Positions 1-64,000 of a stretch of DNA of 64,000 nucleotides are shown one piece after another. The notes below the pieces were generated by a model, which did not search any database, was not told the origin of the DNA, and was given only the letters and a program-made list of their open reading frames with translations. The position numbers and the translations under genes were made by a program. This DNA comes from Parcubacteria group bacterium. GTDB lineage: Bacteria; Patescibacteriota; Minisyncoccia; Phycocordibacterales; Phycocordibacteraceae. Where the stretch lies: the NCBI GenBank assembly GCA_028286605.1, contig JAQBRE010000002.1, forward strand, positions 60,219-124,218, in the 5' to 3' direction. How positions within the stretch are numbered: the first letter of the stretch is position 1; the number at the start of each line of letters is the position of its first letter.

Positions 1-597
1 GACTCCTTTTCGAACACCAATTAAATAACGACCTAGCTGAATCGCTATTTCAGCTGGCCGAATAGCCAAGACCAAAGTCCAGCCCCCAAGAATGGCAAAC
101 ATCCATCCAAGATTGTTCTGGTAAAAACCGAGAGCACTTATTATCACAACGGGCGTGAATAGCACTTCTCCCTTTCCGAGCACACTGCTCACGCGGTACG
201 CGATTTTACCGATGAGAGTATTTTGCTGGAACACAGCCACAAGCGCCGCAACGGCAACAAATATGGCCACGCAAACAGTCAGAGCATTCAAAAGCACTAA
301 GGCTCCATGGAAACGAACCACACTTGTGAAATCGAGTGGTGCCAGCAAAAGAACAACAGCTATTGCAGTACTTAGTGAGTCTCGAGGCGGAAGGAAGAAA
401 GGCGCAGCAACCAGAACAAGAAGCCAATATGCTGTCGCTGCGAGGAACCAGACACTGGCTCCAGAGCCCGTTGGGATAATTGAACCGGTCGCGAGAAAAA
501 AGAAGATGAGAGCTACGAAAACGTTTATGCCCAATGCTGCCATTCGCCACACTTGAGGCAATGGTTCGATCGGGCCAAGGTTTGAGGTTCCCTTCAT
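1..597 (-). CDS. Polytopic membrane protein, C-terminal part running off the window start (partial)
   Basis: Reverse-strand frame from ATG at 595-597 (MKGTSNLGPIEPLPQVWRMAALGINVFVALIFFFLATG...) stays open to position 1 and is strongly hydrophobic. Track ORFs 155..556(+) and 206..550(-) overlap it in other frames and have implausible composition. Confidence 0.55.
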   Translation of the reverse strand, partial: MKGTSNLGPIEPLPQVWRMAALGINVFVALIFFFLATGSIIPTGSGASVWFLAATAYWLLVLVAAPFFLPPRDSLSTAIAVVLLLAPLDFTSVVRFHGALVLLNALTVCVAIFVAVAALVAVFQQNTLIGKIAYRVSSVLGKGEVLFTPVVIISALGFYQNNLGWMFAILGGWTLVLAIRPAEIAIQLGRYLIGVRKGV

Positions 598-678
598 GAA
601 GGTAAGAGTATCACCGCTTCCGCAGCACGCCAGAGCACATATTTCGCGCATGAACGCTATTTATGAGTAGAGAAAAGC

Positions 679-900
679 GACATGCCTAAAAACTAACGTT
701 TAGCTAGTAAATAGGGCATATATTCTGAAAACAGCATGTCGCACAACGTCTCTTCCTCGCGCGCGAGGATATGGGGCCGAACAGAATCGGACATGGCCAA
801 AACTAAGCAATAGATAATAAATAAGGCACATATCGGAAAAACACCGTGTCTGATTCGGTCTCTTTTACGCGCGTATGGGCAGAAAAGCGGCATTCTGAAC
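679..900. repeat. Diverged tandem duplication, two units of ~111 nt (679-789 and 790-900), each with an internal GC palindrome
   Basis: Both units start gacatgcc.../gacatggcc... and align at roughly 70% identity. Unit A contains CCTCGCGCGCGAGG and unit B contains TACGCGCGTA. Lies between two minus-strand genes. Confidence 0.5.
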
Positions 901-1008
901 CTCGCCAAAAGCGAAGTTGTTCAAAATCAGTTTATACGCTTTAGGTAGGCCATATTGCCCTAAAGGACACTTCGCCTAACTTCGCTTTTCCTCGCGTAAT
1001 GGAAGTTG

Positions 1009-1785
1009 CTACGATCCGAAGCTGCCTACCCATGAACCACCCTCTGGCCGGCTACAGACAACCTCGAGACTGCGCGGAACCTGAGTACCACTAGCGAAGC
1101 GAGTACCGTCAGACTTCGTGAACTGGCCCTCCGGAACGACCATTGAATCCATCGTTGTATCTGTCGTCGTGCTCGTACCCTTGAGGCCTGTGGGCGTGTC
1201 GATAAAGTCGAGATGCGTGGTGTACGTATCATTGAGCTTTAGATCGCAGTCGTTCCATTCGAACGAATTGAGATTCTTGATCGTGATGACGGGACTATCG
1301 CCTTCTTGGCTGTCTCCCATCGCCAGACCCAGTGTGCTGATGTGCACACCGAGGTTCATGTCTTCTTTTGGAGCAGTCGATACGTACGCACCCTTCTCAG
1401 GTGGAGCGGTAGCTACCCATGCGATGACAGCAACGATCAGCAGAACAATAACCACTGCAAAGCGCTGCGTCTGGCTGACAGTACGTCCGATCTTCTTCTC
1501 AAGGAACGGGACGGTTGGCGGCATCAATGCTCCCGCTGCGAGGATGTAGAGAATCCCTGCCAGAGGAGTGGTCGTTAGTGATGTGAACCCTGTAAGGAAA
1601 AGAACGATTGAGATGACCCAAAAGGCCAGCTTCAGAGGGCCCGTGTCGCCCTGGTTTTGCCCCGTGTGGGCTTCTGTGGTGGTAACCATACTCTTGATCG
1701 CGAAGTAGGTGGGTAAGCCTGCCAGAGCCTTTGTGTACGCAAAGATCCCGACAGGGGCATACCGGTTTCCCGATACGGCGATCAA
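1009..1785 (-). CDS. Hypothetical membrane-anchored / secreted protein
   Basis: 258-aa ORF with two hydrophobic segments near the N-terminus and a Thr-rich extracellular tail. No recognisable catalytic motif. Confidence 0.55.
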   Translation of the reverse strand: MIAVSGNRYAPVGIFAYTKALAGLPTYFAIKSMVTTTEAHTGQNQGDTGPLKLAFWVISIVLFLTGFTSLTTTPLAGILYILAAGALMPPTVPFLEKKIGRTVSQTQRFAVVIVLLIVAVIAWVATAPPEKGAYVSTAPKEDMNLGVHISTLGLAMGDSQEGDSPVITIKNLNSFEWNDCDLKLNDTYTTHLDFIDTPTGLKGTSTTTDTTMDSMVVPEGQFTKSDGTRFASGTQVPRSLEVVCSRPEGGSWVGSFGS

Positions 1786-1938
1786 GCGAACCCCCTGCCG
1801 GGGTCTTTACGCTTGATCGACTTCTAGCGCCATGCCAGCGTTTCCGCTGGTTTAGGCTCATATTCAGTTGTCTAAAAAGGTTAGCATCCTATGTGAACCC
1901 TTACCACTCCTTGATGTTTCTTTAGGAAAAAGCATAGA

Positions 1939-2661
1939 ATGCGACTAATGGCCCGCGGCAGACAATATGAAGGGGTGGTTGTGCTGCAAAGACTCCTCGA
2001 GCAGCGCCTTAACGATTCAAATCATCAAGCGCTCTATTTATCCTATGAGGATCTGGCAAACTTTAGCCCTCTTTTAAAAGAGCCAATGGGAGTGGAGAAG
2101 TTTTTTGAGGTCATACAGAACGAGACCAACAAAAATATCACCTACAAAATAAAGATTCTACGGAAAGCCCTGCCCCACAGAGCCGGTAATGAAGCTGTAT
2201 ACCCTCCCCTTTCTGATCCGTCACCTGTCGGCATAGACGTGCACGTCTCAGATCTGCAGATGCTAAAGAATTATTTTGAGTGCGCGCGTTCAAAAGATGG
2301 CGCTGGAAAATCTGCTTTGAACAAAATTATGTCGATTGATATCGTGCCACGCGTGGAAGACTCAAAAGCTGTGATCGTTATAAATGGGAAACCCAACAAA
2401 GATCCTTTGATTATAAATATGGATGGGAAACTATGGAGTAGCTTGATTGAAGTAGCTCAGAGGGGTAGTGCGAATCCCGAAGATGTAAAAGACGTGTCAG
2501 ATTATTTCAATAAAAATAAGAAGTGTCCTATCTACAAAGAGGGGTACGAGCTAAGTGAAATCCTTGTGCCCGATCACGGCACCTTGCGCGCAGGACCAGG
2601 AGTAAAACTTTCAATGCGTACGAAGAAGTATTTGTCTCAGAGAAGAAATAATGTAGCTTAA
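1939..2661 (+). CDS. Hypothetical protein (island cargo)
   Basis: 240-aa ORF in the AT-rich block with no recognisable motif. A weak hairpin plus T-run follows at ~2700-2730. Confidence 0.5.
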   Translation: MRLMARGRQYEGVVVLQRLLEQRLNDSNHQALYLSYEDLANFSPLLKEPMGVEKFFEVIQNETNKNITYKIKILRKALPHRAGNEAVYPPLSDPSPVGIDVHVSDLQMLKNYFECARSKDGAGKSALNKIMSIDIVPRVEDSKAVIVINGKPNKDPLIINMDGKLWSSLIEVAQRGSANPEDVKDVSDYFNKNKKCPIYKEGYELSEILVPDHGTLRAGPGVKLSMRTKKYLSQRRNNVA

Positions 2662-3158
2662 AAAAGCTTAAAAGTGGATAACCATTTGGAGGAACGAAAT
2701 CACCTATAGAAAGTGGGTGGTTTTTTATTTCATAGAAACGTGATTAAGCCTTCTTCACTTGGAAGCATGGGTGAATGGCACCTGTCGAGACATCCGAGAA
2801 AGCTTCCCAAAAAGCAGTCGATCTGTTTCTCGACCGCCTAGTAGAAATCTTGCTCATGCAGGTTGAGCAAGATTCAGAAACACAAGCAGAGGTAGTCAGC
2901 GGATCCTCTAAATAAAATTGGCTGCAACTTATTGGTGGGTAGATATCAGTCCTCGCTCTGGGTGAACACTTCCCAACGAGGCACCTTATCTGCCCGTCAG
3001 TAAAACGAATGGAGCACTCTTTATCAGACAAAGATTCAGGAAACAAAGGGACCTGACTGATTGAAAGAGCATCTAGCTTGTGTACTCATATTGTTGGTTA
3101 TTTAGATTTCCAGTGCCCATAAGGGAAATAAAAGTGCAGATAAGAATTGTAAACAATT

Positions 3159-3371
3159 ATGAAAAAACGAAAGAAGACACTGCAAGAAATTGCTACACGC
3201 GAATTGAAAAAGAGTTCGCAGCGTTTCAAGCCTAAGAGAAAAACTATTCTGGTGCGCATTCAGTCTAAATGGCGCCGACACCTTAAGGAGAGAGCACGGG
3301 CCAGAAGCCTGACACTCTCGAAGCTCCATGACGAAATATATCCTCATTACTTCAAGTGTGAGCGTTATTGA
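3159..3371 (+). CDS. Small basic protein (K/R-rich, 70 aa) immediately upstream of the recombinase; possible DNA-binding accessory factor
   Basis: MKKRKKTLQEIATRELKK...; its stop is next to the recombinase gene. Preferred over the overlapping minus-strand ORFs, which are Cys-rich and low-complexity. Confidence 0.35.
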   Translation: MKKRKKTLQEIATRELKKSSQRFKPKRKTILVRIQSKWRRHLKERARARSLTLSKLHDEIYPHYFKCERY

Positions 3372-3502
3372 ATCCAGATGTAAGAAGTAGTCAAAGTTAT
3401 CCCCTACTCGCTCTGCGGCACCCTGAATTAAGGGTTGCACAGGGGCACTTCTTGTCGCTATCGAGAGTAATTAGCTTGATAATTAGTTATATAAACCATC
3501 TT

Positions 3503-5107
3503 ATGAAAACAGCACTTATTTACTGTCGCGTGAGTACCGATGAGCAAGCCGAGAGCGATCATTATTCGCTTGGGACACAGCTGGAGCTTTGCGAGCGCGC
3601 CATAGAGACTCACAATGATTACCGTCTCGCTGACGAAGGGAAATACGAAGACCCAGGACGAAGTGCCACTAACATGAGCAGGCCAGGCCTGCAGGATTTA
3701 CTTCTGCGCGTACAAGAAGATAAAAAAGTAGGAGCAGTCTTCGTGCAGGACACTGACAGATTGGCGCGCAACGTGAATGATCACATGATAATTAAGGCGC
3801 TTCTGAAGAAGCATGGGGTGGAACTAATCTCCGTATCACAACCAGGGCTTGAAGACACTGCCGAGGGCAACTTAATGGATGTAGTCATCGCTGGCATTAA
3901 TCAGTTTCAATCACAGATAACTGCGCGAAAGACGATGAAGAGCCTTGAGCAGAAGTTCCGTGACGGAGGCTGGCCAACGCGCGCAGCACCTGGATACCTT
4001 AACGTTGAAGGAACAGGTGGTGAAAAGCATCGCGTTGTTGTACTTGATCCAGAGCGTGCGCACTTCATTACAGAAGCCTTCAAGATGTACGCGACTGGCG
4101 ATTACTCCGTTATAGCCGTTAGGGACGCGATCACGAAGCAAGGATTTAGAACCCGCACGGGTAAACATCTTGCCCATAGCAAGATGACGACCTTACTGCA
4201 AAACCATTTCTACTACGGAGAAATGCGTTGGCGTGGACTCGTGGGGCCGGGTAAGCATGAACCACTTATCGACCGTGACACGTTCGACCGCTGCCAACTT
4301 GTTGCGAAGCAGCACCGAGGCAACAGGTGCAAGCGAGGTAAGTTCAACTTTATACTTCGCGGCTTCGTGTCGTGCGGCCTGTGCGGTTACCGCTATACAG
4401 CGGAACATCACCCCAAGAAGGACAAGTCTTACTACCATTGCAGTCATTATGGTAATCGAAAAGAAGCAGGTGATGCGGGGAAATGTGCAGACCGCTACGT
4501 GGAAATAGGCGATCTCGAAGGACAGGTGCAAGCTCACTTCGATAGGATTCAGTTTTCAGAAGAGTTTGTGAGCAAGATTGAATCAAGACTCCAGCATGTT
4601 TACAAGGCAAAGCGTGATTCGGTAAGCCAAAATAAGAAGCGCCTTCAAAAGAGCAAGGAAGCATTACAAGACAAGCTCGGAGTTGCCGAAGAGAAACTGA
4701 TTACAGGCGTGCTAGATGACCAGGGCTTTACTCGCCTCAAAGCCCGCTACCGCGAACAAATAGAGGGAATAGAAGACGAGCTGTTCAGACTAGATCGTTC
4801 CAAGAACATCAAAGTAGATGTAATTCAGCAAGTACTGGCACTGGTGCGCGATATAGGCACGACCTACAAGAAGGCACCGCCCGAACTACAACGTCTCTAC
4901 CTAGGCCTATTCTGGGAGGGTTTTGTAGCGCAGAACCGTCTCATCACTAAAGCTAGCAAGTCCCCTATCGTAGAGGCTGTGGAGGCCGTAGGAGCGATAT
5001 CTTATCGCGTCCTACGAAGCGCACCAGCAGAGCTGGAAACAGAAGTAGGAACCGAAGTTATATTAAGCACCGTTAGGGGCGGCCACCGGGAATCGAACCC
5101 GAATTGA
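3503..5107 (+). CDS. Large serine recombinase (resolvase/invertase-type catalytic domain, recombinase domain, zinc-ribbon)
   Basis: Start taken at MKTALIYCRVSTDEQ (catalytic Ser motif) rather than the TTG at 3368. A Cys/His cluster (CGLCGYRY...HHPKKDKSYYHCSHY) is typical of large serine recombinases. The C-terminus ...RGGHRESNPN is encoded by tRNA-His sequence. Confidence 0.9.
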   Translation: MKTALIYCRVSTDEQAESDHYSLGTQLELCERAIETHNDYRLADEGKYEDPGRSATNMSRPGLQDLLLRVQEDKKVGAVFVQDTDRLARNVNDHMIIKALLKKHGVELISVSQPGLEDTAEGNLMDVVIAGINQFQSQITARKTMKSLEQKFRDGGWPTRAAPGYLNVEGTGGEKHRVVVLDPERAHFITEAFKMYATGDYSVIAVRDAITKQGFRTRTGKHLAHSKMTTLLQNHFYYGEMRWRGLVGPGKHEPLIDRDTFDRCQLVAKQHRGNRCKRGKFNFILRGFVSCGLCGYRYTAEHHPKKDKSYYHCSHYGNRKEAGDAGKCADRYVEIGDLEGQVQAHFDRIQFSEEFVSKIESRLQHVYKAKRDSVSQNKKRLQKSKEALQDKLGVAEEKLITGVLDDQGFTRLKARYREQIEGIEDELFRLDRSKNIKVDVIQQVLALVRDIGTTYKKAPPELQRLYLGLFWEGFVAQNRLITKASKSPIVEAVEAVGAISYRVLRSAPAELETEVGTEVILSTVRGGHRESNPN

Positions 5108-5150
5108 CAGAACCACAATCTGTAGTGTTAACCGTTACACCATGGCCGCC
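5077..5150 (-). tRNA. tRNA-His (GTG) with G-1:C73
   Basis: Reverse complement folds as a cloverleaf with a 7-bp acceptor stem, anticodon loop TTGTGGT and T-loop TTCGATT. The extra 5' G pairs with C73, as is diagnostic for tRNA-His. Confidence 0.9.
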
Positions 5151-5203
5151 ATGCAACGCACTGATATCCGTATCATGCGCACGTACGCACCATATAGATA
5201 TCT

Positions 5204-5287
5204 GGTGCCCGAGAGAGGACTTGAACCTCCACGCCTTGCGGCACATCCACCTCAAGGATGCTTGTCTACCAATTTCAACACCCGGGC
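5204..5287 (-). tRNA. tRNA-Leu (GAG), long variable arm, CCA encoded
   Basis: Acceptor GCCCGGG/CTCGGGC, anticodon loop TTGAGGT, variable arm tgccgcaaggcg, T-arm gaggttcaagtcctc, 3' ACCA. Confidence 0.85.
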
Positions 5288-5331
5288 AGGTGACCCTTGC
5301 GGGATTTTTCCACTATACGGAATCTGAGAGC

Positions 5332-5369
5332 AAAAAGAAAGGGCCGCTCGAAGAGCGGCCCTTTCTTTT
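5332..5369. terminator. Bidirectional rho-independent terminator (serves rplS on the minus strand)
   Basis: aaaaagaaaGGGCCGCTCgaaGAGCGGCCCtttctttt: a 9-bp GC stem flanked by A-run and T-run. Confidence 0.7.
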
Positions 5370-5384
5370 ATCAAACTGCGCAGC

Positions 5385-5948
5385 TTATTCTGCTGCCGCT
5401 TCTGCCGGAGCTTCCTCCGTAACCTCGACGGTCTCTACTTCTGCAGCCTCTGGCTCGCCAGCGACTTCTTCTGCAAGAGCCACCTCCTCACCTGCGGGGT
5501 TCTGGATAGGATCCTTTTCCATGACCTCCTCCACCGCGACTTCCTCGGCCACGACAGGCTCTTCCTTGAAGTCGTCCGTAGACATCTTCACCATGCGCAT
5601 GTTGCGAAGCTGGCGACGTACTTCACGGGCAACCTTCTCGCGGATGAAGTAGAGCTTCGCGCGGCGGACCTTCGAACGGCGGACGATCTCGATCTTCGAG
5701 ATGAACGGGGCGAATAGTGGGAAAATACGCTCAACGCCGACACCCGACATAGTCGCACGAACGGTGAAGGTAGCGCCTGCTTCCGTGCCGTGCTTAACCG
5801 CGATAACGAGGCCTTCGAAGACCTGCGTACGGCTCTTGCCCTTCTCGACGATGTTCTGGTGCACGCGGACCGTATCGCCTGGGCGGATGCCAAGACCGGT
5901 ACGTTCAGCGGTTTTTACCGGGGTTATAACAGAATTCATAGTAGGCAA
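5385..5948 (-). CDS. rplS: 50S ribosomal protein L19 with an acidic C-terminal extension
   Basis: Core ...[32 protein letters not shown]...TFTVR...GVERIFPL...[11 protein letters not shown] matches the L19 signature. The tail is E/A-rich. Confidence 0.9.
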
Positions 5949-5997
5949 AATCTAACACACGCCTTATATAAAAGCAAAATAGGCCTCTTCAGGAATC

Positions 5998-6729
5998 CTA
6001 TATAAGCCCTTCAGTATTAGGGAATTTAGCTACTGCGGCCTTGAAGACTTCAGGAATCGGTGAGGTCAGGGTGATGCGTTCGCCAGAAGGCAGCGGAAGG
6101 TCTAGCTGGTAGGCATGGAGACCAAGACGCTTGAAGCCGAGGTCACAGGGATGATTCGGCGAATAGAGCGGATCGCAGACTATGGGGTGATGAATCGCCT
6201 TAAGATGCACGCGAATCTGATGCGTGCGGCCGGTCTCTGGCATCATCTTTACGAGGCTGTGGGTACCGATATCGCCGACCACTTCGTAATTCGTAATCGC
6301 TTCGCGCAGCATGCCTTTGGCACCGCGCTGTGCGGAACGCAAGCGGAAATCAGTGCGCGAACGCCCTATAGCAAGATTAATCACTCCCTTCTCCTCCTTA
6401 AGCACGCCGTACACGAAAGCGAGGTAGGTCTTGTTCACGGTGTGTTCCTGGAATGCGAGCTTAAGGAACGCGTGCGCTTCAGGCGTCTTGGCGAGTATGA
6501 GCACGCCGGAGGTGTCGCGATCGAGACGATGCACGATGCCGGGGCGCATGATTTCAGAGCCATCACGCATGCGCTGCGTCTCCCCCACTTCTTTCGAAGC
6601 GGGATATTTCACAGCGAACCAGTCGCTGACGGTCTCCTCTTTCGAGTGACCATCCGGGTGCGCCATGACGCCGATAGGCTTATCTATGGCCACGAGGTTC
6701 GCATCTTCATATAAGATAGGAAAATCCAT
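5998..6729 (-). CDS. RluA-family 23S rRNA/tRNA pseudouridine synthase (no S4 domain)
   Basis: HRLDRDTSGVLILAKT catalytic-aspartate motif and overall RluA-family layout. Confidence 0.85.
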   Translation of the reverse strand: MDFPILYEDANLVAIDKPIGVMAHPDGHSKEETVSDWFAVKYPASKEVGETQRMRDGSEIMRPGIVHRLDRDTSGVLILAKTPEAHAFLKLAFQEHTVNKTYLAFVYGVLKEEKGVINLAIGRSRTDFRLRSAQRGAKGMLREAITNYEVVGDIGTHSLVKMMPETGRTHQIRVHLKAIHHPIVCDPLYSPNHPCDLGFKRLGLHAYQLDLPLPSGERITLTSPIPEVFKAAVAKFPNTEGLI

Positions 6730-6791
6730 ACCGGCAGCCTAGCATATATGGCCTTTTCTCGGGTATAAAAATGAGGTATGGTATCCAGTAC

Positions 6792-6864
6792 GGGCGATTA
6801 GCTCAGTTGGTAGAGCGCTTCATTTACACTGAAGATGTCGGGGGTTCGAGCCCTCCATCGCCCA
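6792..6864 (+). tRNA. tRNA-Val (TAC)
   Basis: GGGCGATTAGCTCAGTTGGTAGAGC... anticodon loop TTTACAC, T-loop GGTTCGAGCCC. Confidence 0.9.
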
Positions 6865-6870
6865 CAAATG

Positions 6871-6900
6871 AAAAAACCGCAGCGGGGCTGCGGTTTTTTC
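6871..6900. terminator. Rho-independent terminator after tRNA-Val
   Basis: aaaaaaCCGCAGCggggCTGCGGttttttc. Confidence 0.65.
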
Positions 6901-6929
6901 ATTTGTGCACTTCCACGTATTTCTATCTG

Positions 6930-7011
6930 TGCCGTGGGAGGGACTCGAACCCTCAACCCTTGCAGGATACGCTTCTGAGGCGTACGCGTATACCAATTCC
7001 GCCACCACGGC
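6930..7011 (-). tRNA. tRNA-Leu (CAG), long variable arm
   Basis: Reverse complement GCCGTGGTGGCGGAATTGGTA...TACGCCTCAGAAGCGTA... anticodon loop CTCAGAA, long variable arm, T-arm GGGTTCGAGTCCC. Confidence 0.8.
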
Positions 7012-7027
7012 ATATGCATCATTCTTG

Positions 7028-7099
7028 TGTCCCCACCAGGAATCGAACCTAGATCTACGGCTTAGAAGTCCGCAGCTTTATCCATTAAGCTATGGGGAC
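7028..7099 (-). tRNA. tRNA-Arg (TCT)
   Basis: Reverse complement GTCCCCATAGCTTAATGGATAAAGC...CTTCTAA...GGTTCGATTCCTGGTGGGGACA. The anticodon stem has one A-G mismatch. Confidence 0.75.
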
Positions 7100-7108
7100 T
7101 TCTAAACA

Positions 7109-7489
7109 CTAGCTCGCGGGTGCAGCAGGGTCAACGACGCGTGTCGTCGTGCTTGTAGGAATGCTCGCAGGTGTTGCAACCGGTACTGTGGGATTCGACG
7201 GATCGACGAAGTGCGAATTCTTATAGTTTGTTTCGGTAGCGGCACGACTCTGGAAGAGCGTGTTCACTGAATCGATCGATGCAGGGTTGAGCGATTGCTG
7301 CACCGTTGCGGTGCCGATCGCGTCGCCATTCGTAACGCGCAGGAACAGCCAGACATTCCATCCGATGCTTGCGATAAGGAGTACAGTCGCGATAGCAACG
7401 AGCATGAGCCAGTCGCGCGATGGATTCAGCCGATCGCCATACCGGAATGGATTCGATGCGCTTTTAAATTTTGGGAGGGAGAGATTCAT
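7109..7489 (-). CDS. Membrane-anchored protein, last gene of the pilM/N/O-like operon (possible pilus-assembly accessory protein)
   Basis: Start set at MNLSLPKFK... (ATG 7487-7489, overlapping the stop of the upstream gene). Single TM then an extracytoplasmic Thr/Pro-rich tail. Confidence 0.45.
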   Translation of the reverse strand: MNLSLPKFKSASNPFRYGDRLNPSRDWLMLVAIATVLLIASIGWNVWLFLRVTNGDAIGTATVQQSLNPASIDSVNTLFQSRAATETNYKNSHFVDPSNPTVPVATPASIPTSTTTRVVDPAAPAS

Positions 7490-7490
7490 A

Positions 7491-8060
7491 TTATTGGGTA
7501 GGGTCTGCTGCGGGCGCGGGTGCCGGGGCGACATGCGGCGTGCTGCTTGCAGGGCCAGTGCCCACACTGAAGGATGCCGCCACAGACCAGTTCCCTGGCG
7601 AAGCTGTATCGAGCGAAAGATTCTTAAGCTTTATATCGTAGGGCGCGTATTCGAGCGCACCAAGGGTGCGCTCTACTGAATCGAACGTACCGGAAATAGT
7701 AACGGAGAGGTTCAGATGACTCTGACCGGCAGTAGGCGCACTGTCTGCACCAACAGAAACAACATCTACCTTTGAACCGAGGGCTGCACCCGTTGCGGTT
7801 AGGCTGCCAAGAAATGGAACGACATCGTTCGCAGAAATGAAGTGTGATGAAACAGATGATTCATCATCTGAGAGTGCGGCGAGTGCGGCTTTCGCCTCAG
7901 CGATACGCGACGCATCCTGACTCTTGGTCTCAATTTCCCCGGCAATCGAACGGGCTTTCGCATTCTCTGTATCGACCATCACGAACCATACGCCGTAGGC
8001 TGCAACCACAATGACAAGCGCGATACCTGCGAACATAAGATGGATCAAGGGTTTTTTCAT
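7491..8060 (-). CDS. Type IV pilus assembly protein PilO-like
   Basis: N-terminal TM (LIHLMFAGIALVIVVAAYGVWFV), a coiled region, then a periplasmic domain. Position and size fit PilO in a pilM-N-O arrangement. Confidence 0.55.
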   Translation of the reverse strand: MKKPLIHLMFAGIALVIVVAAYGVWFVMVDTENAKARSIAGEIETKSQDASRIAEAKAALAALSDDESSVSSHFISANDVVPFLGSLTATGAALGSKVDVVSVGADSAPTAGQSHLNLSVTISGTFDSVERTLGALEYAPYDIKLKNLSLDTASPGNWSVAASFSVGTGPASSTPHVAPAPAPAADPTQ

Positions 8061-8617
8061 GGTCGTAAAGAGCCCGTCAGAGTGATGGTGAACGGGATGT
8101 TGCTGTCTTTCGCATATGCGCTGATGGGAAGATCAGCATTCGTAACGAACGGAAGCGCACCAAGCGCGAGCGCATACGCACGAAGGGTGTCGCGCGTTGC
8201 TGCCATGCCCGAGATGCCCATGGTTCCTTGTTTGCCAGGGGTTGCAGGCGTGAAGGTGAATCCGCTGAGCGTTATGCCGGTGCGCGGTGCGGCAAGCATC
8301 GCACGAAGAACGGCACTCGCGGTTGTCGTAGTCGCAAGCGTATTCAAATAGGCAACATTCGTTGAAAGCTGGCCGAGGCGCTTTCGCACCTGCGCTTCTT
8401 CAGACGTATTCAGGCTCGCATTCAGGGTCGCGAGCTGTGCCGACTCCCTTTTCACTTCACTATGCGCAAAGATGTAGCTCGGCAGCAGCAGCAAGCCGTG
8501 AAGTACGACGAGACCCGCAAGCATCCCGCAGCCGAGCGCAGCGACGCGCAAGAAATAGCCGCGTCTGAACGCATTGATATTCGAACGTGGCAAAAGATTA
8601 GTGAGTTCAGGAAACAT
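8057..8617 (-). CDS. Type IV pilus assembly protein PilN-like
   Basis: Start set at MFPELTNLLPRSNINAFRR (the INLLP-type PilN N-terminus), followed by a TM segment. Overlaps the pilM stop. Confidence 0.6.
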   Translation of the reverse strand: MFPELTNLLPRSNINAFRRGYFLRVAALGCGMLAGLVVLHGLLLLPSYIFAHSEVKRESAQLATLNASLNTSEEAQVRKRLGQLSTNVAYLNTLATTTTASAVLRAMLAAPRTGITLSGFTFTPATPGKQGTMGISGMAATRDTLRAYALALGALPFVTNADLPISAYAKDSNIPFTITLTGSLRP

Positions 8618-9692
8618 ATTCTCGTAGAGCGAGTCCGACGGCGGTGCCGTAGGCAAGCGACTCCATATAATCTACTTGCGGCAGCCAGTCGTCGCGCGAT
8701 GCAAGATTCTTAAATACGTCGCCGAGCTCGACCGGAATCTTAAGCGATGCGCCCAGATATTCCGGCAAGCCGCGTACGGTCGCATTCCCTCCTACGAGAA
8801 TCGCGCGCGTTACGGGCTCATGTGCAGGAATCTGGCCCGCACGGCTCTGCCAGTAATCAAGACGACGCACGATCTCTTCGCGGATAACGGAGACGGTCGT
8901 GAGCATCGCGGCCTGATATTCTGCACTGTCTGCTCCTGCAACGAGACCCTGCTCCGCCTTCACGCGCTTCGCTTCTTCTTCGGTAACACCGAAGTGTTTC
9001 TGTACGGCGAGTGTAAGCGCGTGGCCGCCAACCTCGATCGTGGTGGCGAAGCGCGGCAAACGATGCGATACGACAAGAAGCTTCGTGGTGGTCTTGCCGA
9101 TGTCGATGATCATAACGGTTTCCGGATCGCCGTGCGGTAGTATCGCGCGCGGTAGTGCGAACGTCTCGCTTTCGAGCGCGCGAACGATGATGCCTGCGTC
9201 TTCGAATACCTGAAGTGCTGCGTCTGCGACGCGACGCGCATAGCCTATTCCCACCACATGCACCTCATCACCTTTCTGCGTGAGCGGCGCGACGTCGAAC
9301 GCCACTTCGGCCGGCGGTAGTGGCACGTATTCATCAAGATGCTGTTCGATACTCGTGCGCCATTCGCGACGGGTCGATCCGGTTGCGTCTGCCTCGAACA
9401 GATAACCGCGCGCTTCAGGTAGCGTGATATTCGCGCGCTTCACGCCGTGGCGCTGCGCCACGTCTGCGAGCGTCTTCGCGAGCGTTACGTGATCTGCGAT
9501 CTCGCCGTTCTGGATGATGCCGGGCGCAAGCTTCTCTTCAGCGATAGTAACGACCTCAAGGCCATGCAAACGTTCTTTCAGGATTACGGTTTTGATACCG
9601 CTTGCAGAAATATCCATGCCTGCGGTGGGAAGGGCCAGGTAATCAGGAGGAGCGAACTCCACGCGTGCAAAGTTAGAGAACGGATTCGCCAT
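8607..9692 (-). CDS. pilM: Type IV pilus assembly ATPase-fold protein PilM (actin-like)
   Basis: Start set at MANPFSNFARV... (ATG 9690-9692) because the longer ORF overlaps the upstream gene. ...MIIDIGKTTTKLLVV... and overall actin/FtsA-like fold motifs. Confidence 0.8.
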   Translation of the reverse strand: MANPFSNFARVEFAPPDYLALPTAGMDISASGIKTVILKERLHGLEVVTIAEEKLAPGIIQNGEIADHVTLAKTLADVAQRHGVKRANITLPEARGYLFEADATGSTRREWRTSIEQHLDEYVPLPPAEVAFDVAPLTQKGDEVHVVGIGYARRVADAALQVFEDAGIIVRALESETFALPRAILPHGDPETVMIIDIGKTTTKLLVVSHRLPRFATTIEVGGHALTLAVQKHFGVTEEEAKRVKAEQGLVAGADSAEYQAAMLTTVSVIREEIVRRLDYWQSRAGQIPAHEPVTRAILVGGNATVRGLPEYLGASLKIPVELGDVFKNLASRDDWLPQVDYMESLAYGTAVGLALREYVS

Positions 9693-9711
9693 TACGAAAT
9701 AGTATAACGCG

Positions 9712-10461
9712 TTAGTGCGCCGCAGTTCCTGGGGGAACCACGCGATCGGGTGTAACGAAGGCGAACGTGTCCCCTTCTCCCACCGCGAAGAGCATGCCAT
9801 TCGATTCAATGCCTTTTATCTTGCGAGGTTCGAGGTTCGTAACGAAGGCAAGCTGGCGGTTGATAAGATCTTCTGGTTCATTCACGTATGCACTGATGCC
9901 TGAGACGACCTGACGCGGTCCGGCTGCTTCGCCGAAGTCCACGGTGAGTCGCAGGAGCTTGTCTGTTTCCGGAACGCGTTCAGCGGTACGCACCGTGCCT
10001 ATCTTCACTTCGATCTTCAGGAACTCATCAATGCTGATCTTCGGTTTTCCTTGCGGCTGAGGTACTTCGGGTACCTGGCGCGAGAGGAAGCCCGTGAGAA
10101 TGAGTGCAGCGGCGGAAGAGTCCACGTCAGGGCTGCCTTTCATGCGCACGCCTTCGAAATCACGGCGTGCTTCCTGCGTCGTGAACATTTCAGGTTCGAA
10201 GTGCACAGGCATGCCGCCTTCGGCGAGGTGCGCGGCTACGCCGCGCACCTCTTCCATCACTGCATTATCCTCGCCGTTGAAATCCTTCGAGTCCCCCATA
10301 ACGACGGCCTCGACTTTTTCCTTCGCGATTAGCGCTTTTAGAGAATCAAGCAAGCAACTGTCGTTCAGCATGACGCTGTGCGGAAAACCCATCGTGCCGG
10401 CTTCATCCGAAAGCGCGATACCCACCTTCTTCGTTCCATAATCGATACCCATATATTTCAT
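9712..10461 (-). CDS. Fusion of YqgF/RuvC-like pre-16S rRNA nuclease (N-terminal) with an EMAP/Myf-type tRNA-binding domain (C-terminal)
   Basis: N-terminus MKYMGIDYGTKKVGIALSDE is the YqgF signature. C-terminus IDEFLKIEVKIGTVRTAERVPETDKLLRLTVDFGE...GMLFA matches the tRNA-binding OB-fold domain found in MetRS C-termini and CsaA. Confidence 0.75.
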   Translation of the reverse strand: MKYMGIDYGTKKVGIALSDEAGTMGFPHSVMLNDSCLLDSLKALIAKEKVEAVVMGDSKDFNGEDNAVMEEVRGVAAHLAEGGMPVHFEPEMFTTQEARRDFEGVRMKGSPDVDSSAAALILTGFLSRQVPEVPQPQGKPKISIDEFLKIEVKIGTVRTAERVPETDKLLRLTVDFGEAAGPRQVVSGISAYVNEPEDLINRQLAFVTNLEPRKIKGIESNGMLFAVGEGDTFAFVTPDRVVPPGTAAH

Positions 10462-10497
10462 AGAATCATCCTACCAGACGTGATACCATGCCGACAT

Positions 10498-10788
10498 ATG
10501 AACACCATAGCTTCCAATCCGATACAGCAGCTCGCTACCCTGGCAGGCGTTTCTCTGCCCGTCATGACCGGCATTCTTGCCGCCGTCGCCATATGGACGA
10601 TCATCTGGAAAGGTCTTGGCATGTGGCGTGCCGCACGTAATCATCAGATGGTCTGGTTCCTCGTATTCCTTATCGTTAATGACATCGGCATCCTCGAGAT
10701 AATCTACCTGCTCTGGTTCAGAAGCGACAAAGACGCTATGGTAACTCGGGTCGCCACTGGTTCAGCCGTGGTGCCTGAAGCGCAGTAG
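10498..10788 (+). CDS. Small membrane protein (two TM segments)
   Basis: Start moved to ATG 10498 (MNTIASNPIQQ...) because the track ORF start overlaps the yqgF-like gene. Hydrophobic segments LPVMTGILAAVAIWTIIW and MVWFLVFLIVNDIGILEIIYLLWF. Confidence 0.5.
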   Translation: MNTIASNPIQQLATLAGVSLPVMTGILAAVAIWTIIWKGLGMWRAARNHQMVWFLVFLIVNDIGILEIIYLLWFRSDKDAMVTRVATGSAVVPEAQ

Positions 10789-10800
10789 CAAAAAATAATT

Positions 10801-10887
10801 GGAGGGGTGGCAGAGTGGTCTATTGCACCTGTCTTGAAAACAGGAGTCTCTTTACGGGGACCGCGAGTTCGAATCTCGCCCCCTCCG
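10801..10887 (+). tRNA. tRNA-Ser (TGA), long variable arm
   Basis: GGAGGGGTGGCAGAGTGG... anticodon loop CTTGAAA, long variable arm, T-arm GCGAGTTCGAATCTCGC. Confidence 0.85.
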
Positions 10888-10944
10888 CATCTGAATGTGT
10901 TAACGTGCGCGCTCGAAGAGTGCGCACGATGCTATCATTACGTC

Positions 10945-11418
10945 ATGAATCGCACGCCTCTTTATGAGTGGTACGGGACGGAATATGTTTTTGAAGAGAA
11001 AGGCGCCGACTGGTACTGGGCACTCGGCATCATCGCGCTCGCAGCCGTCGTTGCCTGCGTGCTTTTCAATAACCTTCTGCTCGGGCTCGTGATACTTGCT
11101 GCAGCAGGCACCCTTGCGCTCATGGCAGCGAAGCATCCGCGCACGCACCACTTCATGATCTTCGACACGGGCGTAGGTATTGATAACAACTTGTACCTGT
11201 ATCAAGACATGGTGGACTTCTCAGTCCTTGAATATTTAGACGAAACGCTGCCTCCTGCCCTTTCCATAAAGACGAGCCGCATCATGGCGCCGCACATCCT
11301 GATTCCTATCGTCGATCATGATCCGGTAGAAATATACGAATACATTTCGCTGCACCTTCCCGAGGGCATGCACGAAAACTCACTGATGGACCATTTCATC
11401 TCGCTTCTGAAGATTTGA
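10945..11418 (+). CDS. Hypothetical membrane protein
   Basis: Start moved to ATG 10945 (MNRTPLYEW...) because the track ORF begins inside tRNA-Ser. Two TM segments. Confidence 0.55.
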   Translation: MNRTPLYEWYGTEYVFEEKGADWYWALGIIALAAVVACVLFNNLLLGLVILAAAGTLALMAAKHPRTHHFMIFDTGVGIDNNLYLYQDMVDFSVLEYLDETLPPALSIKTSRIMAPHILIPIVDHDPVEIYEYISLHLPEGMHENSLMDHFISLLKI

Positions 11419-11472
11419 TTTGCAAATAGGCCGCGTAAACGATACAGTCAACTTCGTGCGGGGTGCTTAACT

Positions 11473-11547
11473 GCTCCCGTCGTTCAATGGATAGGACGTA
11501 TCCTTGCGGAGGATATGATGTAGGTTCGATTCCTACCGGGAGCACCA
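11473..11547 (+). tRNA. tRNA-Arg (GCG), CCA encoded
   Basis: GCTCCCG...anticodon stem TATCC/GGATA with loop TTGCGGA, T-arm GTAGGTTCGATTCCTAC, acceptor CGGGAGC-A-CCA. Confidence 0.7.
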
Positions 11548-11552
11548 GTAGC

Positions 11553-11584
11553 AAAAAGCCGCCGATTTCATCGGCGGCTTTTTG
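11553..11584. terminator. Bidirectional rho-independent terminator
   Basis: aaaaAGCCGCCGAtttcaTCGGCGGCTtttt. Confidence 0.65.
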
Positions 11585-11596
11585 CGTTCGTTCTAA

Positions 11597-12166
11597 TTAC
11601 TTCGCTGCGATCGAGTTAATGAACGTGTCGGTGATAGTCGTATCGCTCGTCGTACTCTTCAAGAGGAAGTTGTAGGTGCCATCGCTTTCCTTGATAGAAA
11701 AGAGCTGATAATACGCGAATTGTGCAGATGGCTTCGTGTATGTTTTCACTTCAACGCTTTGTCCTGCGATGGTGCGCGTTCCGGTCGTGTACGTAAGATC
11801 GTTAGAAAGCCCGATCGCTTCATTCTTACTGACGAAGATTACGAGCGAGCCATTCGAGATCTGCATCTGATGCAGCTGATTGTTCGCGTCAAGGATTTCG
11901 TTCACATTCCACTCGGGACGGAGATGAAATGAAACCTTCCAGTTCTTGTCTGCGAAGATACCGCTCGAAGAGACTGAGCTGTTGGTGAGAACGCCACTTG
12001 GAATAAGGCCGGCGGAAGTGCTGCTGCCAATACTAAGAAGTGGCGATGTCACGGATGCAGGAGTGATGGGCGCATGCAATAGACCTAGCGTTATGGCTAG
12101 CGATGTAAGGGCCGCTGCGAGCTTTGAAAGTATGGTTGAAAGTATCGTCATGGGGACAGTATACAA
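11597..12166 (-). CDS. Hypothetical secreted protein (signal peptide)
   Basis: N-terminal hydrophobic signal MTILSTILSKLAAALTSLAITLGLLHA followed by a Ser/Thr-rich mature region. Confidence 0.55.
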   Translation of the reverse strand: MYTVPMTILSTILSKLAAALTSLAITLGLLHAPITPASVTSPLLSIGSSTSAGLIPSGVLTNSSVSSSGIFADKNWKVSFHLRPEWNVNEILDANNQLHQMQISNGSLVIFVSKNEAIGLSNDLTYTTGTRTIAGQSVEVKTYTKPSAQFAYYQLFSIKESDGTYNFLLKSTTSDTTITDTFINSIAAK

Positions 12167-12295
12167 TAGTGGACGATTTTAGGCCCTTGACCTTACCAGC
12201 CCCGTATACGCACCTCCCTTCTTTTACCGCGGTGCGGCAGGTACATACTTATAGGTACAGCGTGCATCACTAACCGTCGCGCTGTACATATTCTC

Positions 12296-12523
12296 ATGAA
12301 GATACTTCACGTGATTGCATTCTTGTTAGTCATCGTAGGTGCTCTTAACTGGGGTCTCATCGGCCTCGGCGGATTCATGGGCTCAGACTGGAACGTGGTG
12401 CACATGATCCTTGGCAGCGTGCCAGTCGTTGAATGGATCGTCTACGTATTGGTAGGCCTTTCAGGCATCTGGCTTCTTATCACGCACAAGAAGACGTGCA
12501 TGATGTGTGGCAACCGTTCTTAA
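12296..12523 (+). CDS. DUF378-family small membrane protein
   Basis: MKILHVIAFLLVIVGALNWGLIGLGGF... reproduces the conserved IGALNWGL(I/V)G motif of DUF378. Confidence 0.8.
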   Translation: MKILHVIAFLLVIVGALNWGLIGLGGFMGSDWNVVHMILGSVPVVEWIVYVLVGLSGIWLLITHKKTCMMCGNRS

Positions 12524-12542
12524 GGTATTGGTTCTAAAAGAG

Positions 12543-12576
12543 AAAAGGCCCGAGCTTCGCTCGGGCCTTTTCTCTT
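12543..12576. terminator. Bidirectional terminator between the DUF378 gene and rpsT
   Basis: aaaaGGCCCGAGcttcgCTCGGGCCtttt. Confidence 0.65.
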
Positions 12577-12582
12577 TCCTGC

Positions 12583-12855
12583 TTACGCAGCTACCGCTTT
12601 CGAACGCTTGAGGGCAAGCGCGAGACGGGACTTCTTGCGAGATGCCGTGTTCTTCTTGATGATGCCGCGCTTCGCTGCCTTATCGATAGCCTGATAGGCC
12701 AGTGAAAGCGTCGATGCAGTATCTGCAGCGTTCAACGCAATCTGCTTGCGAGTCTCCTTCGTGGTGGTGGTGAGGACACGCTTGCGACGCACGTTGAATA
12801 CGTGCTTCTTAAGGGATGCGCGATGCGCCTTCTTTGCATTTGCGGTAATTGCCAT
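12583..12855 (-). CDS. rpsT: 30S ribosomal protein S20
   Basis: MAITANAKKAHRASLKKHVFNVRRK... basic, ~90 aa, typical S20 N-terminus. Confidence 0.9.
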   Translation of the reverse strand: MAITANAKKAHRASLKKHVFNVRRKRVLTTTTKETRKQIALNAADTASTLSLAYQAIDKAAKRGIIKKNTASRKKSRLALALKRSKAVAA

Positions 12856-12909
12856 GTGAGGATGATACTACGCTATTACTCCCCCGCGCGCAAATGGTAC
12901 GATACATGC

Positions 12910-13464
12910 ATGATTCGGGAGCTTAGTGGCACCATTATAGGAAGCGAGCCAGGCGGCGTCATCGTTGATGTCGCCGGATTCGGCATATTCGTGCACCTTT
13001 CATCGGCTGCAATGCCTATCGCCGGTGAGAAAGTGAGCCTTAAGACCTATATGGCCTTCCGCCAGGACGGCGTTGAGCTCTATGGCTTCACGAGCGAGGA
13101 AGATAGGCACTTCTTCGAGCAGCTCCTTACGGTTTCGGGAGTCGGACCAAAGACCGCCCTTTCCATATTCTCGCGCGCCTCGCGCGAGTCCCTTGAAACC
13201 GCCATCGCGACCCGCGACATTTCCTACCTAACGCGTGTCGTCGGCATGGGAAAGAAAGCGGCAGAAAAAATGGTCGTGGAGCTTTCGGAGAAAGTCACGG
13301 TCACCGGCGAGAAGCATGACGGCGATGATGCAGAAGTTTTCGACACCCTTGTAGCGCTCGGATACACGGACCGCGAAGCGCGCACTGCCCTTTCCGACAT
13401 CCCGATGCATGTGACCGGCCGTGACGCGCGGCTGAAAGCCGCACTCGCTGGCAAGCAGCGCTAG
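12910..13464 (+). CDS. ruvA: Holliday junction DNA helicase RuvA
   Basis: Start moved to MIRELSGTIIG... (ATG 12910). ...FGIFVHLS...LYGFTSEEDRHFFEQLLTVSGVGPKTAL... is the RuvA HhH signature. Confidence 0.85.
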   Translation: MIRELSGTIIGSEPGGVIVDVAGFGIFVHLSSAAMPIAGEKVSLKTYMAFRQDGVELYGFTSEEDRHFFEQLLTVSGVGPKTALSIFSRASRESLETAIATRDISYLTRVVGMGKKAAEKMVVELSEKVTVTGEKHDGDDAEVFDTLVALGYTDREARTALSDIPMHVTGRDARLKAALAGKQR

Positions 13465-13476
13465 CAAAAGAATCAT

Positions 13477-14766
13477 ATGAGCGCACTCAAACGATTCATC
13501 GAGAACCTGCTTCCCCGTTCGCTTTATCGCGCACTGCTCGCGCCATATCACGCAGCATGGGCATTCGGCAGTGCTGTTCGCTACGGCTTCCCTGCAAAGA
13601 AACTCATCGTCATCGGCGTTACCGGCACGAAAGGAAAATCATCCGTAACGGAAATGATCACGGCGATTCTCGAAGAGGCCGGTCACGTAGTGGCCGTATC
13701 GAGTACGATTCATTTCAAGACCGGTAAGACAACTCGCCCGAACAAATTCAAGATGACACTTCCGGGTCGCGGTTTCATACAGAAACTCCTTGCGGAAAGC
13801 GTGCACGACGGCGCGACCCACGCGGTGATCGAGCTTACGAGCGAGTCTGCACTGCAGTATCGTCATCTATTCCTTTCATTGAACGCGCTCGTCTTCACGA
13901 ACCTGGAGAAAGAACACATCGAATCGCACGGCGGCATGGAGCAGTATTTTCAGGCGAAGTTCCGTCTTGGTCGTTCGCTCGCACGATCGATCAAGCGACC
14001 GCGCGCTATTATCGCGAACGAAGAGAGCGAATATGGGAAGCGATTCTTATCGCTTCCCGTCGAGCGTGCAATCCCCTTCTCGCTTAGCGATGCGCAGAAC
14101 CTGGACCTCGCCGACAGCCAGACTAGTTTCGATTATGACTCGACGCGCATCACTCTTCCCCATCCGGGCGCTTTCAGCGCCCGCAACGCGCTCGCCAGCA
14201 TAAAGACTGCTGCGTTCTTCGGCGTGCCCGTTCCGGTAAGCGCGAAGGCGCTCGCAAAACTCAGTACTATTTCGGGCCGCGCAGAACGTATCGATGCTGG
14301 TCAGGATTTCCTTGCCGTCGTTGATTACGCGCATACGCCAGACTCCCTCATTGCGCTCTACGAGGCGTATCCGGAGCGACGCAAAGTGTGCGTGCTCGGC
14401 AATACGGGCGGGGGCCGTGACACGTGGAAGCGTCCTGAGATGGGTCGTATCGCTGACGAATATTGTGACGAAGTCATTCTTACCAACGAAGATCCGTATG
14501 ACGAAGACCCGCAGGAAATCATGAACGCCATGGCAGCCGGCATGAAACGCGAACCGACGATCATTATGGACAGGCGCGAAGCGATACATGAAGCGCTCAG
14601 CCGCGCGAAGACCAGTGACGTCGTCCTCATCACTGGTAAAGGAACTGACCCGTACATCATGGAAGCGAACGGAAAGAAAACCGTATGGAGCGATGCGCAG
14701 GTCGTCGCTGAAGAACTCGAAAAGCTTGGCACGAAGGCTGCGGGCCCTGCTATCATAGGCACATGA
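13477..14766 (+). CDS. Mur ligase family protein (MurE-like; short N-terminal region)
   Basis: GVTGTKGKSS P-loop, DYAHTPDSL motif and a C-terminal Mur ligase domain. At 429 aa it is shorter than a canonical MurE. Confidence 0.65.
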   Translation: MSALKRFIENLLPRSLYRALLAPYHAAWAFGSAVRYGFPAKKLIVIGVTGTKGKSSVTEMITAILEEAGHVVAVSSTIHFKTGKTTRPNKFKMTLPGRGFIQKLLAESVHDGATHAVIELTSESALQYRHLFLSLNALVFTNLEKEHIESHGGMEQYFQAKFRLGRSLARSIKRPRAIIANEESEYGKRFLSLPVERAIPFSLSDAQNLDLADSQTSFDYDSTRITLPHPGAFSARNALASIKTAAFFGVPVPVSAKALAKLSTISGRAERIDAGQDFLAVVDYAHTPDSLIALYEAYPERRKVCVLGNTGGGRDTWKRPEMGRIADEYCDEVILTNEDPYDEDPQEIMNAMAAGMKREPTIIMDRREAIHEALSRAKTSDVVLITGKGTDPYIMEANGKKTVWSDAQVVAEELEKLGTKAAGPAIIGT

Positions 14767-15734
14767 GCGACGGCGCATTCATCCTCGCAGTATTCTTTTT
14801 CTTCTTCGCGGCATGGCTCGCTAGCGGCGGCCCCACGAAGCCGATATCTTTTGCCGGCCCGTATATAACGCCGATTACGTCCGTGGGAACGATACAGACC
14901 GGCTATGGCAGCACCGGCGGAACATCAGGCGGCGGCACGAGCATAAGCGCAGCGCGGTCTACCCTTTCCAATATTCAGAATTCGCTCGGCGGCCTTAACA
15001 AGCAGGTGCAGGACGCGAAACTCTTCGGCACCCCGTCTCCGTACAAAGGCGATGTCACCATCAGTTGGGGCAACAGCCTCGGCGCGTCTGATCCGAAACA
15101 GGAATACATAACGATACGTGCTGCAAGCAATGCTCCGCAGAATCTCAACATCACCGGCTGGAAGCTCGTCGCCGTTTCCAACGATCATGTAGCAACCATT
15201 CCGCAAGGACAGGAAATATATTCACCAAGCTCAACGGCGACGGCGCCGATCATCCTGCATCCGAATGACACCGCCATCATAAATTCCGGCGTGTCGCCGG
15301 TCTACGAGTCCTTCAAAGAAAATGAGTGCATGGGCTACTACACGAAGAACGATCAGTTCAACCCTGGTCTCTCACAGACCTGTCCGAGTCCTATCAATGA
15401 TTTCAACGCGCACTACACCGGTAATGTCTTCAAGGATGGTGGCTGCCAGCAGCTCATACAGAATACGTATTCCTGCAACATACCTGATACGAATAGCGTT
15501 TCTTCCGACTGCAACATCTTTATCGAAAATTATCTTAACTATCCGAGCTGCATCGTGAACCATCAAGCCGATGAGCAGTTCTCCGGAAATGAGTGGCGCA
15601 TCTACTTGAACCGCGATGTTATTAAAGTTCACAATACTGACACACGCTACTACGGCCCGCTCTGGCAACAGTCGCATGATGCGATAAAGCTAGAGGATCA
15701 GAGCGGGCTGACGGTAGACTTGTACGAGTATTAG
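14763..15734 (+). CDS. Hypothetical secreted protein with N-terminal anchor and Cys-rich C-terminal half
   Basis: FILAVFFFFFAAWLA hydrophobic N-terminus. Multiple Cys in the last 120 aa. Confidence 0.5.
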   Translation: MSDGAFILAVFFFFFAAWLASGGPTKPISFAGPYITPITSVGTIQTGYGSTGGTSGGGTSISAARSTLSNIQNSLGGLNKQVQDAKLFGTPSPYKGDVTISWGNSLGASDPKQEYITIRAASNAPQNLNITGWKLVAVSNDHVATIPQGQEIYSPSSTATAPIILHPNDTAIINSGVSPVYESFKENECMGYYTKNDQFNPGLSQTCPSPINDFNAHYTGNVFKDGGCQQLIQNTYSCNIPDTNSVSSDCNIFIENYLNYPSCIVNHQADEQFSGNEWRIYLNRDVIKVHNTDTRYYGPLWQQSHDAIKLEDQSGLTVDLYEY

Positions 15735-15801
15735 TAGACCGCGTTCCGTATTACAGGTATAAAGATACACGTGCGCGGCCTACGGCCGCACACTCCACAA
15801 A

Positions 15802-15877
15802 CCGCCCATAGCTCAGTTGGTAGAGCAGCTCCCTTTTAAGGAGACGGTCCTTGGTTCAAATCCAAGTGGGCGGACCA
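15802..15877 (+). tRNA. tRNA-Lys (TTT), CCA encoded
   Basis: CCGCCCATAGCTCAGTTGGTAGAGC... anticodon loop CTTTTAA, T-arm CTTGGTTCAAATCCAAG, 3' ACCA. Preceded by hairpin GTGCGCGGCCtacGGCCGCACAC. Confidence 0.8.
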
Positions 15878-15982
15878 CCAGAAGTTCGATCCCTCGTCTG
15901 CCAGCATTGTAGTCATCAGTTTACTTTCTTGACAAAAAATTAGTAATCAGTATTTTGAAGTAAGACAACATTGAGGTGAAAC

Positions 15983-16693
15983 ATGCAATTCAGTGACGTG
16001 ATGCGCGTTATCGGCACGCATTTATCTGTTCCAGAAGTAACGCTCAAAAAAGAGGACCGAACCATTATTCTCATTGGAATGATGCACACCGCGCCTGTCA
16101 GCTTCTTTACGACTATCAGAGAGCGTCTACTAACGCTTGAGGAAAATGGTTTTCAGGTTCTATACGAGGCCATCGATCCCTCGTGGCCAGAACCTGTTAC
16201 TGATGAGCAACGAATGCTGCATGAACATGCATATGAACAGATCAAGGCATGGAAGAACCGTCTACTTGGAATCGGATTTGCATATCAATTAGATGAAATC
16301 CCAATTCTTGATTCGTGGTACTCTGCTGATTTTTCTTTAGAGGACTGGACTCGCGAGAATCCTACAAGAGGCCCAACACAAGAATCAGTGGATCGGTTTG
16401 AACGTCAACCCCTTGATGCAAATAACTTCATTAAGGATTTGATAGATACTGCTACTCAACTAGAATCCAAGAAATTTTCTTCATCTCATCTAGAAAAGTT
16501 TGTAACTAGGCGAGATAAGCATGCCAGTAAAATAATCCTCGGTTACGCAGAAAATAAGAACGTGGTTACATTCTGGGGTAGTGCGCATCTTCCCGGAATA
16601 GAATTTCTTCTCGCGGAAGCCGGGTATAAAGCTTTCCACTTAGATTGGATACCGGTATTAGACGTGACGACTTACAAGGCTGAAAGAGAGTAA
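15983..16693 (+). CDS. Hypothetical protein (AT-richer gene next to tRNA-Lys)
   Basis: 236-aa ORF with no recognisable motif. Local composition is lower in GC than the neighbours. Confidence 0.5.
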   Translation: MQFSDVMRVIGTHLSVPEVTLKKEDRTIILIGMMHTAPVSFFTTIRERLLTLEENGFQVLYEAIDPSWPEPVTDEQRMLHEHAYEQIKAWKNRLLGIGFAYQLDEIPILDSWYSADFSLEDWTRENPTRGPTQESVDRFERQPLDANNFIKDLIDTATQLESKKFSSSHLEKFVTRRDKHASKIILGYAENKNVVTFWGSAHLPGIEFLLAEAGYKAFHLDWIPVLDVTTYKAERE

Positions 16694-16751
16694 TCTCGAG
16701 TAAGCCTTTTATTTTGAATAAAAGTTCCAACATCGTCCCAGACTGCCAGCA

Positions 16752-17402
16752 CTACAACGAGAGCGCGAAGCGCTCGAGTGCGCGGTCTAACGGAAGATCA
16801 CCGGAACGAGAATCGGAAAGAAGCTCGATAAGTGAACGTGAAAGTATGCGTGCTTGGTTTCCAGGCCAGCTGCGGCTTCCCTTCTGCATGAGGTCTCGCG
16901 CTTTCCAGTGAAGAAGGCCGTGAATCATTTCTGATGCGTCGCCTTGGCGACGCGCCTTCTCGATTTCCTGCCAGAGCTTCGGTCCATTCTTTTCACCGAG
17001 CGCGTTCACTAAGCCGCTATTGAATCCGCGTGCTGGTTTCTTATCGAGCGCGTTCACTTCGTACACCTTTTCTGCGTGCGCTTCGATCTTCTTCACGCGT
17101 GCGGCAAGGAGTTTTGGCGCGAGTATCACGACGGCATTCGGCGATGTCGCGAGCGCAGCGAGCGACTCGAGCAATGCTTCACCTGCTTCCGTATTAGAAA
17201 ATGGATCATCAACGAGCACGAGCGTCTTCGAAAAGAAAAGACCCTGTGCCATGAGTGCTTCTTGCAGCGCTTCGGTTGAAATAGACTCAGCATCAAGACG
17301 TGTGTAATACGCGTCCGGCGCTTTCGTGCGCGCGGCCGTTACCCATTGAAAAGCTTTTGCGCGCACCTTATTCGTATCCGAGCCATGGAAGAGATAAATC
17401 AC
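16752..17402 (-). CDS. holA: DNA polymerase III delta subunit-like (short HolA)
   Basis: MIYLFHGSDTNKVRAKAFQWV... with the typical delta N-terminus and helical C-terminus. 216 aa. Confidence 0.6.
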   Translation of the reverse strand: MIYLFHGSDTNKVRAKAFQWVTAARTKAPDAYYTRLDAESISTEALQEALMAQGLFFSKTLVLVDDPFSNTEAGEALLESLAALATSPNAVVILAPKLLAARVKKIEAHAEKVYEVNALDKKPARGFNSGLVNALGEKNGPKLWQEIEKARRQGDASEMIHGLLHWKARDLMQKGSRSWPGNQARILSRSLIELLSDSRSGDLPLDRALERFALSL

Positions 17403-17476
17403 TTTCCCATTGTATATCGGATAGAACGAAGGCGCTTCGGTTAGGAAGCGCCTTCAAGTTTGAAAAGGCATATAGC

Positions 17477-17623
17477 TTAGTTTCCCCTGAACTTCAGAAC
17501 GAGACCGACGACCCCGATGGCGATGAATATCCATATCGCTACGGAAAAACCGAGAGCGGCGAAAAGGCCCTTGTGATTCTTACCTCCCAGGGAGGATTCT
17601 TGATCTTGCTCGACTACGGTCAT
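17477..17623 (-). CDS. Possible 48-aa single-TM peptide (below the ORF-track cutoff)
   Basis: Reverse-strand ATG 17621-17623 to TAA 17477-17479 encodes MTVVEQDQESSLGGKNHKGLFAALGFSVAIWIFIAIGVVGLVLKFRGN. Confidence 0.3.
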   Translation of the reverse strand: MTVVEQDQESSLGGKNHKGLFAALGFSVAIWIFIAIGVVGLVLKFRGN

Positions 17624-17686
17624 GTGTACTACCCCTGACTAAAACGCTGCACCCATTAGCAATGATACTCCTACCTTGTATCCATC

Positions 17687-20128
17687 CTAATCCAGCGGGT
17701 GCATATCACCCCAGTTCGGCCCAACCTTCGGCTGCACCAGTAGCGGGATACCGCGCGTCTCTTCTTCCGGCACCACAGACTCCATAATTGCCTGAATCTT
17801 CTTCGCGAGTTCCGTAACGCGGGATTCTTTGATTTCAAAAACGAGTTCGTCATGCACCTGCAGCAGCATGTGCGCATCTTCGGTCGCCTTCTCTTCTTTC
17901 AGCATCTGATCGATATGCACCATCGCGATCTTGATGATATCTGCCTGCGTGCCTTGTATCGGCGCGTTGATAGCCATACGTTCCGCTTGCGCACGTACAT
18001 ACGGAAGCACTGATTTGATACCAGAGAATTCACGACGACGACCGAAGAGCGTTTCGGTGAAGCCCTGGCGGCGCGCAGCGCCGCGCGTTTCTTCCAGATA
18101 TTCTGCAAGACGATTGAAGGTACGGAAATAATCCTCAAGATACTGCTGCGCTTCGCTGGTACTTGTGCCGAGCTGTGCCTTGAGTGCGTTCACACCCATG
18201 CCGTACAAGATGCCGAAGTTCACGATCTTCGCACGGCGGCGCATTTCTCGATCTACCGTATCAGCAGCAACGCCGAAGACTGCGGCGGCAACTTCTGTGT
18301 GTACGTCGCGTCCTGAACGAAAAATCTCTCCGAGTTTCTCGTCTCCGGAAAGTATCGCCGCCAGGCGCAGTTCTATCTGCGAATAGTCGAGACCGAGCAG
18401 TGTGCTTCCTTTTGGCGCAATAAAGGAGTGGCGAATCGCGCGTCCGCGCTCCGTACGGACCGGAATATTCTGAATGCTCGGATTCTGTGTTGCCATACGT
18501 CCCGTTACGGCACCCGTCTGTATGAACTGCGGGTGCAGGCGGTACTCGCTATCAAGCAGCGGCGGAATATTGTCTATGTAGGTACCGAGCAGTTTCTGAA
18601 TCTGGCGATACTCCATGATGTCTTCGATGATCGGATGTTCGCCTTTCAGCTTCTCGAGCTCGCTTTCTTTAGTAGAACGCTGCCCTGTCGCCGTCTTCTT
18701 CTGTGCCTTTCCGCCAGGTGATTTCAAGCCGAGTTCATCGAAGAGCACATCGCCCAATTGTTTCGGCGAAGCGATATTGAATTCGTGCCCGACGATTCCA
18801 TAGATGCGCTTCTCAACCGCCTCCACTTCTGCGTGATAGGCGACGCCGAGCGAGGCGAGTGCTTTCGTATCTATCATCACACCGTGCGTTTCCATTTCGC
18901 GCAGTACAGGAATGAGCGGCTTCTCTATCTTTTCGTACACTTCGTCCAGCTGACCCGTCGTGGCAATCTTCGCTTCAAGCACTTTGTATGCAGCGTCGAA
19001 TGTCTGTGATTTCGTGTACGCAAGGATGTCGTCAATCGCAGGGTTCGTCAGGTCTGAAGCAAGCAGCCACAGCATCACCTGCGCCTCCTGCAAACGCGTC
19101 GGATCAATGTCCGCAGTATCGATAGGGGCGTCATCTTTTTCTTCTTCAGTTACTCCTTCTGCAGGCGCACCACCCTTCTCGAACACCGCACGTGCACGGC
19201 CGCGAAGCGTGCGGAAACCAAGCTCATCGAAGAGCGCGAGCACTTTCGGTAGCGCGCTGCCATCTTTCCAAACGGCTTCTGGAAGCTTGAACGTAATAGG
19301 CGCATCGATGCGAATAGTCGCGAGCATCTTGGAGAAGACCGCATCTTCCTCGTGTTCTTTCAGCAACCCGACGATACGGGGCTTGATTCCCTGTTCGGTA
19401 AACTGCGCCTCATTCTTTTTCAGCTTCTTATAGATATCTTCGATGGAGCCGAACTTCTGAATGAGTTCTGTCGCCGTCTTCTCACCCACACCAGGAATAC
19501 CGATGATGTTGTCCGAGGGGTCGCCGCGCAGTCCTTTATAATCGGCGATCATCTTCGGCGGGAATCCATAGCGCTCTTCCACTGCCTTCTCGTCATACAG
19601 AATCGTATCGTTGAGACCTTTCTTGAGCGTGTATACCTTCACGCGATTCTTCTCGATGAGCTGCATCGTATCCATGTCGCCGGAAGCGATAATGATCTCC
19701 AGATCTTTCTGATCGCGTGTCATGTACGCGATGGTGCCGAGGATGTCATCAGCCTCGAATCCTTCTTTCTCGAAAATAGGTATGGAAAATGCAGCAAAGA
19801 CATTGCGCGAAGTGTTGAGCTGCTTTGCGAGCGCATCATCAAGCGAGGAGCGCGTTCCCTTATATGCTTCGTATGCCTCATGACGGAACGTCGCCTTGGG
19901 TAAATCGTAACAGGATGCGATGTAATCGGGTTTCAAGTCCTGGATGATACGAAGCAGCATCGAAGAAAGGCCGTAGAGAGCGCCAGTTGGTTCACCGGTT
20001 GGCGAACTGAAATCAGGGAGCGCATGATACGCGCGATGAATGATCGCGTGCGCATCAAGCAGGATGAGTCGCTGTTTCTTCACGACCGCTTTCTTCGCTA
20101 CTGGTTTCTTTGCGGGTGCTTTAGGCAT
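17687..20128 (-). CDS. polA: DNA polymerase I (5'-3' exonuclease plus polymerase)
   Basis: 813 aa. N-terminal 5' nuclease region, C-terminal motifs ...RRAKIVNFGILYGMG... and ...QVHDELVFE... Confidence 0.95.
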   Translation of the reverse strand: MPKAPAKKPVAKKAVVKKQRLILLDAHAIIHRAYHALPDFSSPTGEPTGALYGLSSMLLRIIQDLKPDYIASCYDLPKATFRHEAYEAYKGTRSSLDDALAKQLNTSRNVFAAFSIPIFEKEGFEADDILGTIAYMTRDQKDLEIIIASGDMDTMQLIEKNRVKVYTLKKGLNDTILYDEKAVEERYGFPPKMIADYKGLRGDPSDNIIGIPGVGEKTATELIQKFGSIEDIYKKLKKNEAQFTEQGIKPRIVGLLKEHEEDAVFSKMLATIRIDAPITFKLPEAVWKDGSALPKVLALFDELGFRTLRGRARAVFEKGGAPAEGVTEEEKDDAPIDTADIDPTRLQEAQVMLWLLASDLTNPAIDDILAYTKSQTFDAAYKVLEAKIATTGQLDEVYEKIEKPLIPVLREMETHGVMIDTKALASLGVAYHAEVEAVEKRIYGIVGHEFNIASPKQLGDVLFDELGLKSPGGKAQKKTATGQRSTKESELEKLKGEHPIIEDIMEYRQIQKLLGTYIDNIPPLLDSEYRLHPQFIQTGAVTGRMATQNPSIQNIPVRTERGRAIRHSFIAPKGSTLLGLDYSQIELRLAAILSGDEKLGEIFRSGRDVHTEVAAAVFGVAADTVDREMRRRAKIVNFGILYGMGVNALKAQLGTSTSEAQQYLEDYFRTFNRLAEYLEETRGAARRQGFTETLFGRRREFSGIKSVLPYVRAQAERMAINAPIQGTQADIIKIAMVHIDQMLKEEKATEDAHMLLQVHDELVFEIKESRVTELAKKIQAIMESVVPEEETRGIPLLVQPKVGPNWGDMHPLD

Positions 20129-20570
20129 AGGAAATATTTCTACCAGTATCTGCGACTTCGAGCGTTATGCGCGTGCGCACTGTCGGCAATCCGTCTGCAA
20201 CCTGTTCAGGCCATTCAAGCAGAATAAGATTGTGCTTGTCCTGCATGAGTTCATCGAAACCGAGCGGTGGAAGTGAACGTCCGCTTTCAAGCCGATACGC
20301 ATCGATGTGTACCAAGCGTTTGAATCCATGCGAAGCATCTTCAGGAAGTTCATATATTTTCTCCAGAACGAATGTAGGGCTCGTAACCGCTTCGCTGATG
20401 CCGAGCGCGCTTGCGACTCCTTGCGTGAACGACGTCTTCCCTGCTCCCAGCTCGCCAGAAAGGGTCACGAGCGTGGCGCTGGCTTCCGCAGGCGCCAGCG
20501 TATCCACGAAACGCACGGCTTCAGCCTGCAGCGCAGCCAGGTCAACAAGGTTCTTCGAAACGTTCTCCAT
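20121..20570 (-). CDS. tsaE: tRNA threonylcarbamoyladenosine biosynthesis protein TsaE
   Basis: ...VTLSGELGAGKTSFTQG... P-loop in a ~150-aa protein. Overlaps the polA start by 8 nt. Confidence 0.85.
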   Translation of the reverse strand: MENVSKNLVDLAALQAEAVRFVDTLAPAEASATLVTLSGELGAGKTSFTQGVASALGISEAVTSPTFVLEKIYELPEDASHGFKRLVHIDAYRLESGRSLPPLGFDELMQDKHNLILLEWPEQVADGLPTVRTRITLEVADTGRNISYA

Positions 20571-20657
20571 AATATAGAAATTGTACCCTTGAATAGAAAA
20601 AACGCCTGCTCCCTCTCCGAAGAGAAGAAACAGGCGCTTGGCGAATCACCAGGATGA

Positions 20658-21311
20658 TCAGTGATGGCCGCTGAATGCGCTCGCTAGGACAGCGACGCCG
20701 ACACCAGCCACAACAGTGCCAACGATGACCTTTTCGGTCTTGGTCGCCGGCCGATAGTCGGGGTAGCCATAGGACTCGTAACAGCAGTCTAGACGATTCT
20801 CCCACCGATAGGGGTGAAAGGGCGCATCTCGCCACTGGTCGCTGAAGTTGACCCAGAGGGTGTATCCGTCCTTGTGCCTGTTAGTACGTTCGTACCGCGG
20901 GTCCAGCATGTGCTGGGTATCGTCGACCCAGAAGCTATATATGTCCGGACCCGGATAGGTCACCTGGCGAGCGACTTGAGTCGGCGCCGAATCAGAGGCG
21001 TGGAACTGAAGGTCGCTTTGCGGCTGCGGCATTTCGTCCGAAGCCTTGGGCACGCCCGGTTCCCTGAAGTATCCGCAGCTGTGCCACTTCTGATGCGTGT
21101 CTTCCGCATAGTACTGGCAGGCGCGGAAGGCATGATCGCCTTCTTGAGCCTTGTCCGGCGGCATGATACTGAACAGCACGGGCTTGGCCGCGCCTTCCTG
21201 GGTGTACCAAGCACGGTCCTTCAGCGTTGTCGCGGAGGCCGAAGCCGCCGAGGCAAAGCAGAGGGCGCCGAGCAGGCCGGCGATGATCATCTTCGTGTTG
21301 GAAAGGTTCAT
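20658..21311 (-). CDS. Hypothetical secreted protein (Trp/Tyr/His-rich), in a GC-rich gene
   Basis: Signal peptide MIIAGLLGALCFASAASASA. The gene is noticeably more GC-rich than its surroundings. Confidence 0.55.
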   Translation of the reverse strand: MNLSNTKMIIAGLLGALCFASAASASATTLKDRAWYTQEGAAKPVLFSIMPPDKAQEGDHAFRACQYYAEDTHQKWHSCGYFREPGVPKASDEMPQPQSDLQFHASDSAPTQVARQVTYPGPDIYSFWVDDTQHMLDPRYERTNRHKDGYTLWVNFSDQWRDAPFHPYRWENRLDCCYESYGYPDYRPATKTEKVIVGTVVAGVGVAVLASAFSGHH

Positions 21312-21380
21312 TTGACTTGGTCTCCCTAGTGGAAATTCAGGTTGTTGGTTCGTATATGAATATATACCATAAATCCTAAA

Positions 21381-23099
21381 ATGTCAATAGCCCATACGGC
21401 AGCCTTGTGTGGTGGTATCATGCCTATATTCATTCATATGCACGCCCAATTCGACACTGAAGCCGAGGACGCGAAGCTCAAGAATCTGCGCGAACGCGAG
21501 GAAGAGGACCTTGCGCAGGTACTTTCTGAAAAATACGGCATTCCGTATACCGATCTCTCGCTTATTCCGGTGAACGCAGATGCATTGCGCATCATTCCCG
21601 AAGCAGATGCCAAAGCAGCGCAGGCTGTCGCCTTCGAGAAGAACGGCAAGCATCTTTCAGTGGCGCTGCGTAGTACCGAGGTTGATGCAACTCATAAGCT
21701 GCTTGAACAGCTCGAGCAGGAGGGATACATCGTTGAGAAGTTTCTTATCTCTGAACGCAGCCTCGCGCTAGCGTTTGAGCATTACAAGGATCTTTCATAC
21801 GCGACGCAGTCTAAGGAAGGCACGTTCAATATCGGCGAGGCGGAGCGCTCTTCCCTTTCAACGCTTGCAGGCTTGCGTACCTATTTAGACGAGTCGCTTT
21901 CAGTGAAAAAGACGATGCAGATATCGCATGTGTTCGAGGGAATACTCGCATCCGCACTCGCGCTCAAGGCGTCTGACATACATTTCGAACCGGAAGAAGA
22001 GACGGTTCGCATGCGCCTCCGCCTTGATGGCCAGCTCACTGATGTCTACGCGTTCGAGACGCACTCATACCACCTTCTTGAATCGCGCATCAAGATTCTC
22101 TCTGGCTTGAAATTGAACGTAGAGAACCGCGCGCAGGATGGCCGCTTCACGGTTGCCATTCACGGTATTGAAATCGAAATACGCACGTCGATAATCCCCG
22201 GAAACTACGGAGAGTCCATCGTGATGCGTATCCTCGATCCGAACGCGATCAATCGCACACTAAGCGAGCTCGGCATCCATCCGAAACTGCTTGCACGCCT
22301 TGCGACGGAAATTCATCGTCCGAACGGCATGCTTCTTAATACCGGCCCGACGGGTTCTGGAAAGACCACGACGCTCTATACCTTCCTGCAGGAAGTACAT
22401 GCGCCGGAAGTGAAGATAATAACGATCGAGGATCCGGTTGAATATCACTTGCCTGGCATCGTGCAGACACAGACTGATGAGAAGGACTACACCTTCGCGC
22501 TCGGTCTTCGTTCTATCCTTCGTCAGGACCCTGATGTGATCATGGTGGGAGAAATCCGCGATGCAGAAGTCGCTGAAACAGCCATTCAGGCGGCACTTAC
22601 CGGACACTTCGTATTCACGACGCTGCACACGAATGATGCTGCAGGCGCCTTCCCTCGCCTGTTCGATCTTGGCGTTGACCCCAAGACGGTGCCGTCTGCC
22701 GTTTCTGTGGCGATGGCGCAGCGCCTTATACGTACGCTTAATCCCGAAACGCGCACGATGCGCGCAACGACTGAAGAAGAGAAGCAGACGATCAATCGAA
22801 TTTTCTCTACGCTTACAGACACATCACTTATGCCTGCGTCTATCGAACAGGTCGGTATGGCGAATCCGAATGGTGCGGATGATTCAGGATACAAAGGACG
22901 TATCGGCGTATACGAGGCGATTTTCATGGACGACCAACTCGCTGAATTCCTTCGAACAGCACCGTCTGCAAGCGACATCGCGAAAGAAGTTGCACGACAA
23001 GGGTTCCTCACCATGGCGCAGGACGGCGTATTGCGTGCACTCGCCGGCGAAACGACGCTTGAAGAGGTGTTTAGCGTCGTTGATGTGCCGCGCGGCTAG
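21381..23099 (+). CDS. pilB: Type IV pilus / type II secretion assembly ATPase (PilB/GspE family)
   Basis: Walker A LLNTGPTGSGKTTTLY, Asp box and His box ...VGEIRD...TGHFVFTTLHTN... The real start may be an internal Met at 21420 or 21438. Confidence 0.9.
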   Translation: MSIAHTAALCGGIMPIFIHMHAQFDTEAEDAKLKNLREREEEDLAQVLSEKYGIPYTDLSLIPVNADALRIIPEADAKAAQAVAFEKNGKHLSVALRSTEVDATHKLLEQLEQEGYIVEKFLISERSLALAFEHYKDLSYATQSKEGTFNIGEAERSSLSTLAGLRTYLDESLSVKKTMQISHVFEGILASALALKASDIHFEPEEETVRMRLRLDGQLTDVYAFETHSYHLLESRIKILSGLKLNVENRAQDGRFTVAIHGIEIEIRTSIIPGNYGESIVMRILDPNAINRTLSELGIHPKLLARLATEIHRPNGMLLNTGPTGSGKTTTLYTFLQEVHAPEVKIITIEDPVEYHLPGIVQTQTDEKDYTFALGLRSILRQDPDVIMVGEIRDAEVAETAIQAALTGHFVFTTLHTNDAAGAFPRLFDLGVDPKTVPSAVSVAMAQRLIRTLNPETRTMRATTEEEKQTINRIFSTLTDTSLMPASIEQVGMANPNGADDSGYKGRIGVYEAIFMDDQLAEFLRTAPSASDIAKEVARQGFLTMAQDGVLRALAGETTLEEVFSVVDVPRG

Positions 23100-23162
23100 T
23101 TTTGATTCAAACTTTTAATTTGCTATACTGAACAGGTCTTGATTCGTTCAAGACACTTTTGG

Positions 23163-23588
23163 CTAGACCACGACCCGCGCAGGCAACTGCGCGGGGTTGA
23201 TTTTATGTAATGTGGCGTATGCATCGGTGATTTTATTCTGATCTTCTTTGCTGACCTGTTCCACTCTTTGAGTTAGTCGTCGATAGTCCAACGTCTGACC
23301 TTGGGCAATTACAACTACTCGCTTCTGCCCCTGCATTTTAATAGGAACGTACCAACTGCCTTCTTTTGATTTACTGGTGATAGGTAGTGCGTGGTACGTA
23401 TACTGATTATATTTTTTGAAGATATAAACTGGTCGAGTAAATCCTTCGCCCTTTCCGCTTAATTCATGGCCAATATTTTCACCAAAGTGCGACCACCAAA
23501 TCTCTCCCTCCTTAAAGAAAGGTGGCTGGGTGTTTTTCGAATCAAGGTGTTCCTTAACTCGGAACCAGTTGAAGAATCTCTTTATCAC
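23163..23588 (-). CDS. MazF/PemK-family endoribonuclease toxin-like protein, no adjacent antitoxin ORF
   Basis: ...KEGEIWWSHFGENIGHELSGKGEGFTRPVYIF...LPITSKSK...VPI...RVVVIAQGQTLDYRRL follows the PemK/MazF consensus (GxIwxvdFxPxxGxExxGxRPxxV...PxTS...R). Confidence 0.7.
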   Translation of the reverse strand: MIKRFFNWFRVKEHLDSKNTQPPFFKEGEIWWSHFGENIGHELSGKGEGFTRPVYIFKKYNQYTYHALPITSKSKEGSWYVPIKMQGQKRVVVIAQGQTLDYRRLTQRVEQVSKEDQNKITDAYATLHKINPAQLPARVVV

Positions 23589-23637
23589 CGGCAGAGCATA
23601 GCAGAGCGAGATAGGAGAAAAATCAACGAAAGATAAA

Positions 23638-23675
23638 GAAAAACCGCCGCTCGTTAGAGCGGCGGTTTTTCTTTT
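23638..23675. terminator. Bidirectional rho-independent terminator
   Basis: aaaaaCCGCCGCTCgttaGAGCGGCGGtttttctttt. Confidence 0.65.
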
Positions 23676-23687
23676 AGGAGATCCTGC

Positions 23688-23830
23688 ACACTACCCTCCA
23701 GGCACTCCGTTCTATAAATAGAACGGCGGACGAATCGCCTGAGGAACAACCCAGCGAGCTCACTACGAGGTGAGAACCAGATAATCCTTGGGGAAGCGCC
23801 CCGAAGCCGTCAAGCCTTGCCTAGAGGGTG
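23688..23830 (+). ncRNA. Candidate structured RNA element / structured leader upstream of ruvB (identity unknown, strand assumed)
   Basis: Long-range pairing CCCTCCAGGCA (23700-23710) with TGCCTAGAGGG (23816-23826) encloses at least three local hairpins: CCGTTCTAtaaaTAGAACGG, CTCACtacgagGTGAG and TTGGGGaagcgCCCCGAA. Confidence 0.3.
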
Positions 23831-24913
23831 GTATGCGGGATGAAAAAGAAAGACCTTGCACAGGTGCAAGGTACGTATGAGGCGAAACCCTCATGTGATA
23901 CAATGCTAGCACACCCTCTTTTTATGTCAAGTAGCTCCGACGACACAGCCCTTCCTATCAAGCTTCGCGACCAGGCGCTCGATGCAGCGCTCCGTCCTTC
24001 ACTGTGGGATGAATACGTGGGCCAGGGGCATGTGAAAGACAACGTACATATCGTTCTGGAGGCCGCGAAGATGCGCGGCGATATGCCAGAACACCTTTTG
24101 TTCTATGGACCTCCTGGCGTCGGGAAGACAACGCTCGCGCATTTGATCGGGAAATCACTCAACGCGCCAGTGAAGACTACTTCCGGTGTTGCGATAGAGC
24201 GTGCAGGCGATCTTGCTGCGATTCTCACTAACCTTGAACCAGGAACCGTGCTCTTCATCGACGAGATCCATCAGCTTTCGAGCAAGATCGAGGAGCTCCT
24301 CTACCCTGCTCTCGAGTCTGGCTCGCTCGATATAATTCTCGGCAAAGGGCCTAGCGCACGTACGGTTGAGCTTTCGCTTCCGCCATTCACTTTGGTTGGT
24401 GCAACCACCCGCGTCGCCCAACTTTCCGGTCCGCTTCGCTCACGTTTCGGCGGCGGCGTGTATCAGCTGGATTTCTATTCCGACGAAGACCTTCGCGCGA
24501 TTGTCGCGCGTTCCGCGAAGCTTTTGAATATGGAAATCGGTGCAGACGTCATCGACAAGATAGCGCGGCGAAGCCGCGCTACGCCGCGCGTCGCTAACGC
24601 GCTCCTAAAGCGTGTCCGCGATTTCGCGCAGGTTCATGAGAAGCCGCTTACCGCAGAAGTCTGCGACGAAGCATGCCGTCTTTTCGGCATCGATTCGCTT
24701 GGCCTTACCAAAGATGACCGTCGCTACATGGAAACGCTTCGTGATTCGTTCAAGAGCGGTCCTGCTGGTGTTCGCGCCCTCGCAAGCGCGCTGCATGAAG
24801 ATGCAGACACCGTGGAAAACCTATACGAACCCTATCTCCTTCGCCTAGGCTTCATTGAGCGCTCCTCACGAGGTCGCATCCTCACTACGAAAGGAAAAGA
24901 GTATCTAGGCTGA
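23828..24913 (+). CDS. ruvB: Holliday junction DNA helicase RuvB
   Basis: ...LRPSLWDEYVGQ...LLFYGPPGVGKTTLA...LFIDEIHQL... The true start is probably an internal Met (23903 or 23924). Confidence 0.9.
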   Translation: MVCGMKKKDLAQVQGTYEAKPSCDTMLAHPLFMSSSSDDTALPIKLRDQALDAALRPSLWDEYVGQGHVKDNVHIVLEAAKMRGDMPEHLLFYGPPGVGKTTLAHLIGKSLNAPVKTTSGVAIERAGDLAAILTNLEPGTVLFIDEIHQLSSKIEELLYPALESGSLDIILGKGPSARTVELSLPPFTLVGATTRVAQLSGPLRSRFGGGVYQLDFYSDEDLRAIVARSAKLLNMEIGADVIDKIARRSRATPRVANALLKRVRDFAQVHEKPLTAEVCDEACRLFGIDSLGLTKDDRRYMETLRDSFKSGPAGVRALASALHEDADTVENLYEPYLLRLGFIERSSRGRILTTKGKEYLG

Positions 24914-24914
24914 T

Positions 24915-25211
24915 CTACGCAGACACCTGAACGCCGTTCCAGAATGCGACGTAGTTCGTGAAATCCTTCCCCACTTTCTCAATAGAGCCGTCTTTCGGCT
25001 CAGGATAATACCACGCAGCATTCTCGTTACGTTCTCCATTCACCACGACGGTGTAGTAGTGCGCGAGTCCTTTCCATACGCAGACGCTTGTGTGGTCCGT
25101 CTTCTCAAGCAGTTCCATCTTCACGGAGCTTGGCGGAAAGTACTGGTTCCCTTCTATCTCGATAGTTTCGTCGCTTTCTGCTATCACTTCATTGTTCCAG
25201 GTGGCTTTCAT
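24915..25211 (-). CDS. DUF427 domain protein
   Basis: ...IEIEGNQYFPP...TSVCVWKGLAHYYTV...AAWYYPEP... matches the DUF427 consensus. Confidence 0.7.
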   Translation of the reverse strand: MKATWNNEVIAESDETIEIEGNQYFPPSSVKMELLEKTDHTSVCVWKGLAHYYTVVVNGERNENAAWYYPEPKDGSIEKVGKDFTNYVAFWNGVQVSA

Positions 25212-25837
25212 ACGCAGACTGCTTCTGTCTTTTTAATCGCTGCTTTCACCGCCGGGCGCGAATCCATTTCATCGAACCAGCGTGATACGTTCGGATATTC
25301 TCCAAAATCAATAATATCCATGGTCTTTGCTGCGCGTATCCACGGCCACGTCGCCATGTCTGCGATCGAATATTCATTCGCGAGGTAGTCCCCTTTCGCG
25401 AGTTTCACATCGAGTACGGCAAACAATCTCTTCGCTTCATTCGTATAGCGATCGATCGCATACGGAATCTTTTCTGGTGCGAATCGCACGAAGTGCGCGA
25501 GCTGGCCGAGCATCGGTCCGACACCTGCCATCTGGAACATGAGCCATTCCATCACTTCATATTTTTCTCGCGCATCTTTCGGCAAGAATTTACCGCTCTT
25601 TTCAGCGAGGTATTCAAGGATCGCTCCGGATTCGAATATCGTGAGCGGTCCGCCTTGCGCATCTTCATCTACGAGCGTCGGAATCTTGCTGTTGAGATTC
25701 AATACTAAATATTCAGGCGTCTTCTGTTCTCCTTTCGATATGTCGATCGGAATAAGTTCATACTCAATGCCAAGTTCCTCTAGAAGGATGGGAACTTTAA
25801 AGCCATTCGGTGTCTTCCAGGTATAGAGTTTCAGCAT
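25208..25837 (-). CDS. Glutathione S-transferase family protein (Nu-class/YfcG-like)
   Basis: MLKLYTWKTPNGFKVPILLEELGIEYELIPIDISKGEQKTPEYLVLNLNSKIPTLVD... thioredoxin-like N-domain and GST C-domain. Confidence 0.8.
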   Translation of the reverse strand: MLKLYTWKTPNGFKVPILLEELGIEYELIPIDISKGEQKTPEYLVLNLNSKIPTLVDEDAQGGPLTIFESGAILEYLAEKSGKFLPKDAREKYEVMEWLMFQMAGVGPMLGQLAHFVRFAPEKIPYAIDRYTNEAKRLFAVLDVKLAKGDYLANEYSIADMATWPWIRAAKTMDIIDFGEYPNVSRWFDEMDSRPAVKAAIKKTEAVCV

Positions 25838-25904
25838 AAAAAAGAATAGTTACGGCTATGCGCTAACTGTACTCTCCACTCAATGAAGGTCTCGTGGGGG
25901 ATAA

Positions 25905-26657
25905 CTACGAAGCGAGCCTGCGTTTCTCTTCTTCCTTGTGCGTAAGCGTAAGGTAGCCGACGAAACCGATAATCAAGATAAGGAGCGCAAGGCTGACAGG
26001 GCCAGTGCCCCAGCCAAGACCGCTGCGCGCAGTTGAAACGCCCATCCAGTCTGCGAAAGAAGCCCCGAGCGGGCGCGTAACGATATAGGCGAACCAGAAT
26101 GCGAGTATCTCGCTAAGACCGAACCAGTAGTACGCAACCAGTGGAATAAGAATGATTATCGCGAACACCACGCCTGAGGTGAAATATCCCAAATGAAGAG
26201 TGGCAGCGGTCATGTCGCCGGTTGCAGTGCCGAGCGCGAACGTGGTGAGAACTGTTGCCCAATAAAATAATTCCCGTCGAACCGTCGTTATGGAGTGAAT
26301 CGAAAGAGTCCTCTCGGTCCTGTGCCAAACAAAAAATATAACCGCGAGAACAATTCCGAAGAAGATTGTGGAAACAAGATACGGAACGCCAAGGACCACG
26401 TGCACCAAATCTGCAGCCATCGTTCCGAAGATACTCACCATCACCACAGCGAACCAATATATGGATGGTATGTATTTTTTAGCTGAAAATTGAAAGACGA
26501 ATGCGACGATAAGACCGATGCCCGCGATAATTACGCCCGTAACAGGGACGAAGTGCGTTACGAGCCAGTCTGAAGTCGTTTCGCCCATACCCGTAGTCAA
26601 GATCTTCGTTATCCAGAAAAATACGCCGATCGCAGGAACTTTGATTCGCTTTAGCAT
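25905..26657 (-). CDS. Polytopic membrane protein (about 8 TM, internal repeat)
   Basis: 250 aa, hydrophobic throughout, with two similar halves. Confidence 0.55.
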   Translation of the reverse strand: MLKRIKVPAIGVFFWITKILTTGMGETTSDWLVTHFVPVTGVIIAGIGLIVAFVFQFSAKKYIPSIYWFAVVMVSIFGTMAADLVHVVLGVPYLVSTIFFGIVLAVIFFVWHRTERTLSIHSITTVRRELFYWATVLTTFALGTATGDMTAATLHLGYFTSGVVFAIIILIPLVAYYWFGLSEILAFWFAYIVTRPLGASFADWMGVSTARSGLGWGTGPVSLALLILIIGFVGYLTLTHKEEEKRRLAS

Positions 26658-26663
26658 GCTCGA

Positions 26664-26846
26664 TTACTGATTGATTTTATTTTTAAACAAGGACTGTATC
26701 GACAAGCCTATCACCAGGATACTTAAAAAGCCTGTCAGGTATTCAGTCATGGTGTGTGCCTCACCAGTCTTAAGTAGATCATGGAACATGAGAAAATCGA
26801 CAAGCAGAAACCCGATGATAAGCACCACATCAATTAGTTTTTTCAT
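26664..26846 (-). CDS. Small 2-TM membrane protein, apparently co-transcribed with the downstream polytopic membrane protein
   Basis: 60-aa ORF MKKLIDVVLIIGFLLVDFLMF... ending 6 nt before the next gene. Confidence 0.4.
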   Translation of the reverse strand: MKKLIDVVLIIGFLLVDFLMFHDLLKTGEAHTMTEYLTGFLSILVIGLSIQSLFKNKINQ

Positions 26847-26957
26847 ATACCTAGTACTACCGGTCTTGCGTATGTAAGGTTGCTAGCTGTCTGGGACAAT
26901 GTTGGAACCTTTATGCAACTGTGTTAGGGTTCTGTCCAGACTGAATAGGAGGTGGTA

Positions 26958-27197
26958 ATGGAAACCAGCAACGTTGACGAATTTCTGGATTCGCTCAAAA
27001 CAAAAGGCGTTCTTCAGAATTCAACACTCGAAACCCTGCTTCGGACAATGGCGAGAAAAGATGTCTCGCTTGGTGCAGGAATACAAGCTGTTCTCACAAA
27101 CGCATTGCAGGAGATGAACGTACGCGAATCCGGCGTCTACACGGCTGCTGCCATAATGATTGGGCTGATCAATTCCATGCCATCTAGCTCTGGTTAA
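26958..27197 (+). CDS. Hypothetical small protein
   Basis: ATG 26958 is preceded by a strong Shine-Dalgarno sequence AGGAGGTG. Confidence 0.5.
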   Translation: METSNVDEFLDSLKTKGVLQNSTLETLLRTMARKDVSLGAGIQAVLTNALQEMNVRESGVYTAAAIMIGLINSMPSSSG

Positions 27198-27209
27198 CAC
27201 TCTGAGCGA

Positions 27210-27247
27210 GGGTCTCATTGCAGAAATGCGTGAGACCCTTCGTTATT
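27210..27247. terminator. Rho-independent terminator
   Basis: GGGTCTCAttgcagaaatgcgTGAGACCCttcgttatt. Confidence 0.5.
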
Positions 27248-27309
27248 AGTTGCTGGCTGTCTAGGGATCGAACGTTGGGTTGGGTGGGTAATTTTGATAT
27301 AGTTTATAT

Positions 27310-27867
27310 ATGTCAGGACACAATAAATGGTCGCAGATCAAGCAGCAGAAGGGCGCGACGGACGCTGCGAAGAGTCGCACGTTCTCTCGCTTCAGCCGTT
27401 TGATCACTATCGAAGCCAAGAAAGCGAACGGAAATATGTCTTCACCGGGAGTCCTTGGTGCTATCAGCCGCGCAAAGGCAGCGAACATGCCGAAAGATAG
27501 TATCGATCGTGCGGTCGCTAAGGGAAACTCCAAAGAGGCGGGCGAGCTCGATTCAGTGGCCTATGAGTTTTACGGACCAGGCGGTTCTGCGATTATCGTT
27601 TCCGCACTTACGGATAATAAGAATCGAACCACGCAGGAAGTGAAACATCTTCTCAGTAAGAACGGGTATGAATTAGGTACTCCTGGCAGCGCGCTTTGGG
27701 CATTCACCAAGACGCCTGATGGTCACTTCACGCCGAACGAGCCGTTAATGGATGTTGCAGGCGATGATGAGGAAAAATTAACGACGATACTCGGGTTGCT
27801 CGATGAGCACGAAGACGTGCAGGAAATAACTACGAATGCACGCGGCTATGAGTCCACTGAGGAGTAA
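27310..27867 (+). CDS. yebC: YebC/PmpR-family transcriptional regulator (short form)
   Basis: MSGHNKWSQIKQQKGATDAAKS...; conserved GHxKWxxIK N-terminus. Confidence 0.85.
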   Translation: MSGHNKWSQIKQQKGATDAAKSRTFSRFSRLITIEAKKANGNMSSPGVLGAISRAKAANMPKDSIDRAVAKGNSKEAGELDSVAYEFYGPGGSAIIVSALTDNKNRTTQEVKHLLSKNGYELGTPGSALWAFTKTPDGHFTPNEPLMDVAGDDEEKLTTILGLLDEHEDVQEITTNARGYESTEE

Positions 27868-28345
27868 ACGGGTTCTGGGTATCGACCCTGGCTACGATCG
27901 CTTAGGATTGGCGATACTCGAAGGAGACGCGAGCAAGCCGACTCATATATGGAGTGATTGTGTTATTCCGCCAAAAGGAGAGAAAGAAATGCGCTTGGCG
28001 GCGGTATACACAGCGGTTAGTGACGCGATTAAGCAGCATGCGCCTGACGCGCTCGCGATTGAGACGTTATTTTTCAGTACGAACCGTACGACGGCATTTG
28101 GCGTTGCCGAGGCACGCGGTGCGGCGCTTGCAGCGGCAGGAGCGGCGCATATTCCTGTACAGGAATATGCGCCGCAGCAGGTGAAGCTCGCTGTAACCGG
28201 ATACGGCGCTTCCGATAAAGCTGCGATCGCACGAATGATTCCGCATCTCATTACCCTTCCAAAAAAGAAACGGTTGGATGATGAGTTGGACGCGATCGCC
28301 TTGGCGATCGCCGGCCTCGCTGATCGCGCTTCACATCGGGTTTAG
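27848..28345 (+). CDS. ruvC: Crossover junction endodeoxyribonuclease RuvC
   Basis: MSPLRSKRVLGIDPGYDRLGLAIL... plus ...AIETLFF... and a C-terminal acidic catalytic region. Overlaps the yebC 3' end as in the classical yebC-ruvC arrangement. Confidence 0.85.
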   Translation: MSPLRSKRVLGIDPGYDRLGLAILEGDASKPTHIWSDCVIPPKGEKEMRLAAVYTAVSDAIKQHAPDALAIETLFFSTNRTTAFGVAEARGAALAAAGAAHIPVQEYAPQQVKLAVTGYGASDKAAIARMIPHLITLPKKKRLDDELDAIALAIAGLADRASHRV

Positions 28346-28533
28346 ATAGTTTTCATCTTCACATCATTTCTGAATCTGCATCATATGATGGTTCTGGTAC
28401 GTATCCTTATCGGTAGCATTCGCTATCCACAGAATCGTTCCTGTGCCCTTGCAAAACCCTTCAAGGTTTACGAAGATACAGGGGCTGCCCAGCATTCGCT
28501 GGCACTTGATCAAACGTTAATTTAGATACCACT

Positions 28534-28704
28534 ATGGATGAAGATGAATTGGAAGACGGAGCCGTGATTCCCGAGGAAGAAGAGGACGATGACGCGCCGG
28601 TAATTCCCGGTGAGGAAGATGACGAGAAGAATGATGAGGATCTTGCGAAGCACGGTCTTCACGAAGACGAAGAAGAGGACGACGCACCGATACCTGCATT
28701 CTAA
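28534..28704 (+). CDS. Possible 56-aa highly acidic protein (below the track cutoff)
   Basis: ATG 28534 to TAA 28702-28704: MDEDELEDGAVIPEEEEDDDAPVIPGEEDDEKNDEDLAKHGLHEDEEEDDAPIPAF. The overlapping minus-strand track ORF (28532..28837) is Arg/His-rich and looks spurious. Confidence 0.3.
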   Translation: MDEDELEDGAVIPEEEEDDDAPVIPGEEDDEKNDEDLAKHGLHEDEEEDDAPIPAF

Positions 28705-28771
28705 GTATCGTTCGATGAGAGCCCCTGCGCGGCCATGCCGCGCAGGGGCTCTCGCGTGATATTATCAAGCA

Positions 28772-30964
28772 ATGAAGCGTCGTTCTTCTCGTCCCGAACG
28801 CACGAAGGCCCTTAAGGACCTCATCCATCATCCGCACCCATTCATGCGGGCAGCGTTTATTCTTGCCGGCATCGGCTTACTTATATTGGGTATCGGCATC
28901 CTGTGGGTCGCACTCACACCGATTCCTGCGCTCAACACATTCGATTCCCAGAAGGTCGCGCAGTCTACGAAAATATATGATCGCACCGGCAACACGCTCT
29001 TGTATGACCTCAACCATGATGTGAGTCGTCAGGTGGTTCCGCTCACAGATATCTCTCCGAATCTGCAGCAGGCGACCATTTCAATTGAAGATCAGAATTT
29101 CTATAAGCATGGCGCCGTTTCTTTTACCGGAACAGCGCGCTCGCTTCTTACCGACATCTTCACACTCTCCTTCGCACAAGGCGGTTCAACACTGACACAA
29201 CAGGTGGTGAAGAATACTATTCTTTCCGGACAAAAATCGATCATTCGAAAAGCGCAGGAATGGATTCTCGCCTACAAGTTCGAGCAGCGCTACACGAAAG
29301 CTCAGATACTTGAATTCTATTTCAACGTAACGCCCTACGGCGGCACGCTCTATGGCGCAGAGGCGGCGAGCCGTGCATTCTACGGAAAAGATGCGAAGGA
29401 TCTAGACCTCGCTGAAGCTGCATACATGGCCGCAATTCCGCAGCTGCCAACATACTATTCGCCATATGGAAATAATCGCGCGGCGCTCGACACGCGAAAG
29501 AATCTCGTGCTTTCTCGCATGCTCACGCTCGGATACATAACGAACGATCAATATAATCAGGCGAAGAATGAAGTCGTCACATTCAGTCGTCAGCAGAATA
29601 ATTCGATCATCGCGCCGCACTTCGTGTTCTATATCGAGCAGTATCTGGAAAATAAGTATGGTCCGGATGTCGCGACGCAAGGCTTGGTGGTGAAGACAAC
29701 GCTCGATGCCGACCTGCAGCATCAGTCGGAGACGATAGTGAACCAGTACGCGCTCGCAAATACGAAGACATTTAAGGCAAGCAACGCAGCGCTCGTCGCG
29801 ATTGATCCGAAGACCGGACAGATCCTTGCTATGGTCGGTTCGCGCAACTACTTCGATACGCAGATCGATGGCAACTTCAACGCAGCGCTCGCTTCGCGCC
29901 AGCCAGGCTCTTCCTTCAAGCCGTTCGTCTATGCCACAGCCCTGAAAGAAGGATATACGCCGCAAACGGAAGTCTTCGATCTCCCTACGCAGTTCTCTAC
30001 GAGCTGTTCCCCTTCAGACAACTTCAACGACACCCCTCCCTGCTACGCGCCAGGCAACTACGACGGCCTGTTCCGCGGCCCGATGACGTTCACCACCGCT
30101 ATCGCTCAGTCCATCAACGTACCTGCGGTTAAGGTTCTTTATCTTGCAGGTATTCCTAACGTACTGAATCTTGCAACGAGTATGGGTATTACGACGCTCG
30201 GCAAGCCAAGCCAATACGGCCTTTCGCTCGCACTGGGTGCTGCGGAGGTCCGTCTACTTGATCTCACCGATGCATACAGCGCCTTCGCAAATAACGGCGT
30301 ACTAAATGCATCGACCGGTATCCTTTCCATTACTGATAAAGATGGCCATACGCTTGAAGAATATAAGGCAGCACCACAGAACGTGCTTGATCCTTCTATC
30401 GCGAACGAGATGTCTGCGATGCTTTCGGATAATCAGGCGCGTCAGCCGGAATATCCTCCCGTGAACCCTTTCACCTTCCCTGGCTATGATGTTGCAGCGA
30501 AGACGGGTACCACGAACGATTCACGCGACGCATGGACGGTGGGCTACTCCCCTTCTATCGCAATCGGCGTATGGGCGGGAAACAACGACAATTCGCCGAT
30601 GGTGAAGGAAATTGCCGGCTACATCGTGGCACCTATGTGGCACCAGGTGATGCAATACGCGCTCACGAAGTATCCGAACGAAGTATTCCCTGAAGCTCCC
30701 GCGATTCCTGACACCGCTCCTGCAGCTCTTCGCGGTATCTATACCGACGGCACGCAGGTGCACGATATTTTGTACTGGGTGAACAAGAACACGCCACTCG
30801 TTCCGGGCAGCTCAACGGGTGATGGTCAGTATCCGTACTGGGAATACCCTATTGCTAACTGGCTCGCATCCGGCGGCAAGGTGGGCGCAAGTGCACAGAC
30901 CGCATCAACAACGAGCACCGCTTCAGGTGTTGGAATCGATGGTTCGAGTATCGGAGGTCAGTAA
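28772..30964 (+). CDS. Bifunctional class A penicillin-binding protein (glycosyltransferase plus transpeptidase), PBP1A-like
   Basis: N-terminal TM. GT51 motifs (...EDQNFYKHGAVS...GGSTLTQQ...), transpeptidase SxxK (SSFKP) and KTG(T) motifs. Confidence 0.9.
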   Translation: MKRRSSRPERTKALKDLIHHPHPFMRAAFILAGIGLLILGIGILWVALTPIPALNTFDSQKVAQSTKIYDRTGNTLLYDLNHDVSRQVVPLTDISPNLQQATISIEDQNFYKHGAVSFTGTARSLLTDIFTLSFAQGGSTLTQQVVKNTILSGQKSIIRKAQEWILAYKFEQRYTKAQILEFYFNVTPYGGTLYGAEAASRAFYGKDAKDLDLAEAAYMAAIPQLPTYYSPYGNNRAALDTRKNLVLSRMLTLGYITNDQYNQAKNEVVTFSRQQNNSIIAPHFVFYIEQYLENKYGPDVATQGLVVKTTLDADLQHQSETIVNQYALANTKTFKASNAALVAIDPKTGQILAMVGSRNYFDTQIDGNFNAALASRQPGSSFKPFVYATALKEGYTPQTEVFDLPTQFSTSCSPSDNFNDTPPCYAPGNYDGLFRGPMTFTTAIAQSINVPAVKVLYLAGIPNVLNLATSMGITTLGKPSQYGLSLALGAAEVRLLDLTDAYSAFANNGVLNASTGILSITDKDGHTLEEYKAAPQNVLDPSIANEMSAMLSDNQARQPEYPPVNPFTFPGYDVAAKTGTTNDSRDAWTVGYSPSIAIGVWAGNNDNSPMVKEIAGYIVAPMWHQVMQYALTKYPNEVFPEAPAIPDTAPAALRGIYTDGTQVHDILYWVNKNTPLVPGSSTGDGQYPYWEYPIANWLASGGKVGASAQTASTTSTASGVGIDGSSIGGQ

Positions 30965-31004
30965 GAAATAGTGAAAAGTAATAATGATCGAATATCGGTC
31001 ATTA

Positions 31005-31256
31005 TTACTTTATGGTCGCAACACGTATGCCGCGCTCTCCGAGCGCGGCTAGTATTTTTTCTTTGTTCAACAAGATCGCAGATTTCACCACTGGCGGCAC
31101 CGCAAGCACCAAGTCTGCATCCTTGTATTTCACTTGCTTCGGCGTAATAGGAATCTTCAAAAACTCTGTAAGCTCTTCTGCAATCGCGTGGCGAATCTGC
31201 GCATCACGCACGCCAGGAACCTTGTGATTCAATAGTAGGTCCGCGAGACTTTTCAT
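31005..31256 (-). CDS. Small DUF721/DciA-like protein
   Basis: ...KYKDADLVLAVPPVVKSAILLNKEKILAALGERGIRV... resembles the DUF721 core. Lies near dnaN, as DUF721 often does. Confidence 0.35.
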   Translation of the reverse strand: MKSLADLLLNHKVPGVRDAQIRHAIAEELTEFLKIPITPKQVKYKDADLVLAVPPVVKSAILLNKEKILAALGERGIRVATIK

Positions 31257-31368
31257 ATATAAAGTATACCTTTCCTTCTGGTTCGATCCCTAGTCTCCCA
31301 GCAATTTAGTATGTATAGATTTTGCAGATAGCAGATCGTACCGTTTCGAATAGTGCTATGCTTTTCCT

Positions 31369-31827
31369 ATGAGTACTGAACTATCGTCTGATTCCCTCGT
31401 AGAGGATTTCTTGAAGCAATTTCCAGAATTGCATGACGATTCACACCTCGACAGGGCAAACAATCACGACTTACCCTATGTATTCTTTGGCATGGTTCAC
31501 CAGATTCTAAGTAAGGCTATTACGGAAGATACTCTATTGGCTGAAAAGATTACAGAATGGCTAGATAGCGCCTTTGCTAATAACAAGGGAAACGAATCTG
31601 CTAGAGATTTGCTGTGGGTCTCATTCCTTGAAGCCACCGAACACAAACCAATGCACCGAGAGTTTTTACTTTCTCATCTTACCAGCGAAGGAAATCTGCA
31701 ATACAGACGATATCTCTATCTAATGGATAATGGTGGTTTAAACGATCCGAATACAGGAGAAATACTCAATTTCAGCAACGGGAATGAATCTGGTAAGACT
31801 GGTAAGTTCCTCTCAGATATTAAGTAG
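31369..31827 (+). CDS. Hypothetical protein (AT-rich gene)
   Basis: 152-aa ORF with no recognised motif and lower GC than the neighbours. Confidence 0.5.
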   Translation: MSTELSSDSLVEDFLKQFPELHDDSHLDRANNHDLPYVFFGMVHQILSKAITEDTLLAEKITEWLDSAFANNKGNESARDLLWVSFLEATEHKPMHREFLLSHLTSEGNLQYRRYLYLMDNGGLNDPNTGEILNFSNGNESGKTGKFLSDIK

Positions 31828-31875
31828 TTTAGTTCCAACACCGTCCCAGACAGCCGACTTTTCTCCTAGGAACAA

Positions 31876-32466
31876 CTACTTCTCTCGCAAGAAAAACATC
31901 GCTGCTGCGTAGATTCCAACAACTATTACGAGTATTCCAATACCGATACCTAGAAGATTCACGAGGTTTCCGCTTACGCTTTCAGCCACATATCCGACGC
32001 TCATATACAGAAGCACACAGATGACGTTTCCAAGAATGTCGCCGGCAATGAAAGTACGAACAGGAAGCCGGACCGATCCTGCAAGTGTATTTACTCCCGG
32101 ACTTAAGAAACCGATGAGACGCGTAACGCTAATAGTGAGGATCGGATGCTTTTTCAGATATATTTCTAGTTTCAAATACGATTTGTGTTTCTTTTCAAGG
32201 CTTTTCTGCTTCCTTCTACTAACGAGTCTCCGTGCAATATAGTACGCACCGACATCACCAAGAACGCTTGCACTGAACGCAACGCCTGCAGCGACGAAGA
32301 AATTAAAATGAACGCCATCTTGAGAGATGTGCGAAAGCACTCCAGCAGCAAGAATCGCGACGTTCGAAGGAAGCGGCAGATACAGACCACCCAGAAGAAG
32401 AAATCCAGCTAGGGCGAAATACCCGTAATGCAAAAACCAAGGAAGTAGTCCTCCGAAAGAATTCAT
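31876..32466 (-). CDS. DedA/SNARE-associated (VTT domain) membrane protein
   Basis: ...ALAGFLLLGGLYLPLPSNVAILAAGVL... with overall DedA topology. Confidence 0.8.
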   Translation of the reverse strand: MNSFGGLLPWFLHYGYFALAGFLLLGGLYLPLPSNVAILAAGVLSHISQDGVHFNFFVAAGVAFSASVLGDVGAYYIARRLVSRRKQKSLEKKHKSYLKLEIYLKKHPILTISVTRLIGFLSPGVNTLAGSVRLPVRTFIAGDILGNVICVLLYMSVGYVAESVSGNLVNLLGIGIGILVIVVGIYAAAMFFLREK

Positions 32467-32475
32467 TCCGAAAGA

Positions 32476-33576
32476 TTACTGATTCATCGGCATCACGAGA
32501 TACAGGAATGTATTATCGCCGACCCCTTTGATAATGAGCGGACGACCTATACCTGCAGCAGAAAGTGAAAGGTTTTCTGAATTCATAAGCGAAAGCGGTG
32601 CTGCAAGATACCGATGATTGAATGAAAGCTCTATAGGATCACCCGTAACAGAGGCTGGAATCGATTCAGAGGATTCACCGACATCGCTATTGCGCGCTGA
32701 GAACAGGATCTTCTTCTCCCTTGTTGCGAAACTGACACGTACTTTCTGGAATGAGTCAGAGAATATAGCCGTTCTGCGAAGAGAAGCCTCGAAATCCTTT
32801 CGAAGGAGCGTCGCTTCAGAAACGAACTGCTTAGGAATTATCTGCGTGTAATCCGGATACGGAACGGTAACGAGACGCGTCGTAACAATGCCGCCTGGCC
32901 ACGAGAATGCGCACTGATGTTCATCGATAAGAACCTCTACGTCGTCGTCCGGAAGCGTCTGTACGATATCGATCGCATTCTTGGCGGGAATAAGTATTGA
33001 AAACGGCGCGACGGTGCCGGGTACCGCTATCTTTTTCTCTGCAAGACGGAACGAATCAGTCGCAACCGCCTTAACGACACCACCTTCTGCAGAAAGAAGT
33101 ACCGATGCGAGTTCAGGACGAACAGTCGAAGGTGACGCACAGCCAGCGACCGTGAGAACGAGCGTACGTATCTGTATTCCCGGAAGCGTAAATTTAGCCG
33201 TAGGAGAGTCTGGGAATGGCAACGTAGGGAAATCTTCGTAGGCGAGAGTCTTGAGCGTGCTACGGCCCGCTGAAGAGGAAATAAGGACGGTGTCACCGGT
33301 GTGCTCGAGCTTGATTGCACCGGTACCAGAAAAAGATCCGGTTATCTCACGAAGAGTAGTTGCAGGAAGTGCGACGACGCCTGGCTGCTCGATCGTTCCT
33401 CCCACTTTGAAATCGATACCGGTCTCAAGGTTCGTTGCGCGCAGTTTGATACCGTCATCCCCCGCGACGATAGCGATGCCTGCGAGAACGGGTAGCGTAG
33501 CAGACTTTCGCTCTGCGAATCGAGCGACTCTGCTAACTGCTTCTGAGAACTCCTTTTTTTCTATATTGATAATCAT
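32476..33576 (-). CDS. dnaN: DNA polymerase III beta subunit (sliding clamp)
   Basis: 366 aa, three-domain clamp pattern, immediately downstream of dnaA. Confidence 0.9.
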   Translation of the reverse strand: MIINIEKKEFSEAVSRVARFAERKSATLPVLAGIAIVAGDDGIKLRATNLETGIDFKVGGTIEQPGVVALPATTLREITGSFSGTGAIKLEHTGDTVLISSSAGRSTLKTLAYEDFPTLPFPDSPTAKFTLPGIQIRTLVLTVAGCASPSTVRPELASVLLSAEGGVVKAVATDSFRLAEKKIAVPGTVAPFSILIPAKNAIDIVQTLPDDDVEVLIDEHQCAFSWPGGIVTTRLVTVPYPDYTQIIPKQFVSEATLLRKDFEASLRRTAIFSDSFQKVRVSFATREKKILFSARNSDVGESSESIPASVTGDPIELSFNHRYLAAPLSLMNSENLSLSAAGIGRPLIIKGVGDNTFLYLVMPMNQ

Positions 33577-33816
33577 AAATGCTTATTATTAGGGGTGTGG
33601 ATACTGGGGAAAGAGCATTATCTCTAGTATATACGGTCTGGAATGGGTGTGCTCGTTATTCGGAAGCTGTGGGTACAGGCGTATAAGTCGGGTGTATAAA
33701 CGGGTGCTGGATTTTCTTCCCGAAGTTATCAGTCTTCTCTACCCTGCTTGTCCCCATCCTTGCTACCCCTGTTATCTCCAGCTTCTCCACATCTTTTCCC
33801 CAGAACTTATTCACAC
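33577..33816. promoter_or_regulatory. dnaA-dnaN intergenic region with several DnaA-box-like 9-mers (candidate oriC component)
   Basis: TGTGGATAC at 33596-33604, TTATCTCCA at 33772-33780, TTATTCACA at 33807-33815. Confidence 0.45.
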
Positions 33817-35169
33817 TCAAACAAGCAGAGTGCGAATGTCCTGAATCTCTTTCGCGAGTTCTGCATCCTCTGCGACTTCGCGCTTCACCTTTTCACATGA
33901 GTGAATGACAGTGGTGTGGTCACGTCCACCAAGCTTATTGCCGATAGTCGGATACGAGACGCTGAAGTCTTCACGAAGGATATACATGATCACTTGGCGA
34001 GGACGCACCACTTCCCTTCTACGGGTCTTCTCATAGATACTTTCCTCCTCGATGCCGTAGAACTCAGCAATTTTCGATACGACATGTTTAACCGATACTG
34101 TTTTGGAAGGACGAGAGAACGAACGGAGCGATTGTCGAACTTCAGCGATGTCTGGCGGCGTACCTTTTACCTGCGTATGGCAAACAACCGAGTTAAGAAC
34201 ACCCTCCAATTCACGGATAGAACCTGAAACAGAAGTAGCGATGTACTCAGACACCTCATCAGAGAGCATTACGCCGCTCATAGCAGCCTTCTTGCGTACG
34301 ATCTCGATACGAGACTCCATATCCGGCTCACCGATGTCTACGGTCATACCAGAAAGGAAACGGCCACGAAGGCGATCCATGATGTCAGGAATGTTTCCAG
34401 GTGCGCGGTCCGAGGAGAATACGATTTGCTTGTTGTTGTCGTACAGATGATTGAAAAGATGGAAGAGTTCCTCCTGGAATTTATCCTTCTTCGAAAGAAA
34501 CTGGACATCGTCCATAATCAGGAGGTCATACTGGCGATACTTTTCCTTAAAACGGTTCGCCGTACCGAGTTGAAGCGAGTCGGTGAAGTCCGTACCGAAC
34601 TTCTCGCTCGTTAGATAGAAGACTTTTCGGTTCGGATAGAGCTTCTTGTAGTGATTCCCTATCGCCTGAATGAGGTGCGTCTTTCCACGACCGGTATCTC
34701 CGTAGATAAAGAGAGGGTTGTACGTGATTCCAGGGCGCTCGATAGCCGCGCGAGCCGCCATATTGGCCACTTGGTTGAACGAACCGACGACGAACGTATC
34801 AAAGGTGTAGCGCGGGTTGAGATTGTCGCTCTTATTGATGTAAAACTCGTTGAGCGGGAGCTCCTGAGTAGGTTCGCGGCGCAGCCGCGACTCTTTGGGC
34901 TGCTTGCGCGCGATATCTTTTACGATCGTGTACTCGATATTCCTGAATTCGACAGAAACATCACGAACGATCTTCAAAAGGAGCGTGTTGAAATGCTTCT
35001 GATACCAATCCTTGAAGAACGGGCTCTGTACGCCGATGAAAACGATGCCGTCTTCGATCTTTATGATGGCGCTGGACTTGAACCACGTGTTGAAATTGGC
35101 AGGAGAGATAGAAAGTTCAACCTGCGTGAGGATGTATTCCCAAAGTTCATGCGGATCAGAACGGTTCAT
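33817..35169 (-). CDS. dnaA: Chromosomal replication initiator protein DnaA
   Basis: Walker A GDTGRGKTHL, AAA+ sensor motifs and a C-terminal DNA-binding domain (...VSYPTIGNKLGGRDHTTVIHSCEKV...). Confidence 0.95.
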   Translation of the reverse strand: MNRSDPHELWEYILTQVELSISPANFNTWFKSSAIIKIEDGIVFIGVQSPFFKDWYQKHFNTLLLKIVRDVSVEFRNIEYTIVKDIARKQPKESRLRREPTQELPLNEFYINKSDNLNPRYTFDTFVVGSFNQVANMAARAAIERPGITYNPLFIYGDTGRGKTHLIQAIGNHYKKLYPNRKVFYLTSEKFGTDFTDSLQLGTANRFKEKYRQYDLLIMDDVQFLSKKDKFQEELFHLFNHLYDNNKQIVFSSDRAPGNIPDIMDRLRGRFLSGMTVDIGEPDMESRIEIVRKKAAMSGVMLSDEVSEYIATSVSGSIRELEGVLNSVVCHTQVKGTPPDIAEVRQSLRSFSRPSKTVSVKHVVSKIAEFYGIEEESIYEKTRRREVVRPRQVIMYILREDFSVSYPTIGNKLGGRDHTTVIHSCEKVKREVAEDAELAKEIQDIRTLLV

Positions 35170-35274
35170 GCGGTCATTGTATCTCTGCCTGTGGATAACT
35201 CCAATAATTATGAAGATAGGCCGTTTTGTTGCATGCCAGAGCGCAACCTGTTAGTATCCTGTGTATAACTTCCT
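35170..35274. promoter_or_regulatory. Divergent dnaA / rpmH promoter region containing a perfect DnaA box
   Basis: TGTGGATAA at 35190-35198 and TGTGTATAA at 35259-35267, between divergent dnaA and rpmH. Confidence 0.5.
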
Positions 35275-35427
35275 ATGCCAAAGCGCACCTACCAGCCGAA
35301 GAAGCGTAAGCGCGCACGAACCCACGGATTCCGTGCTCGTTCCGCTACCCCCACCGGACGCCGCGTATTGCTCGCTCGTCGCCGTAAAGGCCGTGCAAGC
35401 CTCACGGTTTCTAAGAAAGTACGCTAA
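35275..35427 (+). CDS. rpmH: 50S ribosomal protein L34
   Basis: [50 protein letters not shown], a 50-aa ORF below the track cutoff. The track ORF 35261..35467 is in the wrong frame. Confidence 0.85.
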
Positions 35428-35756
35428 TGCTACCTCGCTCGCACCGCCTCCCTCGGGCCGGTTTTGAGCAGATTGCCGGCCTCAAGCGTTCCGCTAGCCG
35501 GCATTTTTCTATATCCTATATAGATAGCGCTCCGCTGGCCGGTGGCGCGGTGGTAGTGTCCAAAAAGGCTGCAAAACAGTCAGTGGACCGTCATCTCCTG
35601 AAGCGCCGCGTAAAGGCTGTGATGAAGCCGTGGTTGGTTTCAGGGCGGGTGCTGATAGTCCATGCTCGCACAGGTGCAATAACTCTTCCCTTTTCCGAAC
35701 TAGAGGCCGAACTGACGGCACTCTTACGACAATCGTTCGATTCCGGTACTATATAA
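35427..35756 (+). CDS. rnpA: Ribonuclease P protein component
   Basis: ATG overlaps the rpmH stop (TAATG). Basic 109-aa protein ...VVVSKKAAKQSVDRHLLKRRVK... in the classic rpmH-rnpA-yidC order. Confidence 0.85.
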   Translation: MLPRSHRLPRAGFEQIAGLKRSASRHFSISYIDSAPLAGGAVVVSKKAAKQSVDRHLLKRRVKAVMKPWLVSGRVLIVHARTGAITLPFSELEAELTALLRQSFDSGTI

Positions 35757-35759
35757 CCC

Positions 35760-36488
35760 ATGATCGGCCACTTCTTCACCATCGTTCTCTACGCTCCTAT
35801 CTATAACCTCCTGATATTCCTCGTGGATATCCTTCCAGGTGGCGATATCGGCCTTGCCGTCATCATCGTTACTATCATCGTGAAGCTGGTTATCGCGCCA
35901 CTCACTATCTCTGCACTCCGTACCTCGCGTGCGATGCAGGCAATACAGCCTAAGTTCAAGGAACTACAGGAAAAATACAAGGATGATAAGGAATTGCAGG
36001 CGAAAGAGACCTTCGCGCTCTATAAGAAATACAAGATAAACCCGTTCGCGAGCATTCTGACGTTATTTATTCAGCTTCCAGTAATCATTGCGCTGTACTA
36101 CGTGTTCCGTCACGAGGTCGTTAAATTCGACCCTACGATTCTGTACTCATTCGTGCATGTACCGGCCGTAATCTCTAATAACTTCCTCGGTTTCTTCCCC
36201 CTTACGGCACATAACATAATCCTTGCTGCGCTCGCCGCAATAACGCAGTTCCTGCAGGCTAAATATGCGATGCCCGTACCGCCTTCAACGGGCCCCGACG
36301 CATCTGCGAGCGAGCAATTCAATCGCACTATGGCGATGCAGATGCGCTACATGCTTCCGCTATTCATCGGATTCATCGCGTATATTTCTTCAGGCGCTAT
36401 CGCGCTGTATTTCATAACGACCGCACTATTCACGCTCGGTCAGGAACTTTTCATGCGAAAGCTGCCCAAGGTTGTCGTTGAAGACTAA
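35760..36488 (+). CDS. yidC: Membrane protein insertase YidC/Oxa1 (short form)
   Basis: 242 aa, multi-TM, conserved hydrophilic-groove region, directly after rnpA. Confidence 0.85.
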   Translation: MIGHFFTIVLYAPIYNLLIFLVDILPGGDIGLAVIIVTIIVKLVIAPLTISALRTSRAMQAIQPKFKELQEKYKDDKELQAKETFALYKKYKINPFASILTLFIQLPVIIALYYVFRHEVVKFDPTILYSFVHVPAVISNNFLGFFPLTAHNIILAALAAITQFLQAKYAMPVPPSTGPDASASEQFNRTMAMQMRYMLPLFIGFIAYISSGAIALYFITTALFTLGQELFMRKLPKVVVED

Positions 36489-37696
36489 AGGTCGTACTCC
36501 CAAAGCGAACCAGTCTTCTTGTCTGTAAATACCAAGACATCTTCCTTCGGATCGACGGTCAGTGAAACCGCATCGATAGAAGTCTTCGCAACAGCAGTAG
36601 GGTCAACGATGAGCGTTGCAACGCGTGCAGTCATGTCGATGCGCCAGATACGGTCAGTGAAGGACACGGCACCCTGATACCAGTCGTCTGGAAGATTTCC
36701 TGAACCAAGATCCGTCGGTACGCCGCAGTACACCGTTACTTCGTCTGCCCAAACGCACTTTTCTGTAAGAGTGGCAAGCGGAAGCGCTGTTGCAGAATGA
36801 GTCGCAATATTTATAACTGCCAGATGCACGACACCGCCATCTACATAGCTATAGAGGAGTGATTTTCCAGACGGGCTCGGTAGAAGCGTGAGGCCAGCAA
36901 GAGGCCCGAGTATTCGCGTGAATGAATTTCCATTGATTTGGAACCCGTACCCGAACGTCGCACTCGATGCTTTCGTATGTGCAAAATAGGTATTCCCTGC
37001 CGGATATACGATGAGCGAAGAAACGAGCGAAGTGAAAAGCGTGCGAGGGCTTGAGCCATCGATTTTAGAAACCGTTCCCACCGAACCGCTCGTGCTCGTA
37101 AGTAATGTAAATAGTCCAGTTGAGCTGGCGACACGTGCCTCAGCAAGATCCTGCTCAAGGAAATATCCACCGTTTCCATCTGAAGGAAGCGCATAGGTTG
37201 CGACATGTTCGCCATCAGTCGCGTTCGTCGTGATGAACTGCACATATGCCATAGAACCGTTCGGAACCCATGATGCCACCTGAATACCTGGCAGTGTTTT
37301 GTTAGAGCGGCGCGTAAGCGTACGGGCATGTGCGATGTAGCTGTAGATATTGCCGCTAGCGCGATCTATGAAACGCACGTCTACGTCTGGTGTGGTCGGC
37401 GTACTGCTACTTGTCGTTGCGCCATTCGTCGGTATCGCGATATTTACATCTACCGCAGCAACACCTTCAGCGACAGGGCCATCGGTAATCTTTACGAAGT
37501 TCGGCGCAACGATGGTGCCAGCACCTTGGCCCTCTGTAAGGCCACCCGGAGTCGTCGTACTGCTTCCCGCATTAGCAAATGGATTACCAACCGTAAGCGT
37601 CCCCGCCTTCGGCGCAAAGAATAAGTAATACGCACCGATCGCCAGCCCGATGATGACGATGATTGCTGCAACAATGATAAGGATTCGACGCATCAT
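36485..37696 (-). CDS. Membrane-anchored extracytoplasmic protein, last gene of the T4SS-like operon
   Basis: N-terminal TM (ILIIVAAIIVIIGLAIGAYYLFF), then a 370-aa Thr/Ser-rich beta-type domain. Confidence 0.5.
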   Translation of the reverse strand: MMRRILIIVAAIIVIIGLAIGAYYLFFAPKAGTLTVGNPFANAGSSTTTPGGLTEGQGAGTIVAPNFVKITDGPVAEGVAAVDVNIAIPTNGATTSSSTPTTPDVDVRFIDRASGNIYSYIAHARTLTRRSNKTLPGIQVASWVPNGSMAYVQFITTNATDGEHVATYALPSDGNGGYFLEQDLAEARVASSTGLFTLLTSTSGSVGTVSKIDGSSPRTLFTSLVSSLIVYPAGNTYFAHTKASSATFGYGFQINGNSFTRILGPLAGLTLLPSPSGKSLLYSYVDGGVVHLAVINIATHSATALPLATLTEKCVWADEVTVYCGVPTDLGSGNLPDDWYQGAVSFTDRIWRIDMTARVATLIVDPTAVAKTSIDAVSLTVDPKEDVLVFTDKKTGSLWEYDL

Positions 37697-37699
37697 ATG

Positions 37700-38410
37700 T
37701 TAATTCTTACCGCAGCACTGATACCCAACGACCTGACCAAGAGCTGGGTTAGCGTTACAGCATGATTGAGGAATTACTCCTTCTCCGGAGGGGCACATCG
37801 TTGTGGTTGGAGAATTGGTAATAGTTTTATACTGACACTGATTCTGATTCTGCGTAGAAGAGATACACGTGCTATTGCTGCAGACATCAGTACCAGTACA
37901 CGCTGGCGAACAGCTCGACATGCCATATACGCCACCTGTCTTGTCTGCGTTCGGTACTGTTGAACCGTTCGTAAGAGGCGTAACTTGAACATCACCCCCT
38001 GTACCGTTTTTGCTCTGCAGGCCTGTAAAATTAAGGCTTATATTAAGAATCTTCGGATTGATGACGCTGAATACCACGAACGGAGAGAGCACCAGTACAA
38101 GACCAAGAATCGCATTCATGATCTTTGCACGCGCTTTCGTATTTTTGGAAACGCTGTCCGCACTGCCCATAAAGATGAAGCCTGCCCAAATTATCTGAGC
38201 AATAGCGAAGAACGCAGCAAGACCGATGCTGATGCGATACAGGTTGTTTATGAAAGATGGTAACGATATGGCATTTGCCGCAACCGTAGAAAGGCCGGGA
38301 AGCTGCGTAAGCGGTACGAACTGGTCGTCGGCGAATGCGAGAAGTGGTATTGAAATCGCGACACCGCTTGCGACGAATGCTGCTGCAGTTATAAGGGTGG
38401 AACGTTTCAT
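37700..38410 (-). CDS. Candidate VirB2/TrbC-like pilin with a Cys-rich C-terminal extension
   Basis: Signal peptide, then two closely spaced hydrophobic helices (ISIGLAAFFAIAQIIWAGFIFMG and IMNAILGLVLVLSPFVVFSVI) as in T4SS pilins, then a Gly/Thr/Cys-rich tail (about 14 Cys). Confidence 0.4.
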   Translation of the reverse strand: MKRSTLITAAAFVASGVAISIPLLAFADDQFVPLTQLPGLSTVAANAISLPSFINNLYRISIGLAAFFAIAQIIWAGFIFMGSADSVSKNTKARAKIMNAILGLVLVLSPFVVFSVINPKILNISLNFTGLQSKNGTGGDVQVTPLTNGSTVPNADKTGGVYGMSSCSPACTGTDVCSNSTCISSTQNQNQCQYKTITNSPTTTMCPSGEGVIPQSCCNANPALGQVVGYQCCGKN

Positions 38411-38413
38411 ACT

Positions 38414-39427
38414 CTATAGACCAAATATACCAAGAGATTTCTTCGCGCCGAACTGAACGGTCATGGAAGTATCTCCGAGCTGGCTAGTATCTGACTGTTT
38501 TGCTTCGAAACCGACTACTGCCGTTCCGGAACCTGCGCCGTTTGAACGAACGGTAATATCCTGCCCTGCCTGACTCGCCACATCATTAACCGTCCAGGTG
38601 AGTGACGGTGAACCGGTGAAGTAATAAGGCACGCCACGGAAGGTATCCTCTGCATCGCTCATAGCGATGGTATCTGGAAGCGCATAGTTGAATAGAGGAC
38701 CAAGGAGCGGATCATTCTGATAGATGCGCACGATAGGGCTTACCGGCGATATGAAAGCAGACGCCTGTGCAACGCCGCTGCTGTCAGGGGTAGCAACCGT
38801 TACGGTAATCGTTGCGTTGCGGTACTGCACGGGAGCTGTCGCAGTGAGTACGGATTTTCCGATGCCTGAATCACTTTCAAGAATCTGGTCACCGTTTTTC
38901 CACGTATACACAAGGCTTGAAGCAGGAACAAGCGCTCCTGATGCGGTGCGCAGGTTTGGTAATGCGACGAGCCGTACAAGGCCTCCAGAGGCCACAAGTG
39001 ATGCTCCGTGATAAAACGGATGCGATGTAGAAACAGGCTCTACGATAAGCGCCACATCAGCGGGGCGAATAACAAGGCTCTGGCTATAAGTCTTTCCATC
39101 GCTGGTAACTGCCACAACTTTGATCGTACTTGCGACGCCCGCGGCACCTGCTTGTACCTGTACGGGCGCTGAGCCACTTCCCTTCTGTATGACTGTTCCA
39201 TTCACAGAAATAGTCACCTGACTTGAAGAAAGGTCGATAAGCGTGCTATCAGGCGTTACGGTAACCGCTTGATAGGGTGCTGGGTACTGTGGGTCGATGG
39301 AAACAGTAAGTGGGTCTGTACCAGCTGGTACTTGCTGAGCGAATACAGGATGAGCGCCTGTAAGAAGGAGTAGGGCTGCAAAGACGAAACCAGCTTTCAT
39401 TGTGTACAGTATAGCGCGTTTGCGCAT
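38414..39427 (-). CDS. Secreted beta-rich protein (Ig-like repeats), T4SS-associated
   Basis: Signal peptide AGFVFAALLLLTGAHPVFA. Repetitive V/T/S-rich beta pattern. Confidence 0.5.
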   Translation of the reverse strand: MRKRAILYTMKAGFVFAALLLLTGAHPVFAQQVPAGTDPLTVSIDPQYPAPYQAVTVTPDSTLIDLSSSQVTISVNGTVIQKGSGSAPVQVQAGAAGVASTIKVVAVTSDGKTYSQSLVIRPADVALIVEPVSTSHPFYHGASLVASGGLVRLVALPNLRTASGALVPASSLVYTWKNGDQILESDSGIGKSVLTATAPVQYRNATITVTVATPDSSGVAQASAFISPVSPIVRIYQNDPLLGPLFNYALPDTIAMSDAEDTFRGVPYYFTGSPSLTWTVNDVASQAGQDITVRSNGAGSGTAVVGFEAKQSDTSQLGDTSMTVQFGAKKSLGIFGL

Positions 39428-39435
39428 GCCACTGC

Positions 39436-39837
39436 TTATGCGGCTCGGGATAGAGGTGGCCTGCGAACGTTATCATTTGCTGCTTTTGCTGCCGATTCCT
39501 TTTCTTCTCCCTTCGCGTCTTGGTCCAGAAGATAGTATGTGGTTCCGAGCTGTATGGTGAGTGCTGGTATAAAATCATCAAGCCCAGGAGCTACATTAAC
39601 AACGCCGTTGACAATAACATTGGCCATTTTCTGCGCAGATCTTTTCCCTCCTATATATTTTGGTCCTACACGAATGAAGAAATAAAGATTCAAAGAAATC
39701 AGACCGAACATCTTTAACGGCCAGCCAAGAAGATCAATGCCAGGTATCCAGCAGATGGCCATGCACGCAAGATCAATCGCAGCCGTGAACATATACAGGA
39801 ACATCTTTTCGATCGAATCGATTTTCCCTGAATCCAT
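39436..39837 (-). CDS. Small polytopic membrane protein, T4SS-associated
   Basis: 133 aa with three hydrophobic segments, immediately downstream of the VirB4 ATPase gene. Confidence 0.5.
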   Translation of the reverse strand: MDSGKIDSIEKMFLYMFTAAIDLACMAICWIPGIDLLGWPLKMFGLISLNLYFFIRVGPKYIGGKRSAQKMANVIVNGVVNVAPGLDDFIPALTIQLGTTYYLLDQDAKGEEKESAAKAANDNVRRPPLSRAA

Positions 39838-39843
39838 AGCGGT

Positions 39844-41667
39844 CTATGCTGAGCCTGCTGCGTCCTGACGCATCTTTTCCTGTTGTATCTGCAGAAGCTG
39901 CGACGGATCGGAGGTGATTATCTGATCTTCTGTATACGAAGCGACTATCTTGATAGCGGCGTGTTTCAAACCGGCGAAGAAGAGGCCCTCCCCCACTCCT
40001 GATTCAAGCAGGAGGTATTTTTCTTCATCAGTAAGACCGAATGTTTCCTGAAGAACGTCCACTGTTGTCGGCGATTGCTTAAGCAGCAGCTGCATCGAAG
40101 AGTTCGTAAGGATCGGACGACCATACGGGCTGCGAAGGAAGTCCTCCACGTCCTGTGTGATAGTGGCGAGACCAAGGAAGTACTTACGACCACGCTTCGC
40201 CAAACTGAATAGAAACGAGGCTGTGTCTTCAGACTTCATCATCCACCACGCCTCATCAATAATGAGCAGGCGTTTCTTCAGTTCATGCCGTACGGAATTC
40301 CATATATAGTGCGTAACGATATACATCGCGACCGGCTTGAGCTCGTCCTCCATGTCACGCACAGAGAACACGACGAACTGATTATTGATATCAACGTTTG
40401 TTGGCTGGTTCAGGAAGCCTGCCCATGTGCCCTTCGTGTATTTCGAAAGACGCTGCACGAGCGAGGTGGAACCCTCCATGCCCGAAAGAACACTTTCGAA
40501 ATCGGAAAGAAGCGGTGGTTCTACGCCGGTGAAATCCGTATCGCCGCTAATATCTTTCAGCGCGTAGGTTTCAGAGATCGCGCGGTCTATGATTGCGTCC
40601 TCTTCCGGCGTGAGGCCGCCGAGCATGATACGGAACAAGCCCACGAGGTTGATGATCGTGCTGCGCAGGATATCTGCAGGGTTTTCGTCCTCACGCACCG
40701 GCGGAAGATCAAATGGATTAATGTGGTTCTCGCTTGAAAGCGAAATATTGAACATCTTGCCGCCGGTTGCCTGTGCAAGGTATTCATATTCACGTTCAGG
40801 ATCGATAACGATAACTTCCGTATCAAACATGAGCGAACGAAGGATTTCCAGTTTCACTGCGTAGGACTTTCCAGAACCAGACTTCGCGAAGACCACGGAG
40901 TTGTAGTTCTCAAGAGAGAAGCGATCAAAGAGGATCAGCGATGCATTGTGACGGTTAATGCCATACAGGATGCCGCGATCACTTGAAAGGTCGAACGAAA
41001 CGAATGGGAAGATGCTAGAAAGCGGGGATGAATTGAGCTTGTTCGTAACGGCGAGCTCATCTATAGCGAGCGGTAGCGTTGAACGGAAGCCTTGTTCCTG
41101 CTGGAACAGTGCGGGTTTCGTATACACGAGCTTTGAATCAAGGATGCCGCGCAAGTCCCCCTCTACCTTGTCTAGCTCTTCTTTCGTAGACGCATACATA
41201 GTGATGTACAGGCCAACTTCGAACAGTTTTTCCTGCGCCTGTTGCAGATTATCGCGCAACGTTTCAAGGTCTTGATATGCCGTATCAAGCATGGGGTCAC
41301 GAACGAGGCCGCGCCCTTCTCGCTCTGCTATCTGGCTCTGTACCTCAGCCACTTTCTTCTGGAAATTACGCAAAGCGTCGGCCGTGTCGATTGGATTAAC
41401 GAATATAGATACGTCGAAGACCTTATCCAGGTTGATGATAGGTGTGAACCAGCCGTCTGAAAGGAATCGAGGATAGGAGATCGTATAAAAGGAACGGGCT
41501 ACCTTCTCACCAAGCTCTATCTCACGTGAGCTCACCTTGAGCGCCGCAGGCGCGATGGTGTCCGCCAGATCAAGCGTACCCTGCGCGTAAATATCTTTCG
41601 GCAGCACTGGCGCAACGACGGGTGCGTCTTCTTTTTTGCCACGGTTTAGGAAGTCGAGAAGTGCCAT
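39844..41667 (-). CDS. VirB4/TraE-type T4SS ATPase (body: region with YPRF...DGWF motif plus ATPase domain)
   Basis: ...SFYTISYPRFLSDGWFTPIINLD...ILYGINRHNASLILFD...VFAKSGSGKSYAVK (Walker A)...LLIIDEAWWMM (Walker B). Layout is typical of Gram-positive-type VirB4. Confidence 0.85.
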   Translation of the reverse strand: MALLDFLNRGKKEDAPVVAPVLPKDIYAQGTLDLADTIAPAALKVSSREIELGEKVARSFYTISYPRFLSDGWFTPIINLDKVFDVSIFVNPIDTADALRNFQKKVAEVQSQIAEREGRGLVRDPMLDTAYQDLETLRDNLQQAQEKLFEVGLYITMYASTKEELDKVEGDLRGILDSKLVYTKPALFQQEQGFRSTLPLAIDELAVTNKLNSSPLSSIFPFVSFDLSSDRGILYGINRHNASLILFDRFSLENYNSVVFAKSGSGKSYAVKLEILRSLMFDTEVIVIDPEREYEYLAQATGGKMFNISLSSENHINPFDLPPVREDENPADILRSTIINLVGLFRIMLGGLTPEEDAIIDRAISETYALKDISGDTDFTGVEPPLLSDFESVLSGMEGSTSLVQRLSKYTKGTWAGFLNQPTNVDINNQFVVFSVRDMEDELKPVAMYIVTHYIWNSVRHELKKRLLIIDEAWWMMKSEDTASFLFSLAKRGRKYFLGLATITQDVEDFLRSPYGRPILTNSSMQLLLKQSPTTVDVLQETFGLTDEEKYLLLESGVGEGLFFAGLKHAAIKIVASYTEDQIITSDPSQLLQIQQEKMRQDAAGSA

Positions 41668-41670
41668 AAA

Positions 41671-42306
41671 TTATGCAGTGAATGAAATAGGGTTTTCCAT
41701 CTCGCCCAAATTGAAGGAACGGTACAGGAGCTCGATGATCTCTTCGGTACCGAGTGGCACAGCACGCAGCCCTGCACTTCCGAGCCCTCCTGCCACCAGC
41801 GCCATACGCTGCTCGAGCTGCACGCGGCTCTCTTCAAAACTCACGTCGACACCCGGTGCTGCAGCAACCGAACTCTTTCCTATTCCCGCAAAGGCACCCT
41901 TAACCGAAACGGCTGCACTGTTCGTTGAATACGGAACCACGATATAGAACGTCTTCGTCATAATGTCCGACCCCTCGATGAAATTACGGATGAACTGAAT
42001 GTATTCACGAAGCTGAATACGCATAAGTTCGCTGGTCTGATGCTCGAGCCGTTCACTCAGCAAGTTCAGATACGGACGAATATCCGTCTTGCGCGAATGG
42101 ATGACGATCTGCACCGTGAAATCGAGCGTATTAAGGAAATTCTGGAACCCGCCGATGATCGCCTTCTGTTCGTCTTCCGATTTCAGCGCGAAGTTAAGCG
42201 AAGAACACATCATGATGCCGCGATAACCGCCCTCCTTAAGGATAACGACACCGTTCCGAACTTCGGAAACCGGTACGAATGCTTGGGTTGGTTTTGGTGT
42301 AGCCAT
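41671..42306 (-). CDS. VirB4 N-terminal region encoded as a separate ORF, in frame with and 3 nt from the downstream ATPase ORF
   Basis: ...VPVSEVRNGVVILKEGGYRGIMMCSSLNFALKSEDEQKAIIGGFQNFLNTLDFTVQIVIHSRKTDIRPYL... resembles the extreme N-terminus of long (about 800-aa) Gram-positive VirB4 proteins. Ends with TAA 41671-41673, followed by TTT and the ATG of the next ORF in the same frame. Confidence 0.6.
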   Translation of the reverse strand: MATPKPTQAFVPVSEVRNGVVILKEGGYRGIMMCSSLNFALKSEDEQKAIIGGFQNFLNTLDFTVQIVIHSRKTDIRPYLNLLSERLEHQTSELMRIQLREYIQFIRNFIEGSDIMTKTFYIVVPYSTNSAAVSVKGAFAGIGKSSVAAAPGVDVSFEESRVQLEQRMALVAGGLGSAGLRAVPLGTEEIIELLYRSFNLGEMENPISFTA

Positions 42307-42307
42307 A

Positions 42308-42724
42308 TTAAAGGGTTTCGGGCGGTTTGGTGTGATCCTGAATATCCAGGGACCATGCAAGATCCTTCAGTTTTCCTTGTGAAAGGCCCAGTTTCTCACG
42401 AACGGGCGCAACAGTAGCCTGAACGATGGCAGGAGTCTCTGATTTCTGCTCTTTTTTCCAAAGATAGAGGCGTCCTCCTGTGTAGTAGATGAAACCTGCT
42501 TCAAGAATATCAAGGAAACTCTTGTTGTTTACCTTATAGAATGCAAGCGCTAATGCGAGGCCCATAATTGGTACGGAAAGCGCTGCGCCGATGATGAATG
42601 GAAGATAGAGAATGAGACCGACGCACATACCGACACCGCCTGCCAGGAATACGAATTGGCGCAGCGTAAGCGGGCCGAATATTTTATTCTCTACTTCGAT
42701 GAACTGAGGAACCTGATACTCCAT
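42308..42724 (-). CDS. PrgI-family (VirB3-like) small T4SS membrane protein
   Basis: MEYQVPQFIEVENKIFGPLTLRQFVFLAGGVGMCVGLILYLP... matches the PrgI-family start (M.Y.VPk...e.kifg.lT.RQ) and two-TM topology. Sits directly upstream of VirB4, as in Gram-positive T4SS. Confidence 0.6.
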   Translation of the reverse strand: MEYQVPQFIEVENKIFGPLTLRQFVFLAGGVGMCVGLILYLPFIIGAALSVPIMGLALALAFYKVNNKSFLDILEAGFIYYTGGRLYLWKKEQKSETPAIVQATVAPVREKLGLSQGKLKDLAWSLDIQDHTKPPETL

Positions 42725-42771
42725 TGCTACGAGTATACCAGTTCGTTGCGCATGCTTCCTTACTCTTGAAC

Positions 42772-43650
42772 TTATTCTGGAGCCTCGCGATACGGATCCA
42801 TGCCGTATTCCTTCACAATTGGCACTGCAGGCGTGTTCGGCGTACTAAATGAAGATGACTGACCGGGAAGATTCGACGGAATCGGCACAGAAGCAGCGCG
42901 TGGCTGATAGGGCGGGATTACTGCGGGCGGAACGAACGCAGGTGCAATCGGCGCGGCAATCGGCATTGGTGGTGCAGGCGGCAAAACAGCGGTAGGAAGA
43001 GTAAATGGAACGCCCGTATTCGGTACGGATGATGTTTGGAATGAGCGTGCGGGCGAGGATGGCTGCCAGGTCGGTTGCGCAGTACGGATCGTCGTCGTTT
43101 CCTGCGGTGCATGAGGATGCTTGGCCATTTCTTTAGCAAGTTCCATATCGTGCACCATAGTACGGATTACCGGTTGTGCCGCAACCGGTGCTACAGGAAT
43201 ACTGGTGGGTGGTGGAGCGAAGGGGGCAGGAGCCGCTGGCGCGAATACCTGCATTGGCGGTGCAACTGGTCGTGCTGGCGCAGGAATAGGGGTACTGGCA
43301 AGAACTGGTGTCACAGAATCCGTACTCTGTTCCTCGTGTTGTAGCTGCTTGAAGACGCGCTCATTCACATCTGTCGTGAGTCCGCGTACCGCAGCATCAG
43401 GAATACCTGCATCACGCAGCTCCTGCACGAACTCATCCGGTGTATACACACCCAACAACATATATAGGTATGAGCGTTCGAACACTCCCGCCTGATCAAT
43501 GCGCAACAAGTATTTTGCACCTAGTTCCGCCGCTACAGCGTCACGCTGAGGACTACGTAGAAAATCTTGCAATGGTTGTGGCAACTCTTGCATCAACACG
43601 GCCATCTGCTCCGCTAAGGTTAGCTCTTCAGGAATCTGATTCTCATCCAT
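42772..43650 (-). CDS. Proline-rich hypothetical protein, T4SS-associated
   Basis: Start moved to MDENQIPEEL (ATG 43648-43650) to avoid overlap with the upstream gene. The C-terminal half is PAxP-rich. Confidence 0.45.
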   Translation of the reverse strand: MDENQIPEELTLAEQMAVLMQELPQPLQDFLRSPQRDAVAAELGAKYLLRIDQAGVFERSYLYMLLGVYTPDEFVQELRDAGIPDAAVRGLTTDVNERVFKQLQHEEQSTDSVTPVLASTPIPAPARPVAPPMQVFAPAAPAPFAPPPTSIPVAPVAAQPVIRTMVHDMELAKEMAKHPHAPQETTTIRTAQPTWQPSSPARSFQTSSVPNTGVPFTLPTAVLPPAPPMPIAAPIAPAFVPPAVIPPYQPRAASVPIPSNLPGQSSSFSTPNTPAVPIVKEYGMDPYREAPE

Positions 43651-43690
43651 TACTGTAGTATCGCTCCTAATGTACATTATTTCCACTGAA

Positions 43691-46036
43691 CTACGCAGCT
43701 GGAGGTGGAGCATCTTCTTCTTTTTGGGCATCTATTGCCTCACTAAGCTTATCGGAAATTTCAGCTTCCTTTGCATTGCCATCACTAATTGCTTTACCCA
43801 AATCCTTAAAAAGGCTTTCAGATTTTGTTTGCTTTAGGCTCCTCTTAATTGCATTTGATGCCTCTCTTTCTGGACGACCAGTGAGGAATCCTGGAACAAA
43901 TGTACGGGCTTTCGAAAGATTATCAGCATATCTTCCCTGACGACTGCTTAGCAATATTTTTCTATCCAGAGCATCTGAATCAACCTTGTATTTCCTCTCT
44001 TCAGCAACTTGCTTGTCGGTAATTTCCTGTAGATCGTTGCTGTATTTGTCAGCGGTTGCAAGATACTCTGCGCGTGATGTCTTGAGTTTGTCTGCATTAC
44101 TTACTAGGGTAGACTTCTGTGCGGTTAGCGCATTTATCTTGGTGCTTGAGATCAATGTTTCCTGTGTTTGGCCTTGTCTGAACAATTCATCATGATTAGC
44201 TGTTTCAGCAGCTATCTCGTTAGTAAGGCGGACATACTCTGGATCCTCTTCACCCGATGCGACCTTCTTTTCAAGATCAGAAATTGAATTCGCATAAGAA
44301 TTTCTGGCATTAACGAGAGAGTCTCTCTTATTCTTACTGTCTGTTTGTGCTGTTTTGTGAGCAGTATCAGTGTTCTTTTTCTGCTCTTTAAGAGCTTTAG
44401 CCTCAGCATCCTCTGTTGGATTTGGTTTAATCGAGTTCGCATAGTCCGTGCGCGCCTTGATATCTTTCTTCTCAATTTCGGCATACCCGCCGGCTGCAGT
44501 TTTGCCAGGCTTACCAAGATCTATCTTTGCAGCCTTGGTAATATTTCCCGCGAACTTGGTTGCGCGAGGATCGAAGCTTGATTTCGCACCCCTATCAGCA
44601 ATCGATGCAAGCCGGCGTCCCATTTCTGTATCAGCAAGTCCTGGAGTATTGCGTATGCTGCGTCCTATAGCAGCAGACCCTGCGCCAACAGTGCGTCGTG
44701 CAACGAATGCACCGCTTCCAAACGCGACGCCGCCCGCTGTCTTTATCGCGAAGTCTGCACCCATAGCACCGAATTTCTTCGCAGCCATAAGCGCCCCAAT
44801 GAGGCCGGCAATAATAAGTAAGAACACCATGATAATTCCCATGTTGTCGGTACCCGGACCGGTCAGTGCACTCGCGAGCCCATTATTATTCGATACTGAT
44901 GAAAAGCCTTCGGTTACCTTAAGATCTATAAAAATCAGCAAGAATAAAATAGGCGCGAAGAATGCCTGATGTATAAGCGTGTTCCACCAGCCTTTCGCTA
45001 TTTTCTCGAGGGGCGGGAGTGCCATTCCAGCGAACCCTATCGGGGAAAGGACGATAAGGCCGGTAAGAACGACGGCGCGCCAGGCAAGCATAAGCGCCGC
45101 CGCTAAAAGAACAACCGTACCGACTATTGAGAACAGCGAAAGGCCGATTAGAACCAAGGCTTTGTTCGTGACCGTAACAGTACCGCCAGTCTTAAGTGCG
45201 TAGATACCAGAAAGTCCGGTTGACTCCATGATGTGTCCGGCAATACCACTATTAATATTGCAGCTAGTCGTTACGCACGGGTCGGTATTTGCCTGTGCGT
45301 ACAGCGCGGAGGTTAGAACGTTGGAAGTATCAATAATTGCTTCTGCAGCGAAGATACTGAAATTCAGAAGTATCGCGAAAATTATGAGCTTCGGTATCGC
45401 TTTCTTGTCTGCAAATTTTCCCGTATCAAGGATAATGCTGATGCCCATAAGTACGAAGCCGAACAGAAGGATCAGATTTCCGATATCGCGCAGTATTCCC
45501 CAAGCAGTAAGGAGGCCTGCAGAATTTCCTATAAGAGTTGAAAATTGGAATACCGTTTTAACTATGACCCAGTTCAGCAATGTTCCTGCAATCGCAAGAA
45601 TAAAGTTCGTGAAGGTAATGATGAATGTCGCCACGACATTCAAGATACAATCTCCTATGTTTGAGATTCCGCAGCCGGTGGTCGCCCCACCTCCTGCAGC
45701 AGGCGCAGGCGCTGCGGCCGCAGGTGTCGTTGCAGTAGGGGCGCCGCCGAATTCAGTCTGCGCAGCCGCAGCGCTTGCATCGATAGCGGCATTGCTTCCA
45801 GTGAAGTTTACGCTGCCGTCAGCGTTAGTGGGTACATCTGATGCAGACAAGTTTGATAATCCAGACGCATCAGGAAGCGTGGCAGTTACGTTTCCAATAC
45901 CAGTCGATGCCGGAGGCGTAGCTGCCGGAGGTGTTGCGGCCTGCGCATGTACAAGCGTTGGTGCGACAACAAAGAGCGCCGCGAACAGCAGCGTTCCTGT
46001 CAGAAGCGAGCGAATTCCTAGAGCGAAAGTTCTCAT
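43691..46036 (-). CDS. VirB6/TrbL-like polytopic T4SS membrane protein with a long C-terminal coiled-coil/hydrophilic domain
   Basis: Signal/TM N-terminus and at least 6 TM helices in the central 350 aa (...FIITFTNFILAIAGTLLNWVIV...). C-terminal 300 aa is K/E/A-rich and predicted helical. Confidence 0.6.
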   Translation of the reverse strand: MRTFALGIRSLLTGTLLFAALFVVAPTLVHAQAATPPAATPPASTGIGNVTATLPDASGLSNLSASDVPTNADGSVNFTGSNAAIDASAAAAQTEFGGAPTATTPAAAAPAPAAGGGATTGCGISNIGDCILNVVATFIITFTNFILAIAGTLLNWVIVKTVFQFSTLIGNSAGLLTAWGILRDIGNLILLFGFVLMGISIILDTGKFADKKAIPKLIIFAILLNFSIFAAEAIIDTSNVLTSALYAQANTDPCVTTSCNINSGIAGHIMESTGLSGIYALKTGGTVTVTNKALVLIGLSLFSIVGTVVLLAAALMLAWRAVVLTGLIVLSPIGFAGMALPPLEKIAKGWWNTLIHQAFFAPILFLLIFIDLKVTEGFSSVSNNNGLASALTGPGTDNMGIIMVFLLIIAGLIGALMAAKKFGAMGADFAIKTAGGVAFGSGAFVARRTVGAGSAAIGRSIRNTPGLADTEMGRRLASIADRGAKSSFDPRATKFAGNITKAAKIDLGKPGKTAAGGYAEIEKKDIKARTDYANSIKPNPTEDAEAKALKEQKKNTDTAHKTAQTDSKNKRDSLVNARNSYANSISDLEKKVASGEEDPEYVRLTNEIAAETANHDELFRQGQTQETLISSTKINALTAQKSTLVSNADKLKTSRAEYLATADKYSNDLQEITDKQVAEERKYKVDSDALDRKILLSSRQGRYADNLSKARTFVPGFLTGRPEREASNAIKRSLKQTKSESLFKDLGKAISDGNAKEAEISDKLSEAIDAQKEEDAPPPAA

Positions 46037-46042
46037 AGGTGG

Positions 46043-47608
46043 TTATATGCTCGTGCTGCAGAGTCCTGAAAGCGTCGTGTAGAGCGAAGTAGTGCTGCCC
46101 ACGGCGGGATTACTTTGTATTTGAGCATCAATACTATCAGTGGTCTGTATATATCCGCCTGTTGTGGTGGCAATAAGGTTCTGGTATTGCGTGGATACCG
46201 CAGCAAGTACTGAAGGATCGGTGGAAGCTGCCGCTGCGTTTGCTGCGGTGCTTATAGTGGTGAGCGCACTGACGGCAGCGTTCCCGCGAGCAATATTCGT
46301 GTTTGACAACGTCAGCGCTGCCGCAACCTTTGGATCAGAGCTTATGCAGCTCCGTGCAATTGATTGGAGTTTCTGCCAATTGGCAAGATATGCTTGCGCC
46401 GTTCCAATATCGTTCGTCACGCTTTGTACGAACCCTGCAGCAAGACCCGGCTGTGCATACTGCGAAGGGTTTGTCGCTTGAGCAAGCGGTGATAGGCCAC
46501 CACCCGCAGAAGGTTGTGAAACACCAGAGAGACCAACGGCGCCCACCACCTGAGTTACGAGCTGGCTTGCAAGCGCGCCAACGATTTCATTTATGGAATT
46601 AGCGAGCTCAAGCTGACGAAGAGGAGATGTGGCCGTTATGCCGAGCGTGTTTTCAATAACCGTACCCGGTGTTCTGATGGAGTTGGAAGTGCAGTTATCT
46701 GCGCTGCTAAGGGACGTTAGGGAGGAGGTGTCGACATTGCTGAGTGAGCCGCCACTGTAATCAACGCTGCCATCAGCGTTAGTGGGAACACTGAGAGGAC
46801 CGTTAAGTGCTGATGGGTCTGTTATTTTTGTCGTTACGGGACCTATACCAGATGAAGTTTTTGATGCGGTGGACGTACAAGAACCACGCCATGACATGAA
46901 GCCCTTTCCCCAGTTCAATTCATTCAAACGATTCGTGGTTGCTGCATAGACCGTCGCATTAAGCGCTTGCTGTTGTGAGTAGGCTGCACCATAAGGATTG
47001 TTCTGATTGTTTCCAACCGCGGCGAACCATGCATTGAAGCCGCCATTCGATGCGAATTTGCCAGCCAGGAAGCCTGCAGGATTATTGCTGAATTGGTTAA
47101 GACTATACCCGCCAGTCACTGATCTTCCGGTGGAACTGTAATACTCGTTGCGCAAACCCTGCGAGACCACATCCTGGAATGGTGACTTCACTCCCCCGCT
47201 CGTATTATTAGCAATCGCATTAAAGAAGCTATTTGCAACCCCATCGCTCACACCCAGAAGATTCTGATTAATGTTCGTTACGAATGAAGGCGAGCCGTTG
47301 AAACCAGAATTAATCCAGGTAATCATACTCTTCGTAATAGCCTGAATAACAGCTTTTGCGACGGCCCACGCAATACCGTTCAATATTTTTGTTATGACTG
47401 TTTGCGCCGTGGTATTACCTGCAGTAATACCAGCAGGGACTGCTGTAGCGCTAATGGCAGCAAGGACAGCAACATCAGTAACCGGAAGCTGCGCATGTGC
47501 GTATTCAACAGAGTCTGGAAGTATAGGAGCAAAACTCAATGTACAAACAAGCATCAAACAGCTAGCCGCAATGCCGAGACGAACGGATGTTTTTCGGTAG
47601 AGGCTCAT
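46043..47608 (-). CDS. Secreted Ala/Ser/Thr/Gly/Asn-rich protein, T4SS-associated
   Basis: Signal peptide LGIAASCLMLVCTLSFAPILP. Shares the peptide VPTNADGSV(D/N)(Y/F)(S/T)G with the adjacent VirB6-like protein. Confidence 0.55.
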   Translation of the reverse strand: MSLYRKTSVRLGIAASCLMLVCTLSFAPILPDSVEYAHAQLPVTDVAVLAAISATAVPAGITAGNTTAQTVITKILNGIAWAVAKAVIQAITKSMITWINSGFNGSPSFVTNINQNLLGVSDGVANSFFNAIANNTSGGVKSPFQDVVSQGLRNEYYSSTGRSVTGGYSLNQFSNNPAGFLAGKFASNGGFNAWFAAVGNNQNNPYGAAYSQQQALNATVYAATTNRLNELNWGKGFMSWRGSCTSTASKTSSGIGPVTTKITDPSALNGPLSVPTNADGSVDYSGGSLSNVDTSSLTSLSSADNCTSNSIRTPGTVIENTLGITATSPLRQLELANSINEIVGALASQLVTQVVGAVGLSGVSQPSAGGGLSPLAQATNPSQYAQPGLAAGFVQSVTNDIGTAQAYLANWQKLQSIARSCISSDPKVAAALTLSNTNIARGNAAVSALTTISTAANAAAASTDPSVLAAVSTQYQNLIATTTGGYIQTTDSIDAQIQSNPAVGSTTSLYTTLSGLCSTSI

Positions 47609-48627
47609 TGTGTTTGAGAAGCGCGCGCGACGCTTACGATCAGTGCGCCAGGTGTGCCTGGTGCAGGCTCTCCACCACTAGCGATGATTGCCTGCGCGAG
47701 GCTTTGAAATGTTGTGACGATAGTCTGCGATGTTGGTACGTAGAGCGAGAGTGATCCGAGAACTGCAAGCGGATCTTTACTGTAATTATTCACGGCGTTT
47801 GTTGAGCGCGCGAGCGTATCGAACGATTGCACGAGCGCGAGGTGCTGTGCGGCAAGTGCGGGCGGAACGGGCACTTGGATAAGATCTTTCGTGATTTTTG
47901 TATACGAAGCACCAAGCACGACAAGCTGCGCTTGTGCTTTCGTATCATTGTTCTGAAGGAATCCCTGCATGAGCGGTACCGGTTCAGCACTGCCCGAAGT
48001 AACATCATCCGAACGGAACACTTGTTCTATTGCTGCGGCATATCCAAGGACGGTCGCTGTTGGTGACACATGTATAGAAATGGAGGTATAGGGAGAAATA
48101 AGAAGCGCGCTCGCTTTCTTGCTGTAGCTCGCAAGAAGCTGCGTTTCTAGTGCCTGTTGCTGGGTATCGGTAAGCGCGCTGCCGTCGCCACTGGCTGCCT
48201 CAAAATCCTGCATGAACTCCTGACCGAACTGATCGGTGAGGCTGCCTGGTGCTGGGTCGGGGCCAGGAACTTCCGAACCAGCGTCAGCAGGATTTATGGG
48301 TGTGTCTTGTACGGGAGTAGGAACAGATGCAGAAGTTTTCGGCGTAACGAGACCCTTGCTTACCGCTTCGCTGTCGGTGAGCGTTGCGCTAACAGAGTGC
48401 GCATTGTTGGGATCAGTACCGTAGAGCGCTTCTTGCCAGTCCGGCAAGCCGTCGTTATCAGAATCTTTCGCTGAGTATGCTTTGAGTAGCTCATCAGTAG
48501 ATTGCGCGTTCGCGATCTTGCTTGAGAAAAACGGGACGGGCCCTGAAGAAATGTAGGCGCAGCCAACGAGCACCACTGAAAGTGCAGAGGCTGCGATGAT
48601 ACGGACCGTTCGAGAAGAAAACGCCAT
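47605..48627 (-). CDS. Putative lipoprotein (lipobox LVGC), first gene of the T4SS-like operon
   Basis: Start moved to MAFSSRTVRIIAASALSVVLVGCAY (ATG 48625-48627). Contains an acidic DxDxDG-like DSDNDGLPDWQE motif. Confidence 0.5.
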   Translation of the reverse strand: MAFSSRTVRIIAASALSVVLVGCAYISSGPVPFFSSKIANAQSTDELLKAYSAKDSDNDGLPDWQEALYGTDPNNAHSVSATLTDSEAVSKGLVTPKTSASVPTPVQDTPINPADAGSEVPGPDPAPGSLTDQFGQEFMQDFEAASGDGSALTDTQQQALETQLLASYSKKASALLISPYTSISIHVSPTATVLGYAAAIEQVFRSDDVTSGSAEPVPLMQGFLQNNDTKAQAQLVVLGASYTKITKDLIQVPVPPALAAQHLALVQSFDTLARSTNAVNNYSKDPLAVLGSLSLYVPTSQTIVTTFQSLAQAIIASGGEPAPGTPGALIVSVARASQTQ

Positions 48628-48704
48628 AATTACTAAGCAAATAGTACCATGAGCGCTGCGTGAAGCAGCGCTCAACCATATATGGTGTGTATTACTTTCG
48701 TAGC

Positions 48705-49493
48705 TTATGCGAGAAACTCCGCGAGTCTTCGCCACGTGCCAAGTGAAACGTCTTCCGGACGGATGTCTTTATTCAGTGCAGCACTCTCGAAGGCACTCGC
48801 GATACGTTCTGCAGGCGCGACGACCTCAAGATTCTTCGCCAATCGCTTTCGTTTATGGGCAAAGCCCGCACGAAGTATGGAAAAGAAGGCTTCTTCCTGG
48901 CCAGGCTTGGAAAACATGGCCGGATCGATGTCTCGGATGGCGAGAACAGCGGAATCGACGTTGGGCGCGGGGCGGAACGCCCCGCGCGGTACGGTAAAGC
49001 AGTATTCAGGCCGTCCGAAGACCTTCACGGCCAGCGAAAGCAGGCTTTCCTTCTTGCTACGGGCGATACGCTCAGCCACCTCCTTCTGAACGAGAAGTGT
49101 CATAGAGGCTGGCTTATGTGTTGCGGTAAGGAACGCGCGGATAATCTCACCGGTGATGTAGTACGGAATGTTCGCAATCAGGTGGTACTCCCCTTTTATG
49201 GTCGAAGGATCGAATTCACGAACGTCGCCATGAATGAGTTTGAGCGATCCGTTCGCGATTTCTGTGGCGAACGTCTCTTCGAGCTGCGGCGCAAGCGTGT
49301 CGTCTGCTTCTATGGCAATGACGTTTTTTACATGCGTACTCGCGAGCAGTGCGCGCGTAAGCATACCGGTACCGGGACCGATCTCGAATACGGTTGCGCC
49401 TTCGGGCAGCTTCGCTACGTCTACGATACGCTCCGCTATTTGCGGATGCATCAGGAAGTTCTGACCGAGGGATTTCTTCGCGATGAATGCCAT
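48705..49493 (-). CDS. rsmA: 16S rRNA (adenine1518/1519-N6)-dimethyltransferase RsmA/KsgA
   Basis: Start moved to MAFIAKKSLGQNFLM (ATG 49491-49493), followed by ...VFEIGPGTGMLT... SAM-binding motif. Confidence 0.85.
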   Translation of the reverse strand: MAFIAKKSLGQNFLMHPQIAERIVDVAKLPEGATVFEIGPGTGMLTRALLASTHVKNVIAIEADDTLAPQLEETFATEIANGSLKLIHGDVREFDPSTIKGEYHLIANIPYYITGEIIRAFLTATHKPASMTLLVQKEVAERIARSKKESLLSLAVKVFGRPEYCFTVPRGAFRPAPNVDSAVLAIRDIDPAMFSKPGQEEAFFSILRAGFAHKRKRLAKNLEVVAPAERIASAFESAALNKDIRPEDVSLGTWRRLAEFLA

Positions 49494-49500
49494 GACTCTA

Positions 49501-51528
49501 TTATGCCTCGATAATCTCTTCCGGACCGAACGCACCAGCATCGACGAAATGCGTGAGCCCTGGATCAATGTCTCGAATGAATTGCGAAGGCTCGGACATG
49601 AAATCAGTTCCGTAGATGCGGCGAATGTGCGCGAGCGTAAGGAACAATCGTTTCTTCGCGCGTGTTATCGCGACGTAGAACAAACGGCGCTCCTCTTCTT
49701 CATCACGCTCCTCGTCATTCCCCATGCCTTCGTGCGGGAAGAGTCCTTCTTCTAGGCCGGTAACGAACACCGCATCGAACTCCAACCCTTTCGCTGCGTG
49801 CACGGTCATCAACGTAACGCCTGGCTTCTTTTCTTTACGATCACTCCCTTCAATTCCTTGGGGCCGATCCATTTCATCCTGATCGCCAGCAAGCGCGGCG
49901 TCTGCAAGGAATGCAGCAATGCCTTCCATACCCGGCAATTCATCGTGACGGCTCGCAAGCGTCGCAAGCTCTTTCACGTTCTCTAATCGCTCCTGCCCAT
50001 CTTCTCCTTCTTTAAGCAGTGCAGATTCCATGCCGCTTTTTTCAATGACGAGTTTTACGAATGCAGATGGCAGCGATGTTTCTGCAAGCGAACGCAAACC
50101 CTGCACGACGGCCTCAAAGCTATCTACTTTAGCTTTATCAGCGGCACGTAATTCATCACGCTTCCCCGCCACGAGCTTGCCGAGCGTAACTTTTCCGATA
50201 CCGCGCGGCGGAGATTGCACAGCGCGCATGCGGTCCGCTTCCCTATCCGGTTCAAGCGCCAAGCGTATCCATGCAAGAACATCCTTCACTTCTTTTCGAT
50301 CGAAGAATCGCGTGCCAAGAAGCTTGTATGGAATGTTGCACGCAAGGAACGCTTCTTCGAGTCCGCGGCTTTGGAAGTTCGTACGAAACAGTACGGCAAT
50401 TTCTTCTGGCTTCGTACCGCGTTCAATCAGTCGGCGGCATTCGCGCGCAATCCATAACCCTTCTGCCTCTGCATTCATTGCAGGATGGATCGTGATGCGC
50501 TCACCGTCTGCATTATTCGTGACGGCATGCTTCTCTTTACGATTCTTGTTGTGCTCGATGATCTGATTCGCTGCCTCGACGATCGTCTTCGTGGAACGAT
50601 AATTATGTTCGAGCACGATGTGCTGCGCACCTTCGTATGTCTCTTCGAACTTCAGCAGGTTATCGATCGTCGCACCGCGCCAGGTATAAATAGATTGATC
50701 GATGTCCCCCACTACGAAGATGTTGCGACGATCGCCCGCGATGTACTGTGCAAGCTTTCCCTGCAGCTCATTCGTATCCTGATACTCATCGATGTGCAGA
50801 TAGTGGAATCGTTCCTGTACTTTCGCACGAATATCTTGGTGATCCCGCAGCAGGTGCATTGGCAATACGATGAGGTCGTCGAAGTCGAGAGATTTCTCTT
50901 TCTTGAGGGTCTCTTCATAGCGTGTCCATGCATCTGCGGTTATGCGCGAACGGAAACTTTCGCGCCCGTGCTTCTCACGGAACTGTGCAAGCGTCTGCCC
51001 TTCTCCCTTCGCTTTGGAAATACGCGAAAGGATTGCATTAGGCGGTACTTCTTTCGGGTCTACATCCATCGCTTTCAATGCTTCGCGTATCGCGCTTTTG
51101 GAATCGTCGCGATCGAAGATGCTGAAATAGCGCGGCACACCTATAACACTGCCGTAGGTCTGGAGTAATTCGCGGCCAAGGCCGTGGAACGTTGCGACGA
51201 ATGGCAGCGGACTGTCCGGAAGACGCTGCATAAGGCGTTCGCGCATCTCACGGGCTGCCTTGTTGGTGAAGGTGACGGCAAGAATCTTATCGGCAGGCAC
51301 GCCCTGGCGTATAAGGTGGTAGATACGGGTCGTAAGGACAGCCGTCTTGCCGGACCCGGCGCCCGCGAGCACGGAAACCGGGCCGGTTGTGGTGAGTACT
51401 GCTTCTTTCTGGCGAGGGTTCAGGTGTGAAACGTACTCGGGCTGCAAATGATCCATCTGCTCACTATAGCAAAGTGCTTCTCCCCAGGTAAAATCAGGCA
51501 TATTTTTTGACTTTTTGTCAGAATTCAT
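49501..51528 (-). CDS. pcrA: ATP-dependent DNA helicase, UvrD/PcrA family
   Basis: ...LAGAGSGKTAVL... (motif I), ...LHIDEYQDTN... (motif II), full SF1 helicase length of 675 aa. Confidence 0.9.
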   Translation of the reverse strand: MNSDKKSKNMPDFTWGEALCYSEQMDHLQPEYVSHLNPRQKEAVLTTTGPVSVLAGAGSGKTAVLTTRIYHLIRQGVPADKILAVTFTNKAAREMRERLMQRLPDSPLPFVATFHGLGRELLQTYGSVIGVPRYFSIFDRDDSKSAIREALKAMDVDPKEVPPNAILSRISKAKGEGQTLAQFREKHGRESFRSRITADAWTRYEETLKKEKSLDFDDLIVLPMHLLRDHQDIRAKVQERFHYLHIDEYQDTNELQGKLAQYIAGDRRNIFVVGDIDQSIYTWRGATIDNLLKFEETYEGAQHIVLEHNYRSTKTIVEAANQIIEHNKNRKEKHAVTNNADGERITIHPAMNAEAEGLWIARECRRLIERGTKPEEIAVLFRTNFQSRGLEEAFLACNIPYKLLGTRFFDRKEVKDVLAWIRLALEPDREADRMRAVQSPPRGIGKVTLGKLVAGKRDELRAADKAKVDSFEAVVQGLRSLAETSLPSAFVKLVIEKSGMESALLKEGEDGQERLENVKELATLASRHDELPGMEGIAAFLADAALAGDQDEMDRPQGIEGSDRKEKKPGVTLMTVHAAKGLEFDAVFVTGLEEGLFPHEGMGNDEERDEEEERRLFYVAITRAKKRLFLTLAHIRRIYGTDFMSEPSQFIRDIDPGLTHFVDAGAFGPEEIIEA

Positions 51529-51566
51529 GTCTTGTTCACCTTACACACAGGTACCTTGTCAACCCG

Positions 51567-51594
51567 TTGACCGCCCCTAGGGGGCGGGTATACT
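51567..51594 (+). promoter_or_regulatory. Sigma70-like promoter TTGACC-16 nt-TATACT with a GC palindrome in the spacer
   Basis: TTGACC (51567-72), spacer GCCCCTAGGGGGCGGG containing CCGCCCCTAGGGGGCGG, then TATACT (51589-94). Oriented toward the LysM/M23 gene. Confidence 0.4.
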
Positions 51595-51870
51595 TACGAG
51601 GTTGTTAGATACTGTTGTACTCAAGAAGTGGCCTAGGTAAGCCATTTTTGTATTCTGAAGATTGACTGAAGATCCCTCCGCCCACGTATTTCTTTTCACT
51701 CTGATTCTTCCGATAAGGCGCCACGGGGCACGAACCGGAACCCATATAGTGCATTCCTTGCAGTAATCGCTCTGATAGCTCTTGGAACCGGCGCATATCT
51801 CTTTTTTCCGCAGGCAGCGAATGCCTTCTGGCCTTTCGCTAAGGCTAGTGCGAGCGAGCCCTCCCTGCCA

Positions 51871-52899
51871 TTGCTGCATGATCCGAGCCTGGATCTTCTT
51901 CAGGCAGCCATAAATTCAGACCCGAACCCTTCGCAGGGTCTCGTAGACCTTGCTCTCTCTGATAATTCTGCCCTTATGGCTGAAACAGGCCCCGATGGAA
52001 GCATTCCAGACACCACGACTGGATCTGATGATCCTTCTGCAGCTAATTCTGGCGGTAGCATTTCCGTATATGTAGTTAAAGATGGCGATTCTCTCTCTGA
52101 AATCGCTGCAAAGTATGGCGTAACGATGAATACCATCCTTTGGGCAAACGATATAAAGGATCCGAAGACCATTCATGCAGGCACATCACTCATTATCTTG
52201 CCAGTATCGGGTATCGAGCACACGGTAACGAATGGTGAAACGTTGAACGGTATTGCAACTAAGTACGGCGCGAATGCTGATGACATAGCATCGTTTAATG
52301 GTCTTGATAGCAACGCTACCGTTACTTCAGGTCAGAAGCTGATTATTCCTGGCGGCGAGCTTTCCGCAGGCGTAACTCCTACGAAATCGACTTCTACCAC
52401 CAAATCCTCCACGTCTTCAACCAAGACGACCACGAAGAGTTCCTCTTCAATAAAGACCGGCGGAAGTCTTGCGGACGTGCAGGCTAATCCGTATCGCGGC
52501 GGCAGCGGTGCTCCGCTTAATGGATATTTCGGTAATCCCGTGCCAGGCGCGATCGTAACGCAGGGTATACACGGCTGGAATGGCATAGACCTTGGTGCTC
52601 CTTCAGGCACGCCGATTTACGCAGCAGCAGCAGGAAGCGTTATCGTATCGAAAGTAGGCGGATATAACGGCGGCTATGGTAGCTATGTGGTTATCGACCA
52701 CGGAAATGGCACGCAGACGCTCTACGCGCACTTCTCCAGCATCATCGTTTCTGTGGGCCAAAGCGTTACGAAGGGAGAAAAGCTCGGCGGCGTGGGAATG
52801 ACGGGTGACGCAACTGGTAATCACCTGCACTTCGAGGTTCGTGGCGCCCGCAACCCATTCGCAGACTGTACCTTGATGAAGGCGTGTTCTCCTGAGTAA
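51871..52899 (+). CDS. LysM-domain plus M23-family metallopeptidase (cell-wall hydrolase); start uncertain
   Basis: Two LysM-like segments (...YVVKDGDSLSEIAAKYGVTMNTILWAN... and ...HTVTNGETLNGIATKYGANADDIASFN...), then the M23 region ...GIDLGAPSGTPIYAAAAGSV...HLHFEV... The annotated start is a TTG. An in-frame hydrophobic anchor lies upstream without a canonical start codon. Confidence 0.8.
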   Translation: MLHDPSLDLLQAAINSDPNPSQGLVDLALSDNSALMAETGPDGSIPDTTTGSDDPSAANSGGSISVYVVKDGDSLSEIAAKYGVTMNTILWANDIKDPKTIHAGTSLIILPVSGIEHTVTNGETLNGIATKYGANADDIASFNGLDSNATVTSGQKLIIPGGELSAGVTPTKSTSTTKSSTSSTKTTTKSSSSIKTGGSLADVQANPYRGGSGAPLNGYFGNPVPGAIVTQGIHGWNGIDLGAPSGTPIYAAAAGSVIVSKVGGYNGGYGSYVVIDHGNGTQTLYAHFSSIIVSVGQSVTKGEKLGGVGMTGDATGNHLHFEVRGARNPFADCTLMKACSPE

Positions 52900-52900
52900 C

Positions 52901-54448
52901 CTACTCGAAACCGAAGAGGCCACGCGGCCGATACTGAAGGGCTTCGCTTATATGCGAAGCCTCTACCGTGTCTGAACTGGCGAGATCTGCGATCGTTCGC
53001 GCAACACGCATCACGCGGTGATATGAGCGTGCAGAGAATCCAAGTTTTCCGCTTGCCGCTATAAGCACTTCCCTGCTCTTTTGCGAGAATGCACCTGATT
53101 GTTCTAATTCACGTGCAGAGACCAGTGCATTTACTTTACTGTCGAAGCGAAGTGCAGAGCGGGTTCGTGCTGCACGAACCCGCTCCCGTACTATCTCCGA
53201 CGACTCTCCCGTCAAGAATGAAGCAAGGTCTTCCACTGCAATACGCGGAACCTCAATCCACATATCAAGACGGTCTGCGATAGGGCGTGAAATCTTTCTT
53301 GCCTGCTTGAGTGCTGCTTGCACAATTACCGCCGCATCTCCGGCAAGCGTTTCTGCAGGATTCATCGCTACAACGACCATGCAGTCTGCAGGAAACGTTA
53401 CGCTTCCCTTCGTACGCGCGATGGCAACGATCCTATCTTCAAGCGGCTGACGCAATGCTTCAAGCGTGCGCGTATCGAATTCAGGAAACTCATCCAGAAA
53501 GAGTACGCCTTTGTGCGCGAGCGTTACTTCCCCGGGTTTCGGGTACGCACCGCCACCGATGACGGCCGTGTGTGAAACGCTATGATGCGGTGCACGGAAC
53601 GGCGGCCAATAGACCGCTTCTTCTTTTAAGATGCCGGCCGCTGAATGTATCGATGTAACCTCAAGTGCTTCCTCGTCAGTGAGGGACGGAAGAATGCCAG
53701 GGAGTGCGCGGGCGAGCATCGTCTTGCCTGTTCCTGGCGGCCCGTACAGCACAAGATTATGACGGCCCGCCGCTGCTATCTCGAGCGCACGCTTCGCACT
53801 CTCCTGTCCTTTTATGTTCGCAAGATCAATTGCGATCAGCGGAGGCGCAAGCAATGAACGTTCTATTCGTTGGTACGGTTTCAACAACGCATCGCCATTC
53901 AAATGATCAACGATTGCACGCAACGAAGGCACGGCATACACGCAGACGTCATGCGCAAGCGCAGCCTCTGCCGCATTTCCAGGTGGAACGAATACGGTAT
54001 AGATGTCCTGTGCGCGTGCTGCGAGTACCTGCGGCAGAATGCCGGAAACGCTTCGCACTTTCCCATCAAGTGCCAGTTCACCAGCGAATATGCACGGTTC
54101 CTCTGGAAGCGTAATTTCACCTGCCGCAGCTAAATAACAAAGCGCGAGTGGTACGTCATAATGCGCACCTTCTTTCTTAAGGCTTGCCGGCGAAAGCGAA
54201 AGAATTATCCGACGGTTCGTCGCTTTCGGTGATTTGAATCCGCTGTGACGTATGGCTGCGGCAATGCGGTCACGCGCTTCCTCAACTGCTTTGTCCGCCA
54301 GCCCAACTATTGAGAACGCATGCAATCCGCGCGACAGATCTGCTTCGATAGTTATAAGTTCTGCACCGGCACCGGTCGGCTGTGCGGCAAAAAGCGTTGC
54401 GTACCCTGCTTTTGGTTGTTCCATATAGCTAAGGGTATAGAAAAACAC
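52901..54448 (-). CDS. comM: YifB/ComM-family Mg-chelatase-like AAA+ ATPase (competence protein ComM homolog)
   Basis: ...[25 protein letters not shown]... plus ...[10 protein letters not shown]... and a C-terminal Mg-chelatase subunit-like domain. Confidence 0.85.
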
Positions 54449-54502
54449 TCGCGAACCGGTAGGTTCGCGAGTGGAAAAGCCTGTATCGGCTTTATAAAAA
54501 CT

Positions 54503-54868
54503 TTATGTGCTTAGGTGAGCCTTGCAGGTGCGTGCTGCAGGGTCTGCATTCAAGCGCTCTTCTTCTATGTCTTCGCCTGAAACTTCGCAGACGCCGTAGG
54601 TGCCGGCATCGATGCGTGCGAGCGCAGCGAGCACGTCATTGTAGCGAATCTCTAAATCCTTCAGGATAGCCGTGTTGTCTTCGAAATGCGTGATAAGGTC
54701 TGCGCGATCGTTAGGATCAGCTTCCTGTCCTACTTCCTGCGGAACCGCTTCCCAATCATTAGGATTGGTAGGGTTACGGCGGCCGACGCTCTGCAATTCG
54801 TTTTCTAATGTCGCTTTCTCTTCATCAAGACGGGCACGATACGTAGTGGTTTCAATCATTGTCGACAT
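54503..54868 (-). CDS. DksA/TraR-family regulator with a degenerate (2-Cys) zinc-finger region
   Basis: Coiled-coil N-terminus and C-terminal ...GTYGVCEVSGEDIEEERLNADPAARTCKAH. Only two Cys are present where canonical DksA has four. Confidence 0.65.
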   Translation of the reverse strand: MSTMIETTTYRARLDEEKATLENELQSVGRRNPTNPNDWEAVPQEVGQEADPNDRADLITHFEDNTAILKDLEIRYNDVLAALARIDAGTYGVCEVSGEDIEEERLNADPAARTCKAHLST

Positions 54869-54911
54869 TCTAGCACAAGCAGATTCTTGGTGCAGCGAGC
54901 TCCCTTCTCAC

Positions 54912-56450
54912 CTAATTTCCATTCGCGGCACTCAACCGATTCAGAAGAGCAGCAAATGCAGCCTCATTCTTCGCGATAATAAGCGTCTGCTTGTCGCGAT
55001 AGCCATATATGAGAACCGTCTGATTTGTACTGTCCTTAAGAATGCGCACATCATGATTCGCCACGGTCGCGTCAATGAAATGCGGCGCCGTAATCACCTG
55101 GGGTGCGGTGCTCGTTCCTACGGGCGCCGCTGACGACATCGGATAGAGCGCTGCAAGATCGCTACCCATAGTCGGTTCCCAGCCAAGCATGCCTGCAAAC
55201 GTGCGCTCATACGAAGTAACATCCAAGATAAAGAATGGAGCGCTCGTACCGCTCACTCGTATCGTACCCACCGTACTGGAGTCATCAATGTTTCGAACAA
55301 GAATGTCTGGTGCGTGCGCGAATATCTGTTTGATGATCGAACCGCCTGGCTGCGGCGTCTTGATGATTCCTGCCTTGCCACTCGTCGTCGTAACGATGTA
55401 GGTAACCGTTATGCTTCCTTCAGTAGACGGTTGCTGCGCAACCTGCACGATGGCCTGTGCGTAGGAAGGCGAATCGCTTGGAATTTCCACCTTCTGGTCT
55501 GCGAATATGAGAGACGGCACCGTGAACGGCGTAGCGATAGGAGAACGCAGTACGACGAACCAATACGCGCTCGCGAGGCCCCCAATTCCCAAAATAACCA
55601 ACAGCACGCCGCCCAAGATGGCCGGTATATTGCTCTTCTTCTTTGATTTCAATACTGCAGGCTTCGGTGTGTTAACGCGTGGGTCACGAGAATCGCTTTG
55701 CGCAGCAAGAACCGAAAAGGTCGAGGCCTTTTCTGAATCTATATGATCTGCAAAGTCGCTCTTGAATGTATGAAGATTGGTCGCTGCCGGTGCTGGTTTT
55801 GGTGCCGTTGGTTTTGGTTCATGATGAAAAAAGTCTGAGAGGGTGTGATGCGGCTCAGCAGGTTTCGGCGATGGTGCCGGAGGCGTGTACGCAGGCGTGG
55901 GTGCTGGCACAGGTTCCGGTTGGTGTGGAGCGGGCTGCGTGAATGCTTGCGGCGCTGGCGGCGGCATGGGTAACGGAGCGGGAGCCGGCGCAGGAACATA
56001 GACGGGAGCGGGTGTCGGTGTCGCAACCGATACGGTCGGTAGCGGTGCTGCAGGTGCCGGAACTGATGTTACCGATGAGGTCGGTACGAATGGAGCTGGT
56101 TCGCCATGCACGCGCGTGCGAAGTCGAGAAAGGATCTCGGCCCGTTTCTCCTTGCTCATCTCAGGCGAAGCAAGATTCAGGTTATCTACCGTGTCTTCTT
56201 TGGTTATTGAAAGGATTTCATCTTGAAGTTCATGTGGCGAATCTGAATCTTTGCGTACGCCCTGTTGCTGAGACGTGTCTATCTCAGCGAACGCCACTCC
56301 AGGAGTAGGTGCTTCTTTCGCAGGCGTAACGCGCCCCGCCTGCGTGCCGGTTAAGCGTGCGACATCTTTCGCGTACGTGCGGATATACGGAGTCGGATCC
56401 GCAGGTGCGGTCGGAGTATGCGGTACCGATGTGACGTGGTCGTCTGCCAT
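54912..56450 (-). CDS. Hypothetical single-pass membrane protein with a Pro-rich cytoplasmic N-terminal half
   Basis: PAPxP repeats in aa 130-230, TM IPAILGGVLLVILGIGGLASAYWFVVL, then a 230-aa external domain. Confidence 0.55.
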   Translation of the reverse strand: MADDHVTSVPHTPTAPADPTPYIRTYAKDVARLTGTQAGRVTPAKEAPTPGVAFAEIDTSQQQGVRKDSDSPHELQDEILSITKEDTVDNLNLASPEMSKEKRAEILSRLRTRVHGEPAPFVPTSSVTSVPAPAAPLPTVSVATPTPAPVYVPAPAPAPLPMPPPAPQAFTQPAPHQPEPVPAPTPAYTPPAPSPKPAEPHHTLSDFFHHEPKPTAPKPAPAATNLHTFKSDFADHIDSEKASTFSVLAAQSDSRDPRVNTPKPAVLKSKKKSNIPAILGGVLLVILGIGGLASAYWFVVLRSPIATPFTVPSLIFADQKVEIPSDSPSYAQAIVQVAQQPSTEGSITVTYIVTTTSGKAGIIKTPQPGGSIIKQIFAHAPDILVRNIDDSSTVGTIRVSGTSAPFFILDVTSYERTFAGMLGWEPTMGSDLAALYPMSSAAPVGTSTAPQVITAPHFIDATVANHDVRILKDSTNQTVLIYGYRDKQTLIIAKNEAAFAALLNRLSAANGN

Positions 56451-56466
56451 GAGCTATGTTCATTGT

Positions 56467-56500
56467 ACACGCCGCGCGGCCCTAGGGCCGCGCGGCGTGT
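56467..56500. terminator. Perfect GC-rich palindrome (bidirectional terminator-like)
   Basis: ACACGCCGCGCGGCCCtagGGCCGCGCGGCGTGT, centred on CTAG like the palindrome at 51573-51588. Confidence 0.6.
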
Positions 56501-56527
56501 GAGTATACTTCCCTCTTTGTGTGCGAT

Positions 56528-57049
56528 CTAATTGATACCGCGTGCGCCGATGAGGAACTTCTTAGGGTTCTCGCACATGTCGGTGAACGCATGCGCTGCT
56601 TCTTTAAGTTTCTGCGAAGAAGACTTGCCGAACGAGACTACTTCAACCTGACAACCCATGTTCATATCGAGATATTCGATAAGCGGTACGAAGTCGCCGT
56701 CCCCTGTCGCGAGGATGATGGTATCGAGCTTCGGTGCGAGCTTTACTGCGTCGATAGCGAGGCCGACGTCCCAGTCTGCCTTCTTTGCACCGTCCGAGAA
56801 GACCTGAAGGCCTTTCACCTTAGTTTCAATGCCTATTTTGGTGAGCGCATCGAAGAAATTGCTCTCTTCCCCGCTTTCCGTACTGATAACGTAGGCGATA
56901 GCGCGTACGAGGATGCGATCCCCCACTGCTTCCGCAAGGACGTTCGCGAAGTTTACGCGAGACTTATAAAGGTGTTTCGCACTGTGATAGAGATTCTGCG
57001 TATCTATGAATACGCCCACGCGCTGTGCGGGATGTTTGATTACTGCCAT
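56528..57049 (-). CDS. NYN-domain (LabA-like) protein
   Basis: ...VGVFIDTQNLYHSAKHL...LVRAIAYV...IILATGDGDFVPLIEYL... matches the NYN/LabA nuclease-fold motifs. Confidence 0.8.
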   Translation of the reverse strand: MAVIKHPAQRVGVFIDTQNLYHSAKHLYKSRVNFANVLAEAVGDRILVRAIAYVISTESGEESNFFDALTKIGIETKVKGLQVFSDGAKKADWDVGLAIDAVKLAPKLDTIILATGDGDFVPLIEYLDMNMGCQVEVVSFGKSSSQKLKEAAHAFTDMCENPKKFLIGARGIN

Positions 57050-57157
57050 AAAAATTCGTTAATGATGTGCGATGCGCGAGCGCAATGCACGGTTTCTTAT
57101 TAAAATCCGTAGCCGAGTCGCTACTGATTGATTCTAGCACTTGCTTACGTAATGAAA

Positions 57158-57186
57158 TGGAAACGGCGGGGATTACCCCGCCGCCT
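57158..57186. terminator. Hairpin terminator downstream of rpsO (minus strand)
   Basis: CGGCGGGGattaCCCCGCCG. Confidence 0.45.
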
Positions 57187-57189
57187 TCC

Positions 57190-57465
57190 CTACTTCTTGA
57201 GACCGAGCTTCTTGATGATGCTGGTGTACTGACGCTTGTTGTTCTTCTCTAGGTAGCGAAGATGTGAGCGGCGGTCTGCAACCATCTGAAGAAGGCCGCG
57301 ACGACTATGAAAATCTTTCTGATTCTTCTTAAGGTGCGCTGTGAGTTCCTCGATTTTACGGGAAAGCAAAGCTACCTGCACGGATGCAGAGCCATTATCG
57401 GTCTCATGGATGGCCGCGTTCTTGATTACTGCGGTCTTTACTCGTTTCGTAAGCATTGGCCTCAT
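57190..57465 (-). CDS. rpsO: 30S ribosomal protein S15
   Basis: ...LTKRVKTAVIK...TDNGSASVQVALLSRKIEELTAHLKKNQKDFHSRRGLLQMVADRRSHLRYL... Confidence 0.9.
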   Translation of the reverse strand: MRPMLTKRVKTAVIKNAAIHETDNGSASVQVALLSRKIEELTAHLKKNQKDFHSRRGLLQMVADRRSHLRYLEKNNKRQYTSIIKKLGLKK

Positions 57466-57620
57466 ACTACCACGCCTTGATTATTTGCGCAAGGGTGGTG
57501 TGGTCCGAAACGCCTCCTCTGTCGGCGGCGCTCCGGGCCGCTCGGCCAAGTCTTACCACCTCCAGACGAGGCATTTCGGACACACTACGTCGTAAAATTA
57601 TCATAGGCTATACTAGATAT

Positions 57621-58544
57621 ATGACTATTGAGGAGTGGAAACGGCAGTTTTTGGAGTATACGGAGATCGAGCGTGGCCGGGCCGTGAAGACTATCGAGAA
57701 TTACGACCACTACCTAAGCCGTTTCTTCGACCAAATGGCTATAAAAGGCCCGAATGACATAACGGAGGAGAAAGTACGTGAATTCCGCCTCTGGCTCAAT
57801 CGTCAGCCCGGTGTTGCGGGCTCCATGAAACGTCGCACCCAGAACTATTACCTGATCGCCCTTCGTGCCTTCCTGAAATTCCTCCGAAAGCGTGGCCAGG
57901 AGAGCCTTTCTCCTGAGGTTATCGAGCTCGCCAAGGTCCCGGAACGTCATCTGGACCTAATATCCCCTGCCGAGCTGGACCGCCTTCTTGCAGCAACAGA
58001 TGGTGCCGACGTAAAATCGTTGCGAGATAAGGCTATTTTGGAGCTTCTCTTCTCCACGGGGCTTCGTGTCTCTGAACTCTGCTCCCTTGATGTCGATCTT
58101 GATCTCACCCGTGATGACTTCCCTATCCGCGGTAAAGGAGACAAAGTGCGCGTCGTATTCCTTTCAGACGAAGCAAAAGATGCGATCCGTAAGTATTTAA
58201 AGGCACGAAAGGATATGGATGAAGCCCTTTTCGTAAATATGCCTCCAATGGCAAGCAAAGATCCAGAGAAAGTCTCTAAGAAAACTCCTACCCGTCTTAC
58301 TCCCCGCTCGGTTGAACGAATGATCAAGATATATGCGGCAAAAGCCGGCATCACGAAGAAAGTAACGCCGCACGTTATGCGTCACTCGTTTGCCACTGAT
58401 TTGCTCAATAATGGAGCTGATATTCGCTCCGTACAACAACTACTTGGCCACGCCTCAATCGTCACCACCCAGATATACACGCACGTTACGGATGCGCATC
58501 TCCGTGAAGTCCACAAGAAATTCCACTCGAAACGCCGGAGCTAA
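57621..58544 (+). CDS. Tyrosine site-specific recombinase, XerC/XerD family
   Basis: Start moved to MTIEEWKRQFLEY (ATG 57621, 6 nt after a TATACT box). C-terminal ...HVMRHSFATDLLNNGADIRSVQQLLGHASIVTTQIYTHV... has the RHRH/Y catalytic signature. Confidence 0.85.
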   Translation: MTIEEWKRQFLEYTEIERGRAVKTIENYDHYLSRFFDQMAIKGPNDITEEKVREFRLWLNRQPGVAGSMKRRTQNYYLIALRAFLKFLRKRGQESLSPEVIELAKVPERHLDLISPAELDRLLAATDGADVKSLRDKAILELLFSTGLRVSELCSLDVDLDLTRDDFPIRGKGDKVRVVFLSDEAKDAIRKYLKARKDMDEALFVNMPPMASKDPEKVSKKTPTRLTPRSVERMIKIYAAKAGITKKVTPHVMRHSFATDLLNNGADIRSVQQLLGHASIVTTQIYTHVTDAHLREVHKKFHSKRRS

Positions 58545-58591
58545 CATGTTCCGGCAACCCAGGACGTGGCTTGAACCATAGTGAATGTAAT

Positions 58592-58624
58592 AAAAACATC
58601 CGCTAGGAGTAGCGGATGTTTTTA
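58592..58624. terminator. Bidirectional rho-independent terminator
   Basis: aaaaACATCCGCTAggagTAGCGGATGTtttt. Confidence 0.65.
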
Positions 58625-58637
58625 AATATTGTTGACT

Positions 58638-58946
58638 CTAGTGGGCTGGAACGGTAACGGTGTCTGGGGCGTCTCCAGGCATCTTTCCCGCGATTGGACT
58701 TTCTGACCCTACTGGCATTGTGTCAAAGTTAGGGACGGCAGCATTGTCTGGTGGAGCGTGTTCAGATATTTTCATCTCAGCTCCACCGATAGCTCCCGCT
58801 GCGGTAGCTGCCAGGGCCGCTGCCCCGAGAAGAATTTTCCCATCTCGTTCAGCATTCTTTTCGTCCTTGGCCACTCTCTCACGATGCTTTTCCTGATCCG
58901 TTTGGACCTTCTTTTCTTTTCCTTTAAACCAGCCTTCCATTCCCAT
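58638..58946 (-). CDS. Hypothetical small protein (K/E-rich N-terminus, Ala/Gly-rich hydrophobic centre)
   Basis: 102-aa ORF, placed between two terminators. Confidence 0.4.
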   Translation of the reverse strand: MGMEGWFKGKEKKVQTDQEKHRERVAKDEKNAERDGKILLGAAALAATAAGAIGGAEMKISEHAPPDNAAVPNFDTMPVGSESPIAGKMPGDAPDTVTVPAH

Positions 58947-59070
58947 AGATATATACGTTAAGAATACAGAATAAGTATAACGTCAAGAATTTACTCGCAA
59001 TACGCGGGTGTGGAAATGATCATTACTAGCAGACTAGGAACCGAATTGGGTTTTGGCGTACAATGGCGGT

Positions 59071-59835
59071 ATGAAAATCGTGTCGTGGAATGTGAATGGA
59101 TTGCGCGCAGTACATCGCAACGGATATTGGCTCCCCTTTTTGAAAGGCGCAAAGCCCGATATATTCTGCTTCCAAGAAGTTAAAGCTGAGCCGGACCAGC
59201 TTCCAGAAGAAGTATTGAATGCAAGTGGATTTTCCGCGTTCTTCGCCCCTTCCAAATTGAAGAAGGGCTATAGCGGCGTTGCTATCTATTCTCGTATTGA
59301 GCCACTCTCGGTTATTTACGGTATGGGAATAAAGGAATTTGATGACGAAGGCAGGCTTGTGGGCGCAGAATACGATGATTTCTGGCTGTTAAATATCTAT
59401 TTCCCTAATGGCGGACGTGGGCCGGATCGTCTTGATTTCAAGCTCCGATACTACGAAGCGTTCTTGGCTTTTTGCGAAGGACTCCGTAAATCAAAGCCGG
59501 TTATATTCTGTGGCGATGTTAATACTGCACACTTCCCTGTTGATCTGGCACGACCTAAAGAGAATGCGAACACAACAGGCTTTCTTCCTATCGAACGCAA
59601 ATGGCTCGATGAGGTTGTAGAAGCTGGCTATGTTGATACGTTCCGTGAAAAGCATCCGCAGCAAAGTGAAGCGTACACATATTGGGATACGTTCACACAT
59701 GCGCGTGAACGAAATGTTGGCTGGCGTATCGATTACTTCTTCGTTGCGAAAGAATTCTTAAAGCACGTTAAGAAAGCGGAGATTCATAGTGATATTTTTG
59801 GCTCAGACCACTGCCCTATTTCAATAACCATCTAA
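59071..59835 (+). CDS. xth: Exodeoxyribonuclease III (AP endonuclease, EEP fold)
   Basis: Start moved to MKIVSWNVNGLRAV (ATG 59071). Ends ...GSDHCPISITI, the Xth/Ape catalytic signature. Confidence 0.9.
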   Translation: MKIVSWNVNGLRAVHRNGYWLPFLKGAKPDIFCFQEVKAEPDQLPEEVLNASGFSAFFAPSKLKKGYSGVAIYSRIEPLSVIYGMGIKEFDDEGRLVGAEYDDFWLLNIYFPNGGRGPDRLDFKLRYYEAFLAFCEGLRKSKPVIFCGDVNTAHFPVDLARPKENANTTGFLPIERKWLDEVVEAGYVDTFREKHPQQSEAYTYWDTFTHARERNVGWRIDYFFVAKEFLKHVKKAEIHSDIFGSDHCPISITI

Positions 59836-59852
59836 CGCAGCATGAGTCGTAT

Positions 59853-59888
59853 AAAGGACATATTGAGTTATCCACTCGCATGTCCTTT
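59853..59888. terminator. Hairpin following xth
   Basis: AAAGGACATattgagttatccactcgcATGTCCTTT, a 9-bp stem. Confidence 0.45.
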
Positions 59889-60114
59889 ACGTTGTCCTTT
59901 ACGGGCGTATGATACGGGAAGAGCGAGGCGGCACAAATCCTGTGAAGGAACTGCCGAACTCGTGTCGGCTGTTCCTTTGGAGATCTTTGTGCCCTATCAG
60001 GCGCTAAACATGTACGGAAACTGACCGACTTAACCTCTAGGAGTTGTCCTAAAATATAAGTGAGTCTGGATCAGATGTTCCACGTGAAAGCGCAGAAGAA
60101 AAACAAAACAAAAT

Positions 60115-60216
60115 AAAGGCCACCCTGAGACAATCAAATTTCTCTGGTGGAGACCACCAAAATTGCCCTGCCCCATATATCGGTCTCTGCCCCAAGATTG
60201 TAGGTGGCCTTTTTCG
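60115..60216 (+). ncRNA. Candidate small structured RNA in the xth-cca intergenic region (speculative; strand unknown)
   Basis: AAAGGCCACC (60115-24) pairs with GGTGGCCTTT (60203-12) and is followed by a T-run. Internal hairpin GGTGGagaCCACC. Flanked by copies of the TTCCACGTGAAA motif. Confidence 0.2.
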
Positions 60217-60260
60217 TACCTGTTCCATGTGAAACGTTCAATATTATAAGGTTTTCATAG

Positions 60261-60296
60261 CAAAACGGCCTGAAATATATATTTCAGGCCGTTTTG
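60261..60296. terminator. Perfect 16-bp palindrome; terminator for cca (minus strand)
   Basis: CAAAACGGCCTGAAATATATATTTCAGGCCGTTTTG, 35 nt downstream of the cca stop. Confidence 0.65.
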
Positions 60297-60330
60297 CTAT
60301 GTTTCACGTGAAAGATTTGAGCTTAAATGG

Positions 60331-61794
60331 CTAGGAAACGTTGTGTTTTGCTAGTATTTTCTGTAATTCCTCCTCTTCCTTCTGCTCAAGCTTCTTTCGG
60401 CCTGAATCGCCCAGTTCCTTAAGCTTTTCATCTGAAAGGGAAATGAGCTCTTTAGTTCGGAAATCAAGGTATTCCTGGGTATTTAGAGCAGGATCTTCCA
60501 GAACGTCATCTAGCAGGGCGTTAAGCATCCAGCCTAGGCGTGGGCCTGGTTCCACATGAAACGCTTCCATAATATGGCTACCGTCTGTTTTTAGAAGTCC
60601 TACGGAGATAGGGTCACGAAGCGCCTCATCAACCATGGCCTTGTACTTACGGAACCTGAATGGCTGTTCCTTTGGGCGGCCGGTACCAATTCGGTCGCAG
60701 ATACGAAGATTGAGCAAATCCCAGATATTCTCTTCGCCAACGTTCCGGATCATACGGCGAACGGCTGAAAGGGTAATCTGGTCTGGATCGCTGAAAAACA
60801 TGTGCCAACGGACCAATTTACTCACTCTTTCAATAGTTTCACGTGAAAACTTCATATTTTCCAAGGCTTTGCGTGTTACACGCGAACCAACCACCTCATG
60901 GCCGTGGAAGGTCCAATCGTTCTTTTCATCAGACCAGCGACGGGTTTCTGGCTTGGAAACGTCGTGGAACACTGCGGCAAGGCGAATATCGAAGGGCCAG
61001 TCCTTATCAGCAGCATGCTGGAGTGCACGCATCAAATGGCCGAATACATCGTAGCTGTGTGCCTGATTCTGTTCTATACCGATTCCACGAGTCAGATCAG
61101 GGGCTATATATTCAAGGATTCCAAGCTGCTGAGCCAGTACGAGGGCCTGCATAGGCTGTTTAGACTCCAATATGCGTACGAACTCATCACGGATTCTTTC
61201 ACGTGAAACATGGCTCAAATTAGGGCCTTTCTCCAGTATTGCGGCTGCCGTATCAGCATCCAGGGCAAATTCTAGCTCTGCAACCAAGCGAACTGCGCGC
61301 ATAAGACGTAACGCATCTTCTTCGAAACGATCAGCAGCAATGCCGACCGTGCGCAGCACCTTCAGTTCGATGTCCTTTTGTCCTTTATAGGGGTCAATCA
61401 ATTGTCCTTTAGACTCATCATAGGCGATGGCGTTCACAGTGAAGTCTCGACGGGCAAGATCCTCCTCAAGATTATCTCCGAAGGTGACTTCATCAGGGCG
61501 GCGCTTATCGGTGTACGCGCTTTCGGTGCGATAGGGAGTTACCTCTATAAGCGCGAGGCGCTCGTCTTCAGAACCGGTCTTAACTCCAACAGTACCGAAA
61601 TCGTTCTCGTAGAAGGATTCAGGGAAGAGACGCTGTATATCTTCAGGCTTCGCATTCGTGGTGAGATCCCAGTCTTTAGGGGTTCGATCAAGCAGCAAAT
61701 CGCGTACGCAGCCGCCCACGAGATATGCCTCGAAACCGCCAGCCCGAAGGCCCTCGGCAACGGTTCGCACCTCGCTTGGAACTCGCATGGTCAT
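60331..61794 (-). CDS. cca: CCA-adding tRNA nucleotidyltransferase with C-terminal HD domain
   Basis: ...YLVGGCVRDLLLDRTPKDWDLTT... polymerase-beta-type head motif and a downstream HD-domain H...HD pattern. Confidence 0.9.
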   Translation of the reverse strand: MTMRVPSEVRTVAEGLRAGGFEAYLVGGCVRDLLLDRTPKDWDLTTNAKPEDIQRLFPESFYENDFGTVGVKTGSEDERLALIEVTPYRTESAYTDKRRPDEVTFGDNLEEDLARRDFTVNAIAYDESKGQLIDPYKGQKDIELKVLRTVGIAADRFEEDALRLMRAVRLVAELEFALDADTAAAILEKGPNLSHVSRERIRDEFVRILESKQPMQALVLAQQLGILEYIAPDLTRGIGIEQNQAHSYDVFGHLMRALQHAADKDWPFDIRLAAVFHDVSKPETRRWSDEKNDWTFHGHEVVGSRVTRKALENMKFSRETIERVSKLVRWHMFFSDPDQITLSAVRRMIRNVGEENIWDLLNLRICDRIGTGRPKEQPFRFRKYKAMVDEALRDPISVGLLKTDGSHIMEAFHVEPGPRLGWMLNALLDDVLEDPALNTQEYLDFRTKELISLSDEKLKELGDSGRKKLEQKEEEELQKILAKHNVS

Positions 61795-61854
61795 TAGGAA
61801 AATACTAGTACGCGCCTCGCCATTCTCCTAGCTCTGGCGTACTATCAATCGCAG

Positions 61855-61929
61855 GCTCCTGTAGTGAAATGGATATCATAACTGACTTCGGATCAGTCGT
61901 TCCAGGTTCGAGTCCTGGCGGGAGCACCA
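61855..61929 (+). tRNA. tRNA-Arg (TCG), CCA encoded
   Basis: GCTCCTG...anticodon stem ACTGA/TCAGT with loop CTTCGGA, T-arm CCAGGTTCGAGTCCTGG, acceptor CGGGAGC-A-CCA. Confidence 0.8.
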
Positions 61930-61977
61930 ACAGTTTTGAGGCGTGCCATGTGAAACATACGGTATAGTGGGGGAATC

Positions 61978-62979
61978 ATGAGCGCTGTTTTGCGAGCATT
62001 CGCCGGGCCGATCATCGTTGCGATCGTTGCTCTTGCCGGCGTATACCTCTGGGGTGGGGGACACGCATTCTATCTGGCAGGCCTGCTGGTATTGCTTGAG
62101 ATAACGCTGTCATTCGATAACGCGGTCGTGAATGCGCAGATTTTGGCGCATATGACGCCGAAGTGGCAGAAGCGCTTCCTGACGTGGGGTATCGCTATCG
62201 CTGTCATTGGTACTCGTTTCCTGTTGCCGATACTTATCGTGAGTGCTGGCGTGGGCGCCTCGCCGCTATTCATCGCGAAGGTCGCCGCATATGATCCTGC
62301 GGAGTACGGACGCTTGCTCGATGGTGCGCGTCACGCCATCTCGGCATTCGGCGGTATCTTCCTGCTTATGGTGTCCTTGAAGTACTTCTTTGATGACAAT
62401 AAGAAAGTGCACTGGATCCGCGTTATTGAACGCTTCGTTGCGGGGTGGGGAAAGATAGAGTCTATAGAAATCGCCATATGCCTCGTGGTGCTTGCTGGCT
62501 TAGCGCTCCTGCTGCCCGCACAAGCCTCGACAATCCTTCTTGCAGGAATAGTGGGCATCGTACTGTTTGTCGCCGTCCAGGGCATTGCTAGTGCCTTTAC
62601 GAAGGATGCTGAGGCAGCGGTGGGAACGGGAAGCGTCGCGCTTTTCATATACCTGAACGTTCTGGATGCTGCGTTCTCGCTAGATGGTGTCGTGGGCGCC
62701 TTCGCGCTTACGAATGAACTCGTGCTTATCGTCATTGGCTTGGGTATCGGTGCCTATTTCGTTCGTTCGTTGACGCTGTATCTGGTACGCCGGAGGACGC
62801 TCGAGGCTCTGATGTATCTTGAGCATGGAGCGCACTGGGCAATACTGGCATTGGCGATAGCGCTTATTACGAGCATCTTCGTTACGGTGCCGGATATCAT
62901 TACAGGTTCTGTTGGCTTGATATTCGTTGGGGCGGCATATTATTCATCGGTACAGTTAGCTCGAAAGGGAAGCGTGTAA
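61978..62979 (+). CDS. TerC/DUF475-family integral membrane protein
   Basis: ...LLEITLSFDNAVVNAQIL... hallmark TerC-family motif, about 9 TM segments, 333 aa. Confidence 0.75.
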   Translation: MSAVLRAFAGPIIVAIVALAGVYLWGGGHAFYLAGLLVLLEITLSFDNAVVNAQILAHMTPKWQKRFLTWGIAIAVIGTRFLLPILIVSAGVGASPLFIAKVAAYDPAEYGRLLDGARHAISAFGGIFLLMVSLKYFFDDNKKVHWIRVIERFVAGWGKIESIEIAICLVVLAGLALLLPAQASTILLAGIVGIVLFVAVQGIASAFTKDAEAAVGTGSVALFIYLNVLDAAFSLDGVVGAFALTNELVLIVIGLGIGAYFVRSLTLYLVRRRTLEALMYLEHGAHWAILALAIALITSIFVTVPDIITGSVGLIFVGAAYYSSVQLARKGSV

Positions 62980-63042
62980 GCAGAAGTGATGCAGGTATCG
63001 TTCTAGCGTCTTGCCCGCGGGGATGCTATTATCGGCCCTGAA

Positions 63043-63113
63043 GCGGATATGGTTTAGTGGTAAAACGCGTCCTTGCCAAGGACGAGTCGGGAGTTCGATT
63101 CTCCCTATCCGCA
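63043..63113 (+). tRNA. tRNA-Gly (GCC)
   Basis: GCGGATATGGTTTAGTGGTAAAAC... anticodon stem CGTCC/GGACG with loop TTGCCAA, T-arm GGGAGTTCGATTCTCCC. CCA not encoded. Confidence 0.9.
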
Positions 63114-63144
63114 CCGAAAGGGAATTGGGCGTGGAAACAGGAAG

Positions 63145-63182
63145 ATATCAAAAGGACGGCCGAAAGGCCGTCCTTTTGATAT
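63145..63182. terminator. Rho-independent terminator after tRNA-Gly
   Basis: ATATCAAAAGGACGGCCgaaaGGCCGTCCTTTTGATAT. Confidence 0.6.
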
Positions 63183-63295
63183 GTGAAAAACAGGGGATAA
63201 GTCTGTGCATAGTGGGGATAAAGGACAGGGAATTCAGAAGTTCTTTAGAACTATTTTAAATAATCTTCAGTACCTAGGCTGTATTATTCAAGGTC

Positions 63296-63691
63296 GTGGA
63301 CTTTAGTATTTCTTCACGTAAAGACATCGGGAATCACGGCGAATCGGTCGCCGTGGAGTATTTAAGACGTCTTGGTTTTAGAATCCTTGGGAGAAACATC
63401 GCTTTCAAGACAGGGGAGTTGGATATCGTTGCGCAAAAGGGAAGCGTGGTGCACATAGTAGAAGTGAAGACGCTGCTATGCCAGGATTTTCCTGACGCAA
63501 GAAGATCTCAGGATCGATATGATCCGGCAGACAATCTGAGTATCCATAAACTGCGGAAGGTAACACGAACGGCAGAATGGTATCTGGCTCAGAAAGGTTG
63601 GGAAGGGGAGTGGCAGATAGACGGGGCATTAGTATGGTTACGCGCGCACGATGGAGTCGCTCGCGTACGGTATTTGCCGCAGGTGGGCTAA
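63296..63691 (+). CDS. yraN: YraN/UPF0102-family predicted endonuclease
   Basis: GTG start. ...IGNHGESVAVEYLRRLGFRILGRNIAFKTGELDIVAQKGSVVHIVEVKT... matches the UPF0102 core. Confidence 0.7.
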   Translation: MDFSISSRKDIGNHGESVAVEYLRRLGFRILGRNIAFKTGELDIVAQKGSVVHIVEVKTLLCQDFPDARRSQDRYDPADNLSIHKLRKVTRTAEWYLAQKGWEGEWQIDGALVWLRAHDGVARVRYLPQVG

Positions 63692-63749
63692 AATTTAAAA
63701 TCTGGTAGGATGCATCTACGCGGGCCTACGGCCCGCGAACAAGACACCT

Positions 63750-63820
63750 CGGGGTGTCGTATACCGGTAGTACGACTGGTTTGGGACCAGTTAGACGGGG
63801 TTCAATTCCCCGCACCCCGA
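63750..63820 (+). tRNA. tRNA-Pro (TGG)
   Basis: CGGGGTG...anticodon stem ACTGG/CCAGT with loop TTTGGGA, T-arm CGGGGTTCAATTCCCCG, acceptor CACCCCG-A. Preceded by hairpin CGCGGGCCtacGGCCCGCG. Confidence 0.75.
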
Positions 63821-63876
63821 CAAAATTGAGACTTCTTCACATGTTTCGCAGTTCGATAGGGTAGTATCAACTACTT

Positions 63877-64000
63877 ATGAAAATCTATTCCTGGAACATA
63901 CTTTGTTACAACACGAAGTTCAAAGAGATGTGCGATTTCATCGAGCATCTGGATTTCGACGTACTGTGCCTGCAGGAAGTAACGCCCGAGCTGCTCGCGT
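63877..64000 (+). CDS. Endonuclease/exonuclease/phosphatase-family protein, N-terminal fragment (runs off the window)
   Basis: MKIYSWNILCYNTKFKEMCDFIEHLDFDVLCLQEVTPELLA... echoes the Xth N-terminus (MKIVSWNVNGL...CLQEVK). Confidence 0.45.
   Translation, partial: MKIYSWNILCYNTKFKEMCDFIEHLDFDVLCLQEVTPELLA

Follow-up and report, generated by a model that had tools for sequence, protein, structure and literature searches.

The closest described enzymes are the large serine integrases of phages and ICEs, such as those of phiC31, Bxb1, TP901-1 and A118/LI, which have the same domain order as the recombinase described here. As at the present locus, their short att sites are pseudo-palindromic and attL has few bases in common with attR. 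Structural work on the A118 integrase has described the distal half-site motif as lying nearer to the centre of attB than to that of attP. The present enzyme differs from those of phages and ICEs in that it targets the 3' tip of a tRNA gene, which would be regenerated rather than disrupted, and in that its attP lies inside the integrase ORF, such that the last 35 residues would change on integration. It is also only remotely similar to the integrases of solved structure. In tRNA islands of tyrosine integrases (P4-type, Islander), the integrase gene similarly sits at the island end by the tRNA gene, the tRNA is restored and the cargo is variable. Here, in contrast, a serine-family enzyme is the sole recombinase, and the identity block is of 4-9 nt, or as many as 18 nt in distant relatives, and not of tens of nucleotides, which is why no displaced tRNA fragment is detectable. 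Archaeal integrases of the SSV1 type have attP within the int gene, and their integration into a tRNA gene splits int. They share with the present case the attP in the integrase ORF, the tRNA target and a gene that is whole only when excised, but they are tyrosine integrases, which the split breaks into large parts, whereas here only the C-terminal tail is exchanged and the catalytic and DNA-binding domains all remain intact. Lastly, in the integration-dependent immunity of mycobacteriophages BPs and Brujita, attP is found inside the repressor gene. There too, integration alters the C-terminus of an element-encoded protein, and the free and integrated forms differ; the altered gene is however that of the repressor and the enzyme a tyrosine integrase, while the gene altered here is that of the serine integrase.

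In the searchable literature, the 3' tip of tRNA genes is a target assigned solely to tyrosine integrases, and both reviews and island-finding software have reckoned only with those enzymes at tRNA genes. Serine integrases were excluded from tRNA targeting by Hudson et al. (2015), and tRNA is never mentioned in the large survey of serine integrase targets by Durrant et al. (2022). An integrase gene reading into a tRNA gene, which a sequence-only reading of this locus had called a classic signature of integration, is thus classic for tyrosine but not for serine integrases (Hudson et al. 2015).

Positions 1-5081 of the window, i.e. of the whole stretch of 64,000 nucleotides that was analysed, are likely to be the right-hand 5.1 kb of an integrative element of 12,250 bp in a chromosome of Parcubacteria (Patescibacteria), which its own large serine recombinase (LSR) would have inserted at the 3' tip of tRNA-His. 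The features of this part are listed in Table 1.

Table 1. Features of the right part of the element and of its target (positions in the window)
Feature	Position	Strand	Remarks
Membrane-anchored HerA/FtsK/TrwB-type P-loop ATPase, 5' part	1-651	-	744 aa; cargo; gene continues to -1583
Intergenic, ~3 degenerate copies of a ~110-nt unit	652-1008		repeat families D1, D2, D4; spacing 108-123 nt
p258, predicted membrane protein	1009-1785	-	ORF list; no Pfam, PHROG or PADLOC match
LOOT RNA gene (Rfam RF03000), element-borne	1747-1858	-	divergent from p240
Promoter-like site for p240 (TTGATG-18-TAGAAT)	1911-1940	+	consensus match only
p240, two-domain protein, integrase-proximal module	1939-2661	+	ORF list
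p46, small conserved module protein	2775-2915	+	52% identical homologue in L008
p70, K/R-rich small protein	3159-3371	+	homologues immediately before the integrase gene of L008 (51%) and L003 (43%)
LSR, integrated form	3503-5107	+	534 aa; ORF start MKTALIYCRVSTDEQ
attR	5057-5098		P-arm motif, core and B' arm
tRNA-His(GTG), integration target	5076-5149	-	ARAGORN; intact post-integration

The LSR is composed of a resolvase catalytic domain (residues 4-157; Pfam Resolvase PF00239, E 7.4e-27), a recombinase domain (residues 183-266; Recombinase PF07508, E 6.4e-14) and a zinc ribbon (residues 284-344; Zn_ribbon_recom PF13408, E 4.1e-9), and residues ~350-450 are helix-rich, as judged by composition only. 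In an alignment of 46 family members, Y7, R9, S11, D85, R86 and R89 are invariant, R9 and S11 being catalytic. This domain order and the nucleophilic serine and arginines fit a serine integrase, and the PHROG scan assigned the protein to the integrase family phrog_95 (E 7e-85). The catalytic domain aligns with the structure of the TP901-1 integrase (3bvp, E 1e-11), and the recombinase and zinc domains align weakly with the C-terminal domains of the A118 integrase (4kis and 6dnw, E 2e-4).

The earlier observation that the recombinase ORF ends inside the 3' half of tRNA-His, on the opposite strand, was borne out by the ORF list and by both ARAGORN and Rfam. The tRNA itself had been placed at 5077-5150; its existence and strand stand, but its coordinates are those of Table 1 (5078-5149 with the Rfam tRNA model, 59.4 bits). 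With its stop codon, the ORF covers positions 5076-5107, i.e. the 3' 32 nt of tRNA-His in antisense (...RGGHRESNPN*), and the last eight residues, GHRESNPN, are tRNA-His antisense codons. This overlap is not a matter of chance, since among 80 genomic relatives of diverse phyla the integrase gene enters an opposite-strand tRNA gene in 54 and a same-strand one in none. Relatives fused to a tRNA are found in Patescibacteria, Melainabacteria, Bacteroidota, Actinomycetota, Chloroflexota and others, and 85 of the 120 best protein homologues have a tRNA-type peptide end or end at the core. Based on these comparisons, the recombinase belongs to a widespread group of serine integrases predicted to insert at tRNA 3' tips and to swap their own C-terminal tails.

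The left end of the element is outside the window, and we read it from a second assembly, possibly made from the same reads. A Logan contig 100% identical to window positions 1-5112 carries attL 7,174 nt before position 1, and the NCBI locus tags JWM39_66 (an SDR dehydrogenase gene) and JWM39_77 (p240) indicate a matching gene order on the window's own 532-kb contig. attL reads ...aaacgGGGGCGagaggggtgcgggTTATATAAC and has in common with attR the 6-nt core GGGGCG. The core is followed by the inverted motif of the integrase-side half-site and then by an orphan piece of 35 codons, open and in frame, which the SDR gene adjoins. With up to one mismatch allowed, this motif is the only counterpart of the inverted P-arm 9-mer within the 14 kb of contig that were searched. 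The orphan piece is 55-70% identical to the orphan tails of the relatives L163/L164 (GCA_022843665.1, JALHNG010000031.1), L004 and L010 (E 3e-6 to 7e-4). It also resembles intact tails of type 2 and has homologues in the C-terminal tails of those relatives whose integrase lacks a tRNA fusion. With an intact LSR and a displaced tail still open in the frame typical of the family, the decayed remnant considered by the sequence-only reading is unlikely, and the element may be active today. Searches with exact seeds, with 3 mismatches allowed and with blastn-short detected no copy of the tRNA-His 3' segment at window positions 1-8000 or on the 14-kb Logan contig, as expected for a core of only 6 nt; of an Islander-type displaced tRNA fragment, just these 6 nt (GGGGCG) are repeated in the element. 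The end of the Logan contig at window position 5112 was considered as a sign of excision heterogeneity. We rejected this idea, as the contig crosses attL unbroken; its end is better explained by tRNA tracts shared with other genomes of the metagenome.

The orphan tail might alternatively have been left by another element, older or simply different, within a tandem or nested array; the LSR's own element is in that case shorter, with a left end that is unrecognised or deleted. Mixed arrays exist, as an orphan type-2 tail is found in L163/L164 9.4 kb upstream of an integrase with an intact type-1 tail, and near-identical integrases bear different tail types. Nevertheless, the 12.25 kb contain one integrase gene and no internal attP-like junction. 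Furthermore, the P' motif TTATATAAC mirrors the LSR's own P motif GTTATATTA at 8 of 9 positions, and the core GGGGCG fits the unusual acceptor sequence of this host, whereas other hosts have GGGGTG. We thus regard this alternative as improbable. Type-1 tail peptides (VVEDVRT...) are absent from the genome of the window, and L011 alone has one. A point against our own reading is that integrases with intact tails occur on chromosome-like contigs as well (L163-L166 and L287); these may represent tandem arrays.

For the 12,250-bp element, we propose the following course of integration. The free form is presumably circular, with attP inside the LSR ORF in the order GTTATATTA-AGCACCGTTA-GGGGCG-AGAGGGGTGCGGG-TTATATAAC. 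It would code for a full-length LSR of 561 aa ending with ...VRG-ERGAGYITDYLSILSDPEYMAGIKEKLGLIASYSK, and its P arm would terminate in the same nucleotides as the 3' end of tRNA-His. Strand exchange would occur at a dinucleotide within tRNA positions ~71-74 and regenerate tRNA-His. The LSR would keep residues 1-526, and its displaced tail would be left 12.25 kb away at attL. With attP inside the ORF, integration would thus swap the last 35 codons for the eight tRNA-antisense codons. This direction of the reaction is inferred. attB (SDR flank and tRNA-His 3' end; AGATACGGGCCATCTCATCAACTCGTAATAAACGGGGGCGGCCACCGGGAATCGAACCC) and attP (GAAGTTATATTAAGCACCGTTAGGGGCGAGAGGGGTGCGGGTTATATAACC) were reconstructed as junctions of 60 bp.

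In attR, the P-arm motif GTTATATTA is at 5057-5065, the core at 5076-5081 (tRNA positions 75-70) and the T-loop sequence ATCGAAC of the B' arm at 5092-5098. The codons and spacing of the P-arm motif are constant across the window, L003 and L005-L010. The universal T-loop motif GTTCGAW is probably the distal recognition motif of the B' half-site. Its distance from the centre is 11 nt, and that of the GTTNNAW motifs in the P and P' arms 15-16 nt; this difference in spacing is the attB/attP geometry described for serine integrases. No recognisable half-site motif was found in the B arm, i.e. the flank downstream of tRNA-His. All five reconstructed attP sites, as well as the intact attP of L163 and L287, form an attP-like dyad of ~50 bp with two inverted 7-mers 33 nt apart and cores of 4-9 nt. 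The symmetry of the half-sites suggests a crossover at tRNA positions 72-71; the resulting GC dinucleotide is palindromic and would not fix the orientation. A crossover at GG (positions 73-72) escapes this problem, but the half-sites are then less symmetric.

The genes upstream of the LSR include the 240-aa and 70-aa ORFs of the sequence-only reading, both of which are in the ORF list. L008 has a p240 homologue of 34% identity in the corresponding place, and the CATAGAAT box of the promoter-like site is conserved there; 53 relatives of p240 were found among 1.84 billion representative proteins. HMM searches returned no Pfam, PHROG or PADLOC match for it. Its AlphaFold2 model (pLDDT 91.7) has no significant fold match in the PDB, and its relatives give only weak winged-helix hints. 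An ORF of 64 aa similar to p46 is present in L003. For p70, the HMM searches yielded only a sub-threshold match to CopG_antitoxin (E 0.09); it is possibly a ribbon-helix-helix DNA binder and is a candidate for a regulator or for the directionality factor, none of which was identified as such in the element. The LOOT RNA gene matches its full model (positions 1-121) with 60.8 bits for a gathering score of 46.4 (E 6.6e-10), and changes in its stems are compensatory in the five copies compared. Its position is constant in L003, L008 and L163. In metagenomes, the orphan LOOT RNA is linked to serine recombinase genes. As judged from their conservation, p240, p46 and p70 with LOOT make up a conserved integrase-proximal module rather than a whole element. 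The proposal that p240 is the only candidate cargo does not hold, since these three genes belong to this module, and ten more genes and LOOT are found further left.

This arrangement also bears on the element of only ~3.3 kb envisaged at first, be it minimal or decayed, which would be bounded by position ~1860 and the tRNA gene and carry p240 as its sole cargo. The GC dip does begin at ~1860, and a block of 3.2-4.3 kb with a first gene, p46, p70 and the integrase gene lies between LOOT and tRNA-His in the window, L003 and L008. However, positions 1700-1940 contain no core repeat, inverted half-site or tail-coding piece, and no att-like sequence was found at ~1860. The conserved DNA near 1860 corresponds to the LOOT gene and the p240 promoter region, LOOT is well inside the att-bounded element of L014, and a full attL with matching core, half-site and in-frame tail is found 7.2 kb left of the window start. 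Such a short element is thus very improbable. A candidate P' arm at 1897-1919 (14 of 23 positions identical to the inverted P arm) was discarded, as it has no shared core, codes for no tail and overlaps the conserved p240 promoter.

The locus had been described as a low-GC element with a large serine recombinase, integrated at tRNA-His. This description is supported, and the element is foreign, as judged from its composition and from the comparison of its integrase with host genes. The GC content of positions 1860-3400 is 0.426, below that of every same-size host stretch in 5150-64000 (minimum 0.437), as the windowed GC calculation proposed with that description was meant to check. Positions 1860-5075 have a GC content of 0.463 (host minimum 0.469) and the whole element one of 0.486, all 12.25-kb host windows being higher (minimum 0.497). 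Relative to L008, the integrase is 67% identical, L19 54% and RluA 42%; relative to L005, the integrase is 51% and L19 67% identical. This incongruence between integrase and host similarities indicates horizontal transfer.

The same split of the integrase is found in L004 (11,178 bp), L010 (9,583 bp), L011 (10,768 bp) and L014 (tRNA-Asn, 9,362 bp). The identity blocks at the tRNA 3' end are of 4-9 nt in these four and of 12-18 nt in L016, L036, L052 and L081. Orphan tails show synonymous-only differences at 7-11 of 20 codons, a pattern that points to selection on the protein. The integrase P0058, with an intact tail, is 93% identical to the tRNA-fused P0051. Very improbable, too, is an ancestral, domesticated recombinase inherited vertically at tRNA-His, with an incidental overlap and nothing mobile: the same local gene order in three Parcubacteria genomes, the lack of a long att repeat and the failure to find an empty site would fit it, but integrase and host markers are incongruent, the cargo is wholly different between elements with the integrase as the sole part common to all, in five genomes attL/attR pairs enclose 9-12 kb, the orphan tail is untranslated yet open and constrained at the protein level, and near-identical integrases are both intact-tailed and tRNA-fused.

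Neither an empty tRNA-His site nor a circular attP form of this element was found, so its mobility is argued from comparison. The empty-site pattern had 0 matches in JGI metagenomes, homologues of the SDR gene on the left flank (70% and 57% identical) show no synteny and have no tRNA gene nearby, and exact look-ups of the flanking host proteins L19 and RluA and of p240 (P0121) gave no record. Identity to relatives on the viral contigs of IMG/VR does not exceed 31%, and no phage form was found. The 8.7-kb contig of P0018, whose integrase has an intact tail, has no terminal overlap and is not demonstrably circular.

A tentative extension of these findings is that tRNA-integrating serine integrases form a large clade, spread over several phyla and specialised on tRNA genes, which uses the T-loop GTTCGAW as one half-site motif and for which the attP in their own reading frame constitutes a built-in switch, with LOOT, carried by these elements in Patescibacteria, as a regulator of the recombinase module. 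A full-length LSR, with the conserved helix ..L.D.EYM.G[IV][KR]EKL.. at its C-terminus, would come from the free element, and a tail-less, tRNA-fused LSR from the integrated one; their stability, or their bias between integration and excision, could be different. Complementarity of LOOT to module transcripts is limited to 9-nt matches, which is the level of chance. Should this proposal be correct, it would provide the first functional context for LOOT, as a regulator of recombinase modules; its location here already ties this function-less RNA to mobile elements. If confirmed, tRNA targeting by serine integrases would mean that island predictors miss such elements, because the repeat is of only 4-9 nt. 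Enzymes for which half of attB is a universally conserved tRNA segment could serve genome engineering, and an integrase C-terminus that depends on the integration state would be a new, testable coupling of state and activity. In addition, few integrative elements have been delimited in Patescibacteria, which are hard to study, and the present one is among them.

PHROG scans of 14 of the 15 element proteins, including the 140-aa and 161-aa proteins and other small ORFs, yielded matches just for the integrase, a ParB-like protein and the P-loop ATPase. No capsid, portal, terminase or tail genes were thus detected among these 14 proteins that would denote a prophage, and neither a relaxase gene nor genes of type IV secretion could be recognised in the element. 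The ATPase gene, called on the identical Logan contig, matches Pfam DUF87 (E 1.7e-9), HerA_C and TrwB_AAD_bind at threshold, PADLOC HerA models (up to E 9e-27) and, over its P-loop region only, a terminase-large-subunit PHROG. Together, the ParB-like protein and the membrane HerA/FtsK-type ATPase suggest a plasmid-like or conjugative lifestyle. For p258, the ATG at position 1689 is the probable start, since the ORF in its longer version overlaps LOOT. A membrane protein is encoded at the same position in L003, L008 and L163.

The sequence-only reading had a large serine recombinase (LSR) gene ending within tRNA-His on the opposite strand, and this observation is confirmed. The complete ORF has Pfam matches to Resolvase, Recombinase and Zn_ribbon_recom and matches the PHROG integrase family phrog_95 (E 7e-85); its catalytic domain aligns with that of the TP901-1 integrase and its middle part with the A118 integrase. 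Including its stop codon, it spans the 3' 32 nt of the tRNA gene in antisense, and its product ends in VRGGHRESNPN. The 240-aa and 70-aa ORFs proposed upstream (p240 and p70) are both found in the ORF list, and GC content there is indeed low (0.426 for 1860-3400, below all equally long host stretches elsewhere in the window).

Features of the window and of relatives (L-numbers, genomic loci)
Feature	Locus	Position	Strand	Basis
LSR (integrase)	window	3503-5107	+	complete ORF
tRNA-His(gtg)	window	5076-5149	-	ARAGORN; Rfam agrees
LOOT RNA	window	1747-1858	-	Rfam RF03000, 60.8 bits (threshold 46.4)
p240	window	1939-2661	+	
p258	window	1009-1785	-	
~3 degenerate copies of ~110-nt unit	window	652-1008		
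12-nt perfect inverted repeat	window	907-918 / 978-989		
Ribosomal protein L19	window	5385-5948	-	
LOOT RNA	L003	7969-8088		Rfam RF03000
LOOT RNA	L008	1441-1559		Rfam RF03000
LOOT RNA	L014	7195-7310		Rfam RF03000
LOOT RNA	L163	8006-8122		Rfam RF03000
Reverse transcriptase and divergent 134-aa ORF	L003	5044-6414		YADD motif (reverse transcriptase)
174-aa resolvase-domain ORF	L008	3645-4169	+	
Region of integrase ORF end (tRNA-like peptide) and group I intron	L019	6881-7107		
Intact-tail integrase	L163/L164	10001-11641		
Orphan tail of other type	L163/L164	539-628		

This Parcubacteria genome probably carries a 12.25-kb integrative element, inserted at the 3' tip of tRNA-His by a serine integrase that has attP within its coding sequence. 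Integration at tRNA-His by an LSR thus stands from the first interpretation, but a 3.3-kb extent with a left boundary near 1860 does not, since a LOOT RNA gene and a promoter-like site lie there and attL is found far to the left, outside the window. Repeat, mismatch and half-site searches detected no att-like sequence near 1860. A Logan contig of run SRR13312974 is identical to window positions 1-5112 and reaches 9 kb further left; the window's own 532-kb contig has the same gene order by NCBI locus tags (JWM39_66, SDR gene; JWM39_77, p240). On the Logan contig, the sequence ctcgtaataaacgGGGGCGagaggggtgcgggTTATATAACcgatt follows the SDR dehydrogenase gene, 35 nt beyond its stop codon and 7,174 nt to the left of window position 1. 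Its 6-nt core equals that of the integrase-tRNA junction, GTTATATTAagcaccgttaGGGGCGgccacc. The site also contains TTATATAAC, which alone in the 14 kb of contig examined nearly matches the P-arm motif in inverted form, and it harbours an open piece, GERGAGYITDYLSILSDPEYMAGIKEKLGLIASYSK, that ends at a stop codon and continues the integrase frame on the other side of the core. Based on these three features, we identified this site as attL. Homologues of the orphan piece are the C-terminal tails (LEDFEYMASLKEQLRLIKQ) of those family members that lack a tRNA fusion, and the orphan pieces that precede tRNA-fused integrases in L004, L010, L014 and L163/L164. Similarity between attL and attR begins exactly at the core, and the two junctions are the expected attL (B + P') and attR (P + B'), with B and P denoting host- and element-side half-sites. 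The attL-to-attR distance gives an element of 12,250 bp. The Logan contig (SRR13312974_702754) ends at 5112, 5 nt past the integrase stop codon and within tRNA-His. We rejected this break as a sign of excision because the same contig crosses attL unbroken; it is likely caused by tRNA k-mers common to several organisms of the metagenome.

From left to right, the element codes for a 64-aa ORF, a HAD hydrolase, a 140-aa ORF, a ParB-like protein, an HNH-repeat protein, a 79-aa membrane protein, a 161-aa ORF, an Imm26/DUF7674 protein, a membrane-anchored HerA/FtsK/TrwB-type ATPase, p258 (258 aa), the LOOT RNA, p240, p46 (46 aa), p70 and the integrase. No capsid, portal or tail genes were recognised when 14 of its 15 proteins were scanned against PHROG. 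The degenerate repeats and the inverted repeat between the HerA-like ATPase gene and p258 are possibly iterons, an origin or an RNA. The ribosomal protein L19 encoded beyond the tRNA gene has a very acidic, E/A/V-rich C-terminal extension of ~70 residues, and that of L008 is similar.

Alternatively, the integrase gene might be an ancestral resident of these genomes rather than part of a mobile element. No empty site or circle of the window's element was recovered by a metagenome pattern search or among relatives of the left-flank SDR gene. Three observations argue against a resident gene. L008 shares 67% identity with the window for the integrase, 54% for L19 and 42% for RluA, as compared with 51, 67 and 51%, respectively, for L005; integrase similarity is thus incongruent with host similarity. 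The integrase is the only gene shared by the five elements that we delimited, their cargo being otherwise different. Lastly, the GC content of the element (0.486) is lower than that of all 12.25-kb host windows. Other cargo includes, left of the LOOT/integrase module of L003, a 325-aa reverse transcriptase with a divergent 134-aa ORF, and, in L163/L164, genes for an RVT_1 protein, DUF4238, Mrr_cat and TerB_N. Cargo of this defence-like kind seems to be frequent among the elements.

The five delimited elements have short identical blocks at attL and attR. At tRNA-His, these are GGGGCG in the window genome, GGGT in L004 (11,178 bp) and L010 (9,583 bp) and TGGGGT in L011 (10,768 bp); at tRNA-Asn, the block is ATTGGCTCC in L014 (9,362 bp). 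The more distant L016, L036, L052 and L081 have 12-18-nt identical blocks starting at the tRNA 3' end. The tRNA-His blocks intersect at positions 71-74, which places the crossover dinucleotide within them; in the window's host, the symmetric centre would be the palindromic GC. All reconstructed attP sites and two intact ones (L163, L287) have the core midway between two inverted GTTNNAW-type 7-mers, which are 33 nt apart. In the B' arm, the T-loop GTTCGAW is 11 nt from the centre, as compared with 15-16 nt for the P and P' motifs, and no half-site motif was seen in the B arm. A shorter motif distance in attB than in attP half-sites is the geometry described from the A118 integrase-DNA structure. 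We infer that the T-loop may be a recognition motif, which would explain the moves of this clade between tRNA species.

The overlap with tRNA is a property of the integrase family. Among the best 120 of 699 homologues, almost all from Patescibacteria and 41-80% identical, 57 have C-terminal peptides of the kind expected from a tRNA T-arm read backwards (RGAYRDSNPN, GDRWDSNPQQPVPQTGALPIELRPP), and a further 28 end exactly at a conserved (R/W)G(G/A) motif, which corresponds to the tRNA-His end, CC(A), C73 and acceptor stem, read in antisense. The codons GTT ATA TTA (V-I-L) upstream of this motif are conserved as nucleotides, and their distance from it is constant, in the window, L003 and L005-L010; such a pattern points to a DNA site and not to a protein motif. 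For 80 relatives whose genomic loci were fetched, the integrase ORF enters an opposite-strand tRNA gene in 54 cases and a same-strand one in none. Relatives at least 50% identical with a tRNA at the ORF end are all at tRNA-His; more distant ones target tRNA-Asn, Glu, Arg, Leu, Gly, Ala, Lys, Ser, Met or Phe. Hosts include Melainabacteria, Verrucomicrobiota, Bacteroidota, Actinomycetota, Chloroflexota and Acidobacteriota, with cultured strains of Larkinella, Parafilimonas, Flavobacterium and Actinomadura. In L019, the integrase ends in the tRNA-like peptide NWLRGQDSNL, ARAGORN detects no tRNA there, and the opposite strand has a group I intron (Rfam, 75 bits) 19 nt downstream; the target is thus probably a tRNA gene with an intron.

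In the excised form, the reading frame would span attP and code for a 561-aa protein, the last 35 residues of which would be replaced upon integration by eight tRNA-encoded residues. Comparison of four orphan tails shows purely synonymous differences at 7-11 of 20 codons, with nucleotide identities of 55-65%. The tail peptide is therefore under selection, and the elements must spend time in the attP form. Two homologues, P0058 with an intact tail and P0051 fused to a tRNA, are 93% identical. Intact-tail integrases are also found in chromosome-like contigs with no tRNA nearby (L163-L166, L287). In L163/L164, an orphan tail of the other type lies 9.4 kb upstream of such a gene, which suggests that different elements form tandem or chimeric arrays at a single site. 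Furthermore, integrases 92-96% identical have unrelated tails (P0110 and P0114/P0116; P0071 and P0069), of type 1 (VVEDVRT), type 2 (EYM..KEKL) or other, which implies that left ends are exchanged between elements by recombination at the shared core. Arrays and left-end exchange together would be a candidate explanation for chromosomal intact tails and mixed tail types.

Based on domain content and site anatomy, the enzyme is a bona fide large serine integrase; it differs from known ones in its target and in the placement of attP. To our knowledge, attP is otherwise inside the int gene only for SSV-type integrases, which are tyrosine enzymes. Integration also alters the C terminus of mycobacteriophage repressors, whereas here the altered protein is the integrase. 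Hudson et al. (2015) exclude serine integrases from tRNA targeting, and according to a review of IMEs (PMC5704250), site-specific serine recombinases insert into genes, which they disrupt; tRNA is never mentioned by Durrant et al. (2022). Full-text literature searches found no later account of tRNA-targeting serine integrases. Such cases may already be present, without comment, in large island databases.

The p240-p46-p70-integrase block recurs in L008 (34, 52 and 51% identity for p240, p46 and p70), where LOOT and a membrane protein in divergent position again precede it. L003 and L163 are arranged likewise, with different proteins (214-230 aa) in first position. The block is thus a conserved integrase-proximal module of a larger element, not a separate element, and is presumably regulatory. 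The model of p240 is a confident two-domain structure (pLDDT 91.7) with no significant PDB match, and its relatives number only 53 among 1.84 billion representatives. The sole hint for p70 is a sub-threshold CopG/ribbon-helix-helix match. From their position, one might guess that p240 or p70 is a regulator or directionality factor. Directly upstream of the L008 integrase, the resolvase-domain ORF is 39% identical to the integrase N terminus and, by eye, apparently has Ala at the catalytic Ser position (YCRIASLHQ vs YCRVSTDEQ); it may be an inactive paralogue or a regulator. The DNA between LOOT and p240 is conserved and contains the promoter-like site, a consensus match. Serine recombinases are encoded on 29 of 80 LOOT-bearing metagenome contigs (L167-L246); in 22 of the ~37 with enough flank, the gene is divergent and 220-3900 nt from the LOOT 5' end. 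These recombinases are of two kinds, ~425-aa proteins directly adjoining LOOT and LSRs of ~500-550 aa reading into tRNAs. LOOT RNA genes form part of these elements and, in metagenomes, are linked to serine recombinase genes.

Follow-up and report, generated by a model that had tools for sequence, protein, structure and literature searches.

The eleven co-directional genes (g1-g11) on the minus strand at 36485-48627 of the analyzed DNA stretch (64 kb, hereafter the window) are an intact copy of the chromosomal, relaxase-less T4SS already published for Patescibacteria. We estimate a probability of about 0.8 that this locus is the MPF_FATA-derived T4SS of the Patescibacteria clade, vertically inherited beside oriC, and that its role is to move non-DNA cargo between epibiont and host, not to conjugate. 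Such systems, located next to the replication origin in most of these ultra-small, host-dependent bacteria, were described in 2023 and 2025, and the locus is therefore real but not new. Small additions to the published picture are the slower evolution of VirB4 than of DnaA, the hypervariable, cysteine-rich pilin tails, and six lineage-specific accessory proteins (g1, g2, g4, g8, g9, and g11). An earlier sequence-only reading of this DNA had proposed a chromosomally fixed Gram-positive-type T4SS that serves an epibiotic lifestyle and not conjugation. This proposal is supported by the flank-like composition of the locus, by synteny, by the missing relaxase, coupling protein (T4CP), and integrase, and by the published view.

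Locus layout and chromosomal setting

All eleven ORFs of the claimed minus-strand cluster were recovered intact at the same coordinates, with gaps of -4 to 47 nt between them. Upstream, on the same strand, lie rsmA/ksgA (48705-49568) and pcrA (49501-51528), two ORFs whose order is kept in relatives. A T4SS survey that covered 3,035 genomes lists ksgA among the typical virB4 neighbors (Quinonero-Coronel et al. 2025, Microb Genom 11:001409; PMC12102498). Downstream, ORFs and synteny identified yidC (35760-36488), rnpA (35427-35756), and rpmH (35275-35427) on the plus strand, and dnaA (33817-35169) and dnaN (32476-33576) on the minus strand. The order pcrA-rsmA-(g1-g11)-yidC-rnpA-rpmH-dnaA-dnaN was syntenic in dozens of Paceibacteria species, even in relatives with only ~53% identical DnaA. 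This marks the locus as a housekeeping one, inherited vertically beside oriC, and not as an island. Its GC content and composition equaled those of the flanks, with no compositional break. Together with the synteny, this bears out the initial description of a cluster set between housekeeping genes (rsmA and pcrA upstream, yidC downstream) and not in an obvious island.

DnaA-box clusters were located at 33596-33815 and 35190-35268. Of the 11 DnaA-box matches in the window, five flank dnaA, the sole perfect one among them, and the minimum of the cumulative GC skew was at 36-38 kb, beside the locus. The dnaA/dnaN region with these clusters is the probable oriC region.

Upstream of pcrA and divergent from it, the plus strand encodes a peptidoglycan peptidase with LysM and M23 domains (51871-52899; Pfam Peptidase_M23 3e-30, LysM 1e-26), which occupied the same position in the two related loci where tblastn detected it (L003 and L006). 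No VirB8-like or VirB1-like component was recognized within the operon itself. The peptidase is a possible functional stand-in for VirB1 and a putative member of the system; the survey reports VirB1-type matches with M23/LysM domains near virB4 in Paceibacteria (PMC12102498). In a Kaiserbacteria-like subgroup, the g1-g4 module, VirB6 included, was not adjacent to the rest, and the eleven genes therefore form two modules and not a single obligatory operon.

Among the ORFs of at least 300 aa in the 64-kb window, none was recognized as a VirD4-type coupling protein or a relaxase, and tblastn and phmmer searches with pCF10 and R388 queries found neither a T4CP nor a relaxase. The absence of both from the window, as first claimed, was thus corroborated, and it extends to 10 kb around the locus in 80 related species. 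No integrase was associated with the locus. According to the survey, 2,918 of 3,035 Patescibacteria genomes have VirD4-like genes, which as a rule lie far from virB4 (PMC12102498). One is therefore likely to lie elsewhere in this genome, which would leave room for DNA transfer or T4CP-dependent transfer.

Motor, membrane core, and pilin

The cytoplasmic-membrane core comprises a PrgI/VirB3 protein, a TrsD-like protein, a VirB4 ATPase, and an extended VirB6-like channel protein, and a VirB2-like pilin is also encoded. All of these genes are on the minus strand. The PrgI/VirB3-like protein (g5, 42308-42724, 138 aa) has two TM helices in a hairpin and matched Pfam PrgI (PF12666; 1e-8, 36 bits) above the gathering threshold of 27, which substantiates its earlier label. 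In 78 of 81 loci, its gene directly precedes the TrsD-like one. The TrsD-like protein (g6, 41671-42306, 211 aa) is the product of a separate conserved gene and a homologue of the VirB4 N-terminal domain. It covered positions 11-161 of the 752-position CD1110 VirB4 profile (1.5e-6) and matched the Mycoplasma ICE VirB4 (6e-9) and TrsD (NF041427, 1e-3). There were 3,819 TrsD-like homologues; among the matches listed, which bear PF26593 (TraC-like), most were 205-214 aa long and a few 179-191 aa, with the best-scoring ones at ~210 aa. The VirB4 ATPase (g7, 39844-41667, 607 aa) is of the MPF_FATA/CD1110 type. It matched NCBIfam NF045971 (CD1110 family) with 380 bits (cutoff 325) over profile positions 182-728 of 752, Pfam P-loop_TraG at 3e-25, and aa 228-772 of pCF10 PrgJ with 26% identity (E 1e-36). 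Both its Walker A (GSGKS, aa 264) and Walker B (IIDEAW, aa 469) motifs are intact.

The sequence-only reading had described VirB4 as split. The VirB4 identity was confirmed by NF045971 and P-loop_TraG, but the notion of a split or broken gene was not. In the window, g6 and g7 share one frame and are separated by TAA TTT ATG. However, g6 followed by g7 is collinear with the full-length VirB4 profile, and the TrsD-like gene and virB4 were separate genes in 80/80 related loci. The stop-to-ATG spacers measured 1-6 nt in 60 of these 80 loci and occurred in all three frames and with all three stop codons. Therefore, g6 and g7 are a conserved two-gene unit with the normal TrsD+VirB4 architecture. The decayed split-VirB4 reading is refuted by the 3,819 TrsD-like homologues, the collinear profile coverage, and the 80-locus spacers.

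The identity of g7 across 80 species was 74-91%, and in 62 of 63 genome pairs the conservation of VirB4 exceeded that of DnaA (by a median of 17 points), while identity of the extracellular components fell to 23-32%. The ATPase core of this intact locus is under strong purifying selection.

In the extended VirB6/TrbL-like polytopic membrane protein (g3, 43691-46036, 781 aa), a signal peptide is followed by about six TM helices (aa 132-419), and the coiled-coil tail, roughly 350 aa long, matched coiled-coil proteins only. The Pfam search returned no match for g3 itself, TrbL included. Among its homologues, 13 of 40 matched TrbL/VirB6 (PF04610, best 1e-6), and precomputed PF04610/PF19590 annotations are carried by homologues. 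An AF2 model of aa 110-480 reached a pLDDT of 80.8, and the five best PDB Foldseek matches of the TM domain were all TrwI/VirB6 of R388 (prob 0.94-1.0), although in absolute terms this structural similarity is weak (E 0.025-0.16, TM 0.3-0.47). The initial call of a VirB6/TrbL-like protein with a long coiled-coil tail is thus borne out at the level of the protein family and of the fold.

The VirB2-like T4SS pilin (g10, 37700-38410) has a signal peptide, a two-TM hairpin (aa 51-118), and a C-terminal tail of ~120 aa with 10 cysteines. Its match to Pfam T4SS_pilin (PF18895; 5e-6) scored 26.9 bits, 0.3 bits above the gathering threshold of 26.6, and it also matched the NCBIfam Mbov_0395 pilin-like family (3.5e-7); both matches and the tail agree with the proposed pilin-like protein with a Cys-rich tail. 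In 58 orthologues, the tails were hypervariable (14-305 aa), with mostly even cysteine counts (median 6). Judged from these sequences, the pilin tails of this family are predicted to be disulfide-rich.

Accessory proteins

The six remaining proteins, likewise encoded on the minus strand, are lineage-specific. The first gene of the upstream module (g1, 47605-48627) encodes an N-terminally anchored or secreted protein of 340 aa, with a calcium-binding TSP3 repeat at aa 55-76 (Pfam TSP3_bac 4e-7) followed by a C-terminal domain. Its family profile matched the Bap Ca-binding region (1.5e-4), and orthologues were present at the same position in 27 loci. A lipobox-like LVGC occurs in the window protein, but its cysteine was kept in just 3/28 orthologues, so the lipoprotein label needs correction. 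The other five labels given from the sequence stood, as detailed below.

The secreted, Ala/Ser/Thr-rich, mostly helical protein g2 (46043-47608, 521 aa; first labeled Ala/Ser-rich) belongs to a large family (5,721 clusters at 50% identity) in which the N-terminal core is conserved and the C-terminal module can be exchanged: some members carry discoidin, Ig-like, or SdrD-B adhesion domains in place of this C-terminus. Searches of Pfam, NCBIfam, and the PDB returned nothing for g2. Its AF2 model had a mean pLDDT of 64.5, with only the C-terminal helical bundle (aa 386-520) confident, and Foldseek against the PDB gave nothing. The cytoplasmic protein g4 (42772-43650) is Pro-rich (16% Pro), as had been noted, with no predicted TM helix or signal peptide and no Pfam/NCBIfam family match. 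Alignment of 25 orthologues revealed that the helical N-terminal domain (~100 aa) is conserved, that the linker is hypervariable, and that the C-terminal motif DPYRE(P) is nearly invariant. The g4 ORF reaches 43731, but the aligned orthologues begin at the ATG at 43650, which is probably the true start.

The small membrane protein label of g8 (39436-39837, 133 aa) was retained on the basis of a predicted TM helix. This protein is fast-evolving: in 50 of 75 loci, the same position holds a protein with one or more TM helices, but sequence similarity was detectable in one only. The Ig-like character of g9 (38414-39427, 337 aa), a secreted protein with beta-sandwich domains present in 79/81 loci, was substantiated by its signal peptide, by the match of its family profile to phage Hoc Ig domains (4e-5), and by family members matching BiPBP_C (10), Cadherin-like (4), Ig_3 (3), and PKD_6 (2). 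The last gene, g11 (36485-37696, 403 aa), converges on yidC and was present in 67 loci. It had been described as membrane-anchored and beta-rich, in accord with the predicted N-terminal TM anchor and with a TolB-like beta-propeller: the family profile matched eleven TolB sequences over the propeller domain (E 1.4e-3 to 3.2e-3), while none of 37 members had a Pfam match. A cysteine pair (C314, C324) is conserved.

Proposed mode of action and relation to known systems

An ordinary conjugative element (ICE), with relaxase, coupling protein, and integrase just beyond the window, is very improbable. The closest relatives of VirB4, PrgI, and TrsD are conjugation proteins of Gram-positive bacteria, a serine recombinase (3368-5107) and a XerC/D-like integrase (57456-58544) lie in the window, and VirD4-like genes are common somewhere in Patescibacteria genomes according to the survey (PMC12102498). 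However, these recombinases are 9-30 kb off, with housekeeping genes in between, and the 80 relatives have no T4CP or relaxase within 10 kb. The unbroken composition and the synteny of locus and both flanks, down to 53% DnaA identity, also contradict an ICE, as does a VirB4 that evolves more slowly than DnaA, which is atypical for mobile elements. A decaying, non-functional remnant with VirB4 broken by an in-frame TAA stop can practically be dismissed: the shared frame of the two VirB4-related ORFs would fit, but all eleven ORFs and the Walker motifs are intact, VirB4 is well conserved across species, and the two-gene arrangement recurs in every related locus with variable spacers.

It is unlikely, if worth considering, that the T4SS and its pilus import DNA (as ComB/Ced), lipids, nucleotides, or other host molecules instead of exporting effectors. 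Patescibacteria are described in the literature as devoid of de novo nucleotide, lipid, and amino-acid synthesis, one review speculates on a conduit role for uptake from the host, and no effector-like genes or T4CP were found at the locus. In addition, g7 is weakly similar to the archaeal DNA-import ATPase CedB (6e-9 over 70 residues), but this similarity is confined to the shared P-loop region. Import of non-DNA cargo is not known for any T4SS, which counts against uptake. Moreover, Saccharibacteria take up DNA by type IV pili and ComEC, and comEC deletion is viable whereas the T4SS is essential. We consider it quite unlikely that the locus builds only a pilus or adhesion organelle, a VirB2-type filament assembled by the VirB4 motor for attachment or host recognition with no translocation. 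In Gram-negative VirB systems, VirB4 without VirD4 is enough for pilus biogenesis. A local T4CP is missing here too, and the Cys-rich-tailed pilin, g2 (adhesion modules in relatives), the Ig-like protein, and the propeller have a surface-contact look. On the other hand, type IV pili already provide adhesion in Patescibacteria, and PilM and PilB are encoded in the window. The conserved VirB6-like channel protein with its long cytoplasmic tail and the conserved g4 with its invariant C-terminal motif suggest more than filament assembly.

In the preferred reading, a T4SS for non-DNA cargo, TrsD and VirB4 would form one VirB4-type motor docked on PrgI and VirB6. This motor would extract pilin from the membrane to form a short pilus or a conduit through the wall. 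Exposed, fast-evolving parts (the Cys-rich pilin tail, the g2 C-terminal module, the Ig-like protein, and the propeller) may contact the host surface; this adhesion role is backed by the exchanged C-termini of the g2 family and the hypervariable pilin tails. Protein or other non-DNA cargo would then pass between epibiont and host, with no conjugation of DNA.

The survey describes the same architecture, without a relaxase and close to dnaA, for 2,400+ Patescibacteria genomes (PMC12102498). As in the surveyed Paceibacteria, the present VirB4 is of MPF_FATA ancestry with a separate adjoining TrsD gene, PrgI/VirB3, VirB6, and a VirB2-like pilin (PF18895) are nearby, a relaxase and usually a T4CP are missing near virB4, and the setting includes dnaA, dnaN, rnpA, ksgA, and rpmH. 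Nothing essential differs. In the survey text covered, the other neighbors are left unannotated; here, they are the TolB-like propeller, Ig-like, TSP3, helical-family, and DPYREP proteins and the Cys-rich tails.

In the Saccharibacterium Southlakia epibionticum ML1, epibiotic growth requires the T4SS (SEML1_0006-0019; Wang et al. 2023, Cell 186:4803; PMC10633639), but neither comEC nor a distal T4CP (PMC10633639, PMC12857230). Essentiality is a result for Southlakia only; a role of Paceibacteria T4SSs in epibiotic growth would be carried over from Saccharimonadia, a different class. Both loci share the core order VirB6-like ... PrgI - (TrsD-like hypothetical) - VirB4 and have pilin without a local relaxase or coupling protein (PMC10633639). 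The Southlakia locus comprises an array of six short pilins, genes for a peptidase and a lysozyme, and one for an NTF2-like (VirB8-type) protein. In contrast, a single pilin with a long Cys-rich tail is encoded here, an NTF2 protein is not recognizable, and Ig-like and propeller proteins are present in place of the Southlakia set.

Homologues of PrgI, PrgJ/VirB4, and TrsD link the locus to the MPF_FATA prototypes, Prg/Pcf of Enterococcus pCF10 and Trs of Staphylococcus pGO1, and so does the monoderm architecture without VirB7, VirB9, and VirB10. Unlike these Gram-positive systems, the locus has a VirB2-like pilin and is chromosomal and vertically inherited. The operon had no match to PcfC (T4CP), PcfG (relaxase), PrgK (hydrolase), PrgL (VirB8-like), or the PrgB adhesin of pCF10. 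Mycoplasma ICE families (Mbov_0395 pilin-like, Mbov_0397 VirB4) were the best or near-best NCBIfam matches of g10 and g6, with all scores well short of the family cutoffs. In Mycoplasma, VirB4 is one protein of 894 aa, and these elements are mobile. Compared with R388 Trw (VirB/D4-type, MPF_T), the locus lacks the outer-membrane core, VirB11, and VirD4 components, and no similarity of g1, g2, g9, and g11 to other Trw proteins was found. A VirB2-type pilin is common to both, and TrwI/VirB6 is structurally closest to the g3 TM domain.

A chromosomal T4SS beside dnaA

All eleven ORFs of the cluster described in the sequence-only reading (g1-g11, numbered in transcription order) were found on the minus strand at 36485-48627, with an inter-ORF spacing of -4 to 47 nt. 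The GC content of the locus (0.49-0.51) was the same as that of the rest of the window. Exact NCBI protein matches gave the locus tags JWM39_124, JWM39_127, and JWM39_128, and an Rfam scan gave no match within the locus. The PrgI, VirB4, and pilin labels were borne out by profile search, with scores above the Pfam or NCBIfam thresholds. VirB4 (g7, 39844-41667) scored 380 bits against NF045971 (CD1110 family), the cutoff of which (325) was exceeded by g7 alone. It also matched PrgJ of the enterococcal conjugation system pCF10 (tblastn, E 1e-36), and its Walker A and Walker B motifs are intact. PrgI/VirB3 (g5, 42308-42724) matched PF12666 with 36 bits (gathering threshold 27). The VirB2-like pilin (g10, 37700-38410), which carries a signal peptide and two TM helices, matched PF18895 with 26.9 bits, just above the threshold of 26.6, and the Mbov_0395 pilin-like family at 3.5e-7.

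Systems of this kind have been published. The homologous locus of Southlakia is Gram-positive-like and pilin-bearing, with neither a coupling protein nor a relaxase recognisable in it, and was essential for epibiotic growth by Tn-seq (Wang et al. 2023, PMC10633639). A survey of 3,035 Patescibacteria genomes found VirB4 to form a monophyletic clade within MPF_FATA, with TrsD, PrgI, VirB6, and VirB2-like pilins near virB4 and almost no relaxases; in Paceibacteria and Microgenomatia the T4SS was close to dnaA, dnaN, rnpA, ksgA, and rpmH (Quinonero-Coronel et al. 2025, PMC12102498). A 2025 review restates these findings and speculates that the system is a pilus conduit for signals or uptake. The present locus has an MPF_FATA-type VirB4, a separate adjacent TrsD-like gene, PrgI/VirB3, a VirB6/TrbL-like protein, and a VirB2-like pilin near virB4; no relaxase is associated with it, and dnaA, dnaN, rnpA, ksgA, and rpmH are close by. 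The earlier assignment to a chromosomal Gram-positive-type T4SS is thus supported by VirB4 type, PrgI, synteny, and published homologous systems. The locus is one instance of the known Patescibacteria class and no new kind of system, and all headline elements of the finding are already in print. It provides a clean, complete Paceibacteria example. Patescibacteria depend on host cells and account for much of bacterial diversity, and their T4SS is the only one known to be essential to its own carrier.

One scan of species-representative genomes gave 591 relatives of g7, the best 80 of which were analyzed. These 80, at 74-91% identity, were all from Patescibacteria or uncultured-bacterium MAGs, with labels such as Paceibacterota, Kaiserbacteria, Nomurabacteria, and Taylorbacteria, which lends indirect support to a probable place of g7 in the Patescibacteria VirB4 clade. 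The order pcrA-rsmA-g1...g11-yidC-rnpA-rpmH-dnaA-dnaN recurred in dozens of species. These shared flanks and the uniform GC content agree with the previously noted position between housekeeping genes, outside any obvious island. In a Kaiserbacteria-like subgroup of related loci (L016-L041, e.g., L018, 1-9000), g5-g11 stood alone beside yidC and dnaA. Upstream of PrgI, unrelated ORFs took the place of the g1-g4 module, to which the VirB6-like gene belongs. This indicates that the eleven genes form two separable modules.

DnaA-box clusters lie on either side of dnaA (33596-33815 and 35190-35268), and the cumulative GC-skew minimum is at 36-38 kb; the locus therefore abuts the probable replication origin. 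If oriC is located there, the pcrA-rsmA-T4SS unit (36485-51528) is transcribed towards the origin, head-on to replication. This orientation was kept in all relatives examined.

The two-gene VirB4 and the putative membrane platform

The g6 and g7 genes had been read from the sequence as a split VirB4. The VirB4 identity was confirmed by profile search, but the split proved to be the normal state, with two separate genes. The TrsD-like g6 (41671-42306) covers positions 11-161 of the 752-position CD1110 VirB4 profile and also matches the TrsD family, and g7 covers positions 182-728, so that the full-length profile is covered by the two proteins jointly. In the window, the two ORFs share a frame and are separated by TAA TTT ATG. 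For the 211-aa g6, 3,819 homologues were found. The top 120 were mostly 205-214 aa (a few were 179-191 aa), and all 120 carried PF26593 (TraC-like). The TrsD-like gene was separate from virB4 in 80/80 related loci, with 1-6 nt between the TrsD stop and the virB4 ATG in 60 of them. Across the 80 loci, the spacers occurred in all three frames and with all three stop codons. The size and domain content of the g6 homologues, the match to the TrsD family, and the variety of spacers show that the in-frame TAA is a coincidence, and a pseudogene or recoding event between two VirB4 parts was ruled out. TrsD was reported as the most abundant Patescibacteria T4SS component and as distantly homologous to the N-terminal part of VirB4 (PMC12102498).

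The polytopic g3 (43691-46036) has a signal peptide and ~6 TM helices; its tail, ~350 residues long, is a coiled coil. It had no Pfam match itself; PF04610 (TrbL/VirB6) was matched by 13/40 of its homologues. In the AF2 model of the TM domain of this 781-aa protein (pLDDT 80.8), the five best PDB fold matches were chains of TrwI, the VirB6 of R388. Direct hhalign comparison of the g3 family with TrwI was not significant (prob 0.6). Based on the Pfam matches of the homologues and the fold ranking, g3 is probably VirB6-like at the family and predicted-fold level, with weak absolute scores, in line with its original VirB6/TrbL-like label.

The Pro-rich g4 (42772-43650) is a cytoplasmic protein whose N-terminal domain is conserved. 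It has neither a TM helix nor a signal peptide, and it matched no family. Its extreme C-terminus carries an almost invariant DPYRE(P) motif (24/25 orthologues), and an internal RTMAHDMEA.K motif was present in a subset of orthologues. Tentatively, g4 could stand in for the coupling protein as a dedicated adaptor, or it could be the conserved secreted substrate of the system.

The rates of divergence differed between the components. In 62/63 genome pairs, VirB4 (39844-41667) was more identical than DnaA (33817-35169); the median difference of 17 points is somewhat inflated by the VirB4-based choice of loci. DnaN, YidC, RsmA, and PcrA were likewise far less conserved than VirB4, which in a distant group was 75% identical, compared to 53% for DnaA. 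TrsD and PrgI were intermediate, and identity went down to 23-32% for every extracytoplasmic component. A slowly evolving ATPase with rapidly evolving exposed parts is consistent with a core machine that makes host-specific contact.

Putative surface-side proteins

The product of the first gene, g1 (47605-48627), has a hydrophobic segment at its N-terminus and contains a calcium-binding repeat of the TSP3 type. It had been proposed as a lipoprotein candidate, and a lipobox-like LVGC is present here. The Cys of this motif was kept in 3/28 orthologues only; the assignment is therefore weak and was not retained.

The secreted, Ala/Ser/Thr-rich character of g2 (46043-47608) was confirmed, and structure prediction of this 521-aa protein gave a poor model (AF2 pLDDT 64.5), confident for the C-terminal helical bundle only. 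No Pfam, NCBIfam, or PDB-sequence match was obtained, Foldseek against the PDB returned nothing at E<1, and profile searches against PDB sequences and all pCF10 and R388 T4SS proteins were empty. With this model and these searches, g2 as a VirB5-like tip or a VirB8/VirB1 analogue is unsupported. A DUF4141 match in one g2 homologue was below threshold and confined to the signal-peptide region. The g2 family comprises 5,721 clusters at 50% identity, some members of which carry discoidin, Ig-like, or SdrD-B adhesion domains in place of the C-terminal bundle.

Two further labels from the sequence held: g9 (38414-39427) is a secreted Ig-like protein by family-profile and member-domain matches, and the family profile of the membrane-anchored, beta-rich g11 (36485-37696) matched a TolB beta-propeller at ~1e-3. 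The small membrane protein g8 (39436-39837) had a positional equivalent in 50/75 loci, and its sequence was not conserved. None of g1, g2, g9, and g11 resembled any pCF10 or R388 component. The six conserved neighbours in the locus, one from a family of >5,700 clusters, offer well-defined targets for structural biology and genetics.

The Cys-rich tail ascribed to the pilin is present, with 10 cysteines at the C-terminus of g10. Among 58 orthologues, this tail (the C-terminal half of the pilin, window 37700-38050) was hypervariable in sequence and length (14-305 aa), with a usually even cysteine count of up to 16. In conjugative pili such as the F-pilus, the pilin C-terminus lies on the outer surface. 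If this topology holds here, the tail would be displayed on every subunit. By this analogy, the pilus itself may serve in host recognition in the Paceibacteria T4SS, each pilin subunit displaying a hypervariable disulfide-rich domain. We give this proposal, taken together with that for g4, a probability of about 0.2. If true, the pilin tail, g2, the Ig-like protein, and the TolB-like propeller would jointly make up an extracellular apparatus, not described before, by which host range is determined. The hypervariable Cys-rich pilin tails, the large g2 family with its swappable adhesion module, the g4 DPYREP tail, and the dissimilarity of g1, g2, g9, and g11 to pCF10 and R388 are modest additions; no mention of them was found in the portions of PMC12102498 and PMC10633639 available to us.

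Conjugation functions and the role of the system

In agreement with the sequence-only reading, no VirD4/TraG-type coupling protein or relaxase was detected in the window by Pfam (ORFs of at least 300 aa and several smaller ones), and tblastn and phmmer with PcfC, PcfG, TrwB, and TrwC found none. Within 10 kb in the 80 relatives, the same queries gave nothing but one marginal match. A Gram-positive-type conjugative T4SS or ICE (e.g., pCF10 or pGO1) would be expected to have a relaxase with its oriT and a VirD4/TcpA-type coupling protein, and a mobile element to show a bordering integrase, variable presence, and a break in composition. An ICE was rejected on these searches of the window and the 80 related loci, the synteny over dozens of species, and the uniform GC content. 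Local absence of VirD4 does not mean genomic absence, since VirD4-like genes were reported in 2,918/3,035 Patescibacteria genomes, in most cases far from virB4, and the Southlakia copy is non-essential (PMC12102498). A distal VirD4-type copy elsewhere in this genome is likely.

By analogy with established T4SS biology, TrsD and VirB4 would act as a motor on a PrgI/VirB6 membrane platform, and this motor would extract pilin from the membrane to build a filament or conduit. The fast-evolving exposed parts (pilin tail, g2 module, Ig-like protein, and propeller) would then meet the host surface. We favour a machine that would transfer something other than DNA at the host interface. Two other roles are live rivals. 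One is uptake through the T4SS. The match of VirB4 to archaeal CedB was confined to a 70-residue P-loop region (6e-9, far below the cutoff), and no other Ced or ComB families were among the NCBIfam matches. The other is a pilus used purely for adhesion. Non-DNA transfer remains our preferred role.

For VirB1-like wall hydrolases and VirB8-like (NTF2) proteins, no similarity to PrgK, PrgL, TrwN, or TrwG was found in the operon at the sequence or profile level; g1, g9, or g11 may still have an NTF2-like fold. A LysM+M23 peptidoglycan peptidase (51871-52899) is encoded 3 kb upstream of the locus, directly upstream of pcrA. It could be a wall-opening enzyme for the T4SS. It is followed by a ComM/YifB-type Mg-chelatase-like ATPase (52901-54448). 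A 512-aa minus-strand ORF (54912-56450) has no Pfam family at E<=0.001.

A low-GC stretch at 1009-5149 (44.6% at 2001-4000), >30 kb from the T4SS locus, encodes a large serine recombinase with Resolvase, Recombinase, and Zn_ribbon domains (3368-5107) and two ORFs with no family match (1009-1785 and 1939-2661), and has a LOOT RNA motif on the minus strand (1747-1858). No relaxase was seen there. The stretch ends at tRNA-His and tRNA-Leu (5076-5287) and is possibly a small integrated element. The window also encodes PilM (8607-9809), with two small membrane-protein ORFs downstream (7491-8656), and a PilB/T2SSE ATPase (21381-23099). The genome therefore carries T4P together with the T4SS, as reported for Saccharibacteria.

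Follow-up and report, generated by a model that had tools for sequence, protein, structure and literature searches.

The VirB4 ATPase of a chromosomal T4SS operon in a Parcubacteria/Paceibacteria genome is, in our reading, encoded by two genes in a conserved natural arrangement, with virB4 immediately after a trsD-like gene, and we give this reading a probability of roughly 93%. Both genes lie in a stretch of 64,000 nucleotides (the window), in which a sequence-only reading had described a VirB4 gene interrupted by a single in-frame TAA and had offered three explanations: a recent nonsense mutation, a sequencing error, or a genuinely split VirB4 expressed as two polypeptides by translational coupling. 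The split is not an interruption because the closest homologues are all ∼210 aa long, 71 of 71 related genomes carry the split with varied frames and spacers, and both genes are under strong purifying selection. The same evidence supports the third explanation, while the idea of a lesion in VirB4 finds no support, the split being normal in all related genomes examined. The arrangement is ancient and is already known as the TrsD-VirB4 pair, which is widespread in patescibacterial T4SS (Quinonero-Coronel et al. 2025, Microb Genom, PMC12102498).

Layout of the two genes

The trsD-like gene (41671..42306, minus strand) and the virB4 core gene (39844..41667, minus strand) share one frame. Translation from the ATG at 42306 gives a trsD-like product of 211 aa, and the mechanical ORF list begins at an upstream TTG, giving 229 aa. 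Read directly on the minus strand, the junction runs TCA TTC ACT GCA, then TAA (41673-41671), TTT (41670-41668) and ATG (41667-41665), followed by GCA CTT; the intergenic segment (41668..41673, minus strand) is thus the trsD-like TAA and a TTT spacer abutting the virB4 ATG. This agrees with the earlier description of two ORFs in the same frame separated by TAA and TTT only, and the estimate of ∼820 aa on reading through is matched by a count of 820 codons. The statement that the ATG sits 6 nt after the stop holds if one counts from the first base of the stop, but from its last base the distance is 3 nt.

The succession of a stop, 3 nt and an ATG is also found at three further same-strand junctions in the window (35756/35760, 37696/37700, and 38410/38414). 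Shine-Dalgarno motifs are scarce, almost absent, across the genes of the 64-kb window, and the missing motif at virB4 is therefore uninformative on coupling.

The virB4 core gene

The 607-aa product of the virB4 core gene (GenBank MDB5265410.1) comprises the second half of the VirB4 N-terminal domain and the C-terminal ATPase domain. All of the motifs quoted by the sequence-only reading were found in it, namely, SYPRFLSDGWF, GINRHN, Walker A FAKSGSGKSY (with GSGKS), and Walker B LLIIDEAWW (with IIDEAW). With this P-loop and with scores above the curated cut-offs for both NF045971 CD1110 VirB4 (380 bits versus 325, profile positions 182-728) and PF19044 P-loop_TraG (89 bits versus 25.8), the protein is a VirB4-family ATPase. 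A sequence search of the PDB recovered the VirB4 C-terminal domain 4AG5 (E = 3.7e-43) and TrwK (E = 1.5e-7).

The protein lacks a complete N-terminal domain, which takes up ∼400 residues in TrwK, and begins at position 182 of the 752 positions of the CD1110 profile. It is the separate 211-aa protein that provides the absent part. The N-terminus of the VirB4 core, MALLDF(L/F), is conserved in ∼45 species.

The trsD-like gene

The trsD-like gene, which carries the Pfam name TraC-like (PF26593), is a homologue of roughly the first 200 residues of full-length VirB4. Its product, deposited in GenBank as MDB5265411.1, “hypothetical protein JWM39_124,” corresponds to the first half of the VirB4 N-terminal domain and is predicted to be soluble, with no TM segment. 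It matches positions 11-161 of the 752-position NCBIfam CD1110 VirB4 profile (E = 1.5e-6), which bears out the suggestion that this ORF resembles the extreme N-terminal region of VirB4, and positions 103-238 of the NCBIfam Mbov_0397 VirB4 profile (E = 5.9e-9). On the same CD1110 profile, the two proteins together span full-length canonical VirB4.

PF26593 is present in the precomputed annotation of P0001, a protein identical to the 211-aa protein, and of all 120 homologues listed. A scan of the 211-aa protein against our local Pfam copy, which perhaps does not include the PF26593 model, returned no family. The NF041427 (TrsD/TraD) profile gave 18.9 bits (E = 1e-3) against a curated cut-off of 200, which leaves the protein below the threshold for this narrow staphylococcal/enterococcal subfamily. 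At the C-terminus of the small protein, an ENPI motif is conserved.

Searching the PDB by sequence with the 211-aa protein gave nothing at an E value of ≤1, and TrwK was found by fold comparison only. The AF2 model of the protein (pLDDT of 84.9) has as its significant PDB matches 14 TrwK/VirB4 chains and nothing else, with E values from 2e-4 to 3.5e-3 and query-normalised TM-scores of 0.44-0.58. As modelled, the 211-aa protein is folded like the N-terminal part of VirB4.

Operon context

The pair belongs to a chromosomal T4SS gene cluster (36485..48735, minus strand) of 11 same-strand ORFs that are mostly 1-8 nt apart or overlapping. A PrgI/VirB3-like membrane protein of 138 aa with two predicted TM helices (42308..42724, minus strand; PF12666 PrgI, 36 bits versus a cut-off of 27) has its stop 1 nt ahead of the trsD-like ATG, and a homologue immediately precedes the trsD-like gene in all 69 related loci with a match. 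The same tightly packed operon encodes a VirB2-like T4SS pilin of 236 aa (37700..38410, minus strand), which scores 26.9 bits with PF18895 T4SS_pilin (cut-off, 26.6) and also matches NF045849, Mbov_0395 pilin-like (E = 3.5e-7); a pilin homologue lies downstream in 35 related loci. Judging from its topology, a 781-aa protein with ∼9 predicted TM helices (43691-46036, minus strand) may be VirB6-like.

The cluster lies between yidC (35760-36488, plus strand) and ksgA (48705-49541, minus strand), with dnaA (33817-35169, minus strand) 1.3 kb away. No relaxase or coupling-protein family from Pfam or NCBIfam was matched among the ORFs of the cluster.

The split state in related genomes

We surveyed the junction in 71 species-level representative genomes that have both genes, with small-protein identity down to 40%. 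The two are separate ORFs in every one of them. Relative frames 0, +1, and +2 occur in 31, 24, and 16 genomes, so that 40 of the 71 are out of frame, and frame 0 is not significantly in excess (chi-square p = 0.09, with genomes that are not phylogenetically independent); the in-frame layout is no more than chance. The spacers span −8 to +168 nt and include 3 nt (21 genomes), 1 nt (9 genomes), spacers of 2, 4, and 5 nt, overlaps of 1, 4, and 8 nt (overlaps in 8 genomes altogether), and lengths of at least 25 nt (11 genomes). A tight junction, 0-6 nt or overlapping, is found in 54 of the 71. The stop-NNN-ATG layout is shared by 21 of them with varied spacer triplets, and the stop codon of the small gene can be TAA, TAG, or TGA.

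These layouts bear on programmed readthrough of the TAA, by which some ribosomes would make a fused 820-aa isoform beside the two separate proteins. Frame 0 is indeed the commonest layout, with a 3-nt spacer in 21 genomes, and a fused architecture is functional in Candidatus Colwellbacteria. A fused isoform is not required, however, because the frame differs or the spacer is long in 40 of the 71 genomes, and the frame-0 excess that would speak for readthrough is the nonsignificant one given above. TAA is generally the least leaky stop codon, and it is the commonest stop here (56/71). The same stop, 3 nt, and ATG also separate unrelated neighbouring genes in the window. We consider such readthrough very unlikely.

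A recent nonsense mutation to TAA in a formerly ∼820-aa VirB4, leaving a pseudogene or a crippled gene, would fit the single frame and the bare stop plus TTT between the ORFs, as well as the fused ∼790-aa relatives in another Parcubacteria clade. Against it stand the lengths of the homologues: the 211-aa protein has 3819 homologues, of which the top 120, at 71-100% identity, all measure between 179 and 214 aa, and all but one of the best 150 cluster representatives at 50% identity fall between 115 and 443 aa. Synonymous sites are saturated (pS of 0.61-0.86, mostly 0.72-0.77), whereas the 211-aa gene has a pN of 0.08-0.17 and virB4 one of 0.05-0.10, values that indicate strong purifying selection on both genes. 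A pseudogene would show a disruption missing from its orthologues and relaxed selection; here, all 71 genomes are split, 40 of them out of frame, pN is far below pS, and the start and N-terminus of the 607-aa protein are conserved. Where copies are truly broken, at loci L079 and L080, the damage (frame changes or a deletion) falls within the N-terminal module, away from its boundary. The homologue lengths and the 71 split genomes refute the pseudogene option, and a nonsense mutation is very improbable.

A sequencing or assembly error that put a false stop into a continuous gene, conceivable in that the source is a metagenome-assembled genome, is refuted as an explanation and has a negligible chance of being right, since the independent assemblies of 71 species have the stop at the equivalent place amid diverse junction sequences, and each would need to have suffered the same error.

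The natural two-gene arrangement is what the orthologous loci show: VirB4 of ∼600 aa throughout the lineage and, beside it, an independent, conserved gene for the 211-aa protein, exactly the pattern that the sequence-only reading had named as the sign of such an arrangement. GenBank likewise has them as two separate proteins, and no result of the analysis runs counter to the two-gene reading.

Fused forms

A clade with fused ∼790-aa VirB4 exists in Candidatus Colwellbacteria. In an alignment to one of its members, the 797-aa P0254, residues 7-204 of the 211-aa protein correspond to P0254 residues 8-213, and residues 30-598 of the 607-aa protein correspond to residues 226-795. The fused form is modelled with a short linker of lower confidence at the junction (pLDDT of 53-60 over residues 211-230), and the model aligns end to end with TrwK (∼810-890 columns, E = 8e-27). 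Full-length VirB4 of the CD1110 family is comparable, with residues 38-566 of the 607-aa protein corresponding to residues 237-775 of the 816-aa protein of Enterococcus faecium pEfmO_03. The CD1110-family and Colwellbacteria proteins have the same domains in the same order as the pair described here, with a PrgI gene upstream in both, but each is one polypeptide where here there are two.

A rough NJ tree, which is only indicative, suggests that the fused Colwellbacteria clade derives from split ancestors. The chances seem about even that the split is ancestral in these Patescibacteria, as in pGO1-type and some other Bacillota systems, and that the Colwellbacteria VirB4 is a secondary fusion at the same boundary. 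In-frame stop-NNN-ATG genomes, such as this one, are a single point mutation from the fused form. If this history is true, the first half of the VirB4 N-terminal domain would be an autonomous, separately encoded module whose boundary is marked by natural fission and fusion.

Two candidate observations in the fused clade were rejected. The P0254 junction CAA-GGG-ATG (Q-G-M) was considered as a relic of TAA-NNN-ATG, a reading that finds no support: the Met is not conserved in close relatives (at this junction, L079 and L080 read GRQGTEG and GRQGDGG), and there was no close split relative to compare with. The ∼600-aa P0289 and P0385 are no clean splits, both copies being broken inside the N-terminal module.

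Comparison with known systems

TrsD has been described as a remote homologue of the VirB4 N-terminus, with 2,272 homologues in Patescibacteria, 1,664 of which adjoin virB4, and its gene is essential in S. epibionticum; such proteins were detected in that survey with the CONJScan TrsD profile (PMC12102498). The locus studied here belongs to the same phylum and has the makeup of the Patescibacteria-type chromosomal T4SS of that study, with VirB4, a TrsD homologue, PrgI/VirB3, a VirB2-like pilin, and no relaxase in the cluster. It also lies in the dnaA region, and the neighbourhood of dnaA, dnaN, rnpA, and ksgA is common to it and to the Paceibacteria T4SS of the same work. We see no substantive difference from these systems, and the locus is one more instance of them. 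No mention of junction layouts or of the fused Colwellbacteria clade was found in our reading of PMC12102498. The word TrsD is absent from the main text of Guglielmini 2014 (PMC4027160).

The order of a prgI-like gene, the 211-aa gene, and virB4 parallels that of pGO1 from Staphylococcus aureus, the MPF_FATA prototype, in which trsC (VirB3-like), trsD (227 aa), and trsE (672-aa VirB4) follow one another, with a 14-nt spacer. Residues 33-574 of the 607-aa protein align with TrsE residues 33-617 (E = 2e-36), so that residue 33 of the one is residue 33 of the other. Residues 8-200 of the 211-aa protein align colinearly with TrsD residues 35-217 over 172 columns (E = 8.3e-5, probability of 60.6%), a weak match that hhalign gave when a profile of 62 sequences was aligned to the one TrsD sequence, and the similarity of the two small proteins is very low, at 16% identity. 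By these alignments, the split point appears to be that of pGO1 TrsD/TrsE. The conjugative plasmid pGO1 has both a relaxase and a coupling protein, whereas the cluster here is chromosomal and no relaxase was detected in it. Split pairs were also seen on Bacillota plasmids of Pontibacillus and C. difficile.

TrwK/VirB4 of R388 (PDB 7O41 and 8RTD) matches the 211-aa model by fold and the ATPase core of the 607-aa protein by sequence, at a sequence identity of 13-16%; it is a single 823-aa chain from a diderm system. In R388, VirB4 dimerises through its N-terminal domain, around which the membrane anchor VirB3 wraps (PMC9259494).

Proposed assembly of VirB4

We propose that trsD-like and virB4 are co-transcribed and translated as two polypeptides. 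Termination-reinitiation coupling, with a roughly 1:1 output, would be favoured by the tight spacing seen in 54 of the 71 genomes; the conserved spacing is what suggests coupling, although 11 of the 71 have spacers of at least 25 nt. The TrsD-like protein would then dock non-covalently on the VirB4 core, completing the N-terminal domain; the PrgI/VirB3-like protein, whose gene ends 1 nt upstream, is the likely partner of this domain here. Once assembled, the ATPase would power a relaxase-less T4SS with VirB2-like pilins. A T4SS of this type is essential for the epibiotic growth of Southlakia epibionticum (Wang et al. 2023, Cell, PMC10633639).

For annotation, the pair should be neither flagged as a pseudogene nor merged into one gene, and a suitable name for the 211-aa “hypothetical protein” is TrsD-like or VirB4 N-terminal module protein. 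What is mildly new is comparative only, namely, a tight junction that is free in frame, a fused clade that is apparently derived, and broken copies that are unlike the conserved split; these points open no long-standing question. The essentiality of the T4SS for epibiotic growth is known from the one species tested, and the locus adds one more example to the published pattern in which the patescibacterial T4SS builds its VirB4 ATPase from two polypeptides.

Two adjacent genes together cover VirB4

Reading the minus strand confirmed the layout described by the sequence-only reading, that is, two open reading frames in one frame separated by TAA-TTT-ATG. The 211-aa frame runs on the minus strand from an ATG at 42306 to a stop at 41671, and the 607-aa frame follows in the same frame from 41667 to 39844, with the junction reading ...GCA TAA TTT ATG GCA... 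(TAA at 41673-41671, ATG at 41667-41665). All of the VirB4 motifs previously quoted were also found in the sequence.

The 607-aa protein matches the NCBIfam CD1110-family VirB4 profile with 380 bits (cut-off 325), restricted to positions 182-728 of 752. It also matches Pfam P-loop_TraG and, in the PDB, the C-terminal domain of Thermoanaerobacter VirB4 (E 3.7e-43) and TrwK, the VirB4 of plasmid R388; it is a VirB4-type ATPase. The 211-aa protein covers positions 11-161 of the same CD1110-family profile, matches the mycoplasma VirB4 profile's N-terminal section and shows a weak match to the 201-position TrsD/TraD profile. A PDB sequence search with this protein gave no match, and the only significant structural matches of its AlphaFold2 model (pLDDT 84.9) were 14 TrwK/VirB4 chains. 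The protein is a relative of VirB4's N-terminal part, and the suspicion that the two products jointly make up one canonical VirB4 was borne out.

The junction is a gene boundary

The TAA could in principle be a recent nonsense mutation or an assembly error in a single virB4 gene. Among 3819 homologues of the 211-aa protein, however, the best 120 (71-100% identity, from Parcubacteria/Paceibacterota MAGs) are all 179-214 aa long, and all except one of the best 150 representatives of 50%-identity clusters measure 115-443 aa. Both genes could be placed in 71 of 74 loci drawn from species-representative genomes, and they are split in all 71. Their relative frame is 0 in 31 genomes, +1 in 24 and +2 in 16, the surplus of the in-frame layout among these genomes not being significant (p = 0.09), and the first gene ends in TAA, TAG or TGA. 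Spacers of 0-6 nt occur in 46 genomes, overlaps in 8, spacers of 7-24 nt in 6 and of at least 25 nt in 11; a 3-nt spacer is found in 21/71, with ten different triplets, and a 1-nt spacer in 9/71. The VirB4 N-terminus MALLDF(L/F) and, in the 211-aa protein, an ENPI motif close to the C-terminus are kept across about 45 species. When the window genes were compared with nine relatives, synonymous sites were saturated (pS about 0.72-0.77) while pN was 0.08-0.17 in the upstream gene and 0.05-0.10 in virB4, and strong purifying selection acts on both. GenBank, too, enters the pair as two distinct proteins. Homologue lengths, the split state in 71/71 genomes, selection, conserved ends, the common junction type and the annotation together exclude both a recent nonsense mutation and an assembly error. 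The feature is thus real and was correctly described, but VirB4 is not "interrupted": the arrangement is the known, widespread two-gene form.

The T4SS (type IV secretion system) operon (36485-48735) is densely packed, its genes overlapping or lying 1-8 nt apart, and an in-frame stop, 3 nt and ATG recur at three more same-strand junctions in the window (35756/35760, plus strand; 37696/37700 and 38410/38414, minus strand). A Shine-Dalgarno-like motif at a plausible distance was seen at only 2 of 26 gene starts checked in the window (e.g., starts 39837, 41667, 42306 and 35169), so its absence before virB4 is uninformative on coupling.

Several TrsD-like homologues (P0185, P0147, P0212 and others, 280-443 aa) carry long low-complexity Pro/Gln/Ala/Thr-rich C-terminal tails beyond the conserved ∼200-aa module. 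Several MAGs titled "uncultured Gammaproteobacteria" (loci L053, L058, L063, L068, L071 and L073) carry a Patescibacteria-type TrsD-like/VirB4 pair; these pairs group with Parcubacteria and Nomurabacteria loci, and the titles may be taxonomic mislabels. In the VirB4 homologue at L063:4718-8579 (CAZPCZ010000011.1), the Walker A P-loop itself is split by an insertion of 664 aa (GAGK|SVTGDTEV...GLFVHN|SYAVKL), the removal of which restores GAGKSYAVKL. Given its Pfam matches to Intein_splicing (50 bits) and to LAGLIDADG_3 (64 bits), the insertion is an intein with a homing endonuclease.

Fused relatives and broken copies

One of the best 150 cluster representatives, the 797-aa P0254 (locus L075), is a genuine fusion and lies in the same genomic context, its residues 8-213 aligning to the 211-aa protein and 226-795 to the VirB4 core. 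Its model (pLDDT 72.6 overall, 53-60 at junction residues 211-230) aligns with TrwK along its whole length (E 8e-27). Among its best 120 homologues (59-100% identity; several carry the name Candidatus Colwellbacteria), 118 are 775-807 aa long, while the two exceptions, of ∼600 aa, are broken inside the N-terminal module through frame changes or deletion. At L079:1282-3470, residues ∼90-192 of this module are missing and the frame changes, and at L080:1362-3858 the frame changes between residues ∼147 and 179. Either these copies are real pseudogenes or the MAGs are misassembled there, and their breaks illustrate how real damage looks. Loci of the fused TraC-like+VirB4 clade (L075/P0254; P0271-P0389) have PrgI upstream and are dnaA-proximal, like the split loci. 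In a neighbor-joining tree of the VirB4 core, calculated without support values and with split Bacillota as outgroups, the fused proteins form a monophyletic group nested within split lineages, which suggests, as an indication only, that fusion is the derived state.

Known systems and genomic context

The TrsD-VirB4 arrangement has already been published. According to that survey, TrsD is remotely homologous to the N-terminus of VirB4 and is the most abundant T4SS accessory component of Patescibacteria, with 2,272 homologues, 1,664 of them adjoining virB4, and Paceibacteria T4SSs lie near dnaA, dnaN, rnpA and ksgA (PMC12102498). Similarly, the replication-origin neighborhood (dnaN, dnaA, rnpA, yidC; 32476-36488) directly borders the window cluster, and ksgA/rsmA with a UvrD-type helicase occupies the opposite flank (48705-51528). 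No clear GC-skew switch was seen at this neighborhood at 4-kb resolution. Elsewhere in the window, positions 1747-1858 (minus strand) match the Rfam LOOT RNA (RF03000) with 60.8 bits (gathering score 46.4).

The prototype Staphylococcus aureus plasmid pGO1 has the gene order trsC-trsD-trsE. The profile of the 211-aa protein is colinear with TrsD (residues 8-200 to 35-217, E 8.3e-5, probability 61%), and residue 33 of the VirB4 core aligns to residue 33 of TrsE, so the split point is common to both pairs. Split pairs also occur in Bacillota plasmids of Pontibacillus and C. difficile, and an E. faecium plasmid carries a fused form of 816 aa.

Upstream of the trsD-like gene, at a distance of 1 nt, lies a PrgI/VirB3-like gene, and a VirB2-like pilin is encoded downstream; 69/69 related loci with a match likewise have a PrgI homologue ahead of the trsD-like gene. 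The 781-aa protein encoded at 43691-46036 (minus strand) has no Pfam or NCBIfam match; with about nine predicted transmembrane helices, it is placed, by topology only, like a VirB6/PrgH-type channel subunit.

Proposed assembly

Two conserved genes provide complementary coverage of VirB4, the first product having the VirB4 N-terminal fold. The genes would be cotranscribed and probably translationally coupled, and the TrsD-like protein would join the VirB4 core noncovalently, completing its N-terminal domain. In R388, VirB4 dimerizes through this domain, around which VirB3 wraps (PMC9259494), and for this reason the PrgI/VirB3-like protein is the likely membrane partner of the completed domain.
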